Below, piece after piece: positions 1 to 64,000 of a stretch of 64,000 nt of DNA. Each line of letters begins with the position of its first letter. Within the stretch, counting starts at the first letter, position 1. This stretch comes from Botryllus schlosseri (taxonomy: Eukaryota), in NCBI GenBank assembly GCA_051294905.1, contig CM119384.1, forward strand, positions 9,362,001 to 9,426,000. Reading direction: 5' to 3'. A program made the translations under genes and the position numbers. The notes under the pieces were generated by a model, which was not told the DNA's origin, searched no databases, and worked only from the letters and a program-made list of their open reading frames with translations.

Positions 1-107
1 TTGTGCAGAGATATGGCTACAGATTATTTTCAGTGCTAAGAATTTACTCATTTTATTTTTTCTGTCTCAAGGGTTTGGAGGTGCATGACCCAGAACGGAT
101 ATAGACT

Positions 108-3100
108 ATGAGTTCCGAAATCGCTCAAATAAATGGCTCCAGTGAGTTCTATTTGTGGCAATTTTATCATTTTCATGTGTATTTTAACGATGATCTGTAT
201 TCTAGTTGGAGGCCAAGATGACATTCCATTGTACTCCGAGGCATTCCCGGCTTTGGCCACAGGAAACAGGTCCGGTAGTCCAACGGCAATTGTTAACGAA
301 TGGACGAATCAAAAAGTGCAGCGATTGAAATCCAGCATCGTTACCCAGGTATTGTGCCTCGATCATCTTTATAATTCTGCTGCGGAAAACAATGTTCTGT
401 TCTCTTTGAATGCTTAGTAACTTTCATACTAGTTACTAACAAACCTATTCCCATGTTTCAGCTTTTTCAAATCCCGATGGAGGAGAGAACTTTCAAGCAC
501 ACCGAGAATTTTGGCCAGTCCCAGCAAGACCAAAACAAAGCTTGTCTGGATATCATGCAAAGAACGGGCGCCCACATTGAAATGTCGACATGTAAAGACG
601 GATCACTCTCGTTGCTGGTCTCTGGTCAAATGGAAATGGTGCTGAAGGCTAGAAGGGAGATTTACAACAAGCTGCAGACACAGGTGTGTATTTCCACGGT
701 GTGAATATGCCAGAAAACGACATGTGTACATTTGTTACAGGCAAGGATTACACTGGACATACCGAAGGAACACCACCGTGTTATTCTCGGAAAAGGTGGC
801 ACCCGATTGCAAAAGCTTGAATTGGAGACAGCGACCAAGATCAATGTTCCAAGACTGGAGGATAATAGCCGCTCGATAACGATCATTGGTACCCAGGACG
901 GCATAAGTCGAGCACGGCATGAAATTCAACTGATATCAGAAGAACAAGTGAGGAATCCTGTGTTTTGTTCGTCAACAATACCCGGTGATATATTCATATT
1001 GAAATAAACTCTAAGCGGTTGTTCGTGTCGATTATTCGACTTTTCATACCTGTGATGTCATATTTAGTGATACAACTGTTGATTTACAAAGCTCTTATGA
1101 ACTCTCCACTAGTTGTTGACAATTACCCCTGACTAGTGTCAGCCAAGAATATTCAGATTGATTTCAATATAAATATTAGTTAATTGTATATTGTGAATGT
1201 ATTCAATTGTCTAATTCTATAACTTCTGCACTGCATCTCCCACTATAGCAATCTACGAATCTGTTTTCCAGTCGAAGCTTGCTATCGAGAGACTGAATGT
1301 GGAAAAAGAGTTTCACCCGTTCATTAGCGGGCCGAGGAACGAACTTGCGCAACGTGTTGAGAAGGTGTGAATTTCAACTTATTCCTGGTTGCTGTCTTGC
1401 ATTGCGGGGCTGGCGCTTTGCTGCTATTTTGCCATCTTAGCTACAAGTTGTTGCATCGTTCATATTATACATGTAATTCCCTCTGTGTGTGATCATGAAT
1501 TGATATTTTGTAGGAACACTCGGTACGCATCCATATACCACCGCCAAGTGTCAAAAAGAATGAAATCGTTGTTACTGGTGAAAAGGAAGGCGTGATCAAA
1601 GCAGTGAAAATCATCCAGGATATGTACCACCGAAAGGTATTGTATATATACTTTTATTGTGTGGTGATGAGTTTACTAAAACCGCATTTTTGCTTCCAGA
1701 AATCTCGCTGCACGGTTATCAACATTGAAGTGAACAAGGCCCAACATAAATATATCATAGGTCAGCGTGGATCGACATTGCAGGTGTGTGCTCGTGCTTC
1801 TGATTTGAATGTGAAATAACATTCATCAAGTCGACTGTCATTATGACGTGGTGAAATCAGGCTCTTTGTACCAGGAAGTGTGAAATGAAATGTGTTCCTG
1901 TGTACAGAACTGGCGTTGCCAGCTGTTCAACAGAAGTTGTTGATACTGCATTCTTGGTCGTTTTCCGCCTGTATTTCATCACAACTGATTTGCCAGAATG
2001 CCTGTAACGTTGCCAGATGATCTGATTCAACATAGCCGTGATCTGTAACTGATGAAAATGACACTTGGTCTTTGATGTCACATTGGCAACCCCTCTAGTG
2101 TTTTAATTAGCAGTACGCATATGCATTAGCGTCTTCGTAAGCAACTGTCATTTTGCTTGAGGGAACTGAATAAGGTATAGCAAACATATATTATGCTGAC
2201 CTGTCGTGAAACTGAAACTACATGGGGTATTTTACTGCTGACCGAGCTACTGTAACAATGGGAGAAGTCTGTGATATGTGATGCAGTTTGCAGTGTTCTG
2301 TATCATTATGTTGAATTTCATTAGGACATCTTGGCCGAGGCTGAAGTGTCTGTGGAGGTGCCACCTAGCGATTCGACATCCGAAACTGTTACGCTGCGAG
2401 GTGAACCAGACAAACTTGGACCGGCATTGACCATCGTTTACGCCAAGGTAAATTACCCATAGCTTTATAGGGCGTTGTGCACCAACGGCTAAAACGGCAT
2501 CGAATGTATTACCAGGCGAACAGCGTCGTTCTCCGTGAGGTGCACGTGGACGCTTGGCTGCACAAATTCATCATCGGCAGGAAGGGTGCTAACATCAACA
2601 GCCTGACGCAGAATTTCAAGAGGGTAAGCACGATTTTCAGTTTCGAAAATGCTCTGGTATCTGTGAAACGCCGTCGTTTGCCAGGTGAATATTGAATTCC
2701 AATCGGAAGAGAACAAAATATTAATCGAAGGACCGCCGGAGGAGGCTGACGTTGCTCAGGACGCCTTGCAGCAAAAGGTGGACGAACTGGTAAGGCCGCG
2801 ACTGAAACGATCGTTATATGTGATGAGTTCTTAATGCTTGATAATACATTTACAGAAAAAAACAATGGCATTCGCCGAAGTGAACGTGGATGTGAAGTAT
2901 CACAAAAACATCATCGGAAAAGGCGGACAGAACATCAACAACTTACGGGACAAGTACAAGGTGGGCTGCTTTTCTCGCTGCTTGATTTGTGTTTTGCGTT
3001 CTCAGTGCTTGGTGATTATCTCTGGTCTTGGTGCAGGTTAACATCCGCATTCCTCCCGACAACGAGAAAAACCCGACAATCCGTATTGAAGGCGACCCAG

Positions 3101-6100
3101 ATGGTGTCACAGAGACCAAGAAAGAGCTGATGGAGATTTCGAAGCGTATGGTGAGATTTAGAATATGTGCCGTGTCAATGGTTCTGAAACGTGAGAAAAT
3201 ACCTCGACGGTCCGTTCGCAATTGTTTGAATGACTCAGAGTCCTCTTAAAAAATCAGCAACAACTCTTTTTATGGTGTCAATGGTGCCTATGTTCAGTTC
3301 CCTTTTGGGTAATTATAGCGAGAATCACGTTCAACTGGTTTGAAGCTTTTGGCTTAATGGCGAGCAGTGCTGAAAATGTGAATTCACGTTTGTGTTGGGA
3401 ATGGAATTATTACTTTTGACGCGAACTTCAAAATGTAAGGGTGGTTTGTTTTAATTCAATCCACAAGTCATTGCAGATAACTACTAGGGATGGTGTGAAC
3501 CTCGAAAAGGTTCAGGTTCGTGTGAACGTGAACCTTTTTGAAAGGTTCTGTATGAACGTGAACCTCGTGACGTCATATTGCTAATTCCAACCCTGTATTT
3601 CAGTGAAGCGATAGCGTTAATTAATGTACAACTCGGACCACATAATGCCACAATGCTGAAGTACAAATTGACGTTTTAAACCTCGCAAAATGTATCTATC
3701 AACTGGAGCAATGAAATGATTTAATAATCCCATAAGATCGAAGATGAATTGCGAGGGAATATAAGCTTACGCCTTACGGCCTAGCCCAGACCGGACAACG
3801 TTTTTGGCGTCCGAGTATTGCTACGTTGATCTTGAGCAGAGTGTAAAACGGGTTTCTATATTTGCTACTGACATTACCCAATTATCAAGTTATACCTCAG
3901 TCGCACAGATTTGGTTTTTATGATACAATAAACATGAAATCAAGATTGAATCCGTGCGCCTGCTAGATTTTTTACATCATACAACGATATCAATTTCATC
4001 GATTGGTTTAATATGCATCATTCGGTGACTAACCGCATCTAGTGTATTTCGCTCTTGATGTTGTATGATTGCGGGTCAAGCTCACACCAGAGAGTCACTA
4101 AATATTCACAAACGGAAAGCTAGCTCTTTCGAGCAAACCTTAGTAACGAAGCAACTAAAATTTTAGAGATTGTCAAGGTGTATGCTTGTTTAATGTTGAT
4201 TGTTTTTTATGCTGCCAGAGCCATGCATAGAGTGGCCCGGAGTTGAAATGCAATACATTTCAACCAAAGATGTTATAATATAGTGATAATTGTAATATAT
4301 GAAAAAGGTTCACTTTGCAGTTTAACCTACCAAGGTTCGTGAACCTGAACCTCTTAAATTTCTGAGGTTCACACACAGAACGCGAACGTGAACCTCGCGT
4401 TCACACCATCCCTAATCACTACAAATTTGCGGGTTTGGTGAGAATGGCTCATGTGCGATGCCTGTACTTTCAGTACCTGATGTTTGATAATAATATGCCT
4501 CATTGATTTTCGACTTGAATACAACTGGAAAGGCCCAGAACTGTTGTTCATCTTCATCCCGTTTTTTCCACATTTCAAAAGCTTGCCGAGCGGGTACTCC
4601 TTTGTCAACTAAACCTGGAATACTGGGTGCAATTATTATGCGCAAGCGTGTTTTTTTGCAGTAGCGCGCCGACTCTAATTAACCGACGCGATGTTTCAGG
4701 AAAACGAAAGAAGCAAAGACATCATGATAGAGCAACGATTCCACAAAAACATCATTGGCACGGGCGGCGAAACTATCAGAGACATCAGGAAGCAATTTGA
4801 AGATGTAAGCGAATCACCAGATTGGTTGGAGGTCCGGGTAGTTATGTGACAATATGATTCGTTGTTGCCAGGTCGCCATCAGCTTCCCAGACGCTTCTGC
4901 GAAGAGCGACGTGGTCAATCTGCGTGGGCCGAAACAAAATGTGGAGAAGTGTTTTAAATACTTGAAGCAACTGAGCGATGATATGGTAAGCCGCTCGGTT
5001 CTGATTTGCGTAGTAGTGCTGTTAGTGGCGGAGGCGTTTGAGTTGACCAGTGCCATAACCAAACGGTTCTATTTATGATGTCACACATGGGTGGATCAAT
5101 TTTAATCAATACAAATTTGAAAATGTTTGTATCCCTTCATCTGTCCGAAGGCGTCGTGGGATGTCTGAAACAGCATTACATTATAACAAATTCTGGTTAT
5201 AAGCAAGCCAGATTTTCGCGAAACCTAGTCCTTTCAATGACCCATATTTTCAGAGCTGGTCGTATAGCAGATTTGTCGATTGTGTTTGAAATATGATCGA
5301 TCGTGATGACAAGATGTAATCGACTGCGATTATTATCGATACCTGCACCCATGATTGGCCAGTACCTCTCAAGAGGAGAATCAAATGATTATTGATTAAC
5401 TGTCCCCACGTATTTGTTATGCAGAACTTGACGAGCAAACAATTGTCGTTATCGATTGCTCTTGTGTACTCGCAGACCGCCAAAAACTACAGTATTCAAG
5501 TGCCGATATTCAAGCAGTATCACAAGAACATCATCGGCAAGGGCGGAGTCAACATCAGAAAAATCCGAGAAGAGACCAACACTCAGGTACTGGATAGCGC
5601 TTGGACGTTTTCCAGCGGACGTTTGTCAGCGAAATTTTGCGCTCTTCTAGATCGAACTGCCGACGGAAAATTCTGAGAACGAGGTGATCAAGATAGTCGG
5701 AAGAAAGGAGGATTGCGAAAAGGCGAGGAAGATGATCCGGGATATCGAGAAGCAATTGGTAGGTGACTTTGGGCGCTTTCTGTGTTGGTGTTGGGGCTGA
5801 CCGGCCGTATGTATGTATGTCTGTATCGAACGTTGCTGTGGCTTGAATTATGCTTTCGGGCTGGGTTACTCACGGAAATATTGTTGATATCGAGTGGTGG
5901 CGTTGGAAATTAGATTCATGCATGGAATTAGTTCCAGCGTTTTCACTATAAGGTACCTGGAAAAAATTATTGTAATATTGTTTCCATATGCCCGAGACTG
6001 GCTTGAGCACACCATGCTCAATTTCATGTGTTCTAAGATCATCTCATTTTAGTTCTCCAGACGCAGATGTGGTCAAAGTAGTCAGCTTTGCTTCATTAAG

Positions 6101-9100
6101 TAGAAGTAATGGTATAAATTTATACTTGATTACAAGTAGCAAATATTTTCACGACATGTTAAACTACTTGGTGGAAGTAAAAATGGAGAGGTTTGAGAAG
6201 TATTCGGTTCAGTAGTTTTGTAAAGTAGATATTGTCGAGGGATCGCATGCTTTTAACAGGTAATCGGGGGTGGCCACTTTTGAAACCTGGTGCAAAATGA
6301 CTATAATGACACTACAAACAGATAGAATCTTCGAACATATGTTCCGTTACCATGATATTTTACGCGATTCTTACGAGAATTTCGTGCTGCAAAAATATCC
6401 CAGAACACTCATCATTATTATGCATCTGCAGATCGACGTCGTGGAAGAGACCATCGTCGTCAGCCAGAAGCTGCACAACTCTATGATCGGCGCTAAAGGC
6501 AAATTCGTACGTTCGATCATGAACGAATGTGGAGGCGTCCACATTCACTTCCCGACTGAGGGCTCCGGCAGCGACAAGGTGGTCGTGCGCGGGCGCAAAG
6601 AGGACGTAGCCCGGGCCAAGAAGGAGCTGCTGGACCTGGCGCAATCCCGGGAGCTGTCGAGCTTTGCCGTGGACGTCAAATGCAAGCCAGAGTTTCACCG
6701 GTTCCTGATCGGGCGCAACGGGGCCAATGTTCGGAAGGTTGGTGTTTTGTGAGGTCGCTGGGTTGAAACGTGGATCACGTGTGTCATACTGTTTTTATTC
6801 GTGATAGGTGAGAGAGGAAACTGGCGCTCGTATTATGTTTCCTCAGCAAAATGACGTCGAGAAGGATTCCATCTCGATTATCGGCAAGCAGGAGGAGGTG
6901 AAAAAGGCAGAGGCTATGCTGTTGGCGATGATCAAAGAACTGGTGAGTTTTGGCATTTGGAGGATTGACCTGCGGGCTCTTCGTTAGCAGTACATTGCTA
7001 GCCTAGAATACTTGAGTGGAAATCGCTGCTTCTACTTGCACGGGAGTAGAAATTTAAGACGTTAGGCCTACTTCTACTTCAGTGCCAACAATGATTTCTT
7101 CGTCCATCTCTGGTCGCTTTTGTCACTAAAACTGACCAGCCGGTTGAAAAACACGGTGATAATGATCGATGAGAGGCCCATTTCTGTTGTGACATGGAGT
7201 CTTTGTTTAATTTATCTGTCTACTTTTGTTTAGTGAGTTTAGGAACAACAGCAGAATGCGAATTTGAGACATACATTCCTTATTAATATACCGAGATAAC
7301 TGGAAACTGGCATAGTGAGGACGTCATTATTTACGCGACATCACCATGTCCAGTGGTTTTGTTTTTTTCATATTCAATTTTTTTGGTAATTTTCCGGCTC
7401 CCTCTCTGTGTAACCGCCTTAAATGAAACTCTGGCACACAAAAATTCATATCTTCAACTTTTTTCTCACAGGAAAACGTTGTGGAGATCACCACCGTCGT
7501 CCCGGTCAAGTACCACAAGCACTTTGTGGCCCGACGCGGCGCCGTGCTGCGTGAATTGGCTGAGGAGTACGGCGGCGTTACCGTATCCTTCCCAAGGCAG
7601 GGACAGGAGTCCGAAGAGGTTAAGATCAAGGGCGCCAAGGATTGTGTCGCCGCTGCTGAAAGCAGGATCAAGGAAATTGTGGATGATCTGGTGAGTCGGA
7701 CAGGGAAATTTTTATTCATCGTCTTTACGTTGGCTTGGGACCTGCACTGGAAAAATGTTGGTTGTCGGTAGCTGTGTTTTAGGGCGACAGCCGCCGATTG
7801 GGAGACAGGCAGGACCAAGGACGAATTGTAATTTTAGAATCCTGTGTTTCCAGGAGAATCAAGTCACCATCGAATGCATCATTCCGGAAAAGTATCACCG
7901 TACGGTTATCGGTACCAAAGGCGCAAACGTACAAACTATCACCTCAGAGTATGATGTCCAGATCAAGTTTCCAGACAGGCAACAACAACAACAGAGAGAA
8001 GCTGCCGGGGGTGGGTTGGCAATTCAGAAATCCAATGTTGATACTCCAACTATAAAACTACGTTGTCCTTATAAGATCTGTCCTGATTTTTGACTAATTG
8101 CACTCATATTGTTAACACAGATGTGAAAGGGCAGGGCTGATGTGTTAACCTTTTACTTTATTTATTTTAATCATTGGGTGGCTCATCAAGTGGTCCATAT
8201 GTCAGTGAGGCACAACGGTTGACTACCTTTTTGAGACATTAATTTCCCAGTTTTGTGGTTAGGACACTCGAGAATTTTGTTGAGTTCATAAAACTTTCTT
8301 GGACCCTGTCACAATTTTACATGCAACCATTCGGAAAAATATAAAGAGTTGAAAACTACTGCCAAAAAAATTAGTACCCCAGACTCTAGCATTTTCAAGG
8401 CAGTTAGGAACCTTTGATCAACATTGAACGTGGGATTCTTTCTAGAATCCGAGGAAAAAGTCCAATCTGAAAAGAGCGACATCATTTACATCACGGGCAA
8501 CAAGCACAAGTGCGAGGCCGCGAAAAAGGCCCTGCTTGAATCCGTGCCGATAGCGGAGGAGGTCAACGTACCGTACAAGTACCATCGCTTTCTCATTGGG
8601 CAGAAGGGCGAGGAGGTGCGTCGCTTCATGAAGACCTACGAAGTGAACGTCAGCATCCCGCAGGCCGACCAGGAGAGCGACGTGATCACGGTAAGTTGTT
8701 GGCGAGGTTGTGAGGTGTGGCTTTGTGTTCACCGGACACTTGCGGTTTAGATCACTGGCGTGGCGGAGAAAGTCGCGGACGCAAAGGAAGGCCTCGCTGC
8801 GAAAGTGAAGGAACTGGAGAAGGAAGAAGAGGACAGGGTATGTGTCCGGTATTTTTTTTCGCTGAAGGACTTTTGCAGTATTCAGATTGTGTATCGGCAG
8901 AGGTGGTGAAATTACTACGAAACTAGGCCTGGAATCCTTGCTTTCTTACTTGCTGGAAATCGCTTGACTACTTTTGTATGTCGGTGGAATATTCTGTTGC
9001 TATTGAAGCCTGCTGACCACTCCGTTTTCAGTCGAAGCTATGTCTGGAATACTTACCTTTTTACTCGAAAATCGCTAGTTGTACAATTTTAATGTAATTG

Positions 9101-11630
9101 GTAGAAATTTACGATGTTACTTCTACTTTTACTTGAATACCAACTGTGATTACTTTGACCACCTTTGTGTGTCCGTGAGATGGTCTGTTGCTAACTGAGC
9201 CTAGTGGTAATTTTTGGCTCTTTTCCTACGTTTTGGTTGAAGAGTGCTCACGGTGGGCCAAGGTGTGTGTGTGTGTGATCTTTATCGTATGAGTTCATAA
9301 AAATACTTCACACAATGAAGCTTCAATATGATTGATTTGACTTGTGTAGTGTGTTGAGGCGTTGGCAGAAAAGTATTGCAATTTGAAGTGTAGACATTTA
9401 TATTTGATTATCTTCTCTCCTTCGTCGAAAATTATGCGAGTCTATAATCACCCAGTGGCTTTCAGATTCCTGTACGCTGCGTAGAGTGTAGTGCTGTACG
9501 TACAGTAACGTTACCTTGATGCCGTGGGTCGTTCTGAGTTAGCTCCTTTATTTCACGGACAAGTGTTGAATTATCGTCAACTTTTGCCATTTGATCGCCC
9601 TACGTGTTAGATTTGATTTTGAGTCTTGGCAGCAATTTGATCCTTTTCAGGTATTGCGCGGATTCGTGCTAGAAGTGAACGTAGCCGCCAGTTATCACCC
9701 GACAATCATCGGCCGTCGCGGCGTGACCGTTACCGAGATCAGAAAGAAATACGACGTGAACATACAGTTTCCGGAAGCCGACAAAAGCGAGGTAAGTAGT
9801 AGCCCTGTCCAAGCTCCCCGTCTGAATCTCGCTGAAACGGTCCTGTTTGCTGGCGAATTTTAGGACGTGATCAAGATCATCGGGTACGAGAAAAACACGG
9901 AGCAGGCGCGCGATCACATTCTCGGCATCGTTTCCGAGCTGGAATCGCACGTCAGCCAGGACATTCACATCGACCGGCGCGTGCACCCACGGCTTATCGG
10001 AGCCAAGGGCCGGGCCATCAAGAAGATCATGGACGATTACCACGTAAGAATCCGCGGCTTGGAATTCAGAAGGGGTTTTCGTCTAATCCTGTCTTATTGT
10101 GGCTTCAGGTGGATATCCGATTCCCTCAAAACCAGGACCTTATCACCGTCACCGGGAAGCAAGACTGTGTGGAAGAGTGCATCGAGCATATTCTCAATCT
10201 GGAGGAAGAATACGTACGTACTCCTGTCGAGTAGTGACAGTCGATAACAAAAATATACTTCCTTCGCGCTAAGTGTTATTTTATCAACGTAAAATATAGT
10301 TTCCATACTTTCTACTGTGGAGACGTCGTGATCAGTCTTGGTTGTAACACGGCACCGGAAACATGTTGCACACACCTCCCGAGTATTTATGGAAACAATC
10401 GACCCATGCTATGAAGTATTCGACATGGGCAAGAAAGACAAATTACATTTAATGATGTGCAACTGGCATTGTTATTCTTATGGCCATATAAAGTACAGAT
10501 TTCAACTTTCCAGGCCATTATTACTCATATGACGTCATCGTAAGGGCACTTGAGTACTCGACTCTAAACTTACATTTTGCCTAGCCGTATTTGTTATCAG
10601 TTGGCATGCGATCCCCAACTCTTACCAAATGCATCACGGCTGTTCTTTCTTCATCGTGCGTATTCATTGCCAGATGCAAGATGTCGTGGAACGCGAGGAA
10701 GCCAATCGCTACACGCGAGCCTCACAGAATCGGCAAGGTAACCGCGGGCCCAGAAGTGGCCAGGAGGCTTTCATGGTTAGGGATGCGCCATGGCACCAAC
10801 AGGTACCATTTTCGGATAGCATGCCATTTGTGGTACGACATATGTTTGGATTTTTAAATTTTGCTGGAAACGTTTTTCCACTGCGAGACCAGTCGAAAAT
10901 GATTTCGGTACGTCTCGTATCTGCAACTCGTTGCAGTTGTAACATATACCGATACAGACCATTTTACTTCCGGTCTCAGTTCTTTGTTTGAGTTTATTGA
11001 ATATTTCATTTGACGTGTCTGCCTAAAAAATGTGCAAAACTGCTTGCTTTTTCCGTTTTGTAAAGTAGAAGTAAGCAGTTTTATGGCACGTTTGCATCAC
11101 TTTTGCGAAAGAAATTGTCATAGCGAGCTAGGGGTAACACCGTAACTCAATATGTTATCGAAAGATGCACCTATCAGTAGCGTCATTAGACGTTTTGAGT
11201 CAGTCACAAATGTTCTGAGATGTACCTTTTAGTGGGACTTTTTAGTTTGATCTACTCTTGAAACTACTTGCGTGCTTTTCATTTTATACTTCCACACTGA
11301 AAGTAGTTTTGACATGCTTGAAAATCACAACTCCACTTGTCATTAAGTGGAATTTTTTTCATTACCACTACTTCATTAGCAACCCTGACTATTTAACCCC
11401 CTGTTGTTGCTTGACATGTAATTCCCCGTCGCTATTCTGACAATGTGTCAGTCACTCGCGAATATGCACCAAGAAACTTTCGACTATCAAACTCGAACAG
11501 TCATGTTCAATGCGTACTCATTTGTTTCAAGGTTGATACCAACAGTATGGACGACTTCCCGAGTCTGAGTGCTTCCAGCGACATGGGCAAAGCCCAGTAC
11601 GGCAGCTCCGCATGGGGTCGCAAACAGTGA
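108..11630 (+). CDS. HDLBP: Vigilin (high-density lipoprotein-binding protein), multi-KH RNA-binding protein; 27 coding exons, about 1233 aa
   Basis: Exons joined through GT-AG sites with consistent phase: 108-141, 206-348, 462-683, 741-947, 1272-1364, 1514-1636, 1700-1783, 2325-2447, 2516-2623, 2685-2789, 2856-2960, 3037-3150, 4700-4804, 4872-4985, 5476-5586, 5651-5758, 6432-6737, 6808-6942, 7472-7690, 7854-8010, 8446-8690, 8751-8837, 9651-9791, 9864-10043, 10109-10213, 10674-10802, 11532-11630 (3702 nt, ends TGA). Starts MSS. Repeated KH loops (HHRVILGKGG, HKYIIGQRG, HKNIIGKGG, HNSMIGAKG, HKHFVARRG, HPRLIGAKG), ECGGVHIHFPTEGSGSD, and vigilin-type tail FMVRDAPW...DDFPSL...WGRK. Confidence 0.97.
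3485..4414. mobile_element. Non-autonomous hAT-like element (family A) in vigilin intron 12
   Basis: 16-bp TIR TAGGGATGGTGTGAAC (3485-3500) / GTTCACACCATCCCTA (4399-4414); 8-bp TSD ATAACTAC / ATCACTAC (7 of 8); subterminal repeats of GTGAACC/GGTTCAC; no transposase ORF. Confidence 0.85.
8898..9167. mobile_element. Small TACTT/CTACTT-rich hAT-like MITE (family B)
   Basis: Ends CAGAGGTGGT / ACCACCTTTG; flanks TGTATCGG / TGTGTCCG (6 of 8). Related CTACTT- and GGAAATCGC-containing pieces at about 7010-7085, 33040-33140, 46221-46407 and 49368-49560. Confidence 0.55.
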
Positions 11631-13110
11631 AGCCTGTTGCATTATCATCGATCTTCCCGATCGAGACGTCATCGTACGTGAACTTGTAAGAATATTGAAG
11701 AGACAAAATTTTATTTTACTGTATTCTACATCCGGTGGTAGTATCATCTGTGTTGCTAATGTATGTTGAAATTTGCTGCCAAACGAAACGGGCGCATGCC
11801 TTCGGTTTCTTGATTATAACGAGCCCGCCCTCGGTGGAGTTGTGCCTTATTGAGGAGGGTTATGTAAATGTTCGGGCTGGCCTACTCTTTTGCGTGAGAT
11901 CAAATAGTACTGTGCAATATAGTGGAATCAAGATGATCTCGGCCCTGCTATTGTATCAACGTTTCTTATCGTGCGAACAGCCGAACGAACTTTTTATTAT
12001 TGTCGAAGAAGTTTGTTGTTGACATTGTGCCGAAGTAGGCGTTTATTGATGTGATTTGCCTACAATCGTGATGACCGCTCTGTCCTTGATGATCCACCCG
12101 TATATTACAAACCGTCTTGAGCAATAGGTCTGTACTTCCAGCTGTGAATAGTTGGGGGAGGGGTAGACTTTGATGTTTGCTATCAGGAATTAAGGGTGAA
12201 CTGTATTCTTACTGTGTTTTCTTGTGAGAAAATTACGCGTGTGTTGTTGACACGGACAAGGAGATGGCTATTGCATGGTTAGTTGAGGCAGTTTCTGTCA
12301 GTCGAGTCGCTTTATTTCAAACGCGTGACGAGCTATTCGGCTCGAGGAAATACACTTCCTTGAATGGTGTGGTGGGATGTGAAAGTATGTTTTCCGCGGG
12401 CGAAAGGCGAGGCTTTCATAATGACTTTTCGTGTAAGGCCAATAGGGAGGAACATGGAGCATTTCCGGACGCCGGAGGTGGCGAGATATCGCATGTCACG
12501 GCTACCCATGGCTGGGTAACGTTTCCCTCAATCAGGCTAGACCACAGGACTCTACTAACCGGGAGTTATGCATTTTACATACTACGCATTTGCAAGCTCA
12601 CATACACTCTGGGCCACAAACAAACAGTCTCATTCAGAAATCGCACGGAAATGATACAGGGTACAGAAATATATGTCAAAAACGATCGACGAGTTGACCG
12701 AAATAGTGCCAAATTACTCCACATAACCTATATAAAGAAGAATGAGTTGCTGCAGTTCAATTACCCCTAGAATAAGCTGGAGGGAGTCTGGGGAAATTCA
12801 ATTTTTTCACTGCGTGAGGTGGTCGAGCAGCCCTAGTCCGCACGCTGATAAACTACTTTTAGAGTAACCTTAAATTCGGGCATTCGGCGGCCTACTGCCC
12901 TAGAAGCACTTGCTACTCATCTAAAATGAGCTGAAAGCAAGTTATCATTGTGATAAAGAAACAAAACCAAAGTGTCAACGTGACAAACGTAAAATTGCGT
13001 TGCTAGACAGCTTGAAAAAGTGCAAAAATTTGGCACCCAAATGGGCTAATCGCTTACAAAACTGATAAAAGACGAAGTATTCACTGTGATATGTAATAGG
13101 TAGAATCCAT

Positions 13111-13116
13111 TTTATT
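13111..13116 (-). terminator. Candidate polyadenylation signal (AATAAA on minus strand)
   Basis: TTTATT on the + strand, about 240 nt downstream of the stop codon of the candidate minus-strand terminal exon 13356-13557. Confidence 0.3.
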
Positions 13117-13355
13117 AAAGTCCTATTGTCTGACATTCACATTGCAAAAATACCGGTATCGATGAAAAAAAGGAACACCACAGCGAACAGACCGACAAAC
13201 AAAATAATGGACATTAGGGCATCAACGATATTAACCGATTTTTAATACGTAAAATTACCATATGCACATGAAATATTCGTATTTTTGCAAATTCAGGCAT
13301 GAATGCGAATTTGTCCAACACTATCAGACACAGACTACTGCATTGAGCAATACAA

Positions 13356-15150
13356 CTACATTATGTTCAATGGTATTTCCACAGGCAGTGTTGCGTGCTG
13401 ACAGACATTTTCTGGTAGAATGCCGTCACTCGTTGATTCGTTGTTAATTGTCCTGCATGACTGCAGCTCGGTTGGTGTTGTCGTGTTTGTTGCAATCGAA
13501 ATGCCGGTATCGGCAGATTCGTCGTTAATTGAAGTTCGAAGATAGCGAGGAAATTTCCTGAATGAAAATCTGAAAACCGGTAGACTGATCGAATCTACTT
13601 ATCATCATGTTCGACGGTGCCTCGCCGATGTTGGTATTGGTAATACCGATGTTTCTTTGACGATGTTAATAGCTGTGATGCATAACTTGAAATTTAACCT
13701 TCCGTCTCCTTTGATCTCCGACCGTAAGTGGAAACATTTCATCAATACTGAGCCTCGGTCTTCCCATTATTGCCCCAGACCATAAGACTAGCAGCCTATA
13801 CTGCAGTATAGGTTTATTTGTGTTTTAACACACACTTTACTTTTCACGCATTACAATGTCCATTAGTATGAAACCTGCATCCCATATCAATTGTGGTTAT
13901 CAACTAGACTAGGCTAAATATTCGGAGTCTCGTGCACCCGCAAGGCTCTGGTCAATGCACATTAGGGCTGTTCAAAAATAACCTTTTTTCCTGAATCTTG
14001 CGGGTTACTTGATTACATCGTTAGGTTGCCTTAAAAATGACGCACACCAAATTTGAATTCATTCCAACCAATATTCGCGGATTTCGTAGAGTTTGAAAAT
14101 TTTGAATTTGCCTAAAAATGCAAAAAAAAAACTTTTTTCCAATTTTCCGTCCAACCTTAAGAAATTGTTGCACTGTCTTCAAAAACGATGTAAAACAAAT
14201 TTGACTCAATTCCAAGCTGCAGAAGCCGAGTTATTCAAGTTTTTTGATGATAATTCTGGGATGATCCACCAATCAAGGATAATCCCAGAATTATCAAAGA
14301 AAAACTGAAATAACTCCACTTCTACGGCTTCGAATTGAGTCAAATTTGTTTTGCAACGTTTTTGAAGACAGCGCAACAATTTCATGGGGTTGGCAGAAAA
14401 ATTTGAAAAAAATTTTTTTTTGCATTTTTAGGCAAATTCAAAATTTTCAAACTCTACGAAATCCGCGAATATTGGTTGGAATGAATTCAAATTTGGTGTG
14501 CGTCATTTTTCAAGGCAACCTAACGATTTAATCAAGTAACCCGCAAGATTCAGGAAAAAAGGTTATTTTTGAACAGCCCTAATGCACATGCACGCGAGAC
14601 CCACAAATAAGGAGTGAACTTGTTAGCAAGTAATAGGCCAACACTGTCGCCCAAACCTTGATTTCTACTGCACAAACTATTATTACACGGTACATACCAT
14701 TAGAGATCTGCATACATCATGATGCTCTGACCTCGCGCCCTCACAGAGTTGCCTATGCTGGCCCTGTGGCTAGTGAGTTCTGTGAAACTGCTTAACTGGG
14801 AATGACATGCTACCAGCACTGGGCAAAAAGCTGGGCAAAATCGAATACCCGAGTGATTTGATTCTGAATCATGTAATATGCTTGAAGTCGAATCATCAGG
14901 TATCACTCATTATGACGTCTTAACATACTGTGTAATATTAATATGTCAAAGTTGAAATATGTACCTTTTATGCGACCACAAAGAATATGATGCCTGTTAT
15001 CCATCACATTGAAAAGACTTGTGCCATTTCAAGTAACGTACCTAGCTTTGTACTACATGTTTCGTATGCTAAGATACGGCCAACCAAGGTTTCAAGGCTT
15101 GTGCCCAGCACTAACCAGCACACCAAAGTACCGAGACTCCACCCAGGCAT
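13356..15150 (-). CDS. Candidate orphan gene, possibly secreted; first and last exons visible, middle unresolved
   Basis: Exon 15150-15042: GCCATG context, MPGWSLGTLVCWLVLGTSLETLVGRILAYETCSTKL, then donor GTACGT. Terminal exon 13557-13356: acceptor TTTTCATTCAG, 66 open codons (KFPRYLRTSINDESADTG...PVEIPLNIM*), downstream AATAAA. No family recognised. Confidence 0.3.
13963..14581. mobile_element. Fold-back (hairpin) hAT-like MITE (family C), 619 bp
   Basis: Arms 13963-14267 and 14277-14581 are reverse complements around a 9-nt loop. Termini TAGGGCTG / CAGCCCTA; perfect 8-bp TSD ATGCACAT (13955-13962, 14582-14589). Track ORFs 14021-14215(-) and 14346-14531(+) give near-identical peptides, confirming the inversion. 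Confidence 0.93.
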
Positions 15151-15296
15151 GGCCTGCTTAGCTTAGCAATGCTCCCTAGCGACCTCCTTTTACCCCACCT
15201 TGGAGAACACCTCTATTGTAAGGCAAATTAGTTATCTCCAAAACCTAATCCTAACTGGAGTTGATAATGATTGAAACCCATGGAGGACATTGATAT

Positions 15297-16226
15297 TAGG
15301 GATGGTGTGAACGCGAGGTTCAGATTCTGTGTGTGAACCTCTGTAATTTGGAGGTAGGCCTATGCATTGACTAATGAACCTTGGAACCTTGGTAGGTTCT
15401 GCAATGTGAACCTTTTGCATGTAATACAATTTTTTCACGTCATTGTAACATCTTCGGTTGAAATTCTTTGCATTCAACTTCGGACCACTCTACGCATGGC
15501 GCTGGCAAAACGAACAGAAATTGAGCACCAAACGAGCATGCTCCTGGCCAATTTCAAAAATATTCGCTCGGAATATTCAGCTTTCCGTTTGTGAAGCTTG
15601 AGTGACTCTCTGCTGTAAGCTTGGCTTGCAATCCCACGATAGCAAGAACGAAACACGCTACATGTAGGAAGTCGGTGAATTGTGCTTAAGTCTTAGTCTA
15701 CCAATGTTTTTTACATAAATGAAACTGTTAGGAATCAATCGATGTCAAATGTAAAAAATGTATGAGGTGTTCGTGATCTATGTTGATTTGATATCCTTAT
15801 TCTCTCATAAAAACCAAATCTGTGCGGTTGGGGTGGTGGCTACTGTGTAACATGTATATGAGAAAATGTCCGGCGCAAGTATAGAAACCAGTGTTTCACT
15901 CTTGAGAATACATCTGTTTGGTCTAGCCGAGTCCTCGTTGAGATCGTTTGCGAAGCAGTTTCGTGGAATTAATATAGCATTTGATTGTTCCAGTTCATAC
16001 ATCAAGTGACGTTCATAAAGTCAGCATGTACTTGAGCATTGGAGCTAATATGGCCTGAGTCGTTGCTAGTCATGTACAATGTACATCAATATATTGATTT
16101 ACGGGTTGGTATTAGCAATATGATGTCACATGACGTCATAGGTTCATGTTCGCGTTGACACAGAATCTTTAAAACAGGTTCACGTTCACACGAACCAGAA
16201 CCTTTCAGGGGTTCGTACCATCCCTT
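15297..16226. mobile_element. Second family A hAT-like element, opposite orientation to the 3485-4414 copy
   Basis: Starts TAGGGATGGTGTGAACGCGAGG (reverse complement of the right end of copy 1) and ends GTTCGTACCATCCCTT. TSD ATTGATAT / GTTGATAT (7 of 8). Shares the subterminal block ATTAGCAATATGA..TGACGTCA. Confidence 0.8.
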
Positions 16227-17359
16227 GTTGATATCCCGCTGTCATAGGAAACCTTGCTTGATATTGTGCATTTATTGTAGAAGTTCCTAAATCGTTGCCC
16301 AAATGTCCATTGCATGTGGTCACTCCAACCTAGGCTGCAAAAGCACCTAAAACGCCTTATGCTATGTGATTGTCATCTCTCCATATATCGCTCATTATTC
16401 TCCAATGATTTTCGGAATAAATTGGTATGTTTGGGTTGAACAGATCCAGCTCGTATGTATCAGTTTCGTATTATTACTGGTTCGGCATTCTGTTCAGGCT
16501 GTGTAATCTGCTATAGTGCTATCAGCAATCAAATTGATTTGAACTTAACACCTTTTCATCAATAACTGGGAGATGTTGAATCAACTTGAATGTACGAATG
16601 GTCTACAAAACATTTATCACACGTTTGAAACTAGGCATCCAGAGCTAGATTTGAGATGCAATGGCATTTATTCTGTATGGAGGTCACCTAACAGAAAATT
16701 GGGTCAACTATGTAAAACGACAAACTCGGGACAAGTATTTGATATATATTCACAGCAAGGAAATGATAGATGTAGATTCTAGAAGTATTTGGACCTTAAC
16801 ATGATTTTTGTCCTTCATCGCAAGTCAGTAATGTTAAGTCCAAATGGCCCCTTTCCACGGCATCAAGCGTGATTACCTTTTATAAATAATGAGATCAGGT
16901 CAGTTCATGTATCTTTGAAGAGATTTTTCATTTACTGCTTTAGTTTCATACAAACGGAAGTCTTAATTCATTTCAAACAGCTGTATACCATTATTTTTAG
17001 TCGTGAATTTATGTATACTAATGACTAGGTTGCATTAAATTGATTCAGCACCTTCTGTTCTGCACTGGATAGCCTACATCAGTCAGAAAATCCACTGTTT
17101 CCATGTAGTAATCAATAAAACCTGTCTCTTGTTAATGTTTTAAAATGTATTGATTAAGGTATATAAGATCAGTTAAAAGAACATGTGACTCTGGGAACAT
17201 CTGTCCATTTCTAAGAGGCTTGAGCAGATTTTCACTGATCTATGTATCTATGAGGTTTGTTGTTTAAACTTCGGTATCGGGAAAAACCAAGCTGGGCAAA
17301 TAGATTTAATGAGTATCTGATATCCCATCATCATTGCAGAGGACTTGATCATTGATATT

Positions 17360-18647
17360 CCGTAAACCGGGGTAACTTTAAACAATTTTCAACAATTCCG
17401 CTTTGTATCTTGGAAATGCTAGGGTGTGGGGGATGCAAGTTTTGTGTTTTTCATGGGTCATGGAGCAAAGATTAGAATTACCTAATCCAAAATCTTCATG
17501 GTCATAAATAAGTACCTTATTTTCGTAAATTATCCGTGTCCAAAGTTACCCCTGCATGTGGGGTAACTTTGGACAATGTAGTTTTTTGTATGCGTTTACA
17601 CTTAATTGTTTATGAAACCTCGTGAATGAGGCTTATTTGGTAAGAGTTGATGAGAGCAGTGGCTAAAACTGAAACAAAATGGTATATGTCTGGCCTATTG
17701 CATGATTTTTACCTAATCCCCCCCCCCCAAAAAAAATGGTAGTTTATCAAGGGTAATGCCCCCTTATTCATCCCTTATCTCAATTTTCCCTCATGCCTTC
17801 ACAAATTATGACTTATAAATAACATATGGTGATAAGGGGTATCCCACTGGCAGTGTCAGCAATCGACAGCAAACATTAAGCATGTTACCGTGATTTATTG
17901 CTGATTTCAAATATATTACTGTTCTTTGAAAGATACACTTTCCCTGTCTTATGTCCTCTGATGGATATATTTGTCATAATTTACGATATCCCATATTCAG
18001 CAGGCACATCTTTAGGAGTATGTGATGAGTTTTTGAAGTAGCTTACACCCGATTACAATCTCTCGGCTCATTGCCTACCAATTTTTTCATATTTTGTCAA
18101 ACTCTCAATTTATTAACCTTCTCATTCCATTTTGAATAGCCATTAGGTAGGTCGTAAGGAATATAGTTAACGATCACTTTGACACAGATGAAGCAGCCAC
18201 TTTCCAGAGCTATGAATATCACATTTTCCACTGTCCAAAGTAACCCCGTTCTGATAAAATTTGACGGGCAACTTTGGACATCACATTTTCTTGTATTGAT
18301 CTAAGGGTGACCCCTCTGAGATTTTTGCCATGGATTAAGACTACTTAGAGGTATCTGCTGCCAAGTTTTGAAACTATGAATCACATGCTATCTATGTTTG
18401 GTTGTAAGAAGTTTAATGGCCATCAATTTTGATGAAATTGACCCCCGCCATTAATTTATCAATGTTGGGTCAAGTTTAACTGGTAGTGAAATGAGTCCAT
18501 CTTTTATTGAGACTACTTGTGGTACTGTTGCCTCAGGAAAAAGAATTGGACATCCAGCGGCAACCCTTTTCCATCAATAACCATTTAAATCTTTTACTGC
18601 TTAGTGTCCAAAGTTACCCTTAAGTCCAAAGTTACCCCGGTTTACGG
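17360..18647. mobile_element. Pogo/Tc1-mariner-like non-autonomous element, possible decayed transposase remnant
   Basis: Perfect 20-bp TIR CCGTAAACCGGGGTAACTTT / AAAGTTACCCCGGTTTACGG; internal repeats of TGTCCAAAGTTACCC including a perfect 16-bp hairpin at 17537-17575. Flanks are TT/TT rather than TA, so the superfamily call is an inference from TIR style. Confidence 0.7.
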
Positions 18648-19616
18648 TTCTGTAGTTACGTTGAAATTTTTCAAGTGACACCAATGGTTTCAACGGAGCA
18701 TTGAAAATTCATATCATTGTGAACAAAATGATTGCTATTTGCAATTTTCACCATTTCCTATTACCACATTGGTTCCCAACCGTTTTTCTGTCCATGGATC
18801 CCTTCGCGCCCTATATTTGAGTGGAAACAGGCCCCCGACTGTTTCAAATGCGAACCGCATTAAACTTCGGTAAGGTGGCGTTGGCCACTTTCGTCTCAAT
18901 TAGTTAGCACTCTGTGTATTGTTGCCAAGAAAATTGATGTATCCAAAGAAATAAGATCGTCACTTTCAGTTGTGGGAATATTGTTGTAACTTTGACATGT
19001 TTTTTCACGACTGCGTAACTCTGTTGGCTAAAAAAATATATCATCAAGTTTACTCCCGATGACTCTGAGGTTAATCGATTAATCTGGCATGCTTTTTTCA
19101 CTATGGCGCAAATGTTGACTTGGAAAAAGGTTAACACATGCACTAGTGTTATTGTTGTGCTGGATTTTTAATGAATTCTCTCTTTTAGGACAGATTTGAT
19201 ATAGAGTAGTCGTTCTCAAACAGTAGTCCGCGAGACCATATTTTGGGATCGTGAGACAATATTTTGGGACCACCAAGCACCTTCCACAAAACTTACACTC
19301 TCACGATAAAAAAATTTGTGGAATATGAAAATTTTTGATTACTCATCTTCAAACCAAAGTGGTAGCTTGAAAGGGGCCCAAAATTATTTCATCAATCAAC
19401 ATAAAATTAGGGTATTTTTAATCAGAGTTATTCAACCTGAAATTTTTTGGAGCGCTATGCATGATTAAGTGTCACTACATTTCTTGATTTTATTGCGGGT
19501 ATACCGATTTTCGAACAAAATACCACAATGATTTTACAGAAATAAATACAGAAATATAAAAAATGTATTCACAAAAATCACAAGTGAGAGTATCGCTTGA
19601 GGCTCTTGGTGCGGGT

Positions 19617-19930
19617 TAGGGCTGTTCAAAAAATTTTTTTTTCCTGAATCTTGCTGGCTAGGTGATAAAATCGTTAGTTTGCGTTAAAAAACGACCCACA
19701 CCAAATTTGAATTCAATCCAACTGGTAATCATAAAATTTTGAACTTACCAAAAGTGCCGAAAAAAAATTTGTTCAAATTTCTCTGCCAACCCCATAAAAT
19801 CATTGCGCTGTCTTCAAAAACGATGCAAAACAAATTTGACTCAATTCCGACCTGTAGAAGCGGAGGTATTTGAGTTTTTCTTTGATAATTCTTGAATTAT
19901 TATCCACCGATCAATAACTGGGATTATCCT
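19617..19930. mobile_element. Diverged single arm of the family C hairpin MITE
   Basis: Starts TAGGGCTGTTCAAAAA..TTCCTGAATCTTGC and follows the 13963 arm (CACACCAAATTTGAATTC, GTCTTCAAAAACGATG, CAAATTTGACTCAATTCC) to the loop region; no second arm. Confidence 0.8.
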
Positions 19931-21236
19931 TGATAAATCCTCATAGCTAATTTCTAAAAATGAAAGGGATGATTGAATTTTATAAAAAGGCAATATTTCA
20001 AATACCAAAAAGAAAACCATTCTGAAAGAATTATGTTCATACTTCAATGTTGAAAAATATGTGTCGTGATATATGTCTATATCGGTGTCTCCCAAACTTT
20101 TTTATCTACCGCCCCCCTGGGCAACGAATAAAGTACCAGCGCCCCCGACACCCCCCTCACCACGTGTAAATGATAAAACGAAAGTTGTTCTGCATTTATT
20201 ACAGCTAATAATGAGACGGATGAAGCTGTAGTATTATTATTATCATCATCCTCGACATATTGGGTTTGAGTCGTGGTAAGAACAAGCTCATTCTAAAATC
20301 TCCAGGGTTTACGTCCCGTACTGTCAAGTCGATTTCTGCTGTGAGCCAGAAAGCTTATCACGGCACTTAAAACACGTTCTATCACATATGAGTGGGGAAG
20401 GGCAATGACGAAAAACTCAAACCGACTCCAGTGAGAGTATTACTTTGATTCAATTGTGTATCCAGAACGATTGATTGAAGATACTGAACTTAGGGGTGAA
20501 ATCAAACTTGTTCTACACTGCAATGTAATCAGCTCCCCAACCATTTCATGCTCGGAAACGTCACAGAATGGATTGAATATCTGGCGAGGAATTTCTAATT
20601 GGAATATATCCTGGAATCAAATCATCATCTCCTCGTGCAATTTTCTGAGTTGATTGATTTATGTTTCTCCATCAAATTACGGTGAAATACCACGGGATTA
20701 TCATTGAATCCGGACAGTGCCATTTTAACCTTTATCAGGTTCATCATTACTAAGAATGGATATATTCCACACATAAATTTTGGTAAATATGACCGTCAAG
20801 TGGAAGCGATATCGTGTCTCGCAACCAGTAACGCCGTGTCGAAGGCCACCGTCGCGGTACTGTGGTAAAATCACGATCGTTTGAGACAAAATAAAATCAG
20901 GCAAGGCAGTTTCTGTTGAAATGCCATCACACCTTGCAGTAGGCAATACCTGCTCAAATACTGCGTATAGTTCTCACAACACACATAGTGAAACACGCTT
21001 TTCACGGATACTGCCGTCTGCTAAATTAGCTTGTTGATGGGCAGGTTCAACATTGTCAAGTAACAATGGACTTTTCCGATACAGCTGAATAGATAGACAG
21101 GCGACCTTAAATTGCCCTGGCTGAATCGATTCCACATTTTCATTGTGAATTTAGCTGCTTTATTTATCAATAGTTTCAACACTACGCAGCAGTTGTCTTC
21201 TAAACCTACACCGTCCCATTTGCTCTCAGCGCCAAC

Positions 21237-21614
21237 CCATGGTATTAGTATCATGAACGTTGGTAGTGTCAGTGAATGACGCCGCTCCGATTATACTATT
21301 ACCACTCATAATTTCTATTGTGGTTTCTTCCTGAATTATAACTGAATGAGAATTTTGATACGGATGCACAATTGGATTAATCATCATCTCAACATATTAT
21401 TTCAATCTTTCCAGGTGTATCTAACTCATCCTAATCGCGTTGTCTGTGTGAATGGGACAGTGACTTTGTCTTGTTACATTGCCTTGTAGCATATCTTCAT
21501 GTCCTCGGACAGTGTCAACGATAATACAAATTCCCCAAGTGCCGTAGATCTTTCTCCGCCAAGAAAGTACAGAAAAATCGAAGACAACAGCACTGTACCG
21601 CAAAGAGAATCCAT
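21237..21614 (-). CDS. Candidate first two exons of an unrecognised minus-strand gene, head-to-head with UBA1
   Basis: 21614-21528 MDSLCGTVLLSSIFLYFLGGERSTALGEF (signal-peptide-like; donor GTATTA). 21330-21237 EETTIEIMSGNSIIGAASFTDTTNVHDTNTM (acceptor ATAATTCAG; donor GTTGGC). Phases are compatible; downstream exons could not be chained. Confidence 0.2.
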
Positions 21615-22567
21615 TATAGTTTCTGTCAAACAGGTGAAGTCTATTTTTTGCATGCTGCAAATTGATTTTGTATAATGTGTGCTGGTAAGTCTGAATAATC
21701 TGGTCACTATAATATGTCTTTTCCTCCAAAGTTAGCGCAATCAAGTCCAGATTTAAATAACATACGATCTGGTGTTCATATAGAAGCTTTTCTCTAACTA
21801 AATGTACTGCATTATGTGATCAAATGGCACAATAGAGCTTTCTGGAAAGTATTGGTTTATGTGTGATGAAAAATGATATTTTCACTATCACGATGGCTGA
21901 CACTAGTTGTTTATAAAGGCACGGCGTATTGCGTCATAGTGTTGCAATGATGATATATATAAGCCCATTCATTGTCTGAACCGCACTATTGTATTATTCA
22001 GATGGTATGTCTGTGATCAACTGTATTGTGCTGTATTTAGACCGGAATTGTGATGTGGAATTGATGTTTTCTGTGCTTGTTACTGTCTATATATATGAGA
22101 TTTTAACTCTGTTGAATTTTTATACAAAATCAGCTGATATATCGGTCTCTCTACTCTAGATAAACATGACACTTTTCCCTAGTTAATTATTGATGACGCA
22201 GCGGCAGAGGCACTGCCTCAAGCAGAAACCGTTTGTATGGTCTAAATAGCTGATGCTAGTATCTGTTCCTGTTCATGTGTTGGCTGATTCCGTTGTAGCC
22301 TGTGTTGAAAGTAGAGGCAGTCTGATTACATGGTTACAGAAGTCTGATTTACTAGTAGGAGCAATACCAAAGTAATACCAGTTATAAAATGTGTCAGTAT
22401 GTATTTGTACAGTGAACTATCAAAGTGTAGGCATATCGGTTCAGGGAAGATAGATGTTGATAAAGTATAGTGAACTTGTCATTGTTGTTTTTTGTTAAAT
22501 GGCATTCATTCATTGCAATGAATGGAGACCTGAAGTTTATTAAATTGGTGTCTTGGTATTTTAGAAC

Positions 22568-35242
<12,675 letters not shown>

Positions 35243-35721
35243 GAAGATGATCTGAATGTTAGGAGTACGTTGTTGCCCTTTTCGACACAGTGTAGGTTTG
35301 ATGAGTCTGCAAACTACAAACTTTGGTTGATGTTAACTGGATCATATGTTTCGTTTTGTATTACTTCACTGGTATTTTCGTCGGTTTAGTGGGCTGATGG
35401 TATGCTGTTGCACTGCTCCGGCTATGCCGCCCCTATTAGTTTCGAACGGCGAAATTCTGCACAATGCAAAGTCGCAACCTGAAATACATTTTGCTTCTGA
35501 TATCTTGAGATGTGATGGATAAACTCGTGCTATAAAGGAGTGGGTCAGCTCAATATATGCTGCTTCCAAGACCTTACGTCCCGACTTGTGGATTAGAAGA
35601 ATACCAGGAGCTATGCTGCGCCGTTATCCAGCCACAACGACATAAATCTGTCGTTACTAATCGTCATACTATATTTTCATCTGATCAAGGCACGCAGAAT
35701 GTACATTGTACAATGCGATGT

Positions 35722-35727
35722 AATAAA
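35722..35727 (+). terminator. Candidate UBA1 polyadenylation signal
   Basis: First AATAAA I found after the UBA1 stop, about 480 nt downstream and before the LINE nest. Confidence 0.35.
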
Positions 35728-35987
35728 CGGATAGGAGAATGCCGAACAACCAGTTGCGGTCTTTTTAACTTGTGGACTACTGGTAAATTTCGTATCGCTG
35801 GGGAAAGCCATATTGCCAGCAGTAGAGAGATCCAGATGACGAAGTTGTGTTATATATATGGGCATGTAGGTAGGTGTCAGTCAGTTGGAAATGTACATTT
35901 GAAGCCGGATTGTTTCAATCAACTGACAGGATTTTTATTCGACCCCGGCCGTTTATTCTATGAGGTGATCCGGTGGTATATATATAG

Positions 35988-37239
35988 CATCATCATCATC
36001 ATTGGTTTATTAGCAATTTTATCAGTTCAATACACCACAAAAAATGCGATACAATGAATAGACAGGAAGATGTCGAAGCGACTTGGATTTGTCAATGGAA
36101 TCGGACACCCACCTTGGCCTAGGCGTAGTAAAGAGGAGGCATGCACACTGAATGAAAGTAAAGAATACAGTATAGAAAAAGAAAGCGACAAGAAATAGGG
36201 CGGCATGTCATGGGAAGCGAGATCGATAGGTCAGTCGTGGTCCGGTAATCTTGAGGATGGACTGTATTTATTTAGTAGTAATTGCTTGTATTTCGACTTG
36301 AATGTGGACATGCTCGTCGACTGTCGAATGGCCGGCGGGATACTGTTCCACACATCAGGTCCGGCATATTTGATGGAGCGATGATCTTTTCGGTCGATCA
36401 TATGATATTTGGACGACGTGGACGCGCGTGTGTTGTACTTGTGCGCTTTTGATTCAGAGGTAAAGAAGTCATTGAAATATTCGGGGCAACGACCGCAGTG
36501 AAACTGATACATAAACTTGGCGATTTCTAGTTTCCGCATATCTTCTATGTTTAGGACGCCGAATCTCTTCAGCAGCGACTTATTGGATGGGCAGCCAGGC
36601 CCCTTTGGGGCCCTAGCTATGATTCGGAGCACTTTATGCTGTAGTTTCTGCAGTGGCTTGAGTGCAGTTTTACTGGCAGCCCCCCAACAGAGGATGCCAT
36701 AATGTAACTTCGATTGGATTAAGGATTTAAAGAGTATCAGGAGAACCCATGCTGGCATGAAGCGCCCAAGGCTGTAGAACAGGCCGCACTTCGGTGATAA
36801 TTTAGTTTCTAGGGATTGAATATGACTCTTCCAGGACATGTTCGAGTCCAGTAAAACTCCGAGATATTTGGCATTATCTGTGTTGGAAACGGGCTGACCA
36901 GCGATATTAACGGTTAGGTTATTTTTTGAATTGACTGTCAGCAATTGCGATTTCGAGGCGTTTATGCAAAGGTTGTTCTGGGCCGTCCACTCATGGACTT
37001 TGGGCATTTGGTCACCAGTCAGGGCATCCAGCTCTGCCGTCGAGGATGCGGAAGAGAGGAGGTGAGTATCATCAGCGAACAGTGTGGTGTTCAATGAGGA
37101 GGTTTCAAAAATGTCGTTGACATATAAGGTGAAAAGGACCGGTCCAAGTACTGAGCCCTGGGGCACACCGCAGGTCACCGGGTGAGGAGAGGACAAGGTG
37201 TCTGAGATCGCAACCATTTGTTGGCGTCCAGTGAGGTAG
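35988..37239 (-). mobile_element. 5'-truncated CR1/L2-group LINE: RT C-terminal part, 3' UTR and (ATG)n tail
   Basis: ORF 36231-37259(-) has GVPQGSVLGPVLFTLYVND, LFADDT, KYLGVLLD, HKYNTR and GPDVWNSIP, typical of CR1/L2/Crack-type ORF2. The 3' end is AATAAA followed by ATG repeats (CATCATCATC at 35988-36000 on the + strand). Confidence 0.92.
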
Positions 37240-38433
37240 CAGAGATGAGCAATGAGCATGGATTAGGATTTGAAAAAACAGGATTTGTGAAATTTTGTCG
37301 GATTTGGATTGGACTAGCATTAAAGATTTTTTTCTGAACGGATTTGGATTGGATTTTCCTATTTTCAGGGAGATCGATATGTCGTGTGGCGAATGGCGAC
37401 AAACTTTATTCAGATCAGTTATTAATGTACTTATGGTTACTAGCTTATCTTGAATCAAGGGAATCGTTGGTTGTGAAAGAGAAATTTCCAATTCCTCCCT
37501 TGTATAAATTAGCATTTTTTCTGAATTTCCAGTTAGAATCGGATTAGGATTGGACATGGACTTGAATAAGAAAAAGTTATGCGCTTCATGCCAGCATGGG
37601 TTCTTCTGATACTCTTTAAATCCTTAATCCAATCTAAGTTACATTATGGCATCCTCTGTTGCGGGGCTGCCAGTAAAACTGCACTCAAGCCACTGCAGAA
37701 ACTACAGCATAAAGTACTCCGAATCATAGCTAGGGCCCCAAAGGGTCCTGGCTGCCCATCCAATAAGTCGCTGCTGAAGAGATTCGGCGTCCTAAACATA
37801 GAAGATATGCGGAAACTAGAAATCGCCAAGTTTATGTACCAGTTTCACTGTGGTCGTTGCCCCGAATATTTCAATGACTTCTTTACCTCTGAATCAAAAG
37901 CGCACAAGTACAACACACGCGCGTCCACGTCGTCCAAATATCATATGATCGACCGAAAAGATAATCGCTCCATCAAATATGCCGGACCTGATGTGTGGAA
38001 CAGTATCCCGCCGGCCATCCGACAGTCGACGAGCATGTCCACATTCTAGTCGAAATACAAGCAATTACTACTGAATAAATACAGTCCATCCTCAAGATTA
38101 CCGGACCACGACTGACCTATCGATCTCGCTTCCCATGACATGCCGCCCGATTTCTTGTCGCATTCTTTTTCTATACTATCTTCTTTACTTTCATTCAGTG
38201 TGCATGCCTCCTCTTTACATCGCCTAGGCCAAGGTGGGTGTCAGATTGCATAGACTACTCCTTGTCGCTTCGACATCTTCCTGTCTTTTCATTGTATCGC
38301 ATTTTTGTGGTGTATTGAACTGATAAAATTGCTAATAAACCAATGATGATGATGATGAGGATTAGGATTTGGATTTGAAGGTTCGGATTTGGATTGGATT
38401 AGGACATAGAAATTCCAAATCCGCTCATCTCTG
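37240..38433. mobile_element. hAT-like MITE (family E, GGATT-rich) interrupted by a LINE fragment
   Basis: Ends CAGAGATGAGC (37240) / GCTCATCTCTG (38423-38433). The sequence either side of 37581-38357 (..GAAAAAGTTATG | AGGATTAGGATTTGG..) is contiguous in the second copy at about 39320. No TSD recognisable. Confidence 0.7.
37581..38357 (+). mobile_element. Second copy of the same LINE 3' end, inverted relative to 35988-36765
   Basis: Near-identical to the minus copy: track peptides 36517-36702(+) and 37644-37829(-) are identical. Premature TAG at 38047-38049; ends AATAAACCA(ATG)5. Confidence 0.92.
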
Positions 38434-38615
38434 GTATATAGACGTCAGATCTTTCAAGGAGGCATTAAACCGCGATTATGACTAGTGCGCTACGATAAAC
38501 TATGGATCTTAGGTGAGATGCAAAGGCTATGATATCATCTGAGTGCTTGCCATAATAAAAAAAGGCTTGCACTGATAGTAAGTGAGCAAATAAATAAAGC
38601 CCGAGACTGCTTGAT

Positions 38616-39126
38616 CCAAGTTTATGTATCAGTTTCACTGCGGTCGTTGCCCCGAATATTTCAATGACTTCTTTACCTCTGAATCAAAAGCGCACAAGTA
38701 CAACACACGCGCGTCCACGTCGTCCAAATATCATATGATCGACCGAAAAGATCATCGCTCCATCAAATATGCCGGACCTGATGTGTGGAACAGTATCCCG
38801 CCGGCCATCCGACAGTCGACGAGCATGTCCACATTCAAGTCGAAATACAAGCAATTACTACTAAATAAATACAGTCCATCCTCAAGATTACCGGACCACG
38901 ACTGACCTATCGATCTCGCTTCCCATGACATGCCGCCCTATTTCTTGTCGCATTCTTCTTTCTATACCATCTTCTTTACTTTCATTCAGTGTGCGTGCAT
39001 GCCTCCTCTTTACATCGCCTAGGCCAAGGTGGGTGTCAGATTCCATAGACTACTCCTTGTCGCTTCGACATCTTCTTGTCTTTTCATTGTATCGCATTTT
39101 TGTGGTGTATTGAACTGATAAAATTG
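38616..39126 (+). mobile_element. Third copy of the LINE 3' end, lacking the tail
   Basis: ORF 38624-38905 equals the last 93 aa of the 36231-37259 ORF; homology stops at GATAAAATTG just before AATAAA. Confidence 0.9.
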
Positions 39127-39129
39127 TAG

Positions 39130-39406
39130 TGTGGCGAATGGCGACAAACTTTATTCAGATCAGTTATTACTGTACTTATGGTTACTGAGTTATCTTGAAT
39201 CAAGGGAATCGTTGGTTGTGAAAGAAAATTTTCCAATTTCTTCCTTGCATAAATTAGCATTTTTTCTAAATTTCCAGTTAGAATCGGATTAGGATTGGAC
39301 ATGGACTTGAATATGAAAAAGTTATGGATTAGGATTAGGATTTGGATTTGCAGGTTCGGATTTGGATTGGATTAGGATATAGAAATTTCAAATCCGCTAA
39401 TCTCTG
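39130..39406. mobile_element. 3' part of a second family E MITE
   Basis: Matches 37385-37580 plus 38358-38433 without the LINE insert; ends AATCCGCTAATCTCTG, 73 nt before the MoaC ATG. Confidence 0.8.
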
Positions 39407-39478
39407 CTTGCCTCCTCCCAAGTTGTAAACACAAAGCGATTTGTTACTAAAACAAACCGCAACAGGGGCACCATTGCG

Positions 39479-40105
39479 ATGTCATTCCGTTGCTTGGAGC
39501 AAGTAGCTCGTAAGTTTCTTCAATATAATACCGCCAGTGGAATCACGACTAGCATTCGATCGTCAGATATCGAAGGGAGCTTACGAACGTGGAATAATTC
39601 CGTGATAGCGATTCGGAATGCCCTGACTCACAGCGACCAGCATGGAAAAGCAAAGATGGTAGATGTCAGTGACAAGGTACCGACGAAGCGAGAAGCTACC
39701 GCGTCAGCAATAGTGTCATTGCAACAAGACACTTTCAAGTTATTGCAGGATAACCAATTGAAAAAAGGAGACGTCCTGTCCGTAGCCACACTCGCTGGGA
39801 TAATGGGCGCTAAGGAATGCCACAGGTTAATTCCGTTGTGTCATCATGTTCCTCTCAGCAATGTCAAATTGAATCTTTCACTGAATGAGGAAAGTAATGC
39901 TGTAAATATTGCAGGAACTGCGGTAAGTGTTGGGCAAACGGGAGTTGAGATGGAAGCATTGACTGCGGTGTCGATTGCTGCGTTGACTATTTATGATATG
40001 TGCAAGGGAGTTTCTCAAAATATTGTAATAGGTGATATTCAATTGCTTGAGAAAAAGGGTGGAAAATCAGGCCACTATCGAAAATCTGCTTCAAGTGCCA
40101 CGTAG
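39479..40105 (+). CDS. MOCS1B: Cyclic pyranopterin monophosphate synthase (MoaC / MOCS1B / CNX3 family), single exon, with a presequence-like N-terminus of about 48 aa
   Basis: MoaC motifs LTH..G.AKMVDVSDK, LKKGDVLSVATLAGIMGAK, LIPLCH, TGVEMEALTAVS.AALTIYDMCK, KKGGKSG. The N-terminus is Arg/Ser/Thr-rich with few acidic residues. A splice-acceptor-like AACAG lies at 39461-39465. Confidence 0.95.
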   Translation: MSFRCLEQVARKFLQYNTASGITTSIRSSDIEGSLRTWNNSVIAIRNALTHSDQHGKAKMVDVSDKVPTKREATASAIVSLQQDTFKLLQDNQLKKGDVLSVATLAGIMGAKECHRLIPLCHHVPLSNVKLNLSLNEESNAVNIAGTAVSVGQTGVEMEALTAVSIAALTIYDMCKGVSQNIVIGDIQLLEKKGGKSGHYRKSASSAT

Positions 40106-41081
40106 CCTATATTTTGGACTAGTTTAATGCAGGTCGTTCGATTGAATATGAGTGACTGTCGTATATATATATAGCCTCATGTTTGTGGTCCAGGGCCAAA
40201 ATGATCACCACTCCTGTCTAATCGGGCGTAATGGGACTCGTCTATTGTTTTCCATTACCCGCCAATCATGATATATATGTTGATCTTGATGATATGTATG
40301 TCTATAACTGCGCAACAACTGACATTATGTTAGAGGCTTTGACGATTGTCTTAAGATCAGGTAACTGCCGTTATAAAACTATCGAATGAGATATACTCAA
40401 CTTTTTCTCAATTGGGGAGGCATATCTTATGGGCGGATAACTTGTGACTATGCTTTATGTCATTTTTGTCTTCTCATGCACATTGATTGAGTATTAGAAT
40501 GTGAGCACCGTATGTGAATAGAGGCCTATGTCTGTCTATTTTCTGTGCAATAAGGTTCAAAGGTTATTTTCAGACAAACCCATCATATCAGCCAACCTAA
40601 ACTACCAATGCTGCATTAATTTCAGTATGGAGTAAACTACTCTTTCGTTTGGTCATACAAATATGAAGTTACTAGATAGAACGGAAGGAAGAATATGCGA
40701 TTCCGGTCCCTAAGGCGGGTGACTGCTCAAGTTAGGTCAATGTGCAATGCCGTTTTTTTTCCTTTTATGATTGGCAAAGTTAGTTTGAAGCAAGTCATAA
40801 GAAATAACTGAAATCATATTGCCTAAACTGTCACTTTTAGAATTTTTTGTTGAAGATAAATGATTATCGTCCATAAGCTTTATTAACTTGATAATGTCGG
40901 TAGAATTAAGTTTGTCTTACCACTTTGTTGTCATTCTTTCTAAAGAGGCTGGAGCTACATAAATCTATGAGGGCACTTTGTATTGTAATTTAACTCAAAT
41001 TCTATTGCATTGCATATTTAACTTTTGATCCGTTAGCGTACTAAATTATCATTTTGCTTCTTCAAATTTACATACCACAGA

Positions 41082-44000
41082 ATGTATTTGCTCAAAAACG
41101 ATCTTTATGGCGTAAGTGTGATTTAATAGGACCGTCTCATTCTCTTTATTCTGGCAGGTAATCAGCTTAGATATATTAGATGGCATTTTCTAATCCGTCT
41201 CATTCTGTGGTCACAATGTCAAGAATTGCAAACCATCTGGACAGGCAAGAGCTGTGTGATGTGGTTCTTGTAGGTAAGTGAATTGAATTAACAATAGTTT
41301 GACCTAATCAGGAATCTTATTTTCATTGAAAACATTTTCATCATCATATAATCTGAATATAGATCATTCCAACTTTTCTAGTCAATTGACAATCAACTTA
41401 TCTACATCTTATATCCATATCCAAGTTGTTCTAGATAGACTACATGAATATGTTTTGCATGCAGGCACTATACTAACATAAAGGATTCTAGACATGTTGC
41501 CAACAATTACTGCTTGGATAAATTGATTTGTGACTTATTGACAATATCTTATCTTACTTTCAGTAAATTCAAAAAGGATTCCTGCTCACAAGCTTGTTCT
41601 TTCTTCGACCTCTGATTATTTCCATGCAATGTTCAACAACAGTCTTCGCGAGTCTTCGCAATCAGAAGTTGAATTGACAGATGTGGACCCTGATGCGCTG
41701 GAAGAACTTGTCAAGTACATGTACTCGGGTATGTGTTTTTTGTGAAATTTTAGTAGCTGTCGGTGGCTTTTGAAAATGACATTCAACTGCTAGGTGGGAT
41801 AGCCATTTTGATGCAGATACGTTACTGCCTATGAATTTGGTATTGCAGCTTTAAGCATAAAAGTTTATCTGAATTTCACTTCAACTTTGTAACTTGTTGA
41901 AATTGAGTTACATTTTAAAAAAATGTCTCCAGCTGACTTCGGTATGTTGCAAAATTTCAATGTCTCATCTTGTGGAAATGATGTTTTGACTCACATTTTT
42001 GGTGTCACGGATTTTCAAATGCTTTCGATATATTAGTTCAACAACACAGGTCACAAACGGTCACGAACAATCACAGGTCATAAACGTGGGCTGGACTCTT
42101 GTCGAGATAGGACAGAGGCAATGTCGACTTAATCTGAAGAAAAATTAGGTTAGCAAGTGTATCAACAATACTTGCTTCCATCGTGATATGATGTTGTACG
42201 GTGATATTGTCATTGCAGATGTGTCCCTATGTCTACTCCTGAATGTTAGCGGAATTCAGATTACTCGCACACTCAGTAATGCACTTGCGTTATCAAAATT
42301 TTGTATTTACTGTAACCATCATCCATGAGCAACGCAATTTCCTGGTCACAGGACTGCATCAGCCATCGCATGAATATAATGCATGATGTGACTGATGTAT
42401 TTCTGCAGCTTGTTCGAACTGAAATATCTACTCTTAACTTACCACTGTTGTCAAATTATTACTGGCATTGCATTACAACCAGACTTATACAAACTGCTAG
42501 ATTTTCAAAAAGTGCAACTTAAACTACTCAATTTTCAAAATCCTCAACTAGAACTACGTAAAAAACGTTAGTTAGTTGACCGTAAACCAGCCAAATGGGT
42601 AGTTTGTAGTCTGATTGCAACTGATACGTTTTTCACTACGGGCGGACGGCCCGAGAATTATCTACAATTCACAAAGAATCATAGGCATTACTGGCATATT
42701 CAGTTTCAACACGGTCCGTATTTCAATTATTTTAGGGAAAGTGGAAATTCGGGAAGACAACGTCGAAAGGCTATTGACGACTGCGAACTTACTGCAGTTG
42801 ACGGCTGTGCTTGAAGCCTCGTGCGACTTCCTCAGAAATCAGTTGCATCCTTCGAACTGTCTCGGCATACATCGGTTTGCGGACATTCAGGGATGTTCCG
42901 AGCTGCACAAGGCAGCGCACTTATACTGCATGGTGAGGAAATGGCTAGGGCATTGTTTTCGGGTTTCGCGTCATCGATATTTAAAATTCATATTCACAGT
43001 ACACTGTATAATCTCTTCTTTCTGTGTTTGAGCTTGTCTGATTTTGGCTTTTCAAAATTGAACAGTGTTATGGTTATCTGGCTTGGATGTCAGAATTGTA
43101 AATGGTGATATGATAATGAAGCTATACTTTTGTAACTGGTGAAATTTCTCTTGAAGTTGCTCACTTCTTACTATGTATGTGTCAGCCTTGGTGACAGAGA
43201 TTATGGTAAAAATGTATGTATGTTTCCGTCCTTCTAATATGAAAAAATAAATCCACAGGAACATTTCAGCGACGTAGCGCAAAATCGCGAGTTTCTGCAA
43301 CTGCCGTACAAACAGGTGCGTTGTCTTTTAGCTTTGGCATTTTTTTTTTGCCTGATATGCGATGATAACATGGAATTTGAATCAAAAATCTTTGAAGGAC
43401 AAGATAAATTTATTGTTTAATTGGAAAAGCCACAAAAACGTGAAGTGAAACACAAAGATTCCAACGTGTCTCAGCACTTTATTCTGTTATTAATCATTCA
43501 CTAATTGAAAAATCAATTGCTGTATATCACTTTCTGAAATATATACCTTACCCAACAGATGTGAATCTGGATCATTTGTGTTTGCGCGATACCGTCTGTC
43601 ATCAATATTAGTCACACAAATGCCCAGCAATTAGCGATGCATTATGCATGGCCGGCTTGCTATAGCAATCTGGGAATTATGGATGTCCTAAAAGTCACAG
43701 CTGTAGCAGATTCAGATCAGCATACGTCGGGTTGGATCTCAGTCTGGTGTTGTTTCGCAGCATAAGAAGGACTTTTAGAATGGAAATTTTCAATCTAAAA
43801 TACTAACGACTACTGTTTTATTTCGCCTACATGCTTTCTTACTGCATAGCATGCCTAATCCCACTGATCCCAAAATCACGCCTTTTTGATACAGTATAAT
43901 ATGTCTTGAATGATTCCAGATTGCATTAAAATTGGACGACTGCATTTAAATTCAAATAAATGAAGCTGACTTTTTTTCAAAATCAATTGCCGGTACAGGA

Positions 44001-47000
44001 AACAGTACCTTCTTATTGGTAATCAATTCAATTCAATTCAATTCAATTTTCGGCTGACTCTCATCAAAACTCGGCAAAACTGTTGTTCTGATTCGAAATG
44101 TAACAATAATTTGATTGGCTGAGGGAATAATGTAAAAAAACTAAGACAGTGTACTGTAGTAACAATACACAAGAAATGTTAACAACTTACAAGTAAGTAT
44201 TATTATTATTACACCACACAAACAACAAATTTAATTCATGTAAGTACTAAACAGACGTTCGCTACTGATGACAGTCGGTCGAAAAGCTTTATCAGAGAAA
44301 ATTTACAGTATGAAGTTATTAGCTCGTGTAATTCTGAAGTTCTCTGCCCTGAATGGCATGTTTGTATAACTTTTTATTCAAAATGCCTTTTTTCTGTAGA
44401 TTTCCCTGCTGGTGGAAAGTGATGATATTAATATCTCGAAAGAGGAAGATATGTTCAAAGCGGTGTTGGCGTGGGTCGAGTATAACACCGACAAGAGGAA
44501 GGACATGTTGCCTGAACTGCTTTCGCGCGTCCGATTGACTAACGTCTCAAAAGAGGTTTGCCATTACATGGTTTACATCTAGAAAGAGGCTTATGGTTCT
44601 CATACGCTAAACCTGACGTTGGTACTCTTAACGTCTAAAAATACACCCACTGGTAGGGCTGCGAAAAATCGAGTATCTGGGGGAGACGAGTATTCAAGTA
44701 CCACCTGTAATGACGTCATAACAGCGCTGATGATTTAACCGGTTGGCACCCGCTGCCATTTCAGACAAATTTTACTTCCTATTTAAAAATTTAAAAATTG
44801 TACCTTCATGGGATCCGAACATGGTAACCTAGGCATCGTTCGATTCAAAACTTCAATGCGCAGCCGATTGCACCACTCAAATCAATATAGATTGTTAATT
44901 GTTATATGAAAACTACAGCCAACCATAAATACATATTGGCACATTAGCTGGTGTAAATACGCTGAGTAAGATTGTTCTTATAACGATTTATACATGACTA
45001 TTAGCCTTTATTTTGATACTAGTAGAATGGTATAGGAAACAGCAATTCACACAAACAATCTATGAAGGTATATCACTATTACAACTCGAGATATATCACG
45101 TTGTGGGACGAGTGTTCAACTGTTCAGTGTTCAGCTATGCGTTTCCGTGAGACCATGTAACTGGCGGATATTTTTGTCCTACGGCCTATCACATAGCTTT
45201 TGAACACCTTATATAGAACGAATATCCAATATGAAGATATGAGTGGACTTGTACGGATACTGGATTTTCGCAGAAAGAAACTGCTACAGCCTAGGACAGC
45301 TGGAACGAAAGATATAGTGCACTATCTGAGAGTGGTCGAAGACGCACCCGTTGACGGGACAGCATATTTGTAACACATTTGTTTACGGTGATTCATATCG
45401 GATTTTCACGTTTTAGGCATAATTAATGTCAAATAATAAGGTTTCAATGAACTTGCACGAATATCTATTCACAGAAATTAACCGCGACTACCTAGCACAA
45501 TTAGAACGGTACATATCGAGGTTTCTAACACGCGATTACGGTACGATTCCCTCGCACCGGCATTTTTTGTCCGCAAGTTTTTAATGCAAGTTACACTTCA
45601 ATCAAAATATTTTATTTTATTTCTGAACCATGAGTATTTAGTCTACCCTCCACTAATCATTTCAATTGATTCTCAACCCAGATTTGAGTACTAGAATCGT
45701 TGTTTCCGCCCTACAACAATTCAAATAAGCGTGGCGTTTGCATGGAATTTCGAGACTATCGCAAACCCGTACTTTGCAGTTTCTCGCCGATAACGTTCAG
45801 CCGCACCCGTTGATCCGAGAGTCTCTCGCGTGTCAGCACCTAGTCGTGCAGAGCTTCATGTACCACATGATGTCCGAGCGCTGCCCGCCGGCACAATCGC
45901 CAAGAAAGTCCACAATGGGTTTTCTGTACGCCATCGGAGGCATAGACAGTGGAAAAGGTATGTAACATGCCTGACTGTAGCATGCGTGGCGTTGTGTAAA
46001 CTGGTCGAACCGTCGAACCGGTGTCGTCAATTGAACCACTAGCAGGCCACGTTTGGTGTTGTCGCGATAAAATCTGGTGATTTCTCGTTTTCGCAGTCTT
46101 GAGCGACATTGGCAGGTGAAACGGAGTTCTGTTTTTGTGTGGTGGATGATATGATTGAAGTAATTTCTTATAAATCCACGACTGCTGCGCATTTGCGACA
46201 GACAGATGGACATTTGCTGTCAGAGGTGGTTGGTAAAGAAGTACTTGTAGTTTTTCAAGGTATATACTTTACTTACGCTCATGGTTAAGTCTTTAGCCTA
46301 CTTTTTAGGCGTAACTGGTCCTAGAACACTCAATTTTTAGCTTACTCAGAAATCACTATTTCTACTTGAGTATAAATTGATGACATCACTCTAACTTTAA
46401 CCACCTGGTTTTTGTTGATTTAACTTTGTGTTCCGCAATACTTTGCAGTCATCCAAACCAAGAACTTTGTGTGATATTCTCTGTTACATCGGCTACATAC
46501 TTATGTTTTTGTTAATCGGCTGTAATGTTAATTTTTAATCACATTTATGTTTCGCCACGTCAGGATTTTCAAGTGAGTTGGGTGTTTCGTTGGTGCCATG
46601 CGGACTGACTATTTCCTCAAAGCATGGAGGGTATGGGTCAAATCTGTGAAGTGAATCTCCTTGTTTTGTGTTTGGCCCACCTACTGTTTTTATTTCGATA
46701 TTAATGGGTCCACTTCCCATGTTGACGCTATTGGCAAATAACTGTAAACAGCGATCTTGGATCAGCCGTGCTAGTCATGTGTTCGGTCGGCCTCACAAAT
46801 AGGAGATTCGACCACTAGCTTTCCCAAGAATGCTCGCGATTTGACCCATCCCAATCACGCGACACGCAGTGTTCATCGCAACATGATACAATTCATGGCA
46901 TGCTATTTTATGGACATTGTATCGGGGCGTTGAAGTGCACGAAACGGCCTTATTATTTTGTGTCTGCGACGTAATGACGTCGCGTATTGAGAGTTTAAAT

Positions 47001-50000
47001 GCTCGGAATTAGGGATGGGCGAAATCAAATCAAACAACTGATTCGGATCAGACGATGGAAATTTGGCACAAATCGAATCACCGTGAGATATTTGTCGATC
47101 ACAATGAAATTCAAAGTGATTTGCTCAGTGGGTCGCATTCAAGATAGAACTGTATTTTGTAACGAAATGATCACAGGTCCCAAGTGACGTAATGGTGTCA
47201 CAGTCGTGTTGCTTCCAGCAACGGGAATACGTTGGCGTAAAGATAGCTGGAGTTTGAAAACATTTGTTTGCTCGATTGGAAACCATAGAGATCCTTTCAA
47301 GGGATCGATTAACTTTGATGCTTGACACCGCTATACTTCATCATTCCGAACCGTCTCTATAACTACCTTTCCGAGGATAATTTGTATCGGATGGCCGAGA
47401 TCAACTGGAGAAGCATCTGTGATATTGACACCTTCCCGTTCATCAATTATGTTCAGGGTAGCGGGACATCTCAACTCGACATTAGCATGAATGGGCATGA
47501 TTCTTGAATGAGGTAGTTGAGTGCTAATGCAACTGAAGTGCCTTTATGCGATGTCGCTTCAAATTGAAAAGGATCTCTGAGCATGAAAGCGCTTCGTCCG
47601 TTGATTTGATATTCTGATTTGATTCATGTGGGATGATAAAGAATTTGATGCCCATCCCTACCCATGATAGCCTGGTGTGCCGCCATAAACAAGCTATGCA
47701 ACTAATCCAGACGTACATTGTAAGCTTTTATTGTACAATGTACTGCGCATATTCTTGCTTATATGTGTTGCAAAGTACACTCTTCTATCATAGTATGTTC
47801 GGTCGCTGTGATCTGTATAGCACCAATATACCGATATACGTTTGGGCAAATATATTGGTATTTCCCAAAACGATGACGCTTCGAAAGAAATTTGCTGTGG
47901 AGAATCGCTTTTTCCGTCAATTTTTCAAGAATCTTGGGTCATGTCATTTTGAGTGTGTCTGAACTAGTGTGCAGAGTTGTTTTCGCAGTATGACTAATAG
48001 AGCCTGACCGATATCGAAAAAAACGGTAATTAGCACCTTCACCAGTGCGATAACCCCGATATATTCATCTGATATTCAAAAGATATGACGTCTAGCTTGA
48101 AGCACATTTTTAAAATTTCGAAACATCTAGTTGGATAGTTTTGAAGCCATTGCTATGCCTGGACTATTGGACAGAAATAAACTACGGTAGAAAGGCGGCA
48201 TCTGGACACCTGTTCGCTATATGCATTATATCAATATTCCGAGTCTATTAGTGCCAGATTATATTTCCCTGACTCCATCCGACCATGTTGTGACATTGCC
48301 GATAGTTTTTTACCTAAACAGACGATATCAATATTTCTTTCAAAGTATGATATCGACTCTGTATTATCGACCCGGCTCTAGTGACTACTGCCTTTGTTTT
48401 GTGACCAAGCCTGTCAATCCATTGTCGCAATCACTTTATTTGCCACGATAATATTAACCCGATTGCGCAATGAATTCGTCAGGCGCCGGCACTATCGAGC
48501 GTTTCGACCCGAGAAGCAATTCTTGGACGACATTTGCTTCGATGACTGGTCGTCGTTTGCAATTCGGGGTGGCGATCCTGGAGGACAAGCTTTTCATCGT
48601 GGGCGGACGCGACGGCTTGAAAACCTTGAACTCTGTGGAGTGTTTCAACGCCAAAACCAAAGTCTGGAATTCCCTGCCCGCAGTCGCGACGCACAGACAC
48701 GGTCTCGGTGAGTGATGCTGTCCAGGGTTGTAATGACTCGAGTCACGATTTTTTGGTGACTCGACTTCACTCGAGTCATTTTTTCAAATGCGTAAAATGA
48801 CTATAGACTGGAGTAAATTTTTGCATTGTCCCGACTTGTACTCAAGTCATTGTGCATGGCTCGAACCGAGTCATATGACTCGAGACTAGGACGGCCTGGA
48901 CAGACATTTCATTGCAACTTCGAAGAATAGTAAAGTTATCACATTATTGGTACTTCGTCTATCAGTCCTGATACTTGGATAATAAGGTCAGAAACTGTTG
49001 AGACTGAGAAAAATTGCTGTATTATGAATGCGAGGCATCATATCACTCGGGCAGAGTTGAAAAGAGTGGGAGTGGGTCGAACCGGATTGAACTGAAAACT
49101 GAACAGTCAACAATTGGACTCGGACTCGAGTCAAAACGCTCGGACTCAGCACTCTACTAACTGACTTGGACTCGGACTTGAAATGCAAATGACGTGAGAT
49201 TGACTTGCAACTCGGAATCTTGTGACTTGGTTACAATCCTGATGCTCTCCAAGTGTGATTTGTTTCATTTCTACTTTCAAATCACAATCTTATAACTTGG
49301 ACAACTTTACACGTAACACTTTAGTTTTCTAAAACATTTGTTGCACTTAGTACATTGGAGCATGGTTCCGAGGTGGTCAGTAACGAAGAACTTCTACTTT
49401 TTGGAGTATTCGAATAGGTTTTATCTGCTTGCACTACTTAAGTGGGTATGGTTTTGGACTACTTCTACTTTGTCAGTTTTAGGGCAAAACTAGGCCCAGA
49501 ATACTTACTTTTTCTTACTTGGAAATCGCTACTGCTTTTACTTGTGTAGTAATTTACAACATTATTTATATTTCTACAACACGCGAAACAATAACCTCGT
49601 ATTGGTAACATATTCACTAAAAATTTTGGACTCTCAAACGTTAGTAGTAGGGTTAATCCAATTTGAAGTGTAGAAACTATTTTGTCCGTATGACGTTATT
49701 ATAACGAAAACTAACAACTAGCAAAAGGGCAAGATATGGTAGTAACATTACATGACAAATGTTACCGAGTACATATCTGGATATAAATAACGGAAAACAG
49801 CTACGCAATACCAGCAAAGACTACTTTGACGTCTACGGAAAGGTTAAAATACAGTTGTAGATTTGGCTATCTGTAGCATATTAATCGAGAAAGGACAGGT
49901 CATCCGGCATTCGTAGACTATCTATCTTAAGTCTATTCAGTCTTAACGCACCTTGTGTAAGTGTCTCGGTCTAATTTTTTCTAATTTTAAATGGAATTGC

Positions 50001-52333
50001 GTCTGGATGCCGAGGTCTATTTCGTTGTACAGTCAACGTTGAACCATCCTGCAGTCCTGCATCATTCGACGTTCCGTTTACAGGTGTCGCCGAGCTGAAC
50101 GGTCCCCTGTATGCAGTGGGTGGTCATGACGGTTGGAGTTATCTCAACACTGTGGAACGTTGGGACCCGCAAGCACGTTCTTGGAGCTTTGTGGCGCCAA
50201 TGGCGCATCCGAGAAGCACACTCGGCATTGCGGTTTTGCTGGGAAAGTATGTTCATTTTTCGATCAATGTCATAAACAAAACGATAGTGTTGGCTAATGT
50301 TCGCACAGTCAATCAGCTTTGAATACGTATATTGTACTATTTGGTTATGCAATATTTGGTTAAGCAATATTTGGTTTTGTTTGTCCCAACTATACCCAAA
50401 ATTCATTGCTCCGCTAGGTATCAAAACGAGCAAGTTCCATGGTTAAAATTCAGCTATAGTATACCTTTTCTTGATTATGCTTATACGTGAGCAGGTTTGA
50501 AATCCTCATGCAATCCAATCCGTTTACATTCTGCGCAGTGACCTTAGAACAAGCAAAATTCGTAATCTGTCTCTAGCTCTCTCTTCCGCTAAGCCTTATT
50601 TGAATAGAAAGACTTTGCCTATATTTACACTTGGTCCACGATCACAAACTGCAAGCAAAATTCCCTTGGGTACACATGTCTACAATGCAATTGATCACTG
50701 ACTGTCCAATTGAATTAGGACACTTTATTTTTGGTTTATTTCTGCTTGAAGGGACAAATGATACTCCCTCAAGGCCCTTGGGATTTGCCTTGTCATATAA
50801 TCAAGATGTAGCATACAAGGTACTGTATCGATTCTAACTCCTTAAGGTCTGGGTGATCAAAAGCTCTTGAAATATCAGCCGATATTCTTATATTCTTTAG
50901 GTTCGATTGATTGCCAGTCAGCGATGCATAGCTGCTAACTGCTAATATCTGTCCATGATGACTTGAAGATTTTGAGATCTAGTTGCTTGAAGGGGCACCG
51001 CACTCTAAAATACAATATGGTCTCAAATGACAGATTAAATCGGTAAAGAATTTCGATGTTCGAACAACTTATCTTTGAAGAAGACTGCGTCCAATTGTTT
51101 CACAACTTGGCCGATTAGCGCCATCTAGGGATATACACGAGCCGAAACAAGTTTTACCTATGAGCGATCTTTTCGTATCCCGCACATTTATCCGGTGCCC
51201 GATCTATTACAGGCTGTACGCGGTGGGCGGTCGGGATGGAAGCTCATGCCTGCGGTCTGTGGAATGTTTCGATCCGCATACCAACAAATGGACGAGTCGA
51301 GCTGCCATGCTGAAACGCAGAGGCGGAGTCGGCGTCGGGGTGTGTGGAGGTTGTATTTACGCGATTGGTGGCCACGACGCACCGGCCAGCAATCAGATGT
51401 CCAGACTGCAAGAAACCGTGGACAGGTAGTGTGGATGCAGTGTATGCTTGCTTGTCACCGGGCTCAAAGCCTATAACAACGAACGCGAGGGAAACAAATA
51501 GCCGGACATGGTCAAGTGGAAGTAGAATTAACGCCGTAAATTTTCCCGCAAAGTACAAGTAGTGATTTCCAAGACATGTCAAAAGATCTCTGAGTAATAA
51601 TAGAAAATAAAGGTATACTGTAATCGTAATCGATTACAGTGGTAATCGTAATCGATTACAGTGGTGCAGTAATCGCGCCGTGTCTGATCAGTGCTCATGG
51701 GCTGTATTTTCAGACTGACGAAGAGTAGATATCGATTGAAATTTACCTGGGTGTGTGGACATGTAAGCATGGGACACTTCAGCATACGACACTTGGGCAT
51801 GTGGGTTAAAATTAGGGTTAGGTTAGGGTTCTTTTTACGATTATAAAGTCTCGTGCTGAAGTGTCGAATGATCAACTGTAGTTTTTCATTGTGTCGCATG
51901 GTCAAATGTCGGACAACCGTTTACCTTTAGCTCTAAAACTAGGCCCAAATGTTGCGGCATATCAACGTGGAATCAAACGACCAGATAGAAACTTATCCGT
52001 CACTCCCGGAGCTCTATTCTGTAACAGATATGACCCCGTGACGGATCAATGGACTGTTGTCGCGCCTATGAGCGTTCCCAGAGACGCTGTGGGAATCTGC
52101 GTGATGGGCGGAAGACTTTATGCTTGTGGAGGCTACGACGGTACTACGATGCATTCTAGATCGCTTGCTTCACGTTGTATTTCGAGACGTCAATCTGTTT
52201 TTTGCGCGCCTTCACAGGTCAATCGTATCTCGTCACGTGCGAATCGTACTGCCCCGAGAAAAACGAATGGAGGTACGAACCGAATTTGAACACGGGAAGG
52301 GCCGGCACCGTGGTCGTGCGATTGAGCAGCTGA
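41082..52333 (+). CDS. KLHL5: Kelch-like BTB-BACK-Kelch protein of the KLHL1/4/5 group (Cullin-3 substrate-adaptor family); 12 coding exons, about 568 aa, start may lie further upstream
   Basis: Exons 41082-41111, 41180-41273, 41564-41728, 42736-42932, 43259-43315, 44400-44555, 45780-45957, 48483-48707, 50084-50246, 51213-51425, 52028-52140, 52218-52333 (1707 nt). Motifs [125 protein letters not shown]. The symbol marks the subfamily, not strict orthology. Confidence 0.93.
46535..47532 (-). CDS. Candidate nested antisense exons inside a KLHL intron
   Basis: 47532-47367 (CACTTCAG acceptor, 55 open codons, GTAGTT donor) joins in phase 0 to 46741-46535 (TGTTTACAG acceptor, 68 codons then TAA). 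No family recognised. Confidence 0.25.
48723..49241. mobile_element. Family D hAT-like MITE, copy 2, 15 nt into a KLHL intron
   Basis: CAGGGTTGTAA / TTACAATCCTG; TSD ATGCTGTC / ATGCTCTC (7 of 8). Confidence 0.9.
51620..51663. repeat. 22-bp tandem duplication containing the palindrome GTAATCGATTAC
   Basis: GTAATCGTAATCGATTACAGTG twice. Confidence 0.8.
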
Positions 52334-52774
52334 CTCGCGCCTCGAAAACGTGTTTCTTCGACTCTGCTCGCTCTTGCGTCACCCGCGGAAACCGTTTCCC
52401 GCTCGTTTTCGGAATCGCTATGATTCTACGTTTCGTGGTTTTGTTTGCTTTTCATGTTGAACACGCTGATGAATATATTTCTGTACCGCATCGAGAAATT
52501 TGACGAGTTAGGGTTTTGGACAGGTGCGGTTCACAATAAGGTGGGTTTTGCGGTCGCGGGTACCGGTATTGCGGTGTTTCGAATCGAAGGCGGCCGTTTG
52601 CAAAAATGCCGACTCCCGCTAATCGACCGCGATTTTCCGTAATGTGGGAGTTCGACTGCCCGCGATACGGAATTGGCTGCTGTAGGTCAGCCGGCGCTGC
52701 GGGAGTGTTTTTATTACCGGCGCTTGCAGTGGTAGTAGCCTATACGCAGTGTATCTTTTCAGTTCAGTTTATTG

Positions 52775-53346
52775 CAGGGTTGTAATGACTCGAGTCAAGA
52801 TTTTCTGATGACTCGAGTCATTTTCTCAAAATACGGAAATGACTCGACTCGAGCCAATCTGTGTATTGACTCGACTTGGACTCGAGTCATTGCGCATGAC
52901 TCGAACCAAGTCATATGACTCGAGACTCAGATGGCCAAGACCGACATTGCATTGAAATTTCGAAGAATAGTAAAGTAACCACCTTATTGGGATTAGGCCT
53001 ACGTCCATTGGTACTGGTCAGAGATATCTAGATATCCCTGGTACTGGTACTTGAAAATGCGACCAGAAACTGCTAAAAGTGAGAAAATTACTATATCATA
53101 AATGCTAACCATTCGATATCACGAATCAGAGTGGGTTTAACAAGACTTTAACTGCAAATTGAGCAGTCAACACAATGACTTGGACTTGAACTCGAGTCAT
53201 AATACCATGACTCGGACTCGACCCTCTTCTCGATGACTTGGACTCGGACTTGACTCGGTGGTGAATTGAAAATGACTCGAGTCAAAACTATAAAAGTGAG
53301 ATTGACTTGTGACTCGGAGCCTTGTGACTTGCTGGTTACAACGCTG
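52775..53346. mobile_element. Family D hAT-like MITE, copy 3, downstream of KLHL
   Basis: CAGGGTTGTAA / TTACAACGCTG; perfect TSD GTTTATTG on both sides. Confidence 0.92.
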
Positions 53347-55361
53347 GTTTATTGTTAGTATTTTTCCTTTCAAAACACCACAAGATTGCGATACAATGAA
53401 AGCGGAAGAGGCAGCGAGACCTAACTCATTTTACCACAGGAACTAGCCGAGATTTGGTGTTATCGTAAGTGAGGTGAACATCCGCTTTAACCGCTCTTAC
53501 TGGGGCAACTTGAGGGAAGCCCTATTGTTCCAGTGTGACGTAGGAATGTTGCGGTATGGTGACTCATTCTTCGGTCATCCGACGGCGTGTCATCGCTGAT
53601 GAATGTCCGAAATGAATATGTGAAAAATCCCGGCGAACGGCAATGATGCTTGAGCTCGGGCGATGCGAAGGCAACAAAGGTCAAGTGTAATTGCATGTTC
53701 ATCCTGTTCACTGAGTGTCGCGTGTGTAGGTCTACTCTACATATCAAATCAAAACGGGGAATCAAATGATAATCGTGCTGTTAAACTACACGAAGTTATA
53801 GCCTACGAAAATGAGCCCGTGAATGAAGAAGTGTAACCTGAATAGTGAATACATATTACGGGATGTTTTTCGTCTGCAATTATGCGATCGACCAACGGCT
53901 GCGGTTTGATGGATATCTGATAACAAATAGTGTCGATTTTCCCGATAACAGCGATTTTGCAATGAGTAAAAAGCCTCCGTAGATTGTACGCTCTGTCTGG
54001 AAGTGCTTGGTTTTCCGTTTAAATGAAGACAAATAGCGAAATACCATTCCCGAGTGCCGTCTCAGCTTTCTGGAACTCGATCTAAATATCCGATTTTATG
54101 GTCAGAAGTTGACACAATTGAATATCTTTAGCAGTTATCGGCGGACAGCATTTTGGTTTGAGATTAAGTTATTAGGAACGAAGTCATGGAAATTTGCTCC
54201 CGTCGCTTCGGATCATTTGATTCGGGTTTCGGATTTGCCTTGAGAAACAAAGAAGGAGAAATTCCCAATTCCAGGGGCCCGGTTCATGAGTCGCGTCGAC
54301 TCCATTATTCTCGTTATTGATCAAGACTGAATTGACTAGACGCGGCGACCTAAGCTATTCAATTAAAACAGATATTTTAGGAGATAGAGGAAATCATGTC
54401 TTAGTGTAGACCTCCGGACATTTCAGGCCAATATTTTCGTATATTGAATGTTGATTCCTTGCCAAGATCAAAATGAAGCGCAGGCCTTTTTTACAAACGG
54501 CGCCGATATTATAAACCCATTAATAAGGGGCTTAGAGAATTTACGTTCATTTTCAGATTAGTTAACCTGGAGCATCGCTACTTAAAAATCGCTCTACTCT
54601 GCGCAACATAATCGACAGCGAAATATTCGATACGAGGCTTTACTACCGATGAGCCGATGACACATTGGAAGTTATTAGCGAGGTCAAAGGTTTTTTAGAT
54701 TGCAAAAGGAATTTCAGACGCATTGTCGAAGCTTAGTCTGGTAATCAAGCACCAGCTAACAGGTTTCAAGTTGGTAATTGGCAGTCTGGCCTTTCGTATC
54801 GCGTCAGATCTAAAACCAACAAGGCAGGTTAGCAAAATTTGTGTCGACTTGATTTTGAGAGATCAAGTTTAAATGGGATCCTTGATTTACAAGTGAGCCG
54901 GGTGTAATTGTTGATTTAAATCTCGGAATGACGATAAATAAAGATGTGTACAAATCGTCTACTTCGCAGTAACTCTATGGCCAAGCTCAATAGCACGACG
55001 TGCCTTCTTCGGCTTTGTTTCTGTTGTGGGCAATACGCTTAATTGGTTTGATCATGCTATCATATATCTTAGATACGAGTATCGTCGGGATTTTAGATCG
55101 CAGAATATAGCAATATCGCCTTCGTTTTGTTCTGGCCTGACGCTCTGCTGACGTTATTTGCTAATTAGACAATCAGACGAATTTGACAAACGAGATGTAT
55201 TGCCGTAAGCGTAAGTGAACCGCACCGCAATTAGCATGTGAATAAGCAACTCCTATTCGCGAAGTAAGAACTGGAGCGCATGCGTCTGGTTACCGTATTC
55301 ACGTACAGATATTGGGCAGTCTTTAGTGTAGGCCTACAGTACATATAACATAATTTCATAG

Positions 55362-58300
55362 ATGGGCTATTTAAGAAGATACTTCATATCTGTCATCGTA
55401 GCATTCGTGTGCGGCGAACGTGTGTCATGCTCCGACTCCAACAGTAAAGAACGCGTGAAGCGCCGATTCGCAGCACTAACACAGCCGGCCGGGACATCTT
55501 CAGGTCCTACGAGGCCTAATCTCGTAATGTCCTGTGACATTAACGAAGGTATATTAGATGATTTTTTGTGGGTTCTCCACATACATAATTGAATTATTTT
55601 GTTAACAGCATGACATGATCTTATTTGAAGCAGTATAAACTCAAACAATACATTTCTACTTTATGCTGGTATCGCATGAACCTGTCAGCAATGCCATTTC
55701 TTTATATGTAACATAACAGCCAATGTAAACGATTGTCAGTAAGTTTCATTTACAATCTGAACGATATGCATTCCCAAGTCCGAGTAAGTTTACAATATTA
55801 AAATACTTGTTAAAAAGCAATATCAGCCTCATATTCACGGTAGACGCTGCGAATTTCATCAATCGTGTAACATTGACGGACCACCGTGAAGCTTCGTAAT
55901 GGTAAAGCTTACATATTTATTTTCAAAACCTGCTGATGGACTTCACTTCGTTTCCAGACATTCATAGAAACTACCACACGCATTTTGGAATGTGTGACTC
56001 ACGGATTATAAACAAATGTACTATGAAAGCCCCTCATACAATCTATGCGCCAATACATCAATAAATCACAATGAAATGTGGCGTTTTACAACAAGCGGAA
56101 AAGGGGATGTCGAATTTGCTATTGTATACTGTTGCAATTCGTGTGATATTTCAAGTGCAAACTATTTACGTTTTTTTTCGAGTTCAAATGTCGGTAGACA
56201 GTGTCCGGAATTCGATCTTTGAACAGTTGTTCAGATGTTCACCCTGTGCCCCGTAAACACCATGTCTGAACTGAGATTCCAACATTTTTATCCTGTGAAC
56301 ACACCGTGTAATTCACCGCATAAACGCCACCCAATTTCGTACTTTCCATAGACTGGTCGTTATTTACTTACTTTGACCGATTACTGCCGATGAATCATGG
56401 AACGTAACTCAATTTACAGCTTTTAGTAAACTCTAACGCGCAAGTCGATTCGCACTCGCCTCTTGTCAATAGAGAATTCCTGATCGATTTGACTTGTGGA
56501 ATTATGAAATTGAACTTAAATAATGATTGGAAAATAATGGCGTAATCGGAAAAGAAAATAATCTAAACCGTAACCACTCGTGCGTGACGCGACGCCTACA
56601 TCTGATGAATTACGCCACAAGCAGAGTGTCACTGAACTTGGTCAACTCCAATAGAAAGGTTACGCTCTACTCCATGTGAAACAGTGATTTGAAAGACGGG
56701 TCAACACTACTACCTATCCAACACATAAAAATTAACATACTTGATGGTACAGATGGACTCTGGTCTAGTCCCAGGTTACCAGAAATATGATTTGTCCATT
56801 TCAACTCAGATGGATACGAGCAAGAAGACGCCTTGGTGTTGAACCTGCGATTTGCCGAAAATTCGAATGATTTCGTGGAGTCGATCAAGCAGCAGCAGCA
56901 GGAAATCGCAGATCAAGTGAAGGAAATCAAAAAGCTATTCAAGCAGACGCGCAAAGAGCAAGTATTACAGCTATATTTAATCGAGCATACGGGCTCCGCG
57001 CGCTCTTTATGTCGCATGCACACTCACCTATAGGTGCAACGGTCTGACATTGGTGTCGGTAGCTTGTCGGTCATGGGGCGAAACTACAGACTCAAGTGTG
57101 ATAATATCACCCTTTCGAATGTTTAATTTCTTTGTTATTCGCATATCATAACCATAATCAGCGGATCTACTTTTGTGTCTGTAATGTAGTTGCACTCGTG
57201 CCTAGTTCACATGTAGGGGAGATTTGGTACCGATGGATAAAAAATTGCAAAATGATCTCCGGGCCCCAAATGTCCAGCCAACAACAGCAGATCGTTTGCT
57301 GGCTCAACACTTCTATACAAGCTCTACCTACCGCGGATATACATACACGAATATCCGCCTTTCAAAGAGTATTTATGAAAGTTTAAAATGTGTTGCTCGA
57401 AAGTATCATCGGTGAAATAGCATGTTGTAGCGATAAAGTACCACGGGATGAAAAATTGCAAAATGATCTCCGGTCCCCAAATGTCCAGCCAATAACAGCA
57501 GATCGTTTGCTGGCTCAACACTTCTATACAAGCTCTACCTACCGCGGATATACATACACGGATATCCGCCTTTCAAAAAGTATTTATGAAAGTTTAAAAT
57601 GTGTTGCTCGAAAGTATCATCGGTGAAATTGCATGTTGTAGCGATAAAGTACCACGGGTAATTATGACATAGAGTCCCCGGTATGTGGGCGTGTTTGTGT
57701 TGTTGAATGATTAGTTAGTCCAAGTGATCTGATTGATTTGGCCGTGTTATCACCGACCCCCATGCTATCAATGTTGTCATTGAATTAAAAAATGTCTACG
57801 CAATGATGGTATTGAATGAAAATAATATGTGTCGTCCTATAGCCTGATACAAGTTGGGGGGTAAAGTTGTTTATTCATTCCAGTAGTAACACATGAATTA
57901 TATGAAAAAACACAATTCGCAACTTGAGTCACCTCGACAATATGAAAAATAAAGTTGGCACAATACCCGCCATTTACGATGGCGGGGTGAAGATTTCACT
58001 TCACAATAAAAATGATTGTTGGTTTGTTCGTGTTTGAGGTTAAAAATAAAAATGTATACCACCGAAACAGAAATCATCTGTCACAGACCCTGTAACTCGC
58101 GTAGCTCCAATTTATTTGCATGTGAGGAAATATTCTGCCGGCATGCAATTGTAAAACAAATTGATGGAGTGTGATCGTGGGATTGTCATATAGATTTTTT
58201 CAATTATTTTCGGTTCCAGTGTCTCATTGGTACCACATCTCCCCTATGTCTACATACCCAGTAAAAGCGGGGAATAAAATCATAAGAATGTTATTAAACC

Positions 58301-61300
58301 ATACGATGTTACATATATCACCTTGATAAGGCGCAAATGCATGAATCAACAAGTAGAAGCTGACTATATATTGCAGAATGTGTTATTCAACATCGCCTCT
58401 AGTTTGCGATCCCTGAGCATGAGCAGATACGGCTTAGCGTAACACATGATATATTCATGACGTAGATTTGCAATGTCAATAATTACCATAATTCTTACAA
58501 TTACGGCTTGCATCTATATGTGCGGCACACTCTCAAATGCGTCGCCCTAATTTGGTTCCCGCGTTTTCAGGCTAAGCTACTTCAAATTCAAAAAGGAATC
58601 CGAGATCAGAATGCTCAGATGACTGCCCTTTATAGCAACCTTTTAAGAAACAAGCCGGATTCGTTGACGGCGTCGCATGATATTGTGCAAGAGAGGTAAG
58701 GTGTTGGTGATCGTTGAGAATCCTTTTAATTAATGCAATTCTACAAAAATTCAGCGACTTAGGCGACTAATATCGGATTTATTACAAGGCCTCATGAGCT
58801 TGGGAACAAACATTTTCCATCCAGTCAAAATGACCATGCGGTCGGTATTTTAATCGATTTGTTGTTATAAAATGTACTATTAATGGTTACTCAGACGTAA
58901 ATTACGTGACGTCGATTTGCTGTTAAATATCCCCGTATAAAAGCAAACGTTAGTGCAAGTATTCCACTGTACGATTTTGAATAGAAACCTACCAACTCTG
59001 TTATGGCGCGCGGACATGCTATGTGTACGTTCATGTCACAACTGAGATATATTTGTCTTTGAAACAGCCTTGGATTTGAAATGCACAGAATTAATCCTTA
59101 TACATTCAGAAAACTAGAAGATATAAATGTAAAGTGCAGGTTTTATCCGGAAAATACTTGAATTCGATGCCGATGAGATAATAAGTTTACCAGATTCAAA
59201 ATATCATACTTATGGATACTTACATACGCTCGAGTAAATGTCCATTTGTCCCCTAAATACAGCGGAGAGGCTGATGCAGTCCCGAGCCAGCGGATGCTAC
59301 GAAGCTCACAAATTGCGGCATCGGTGTCGAACCGAGCTGCTAACAAGAGTATGGAGGTGAAAAGTAACTGATGTAGTCACCCTTATGTGGATCACATCTA
59401 ATGTTCTTGTTACACAGAAAGATGGTGTAGTAATTCAATCGCGGTCATTCGCAGTACAGATCCCGAGCAATCGAAGTGGTAACAGTGATGTAGCTGAGAG
59501 AGCCGCTGAGAGACTTGTAAGTCACGTGATGGGCGCTGCAGCAGAACTAGGTAAATCATGTTATGTGTCATTTCATTATTCAAATACAATTCAAAGGCAA
59601 GACAGCCTAATATGATAACTACTTCTCCGTCTATCTATATTCTATACTTTACTCAACCTATCGAACACCCTATACATAGATACATTTCTGTTAGTAAAGT
59701 CCTTTATCATAATCTATGATTGTCTTGAAGGACTCATTCGGCAATTTTGATGTATTAGAAATTATTCCTAGCCGCCCTGAGCCTGACTACATATTCTCCA
59801 TTGTTATTTGACACATGGTACAGATAAATGAAACCATATACAAATTTGTAGATGCAATAATTACAATTCTAGAAATGAAGAGACTCTTGGTGGTACGGAA
59901 CTTCGGTATACATTCATATTGAAATTAACTCAAAAATGCTAGGTTTGTTTCAATATGAGCATATTAGTCATTTATGGAATTGTGCTTAGTCGCGCCGACT
60001 GACAGAGCTAATTGTTGAAAAACTACGAACTCAATAGGTTTGTCCTATAGGCAATTAGGCTTAATTAGGAAAATTCAAGTCCTAAACTGACAATGTGTAA
60101 GAGTCAAGGAGCCAGTAATCACGCCAAAGCACACGTAAGTAGTCGCAATTCGATCATCCCCGGAATCAGGTCATTTTCAAGGGCTCAGACCTCACGCGCG
60201 ACAAACAACAGGATAGCGTCACGCTAACGCTACGCCGGAGGATCAAGAGCTGACACGTGACGCTCTGCCGATACTCCACAAGTCTGATAGCTAAAAGTCC
60301 ACTGTTTGAAAGCAGTGGTATCTATGGAATTTTGGGTATTTCATTTCCTGGTTTGTGTGGCCAGTCGCGCTCGCTATCCAACAGCATCACGCTTTCAAAT
60401 AAACGGGACACGAGTTGGCAGCTGCAGATTTTTTTGAAATCCCATACCGAATGGGCTTGCCAACCGAGTTTAATCTGCAACTGGAATCGGATTGCCGTGT
60501 AATCTCCGACCTGCATCACGGCATCAAACGCTAAACGCGGTGGAACTGGTAACTCGAGAACAGTTTTATGTGCCCGCCCATGTGAACACGACACTCTGTG
60601 GTTGGCGCTATGACGTCATTATTCTAAGTACAGACCACGTGGGAATCTTTCATAGAGCACAAATACGTTGCGGGTTATTTGATTCCTTTCAGCACCTGCT
60701 ATTAGAAATTCGGTTTCTTTGCTTTAATCAAGACATACTATAGGCTATAATTTTTTTGCAATAGCCACCTGCGGTGCCTTTAAAAGCGCAATAAATAGAC
60801 CCTAGTGCCGGTATGCTAGGTTTGTTGATAAGAAGTATTTATTTACCTATGATTGAAAAGCACCTATAGAAAGTTATAGGAAAATTCCATTCCTATCTTA
60901 CTGAATTCGCTACGTAACGCAGAGAAACAGTACTCACAATATCACATAACTACCGCGCATGCACGGAGCTGGCAATCTAATGCCGAACATATCCGTATAT
61001 AGGAAATTGCATTGAACTTTCTATTACCTCATGTGATATAGACCGAAATTGATTTTTCAGCGTGGAAGTGGCGCCAAAGATCTATTGTGCCGTCATCATG
61101 ACATAGCTTCACGACCCAAAATGTTTGAGCAGCCAAATCGAGTCAATGCATTTATTTCATTACAGAACCAGAGAATTATCCAAAAGATTGTCAGAGGTGT
61201 GGAGACGATGAGTATTGCACCACTGATGGTACACGAATATCATCTGTTAAAAGTTTTGTCACTCCATATAACTCGTCAGCGCCTGTCGCAGAATCCACAA

Positions 61301-63940
61301 CACGATGCCATCCATGTACGCTATGCGGCCCCGGTTATGAGATCACGGCACCGTGTTCACGAAGTAGCGACATTTTATGTGAGGACATAAACGAATGCGT
61401 TACCGGCACCTGTGGACTGCCGGAAGCCCAGTGCGTGAATACACCTGGTGGATATCTCTGCGTAGGTAATGTAACATCGTATGTAGGAACAAGATAAGAT
61501 ATCTTACCTTACTGTTAATTCCAAGGTCGATCATTTGTTTTTCAGAAGGTGAGGCAGTGGAGTAGTATAGTCCAAGTCAAACCACACATTTGTTTCATAA
61601 TCACCCCACCAACTGCCGCCCTTATAGAATAGCATAGAGCTGCCGATTTGTCGTGCCGGTAAATCTTCATAAGATGTACGCGAATTGTTCTTCGCGTGGG
61701 ATACAGCTGTATCCAAATGACGTACCGGCATGGCCTAGTGTAACTTAGTTTGAATGCCATATAAAAGACCACAAATCAGATATTGAAGCCGACCATTATA
61801 TAAGGGAACTCGTCCACGTATTAGGAACACATATTTTACTTTCCCGCCAGATCAGCTGATATTTATAGAATGTGATTTTTTTATTTCACTTTAGGAGGTG
61901 ACGCATCGTGTATCGACGATTACTACTTCAACAGAAGATCTTCTCAATGCGAACCATGCACTACCTGCCCATCTTTGGAGCATATTATTGTACCTTGTTC
62001 GAAATTCAGCGATTCTGTTTGCAGGTGAATTTACTTTCGGAAGCCCTTTTCGTCAAAGGAGCCATTTTTAACCTTATATTTTCAATTGTCAATGCCAATC
62101 CACTGTAACGTCACAATTAAAGATTCATGACATCATCGCTAAAAAGACATGTTTTAAACAAGGGCCCTTTTTTAAACATGTTTGTCTTAAATTTATTTTT
62201 GTTTTAAATACAACCCTAGCTACACACTTTTATCCGATCCGATCCCAGATAAACCTTCAATGATTCGATATATTCCATTACTAATAGATTTGCAATGCTA
62301 CACGTTACTTTCGTGGCCCCGCTTACAGGTAACGGGCATTGACAGTGGACAAGCCTACACATGCGGTGTTGTCTGACACCATTATAAGCCTCGAACTCAA
62401 GTCTCAATTGAGACGACCAGAGCGTGAAATAAGCCTATGCCCAATTAGCAACATTTACGCCGATTGGGCGGGTTTCTTATATGGACACTAACCGACGATC
62501 GAGCGAACTACTCAATCAATCATGTTGCAGAACTGACGATGTTGAACAACTTTCCGATGTATGGACTGGTGCGCTCACAAAGCCAAATAAGTTTTTGAAG
62601 AAAATACGAGATCTCGGAGGCGGTTTTTCACTGCCCTTTTCAGGTGCTGATAATACGTAGCGGAAGCTATTTTACCTATTTATTAAACTACCTGACTATT
62701 GGTTGGCTTCCGTTATTTATGAAATTCCCTTACCTCACGAAGTGTATCCGCAAAGATATCAGTTGCATAGGTAGTGCACACTTAATCCATGCCTCTTGGT
62801 TTCTCCGTCATTGGCGGGTAGGCCTACCATTCAATGGCGTTCATGCCCGCTTTTTTGCTCCAGACATCACTTTGCATAATCAGACGGTTGTCGAAATCAT
62901 AAAGAGCAAACGCCGGTCCAGGGATCGCACGGGCTCGTCCTCTTTGCGGAAAGAAAAAGAAAGCAAGATGAAACTTCTACAGCACGGAATCATTTGGATG
63001 GAATATAACATGGCGATAGTTCATTCTTGTCGCAGCTATATTCAGGTGTGGGTGTTTTTTTAGCGTGTAACTATAATTTATTATTGGATGATTGAGAGGA
63101 TCCTATATTGAAACGTTTTGCGGGTCTATAGATCCCAGGTTAAGAACCAATGCCTTCAACACGCTGTTACAGGTTTCTTTAATGATATCAAACGAAGATG
63201 ACCACGCGACAAATGATGGCGCCGTTTTAGGGCGCACGAGGTCGAGAATCGTTCATAGCGATTCATCTTACCGGTCTTTGGTCGCTACCAGATTGGAACA
63301 CACAACCGGTGACCGCTACAAATTCGTGAGCATGTCGGCGGTGGCCGAGATTCACCCGAAGCAAAATATTAAAGTAAGTATAGGATAAGTGGTTCTATCT
63401 TTGGAATATTGAGAAGTGCTTCTTCATCTTAACCTGGGTTCACACGAACCGCAGGAGTTCGCTGAGCTGGCTCCAGGGCTTTACTGGAGGTCAAGACATA
63501 CACCCAACTTTTTGACTTCGCGGACCCCTTTTGAACCGTCACGAAGTTCCGCGGACCCCCAAAGTTTTAGTTCAATTTTAGCTCCATTATCGCGCAACCG
63601 TCATCTGTTCTGTGCAAATATCAGTTGTAGGCTAGTGATAAACAGCAATAGAATAACAAATTAACCATTCATTAAAATGATATCATAGCCTACTATATAT
63701 GTAGAAATTCGGAAGGCTTTTATGATTTCAAAGCCAATTCTGTAGCTAAATTTCCTGCCTACGTGGCCATGTCTTGATAATCCGCGCCGGATATTTGATA
63801 TGAACCAATGCCGAACATTCATTTCCACAAAGATATAGGTGGTGGCGAACGTAATAATATCGCTCGACGCTTCCGACGATACCTTTGGCTATATGATCGC
63901 AACACAGGACATCAAAACTGAGAAACAGTTTTTAGTGTGA
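55362..63940 (+). CDS. Uncharacterised putative secreted protein: signal peptide, furin-like site, coiled coil, TNFR-Cys, EGF-Ca, TNFR-Cys, probable C1q/TNF-like domain (about 550 aa in the simplest model)
   Basis: Phase-compatible exons 55362-55548, 56810-56961, 58571-58695, 59263-59356, 59418-59550, 61166-61465, 61895-62024, [62288-62328 tentative], 62864-63045, 63173-63373, [63839-63940 tentative]. Features: MGYLRRYFISVIVAFVCGERVSC, RVKRR, heptad-like IKQQQQEIADQVKEIKKLF...LLQIQKGIRDQNAQMTALYSNLL, CHPCTLCGPGYEITAPCSRSSDILC, DINECVTGTCGLPEAQCVNTPGGYLC, CEPCTTCPSLEHIIVPCSKFSDSVC. Extra exons in 59551-61165 and 62025-62863 are possible. Confidence 0.75.
57216..58244. mobile_element. Pogo/Tc1-mariner-like non-autonomous element with TA TSD, in intron 2 of the TNFR/EGF gene
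   Basis: TA then GGGGAGATTTGGTACC ... GGTACCACATCTCCCC then TA: 16-bp TIR with 1 mismatch. Confidence 0.75.
57239..57660. repeat. Direct tandem duplication, 2 x 211 bp, inside the 57216-58244 element
   Basis: Track ORFs 57224-57415 and 57390-57626 end in the same peptide 211 nt apart; few mismatches between units. Confidence 0.92.
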
Positions 63941-64000
63941 ACAATGAACATATAACGTCCAGCATATAGTCATTTCTATCTAGCAGCTCTTCTTGAAGTT

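What the first reader, a model, noticed from the sequence alone, without database searches (positions are those of the whole stretch)
55362..63940. Secreted protein combining TNF-receptor-type cysteine repeats with a probable TNF/C1q-fold domain
Seen: signal peptide, RVKRR, two exons of heptad-like helix, a Ser/Ala linker, then two CxxCxxC...C....D..C repeats flanking a DINEC-type calcium-binding EGF. The C-terminal exons read LLQHGIIWMEYNMAIVHSCRSYIQVSLMISN...FVSMSAVAEIHPKQNIKV...DTFGYMI. Established: CxxCxxC-x(8-9)-C-x4-D-x2-C is the TNFR cysteine-rich pattern, and gC1q/TNF domains carry G-x-Y-x-F-x-Y, V-x-L-x-x-N, S-G-S-A-V-L-x-L-x-x-G-D-x-V and F-S-G-F-L motifs that these segments loosely follow; such domains trimerise, often with a coiled-coil stalk. 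Inference: receptor-like and ligand-like modules of the TNF system in one soluble, probably trimeric and convertase-processed chain, which could act as a decoy, an auto-inhibited ligand or a matrix/immune scaffold. I know no named gene with this layout but cannot exclude uncharacterised homologs.
Basis: partly seen in the sequence, partly recalled or inferred. Interest (0 to 1): 0.78.

Follow-up and report, generated by a model that had tools for sequence, protein, structure and literature searches.

The report
Secreted TNFR-repeat protein, triple TNF/C1q head

Summary
The signal peptide, the RVKR site, the heptad exons, the Ser/Ala linker, two TNFR_c6 repeats around a calcium-binding-EGF-like module, and the exons LLQHGIIWMEY.../VSLMISN...KQNIK are all real.

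Two details are wrong. A 63-nt intron lies inside the first TNFR repeat.

Spliced RNA-derived contigs join 63373 to 64564. The gene has 17 exons and 854 aa, and ends 3955 nt beyond the window. It is collinear end to end (53% identity) with an uncharacterized 915-aa Styela clava protein.

The C-terminal half holds three divergent tandem domains, not one. Pfam finds neither C1q nor TNF in them. AlphaFold models of domains 1 and 2 match only TNF/C1q-superfamily structures (Z up to 10.9).

A complex prediction packs domain 3 against domains 1 and 2: score 0.74, best control 0.11. That mark was reached by 51 of 78 solved complexes and 2 of 108 mismatched pairs.

Best reading: a furin-processed, coiled-coil-oligomerised extracellular protein with a natural single-chain TNF/C1q pseudo-trimer head. 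Its function is inferred.

An overlapping window of the same genome was noted earlier (s1-301061). Nothing was found on other DNA.

The parts
55362..55548 (+). Exon 1. Start codon, signal peptide (aa 1-~23), short propeptide ending in RVKR (aa 31-34), and conserved lone Cys58.
   Evidence: It is the only hydrophobic 19-mer peak in the protein. RVKR aligns with RAKR, and Cys58 with Cys73, of the S. clava ortholog. The donor is GT.
56810..56961 (+). Exon 2, first half of the heptad (coiled-coil-like) stalk.
   Evidence: Heptad a/d hydrophobic occupancy is 62% against 38% background. It is 52% identical to S. clava and ~75% to species 3 contig L013. Splice sites are canonical.
58571..58695 (+). 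Exon 3, second half of the heptad stalk.
   Evidence: Same evidence as exon 2.
59263..59356 (+). Exon 4, Ser/Ala-rich linker.
   Evidence: Supported only by open frame, phase and GT..AG sites. Identity to S. clava is only 12% across the linker. No reads were laid here.
59418..59550 (+). Exon 5, linker.
   Evidence: Supported only by open frame, phase and GT..AG sites. The junction to exon 6 is not verified: one contig (X1) runs at least 53 nt into the intron upstream of 61166.
61166..61228 (+). Exon 6, N-terminal part of TNFR-type cysteine-rich repeat 1.
   Evidence: The joint 61228>61292 appears in contigs of two runs. PS00652 matches the spliced form.
61229..61291 (+).
   Evidence: It is spliced out in runs X1 and X2. 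The equivalent stretch in L013 holds two stops. It is absent from the S. clava protein.
61292..61465 (+). Exon 7, rest of TNFR repeat 1 plus the calcium-binding-EGF-like module (DINEC...CVNTPGGYLC, four cysteines).
   Evidence: Pfam gives TNFR_c6 30.9 bits (cut-off 29.4) and EGF_CA 24.2 bits (cut-off 27). PS01187 matches. The joint 61465>61895 is seen in X1, X2 and 4 raw RNA reads of X21.
61895..62024 (+). Exon 8, TNFR-type cysteine-rich repeat 2.
   Evidence: Pfam TNFR_c6 scores 38.3 bits. PS00652 matches. It is 91% identical in L013. The joint 62024>62531 is supported.
62531..62643 (+). Exon 9, start of TNF/C1q-like domain 1 (D1).
   Evidence: The joint 62643>62864 is supported. It is collinear with S. 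clava.
62864..63045 (+). Exon 10, D1. It holds the basic loop KSKRRSRDR and the strand LLQHGIIWMEYNMAIVHSC.
   Evidence: The joint 63045>63173 is supported. The D1 model (S. clava ortholog) has core strands at pLDDT 70-75, and Foldseek matches only TNF ligands.
63173..63373 (+). Exon 11, D1 (variable loop and the strand pair ...YKFVSMSAVAEIHPKQNIK).
   Evidence: It is joined to 64564 in an X1 contig with a GT..AG intron of 1190 nt. In L013 the next exon (VNLKSAHSDC...) follows after 271 nt.
63374..64000 (+). First 627 nt of intron 11. The gene continues beyond the window with these exons, in window-style coordinates (add 9362000 for G000:C14): 64564-64764, 65046-65157, 66363-66562, 66804-67007, 67220-67345, 67788-67955 (stop). 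They encode the end of D1, then D2 and D3.
Evidence: The joints 63373>64564, 64764>65046, 65157>66363 and 66562>66804 are seen. The last two introns rest on canonical sites and end-to-end collinearity with S. clava, and on the own-genome search that finds all six exons.

Best explanation
The locus is a single-copy, transcribed 17-exon gene. It runs from window 55362 to about 3.9 kb beyond the window's end and encodes an 854-aa secreted protein.

Domain order:
1. Signal peptide.
2. Short propeptide removed at a conserved R-x-K-R furin-type site.
3. One conserved free cysteine.
4. About 70 aa of heptad coiled coil.
5. A poorly conserved Ser/Ala linker.
6. A TNFR-type cysteine-rich repeat.
7. A four-cysteine calcium-binding-EGF-like module.
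8. A second TNFR-type repeat.
9. Immediately after, three divergent tandem TNF/C1q-fold jelly-roll domains (D1, D2, D3) joined by 5-7-residue linkers.

Proposed mechanism. The three domains of one chain pack around a pseudo-threefold axis into a single-chain heterotrimer-like head. This would be the natural counterpart of the C1q A/B/C head, or of engineered single-chain TNF ligands. Its three inter-domain grooves would then differ from one another. The N-terminal coiled coil, and probably the free cysteine, bundle two or more such heads. The rigid disulfide-rich TNFR-EGF-TNFR segment serves as a stalk.

The product would work outside the cell as a multivalent recognition or ligand molecule. 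That is more like C1q-family proteins (signal peptide, stalk, C-terminal head) than like membrane-anchored TNF cytokines.

Shown: gene structure, transcription, domain content, TNF/C1q fold at moderate model confidence, and orthologs.
Inferred: furin cleavage, oligomerisation, the intrachain trimer (computational support only), and any ligand or function.
For: GENE AND TRANSCRIPT
- Splice joints from CRD1 to D3 are seen in contigs of runs X1 and X2, with a few raw RNA reads of X21.
- All 17 exons have GT..AG sites and one open frame.
- The protein is collinear end to end with Styela clava LOC120329222 at 53% identity, and both end in ILW(I/L)PL.
- A third species' contig has the same exons at about 74% identity.
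- The gene is single-copy in this genome.

MODULES
- Pfam TNFR_c6 hits twice above threshold.
- PS00652 matches twice and PS01187 once in both species. The furin RX[KR]R site is conserved. There is no TM segment. The heptad register is unbroken.

FOLD
- The three domains align with each other on shared motifs.
- The D2 AlphaFold model has pLDDT 65.6 and pTM 0.61.
- Its best 50 Foldseek PDB matches are all TNF, CD40L, CD70, cerebellin, C1QL, adiponectin or C1q (E about 1e-5). AFDB/Swiss-Prot gives the same picture.
- The exhaustive VIA-align search gives TNF Z 10.9, TL1A 10.6, APRIL 10.5 and C1qA 9.9, each over 120-135 aligned residues.
- The D1 model is weaker (pLDDT 49.9, core strands 70-75). 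Even so, its best 50 matches are all TNF-family ligands.
- Language-model features of D1, D2 and D3 all point first to the same C1q/TNF cluster: 0.88, 0.92 and 0.93, sharing 173-194 of 256 features.

INTRACHAIN TRIMER
- ESMFold2 was given D1, D2 and D3 as three chains. The score was 0.74 and the best control 0.11. The mark was reached by 51 of 78 solved complexes and 2 of 108 mismatched pairs in the calibration.
- Partner pLDDT was at least 83, and the runs share at least 70% of contacts.
- D3 touches both D1 and D2.
- The linkers are only 5-7 residues long.
Against: - No sequence-level proof of homology to C1q or TNF exists. Pfam PF00386 and PF00229 give no hit on the domains, nor at this locus in the genome scan, although they detect canonical C1q and TNF genes elsewhere in the same genome.
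- PROSITE C1q and TNF signatures are absent. hhalign against this genome's own C1q domains gives 1.7% probability.
- The models were made for the S. clava ortholog, not this protein. They used very shallow alignments (3 species plus internal paralogs). D1 is of low confidence overall.
- The complex pass can come from the model's memory of TNF/C1q trimers. The job also differs from the calibration: three chains, a eukaryote, and chains cut out of one polypeptide.
- Homotrimers of like domains from different chains were not tested.
- Exons 1-5 and the exon 5/6 junction were not covered by reads. One contig retains intron sequence upstream of exon 6.
- Nothing here measures cleavage, oligomeric state, binding or function.
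Confidence: 0.55

Rival explanations
1. Inter-chain assembly. The N-terminal coiled coil is trimeric, and each of D1, D2 and D3 forms a conventional homotrimer with the same domain of two other chains. That would give three stacked or splayed heads per trimer.
For: Homotrimers are the usual state of TNF/C1q domains (established knowledge). A coiled-coil stalk is present. The complex tool cannot tell which member of a family binds.
Against: In this fold the N- and C-termini lie side by side at the base. Linkers of 5-7 residues therefore suit neighbouring protomers of one trimer, not stacked trimers. The domains are only 16-26% identical to each other, like C1q A/B/C. D3 is predicted to touch both D1 and D2, with a score of 0.74 against a best control of 0.11.
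Confidence: 0.15
2. Cis receptor-ligand pairing, the reader's decoy or auto-inhibited-ligand idea. The TNFR-type repeats bind a groove of the chain's own TNF-like head, or of a neighbouring chain. This would mask the head until cleavage, or would act as a soluble decoy for another TNF-family ligand.
For: Bona fide TNFR_c6 repeats and TNF-like domains sit in one chain. A basic loop (KRRSR in this species, RRK in S. clava) lies in D1.
Against: - There are only two repeats, separated by an EGF-like module.
- Repeat 2 ends about 9 residues before the first strand of D1. Its C-terminus is therefore pinned at the base of the head, in the opposite polarity to a receptor bound to a TNF ligand (established knowledge of TNF-TNFR complexes; inference).
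Confidence: 0.12
3. One reading: a 572-aa chain with a single C-terminal TNF/C1q domain, ending at the stop at 63940, which homotrimerises.
For: The frame 63839-63940 is open, has an AG acceptor in the right phase, and ends in a stop. It could be a rare alternative 3' exon.
Against: No joint to 63839 was listed. The contig that crosses the donor at 63373 lands at 64564. The peptide has no counterpart in S. clava or in L013, where the equivalent intron is only 271 nt. It would also cut D1 short before its last strands.
Confidence: 0.03
4. The three domains are jelly rolls that only resemble TNF/C1q, either by convergence or as a different superfamily. The predicted trimer would then be an artefact of model memory.
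For: No sequence method links them to C1q or TNF. The models have moderate to low confidence.
Against: All 50 best PDB matches of both models are TNF/C1q-superfamily members. In the exhaustive search, TNF/C1q-fold proteins fill every row with Z of 8 or more. Three independent feature searches agree. The one hhalign stretch falls on the expected strand pair.
Confidence: 0.07

Closest known systems
Styela clava LOC120329222 isoform X1 (915 aa, 'uncharacterized protein', NCBI)
   Same: It is the ortholog. It has the same order of signal peptide, RAKR site, lone Cys, coiled coil, TNFR_c6, EGF_CA, TNFR_c6 and three tandem domains. Overall identity is 53% (62-66% in the CRDs, D2 and D3), and the C-terminus is the same.
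   Different: Its linker is longer and unrelated (12% identity). It carries no functional annotation, so it names the family but explains nothing.
Engineered single-chain TNF-family ligands and the single-chain C1q head (PDB 4zch APRIL-BAFF-BAFF; 5hzf sc-gC1q)
   Same: Three TNF/C1q jelly rolls in one polypeptide, joined by short linkers, fold into one trimer. Both entries appear among the structural matches of D2, with Z 10.0 and 9.5. This is what the protein most likely works like.
   Different: Those are laboratory constructs of known ligands. This one is natural and highly divergent in sequence, and it carries an N-terminal coiled coil and TNFR/EGF modules.
Natural tandem members: Darwinula stevensoni 'dsEiger' with three tandem THDs (bioRxiv 10.1101/2024.07.27.603686); mussel HcC1qDC6 with three tandem C1q domains (PMC5519582); vertebrate CTRP4 with two C1q domains
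   Same: These carry two or three tandem TNF or C1q domains in one gene. For dsEiger an intrachain heterotrimer was likewise predicted by AlphaFold.
   Different: Their domains are recognisable by Pfam as TNF or C1q. None carries TNFR-type cysteine repeats, an EGF module or a coiled-coil stalk. The present domains fail both Pfam models.
Multimerin / EMILIN family (EMI domain, coiled coils, an EGF in multimerin, C-terminal gC1q)
   Same: The logic is the same: a secreted chain with a coiled-coil stalk, an EGF-like module and a C-terminal C1q-type head (from established knowledge of the family). An EMILIN-2 entry is among the AFDB cluster matches.
   Different: No EMI domain was found. The head is triplicated and not Pfam-C1q. 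TNFR repeats flank the EGF.
TNF receptor superfamily (TNFRSF) ectodomains and soluble decoys such as OPG and DcR3
   Same: The cysteine-rich repeats reach the Pfam TNFR_c6 threshold and match PS00652. The protein is soluble, like the decoy receptors.
   Different: It has only two repeats, split by an EGF-like module. It has no TM segment, death domain or other receptor part. The rest of the chain is ligand-like.
Structure-only leads: ESM Atlas cluster 'si:ch211-252f13.5' (representative 948 aa, TNFR_c6 in 98% of 123 members, mostly Chordata), and AFDB cluster representative A0A6P5A1P0 (765 aa)
   Same: These are the best structural matches of D2: TM 0.71 over 157 residues for the first, and E 1e-6 with 28% identity over 167 columns for the second. 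Size is similar, and for the first the TNFR_c6 content too. They may be the same family in other chordates.
   Different: Their sequences could not be fetched. Three word-indexed searches found only the S. clava protein. Homology and architecture are therefore unverified. No paper in the library names the zebrafish gene.

Membership tests
TNFR/NGFR cysteine-rich repeat (Pfam PF00020, PROSITE PS00652) | Profile score above Pfam's gathering threshold. | tested here: met
   Scores are 30.9 and 38.3 bits against 29.4 for the two repeats, and 38.4 bits in the S. clava ortholog.
TNFR/NGFR cysteine-rich repeat (Pfam PF00020, PROSITE PS00652) | Cysteine pattern C-x(4,6)-[FYH]-x(5,10)-C-x(0,2)-C-x(2,3)-C-x(7,11)-C-x(4,6)-[DNEQSKP]-x(2)-C. 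| tested here: met
   There are two matches in the spliced protein and two in S. clava. The first match appears only after the 63-nt intron is removed.
TNF receptor superfamily (as a receptor) | Transmembrane anchor with a cytoplasmic signalling part, or proven ligand binding as a decoy. | tested here: not met
   The signal peptide is the only hydrophobic segment. Pfam finds no other receptor domain. Ligand binding cannot be tested with these tools.
Calcium-binding EGF (Pfam PF07645, PROSITE PS01187) | Ca-binding consensus D-x-[DN]-E-C ... C-x-[DN]-x4-[FY]-x-C, and six cysteines. | tested here: inconclusive
   PS01187 matches in both species. Pfam scores of 24.2 and 25.3 bits are below the cut-off of 27. 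Only four cysteines precede repeat 2, so the C5-C6 subdomain is missing or shared, and PS00010 is absent.
C1q domain family (Pfam PF00386, PROSITE PS01113) | Sequence profile or signature match. | tested here: not met
   No Pfam hit even at E 10. The genome scan with PF00386 finds 10 matches elsewhere but none at this locus. PS01113 is absent. hhalign against own-genome C1q domains gives 1.7% probability.
TNF ligand family (Pfam PF00229, PROSITE PS00251) | Sequence profile or signature match. | tested here: not met
   No Pfam hit. The genome scan with PF00229 finds 3 matches elsewhere but none here. PS00251 is absent.
TNF ligand family (Pfam PF00229, PROSITE PS00251) | Type II membrane protein: N-terminal cytoplasmic tail and TM anchor, and no signal peptide. 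| tested here: not met
   It has an N-terminal cleavable-type signal peptide and no internal hydrophobic segment.
C1q/TNF superfamily (fold level) | Ten-strand jelly-roll beta sandwich superposable on TNF/C1q structures. | tested here: met
   D2 model: pLDDT 65.6, Z 10.9 (rmsd 3.2, 132 aligned) to TNF and Z 9.9 to C1qA, with all 50 best Foldseek PDB matches in the superfamily. D1 model: pLDDT 49.9, best 50 matches all TNF ligands. D3 has pLDDT 83-84 in the complex run, but no separate fold search was possible. The models are of the S. clava ortholog.
C1q/TNF superfamily (fold level) | Assembly of three domains around a threefold axis. | tested here: met
   This is a prediction only. Score 0.74, best control 0.11. 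The mark was reached by 51 of 78 solved complexes and 2 of 108 mismatched pairs. Partner pLDDT is at least 83 and the runs share at least 70% of contacts. The pass may reflect memory of known trimers.
EMILIN / multimerin | N-terminal EMI domain. | tested here: not met
   Pfam finds no EMI domain in residues 1-300 of the ortholog, even at E 10.

The most novel reading that the evidence does not exclude
This may be the tunicate member of an unstudied, chordate-wide family, with leads in fish 'si:ch211-252f13.5' and an AFDB 765-aa protein. In it a natural single-chain TNF/C1q-type heterotrimer is permanently fused to TNFR-type cysteine repeats. Receptor-like and ligand-like modules of the TNF system would then act in cis or between bundled chains. 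That could mean a self-masking ligand released by convertase cleavage, or a scaffold presenting three different receptor grooves.
Probability: 0.15. Interest if true: 0.85.

Novelty: new variant of a known kind. Interest (0 to 1): 0.6.

Why it matters
TNF and C1q heads normally reach their working form by bringing three chains together. Heterotrimers such as C1q or lymphotoxin need three genes or regulated mixing.

A natural gene that writes three diverged protomers into one chain fixes the stoichiometry. It also creates three different grooves. That is the solution protein engineers reached for single-chain TNF, TRAIL and C1q. Only scattered natural cases have been reported: a preprint on an ostracod Eiger, and a mussel C1qDC.

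This protein also carries genuine TNFR-type repeats in the same chain. I found that combination described nowhere in the searchable literature, and the nearest relatives are labelled 'uncharacterized'.

If the structural leads to fish and another chordate hold, an unnoticed branch of the TNF/C1q superfamily would exist in the closest invertebrate relatives of vertebrates and in vertebrates themselves. That would bear on how the ligand and receptor modules of this system arose.

The practical gain is a corrected gene model: 17 exons and 854 aa, ending beyond the window.

Tried and rejected
SEARCHES THAT FOUND NOTHING USEFUL
- Pfam on the single C-terminal exons and on D1, D2 and D3 of the ortholog at E up to 10 gave no C1q or TNF hit.
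- phmmer of the three-domain region against PDB sequences gave only chance hits such as KaiA and a Fab, with E > 0.2.
- phmmer of exon 11 against 1.84 billion representatives gave two real relatives: P0001, an exon fragment of a third species, and P0003, from S. clava. It also gave two spurious low-complexity hits, rejected after reading them: P0002, a GH18 chitinase with mucin-like repeats, and P0004, a repeat protein.
- Three word-indexed searches with P0003 (regions 415-915, 290-620 and 600-915, the last at E up to 10) found only P0003 itself. The tool's length and word limits mean this does not show absence.
- Own-genome searches found no paralog. The weak match on contig C2 (E 0.12; 44% over 48 aa of a low-complexity loop) was judged to be chance.

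ALIGNMENTS AND MODELS
- Two attempts to build an ortholog alignment of the whole three-domain region from exon fragments failed, because MAFFT cross-aligned the paralogous exons (A1 and A3). I therefore used domain-level alignments with the internal paralogs (A4, A5, A6).
- No model of the whole three-domain chain was made.
- hhalign of the domain profile against this genome's own C1q domains was not significant.
- The D1 model against the ESM Atlas gave only weak, mixed rows.

LITERATURE
- No paper names the zebrafish gene.
- No paper combines TNFR repeats with C1q heterotrimers in ascidians.

- The window's own spliced protein could not be handed to the structure or family tools, because it has no single reference. 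The S. clava ortholog served as proxy.

Full report
WHAT IS IN THE SEQUENCE

The window lies at G000:C14:9362001-9426000 of a 495-Mb eukaryotic assembly. On the + strand, an ATG at 55362 opens a series of exons with canonical GT..AG borders and consistent phases.

- There is a hydrophobic leader. It is the only hydrophobic 19-mer peak in the protein, so there is no membrane anchor.
- RVKR lies at aa 31-34.
- Two exons keep one unbroken heptad register over 72 residues. Hydrophobic residues fill 62% of a/d positions against 38% overall.
- A Ser/Ala-rich linker follows.
- Two TNFR-type cysteine-rich repeats then flank a DINEC-type EGF-like module.

Pfam confirms the repeats above its own thresholds: TNFR_c6 at 30.9 and 38.3 bits against 29.4. 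EGF_CA scores 24.2 bits, below its cut-off of 27. PROSITE PS00652 matches twice and PS01187 once.

I laid two contig sets and two raw RNA runs on window 61101-67100 (L006). Spliced contigs confirm the joints 61465>61895, 62024>62531, 62643>62864 and 63045>63173.

First, a 63-nt in-frame, stop-free intron (61229-61291) is removed from the first TNFR repeat. Only the spliced form matches PS00652. The same stretch holds stop codons in a related species, and the Styela clava protein lacks it.

Further joints are 64764>65046, 65157>66363 and 66562>66804.

The 'DTFGYMI' peptide has no counterpart in either ortholog (E > 0.1). In the related species the equivalent intron is only 271 nt long.

Completing the model with two more canonical introns gives 17 exons and 854 aa. 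The stop is at window-style coordinate 67955, which is 3955 nt beyond the window. An own-genome search with the ortholog's C-terminal part finds exactly these six downstream exons and nothing elsewhere.

That note prompted me to fetch the flank.

ORTHOLOGS

phmmer of exon 11 against 1.84 billion representative proteins gave two real relatives.
- P0003 is a 915-aa 'uncharacterized protein LOC120329222 isoform X1' of Styela clava.
- P0001 is an exon fragment that lies on a 6.2-kb genomic contig of a third species (L013).

The window's protein aligns with P0003 end to end at 53% identity. Identity is 66% in the TNFR-EGF-TNFR block, 50%, 62% and 64% in the three C-terminal domains, and 12% in the linker. 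The shared features are the RAKR site, the lone cysteine before the coiled coil, and the C-terminus ILW(I/L)PL.

L013 carries the same exons at about 74% identity. The organism is therefore most likely an ascidian. This is an inference from the nearest relatives.

THE C-TERMINAL HALF

After the second TNFR repeat come three domains of about 145-190 aa: D1, D2 and D3. They align with one another at 16-26% identity. The shared motifs are (Y)F.F.E.G.V...Y, HSC, a strand pair ...SL....VE.G.RI.V.L, and a final ...LS(I/L)LW.P. The linkers between the last strand of one domain and the first strand of the next are 5-7 residues long.

Sequence methods do not recognise these domains:
- Pfam gives no C1q or TNF hit even at E 10.
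- PF00386 and PF00229 scanned over the whole genome find canonical C1q and TNF genes elsewhere, but nothing at this locus.
- The PROSITE signatures are absent.
- hhalign against this genome's own C1q domains gives 1.7% probability. Its only aligned stretch does fall on the expected strand pair.

Structure-level evidence is consistent.
- D2 of the ortholog was folded with an alignment of the internal paralogs and the window's exon translations (A4). It gives an all-beta model with pLDDT 65.6 and pTM 0.61.
- Its best 50 Foldseek matches in the PDB are all TNF, CD40L, CD70, cerebellins, C1QL, adiponectin or C1q. Swiss-Prot models give the same picture.
- An exhaustive VIA-align search of 48,161 chains puts TNF at Z 10.9 (rmsd 3.2, 132 aligned), TL1A at 10.6, APRIL at 10.5, C1qA at 9.9 and BclA at 9.8. 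The engineered single-chain APRIL-BAFF-BAFF and single-chain C1q heads are among the rows.
Its best 50 matches are nevertheless all TNF-family ligands.
- Language-model features of D1, D2 and D3 each point first to the same C1q/TNF cluster, with scores of 0.88, 0.92 and 0.93.

The fold claim stands at moderate confidence. Membership in Pfam C1q or TNF is not shown.

ASSEMBLY

Three diverged protomers joined by very short linkers are what engineers use to make single-chain TNF ligands. I tested this with the one complex job, giving D1, D2 and D3 as separate chains with D3 as the partner (ESMFold2).
- The score was 0.74 and the best control 0.11. That mark was reached by 51 of 78 solved complexes and 2 of 108 mismatched pairs.
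- Partner pLDDT was at least 83, and the runs share at least 70% of contacts.
- D3 touches both D1 and D2.

The tool warns that a pass may come from memory of known trimers, and that this job differs from its calibration. I take the result as support for likeness to a TNF/C1q trimer, not as proof. Like-with-like homotrimers between chains were not tested and remain the main rival.

MECHANISM PROPOSED

The steps below are inferred unless marked otherwise.
1. The protein is secreted.
2. It is trimmed after RVKR by a furin-type convertase. The site is conserved, but cleavage has not been shown.
3. It is bundled by the coiled coil, perhaps locked by the conserved free cysteine.
4. It displays, on a rigid TNFR-EGF-TNFR stalk, a single-chain pseudo-trimeric head with three non-equivalent grooves.

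In overall logic (signal peptide, stalk, C-terminal head) it resembles C1q-family proteins and multimerin or EMILIN more than type II TNF cytokines. Structurally the domains score slightly better against TNF ligands.

Whether the head binds glycans, microbes or a cell-surface receptor is open. So is whether the TNFR repeats touch it. The second repeat ends only about 9 residues before D1's first strand. That pins it at the base of the head in the opposite polarity to a bound TNF receptor, which argues mildly for a stalk role.

COMPARISON WITH WHAT IS KNOWN

Tandem C1q or TNF domains are not unprecedented:
- HcC1qDC6 of a pearl mussel has three C1q domains (PMC5519582).
- CTRP4 has two.
- A preprint reports an ostracod Eiger with three tandem THDs predicted to form an intrachain heterotrimer (10.1101/2024.07.27.603686).

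None of these carries TNFR repeats, an EGF module or a coiled coil, and their domains are Pfam-recognisable.

The best structural neighbours of D2 among predicted models are two:
- An ESM Atlas cluster named after zebrafish si:ch211-252f13.5. The representative has 948 aa, 98% of the 123 mostly chordate members carry TNFR_c6, and TM is 0.71.
- An unnamed 765-aa AFDB cluster representative with 28% identity over the aligned domain.

These suggest that the family reaches beyond tunicates. I could not fetch those sequences, so this remains a lead. No paper in the library names the zebrafish gene.

LIMITS

- The window's own spliced protein could not be given to the structure tools, so the S. clava ortholog was the proxy.
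- The alignments are shallow.
- Exons 1-5 rest on open frames, splice sites and, for exons 1-3, orthology. One contig retains at least 53 nt of intron upstream of exon 6. An in-frame alternative acceptor exists at 61133, so the exon 5/6 junction is unverified (sequence read directly).
- The last two introns lie outside the stretch where reads were laid.

VERDICT

The gene model differs materially: three tandem domains, a different C-terminus, and an extra intron.

It is best filed as a new variant within the C1q/TNF superfamily, with an undescribed architecture. Interest is moderate to high, at 0.6.

Noticed in passing
window 57235-57447 and 57446-57658: A 213-bp head-to-tail duplication, 97% identical, lies inside intron 2 of the gene.
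   Followed up: partly
window ~63901-64100, and L006:4401-5000 (window-style 65501-66100): Word depth in the RNA-type contig sets is very high here (hundreds to about 2000, against about 5-10 on the exons). There are many contigs and loose ends. These look like abundant, transcribed repeat elements sitting in introns 11 and 13.
   Followed up: no
window 61113-61165: One contig of run X1 continues at least 53 nt upstream of the exon 6 acceptor, so the intron is retained or the RNA is unspliced. An in-frame alternative acceptor at 61132/61133 would add 11 residues, including a cysteine.
   Followed up: partly
window 39479-40105 and ~42600-52300: Two upstream neighbours lie on the + strand. One is a MoaC/MOCS1B-like ORF, also noted earlier as s1-268456. 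The other is a multi-exon gene whose ORF pieces show kelch-repeat-like strings such as ...YAIGG... and ...LYACGGYDG....
   Followed up: no
G000:C14:22024660-22024929 and 22044829-22045026; G000:C11:925561-925695: Canonical Pfam TNF-domain matches occur elsewhere in the genome, two of them 20 kb apart on the same contig as this gene. At least six loci with canonical C1q domains also exist, for example C14:1089671-1090033 inside a 491-aa open frame.
   Followed up: no
L002 (G000:C2:2516073-2516216): An 80-aa open frame matches the variable loop of exon 11 weakly: 44-45% over 47-48 aa, with genome-wide E 0.12. It is probably chance or low complexity.
   Followed up: partly
window-protein aa 404-409 (exon 10, about window 62900-62920): A basic loop inside D1 reads KRRSRD here and in species 3, and HRRKAS in S. 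clava. It could be a second convertase site in an exposed loop. RRSR fits only the minimal RXXR motif, and S. clava does not keep it.
   Followed up: partly
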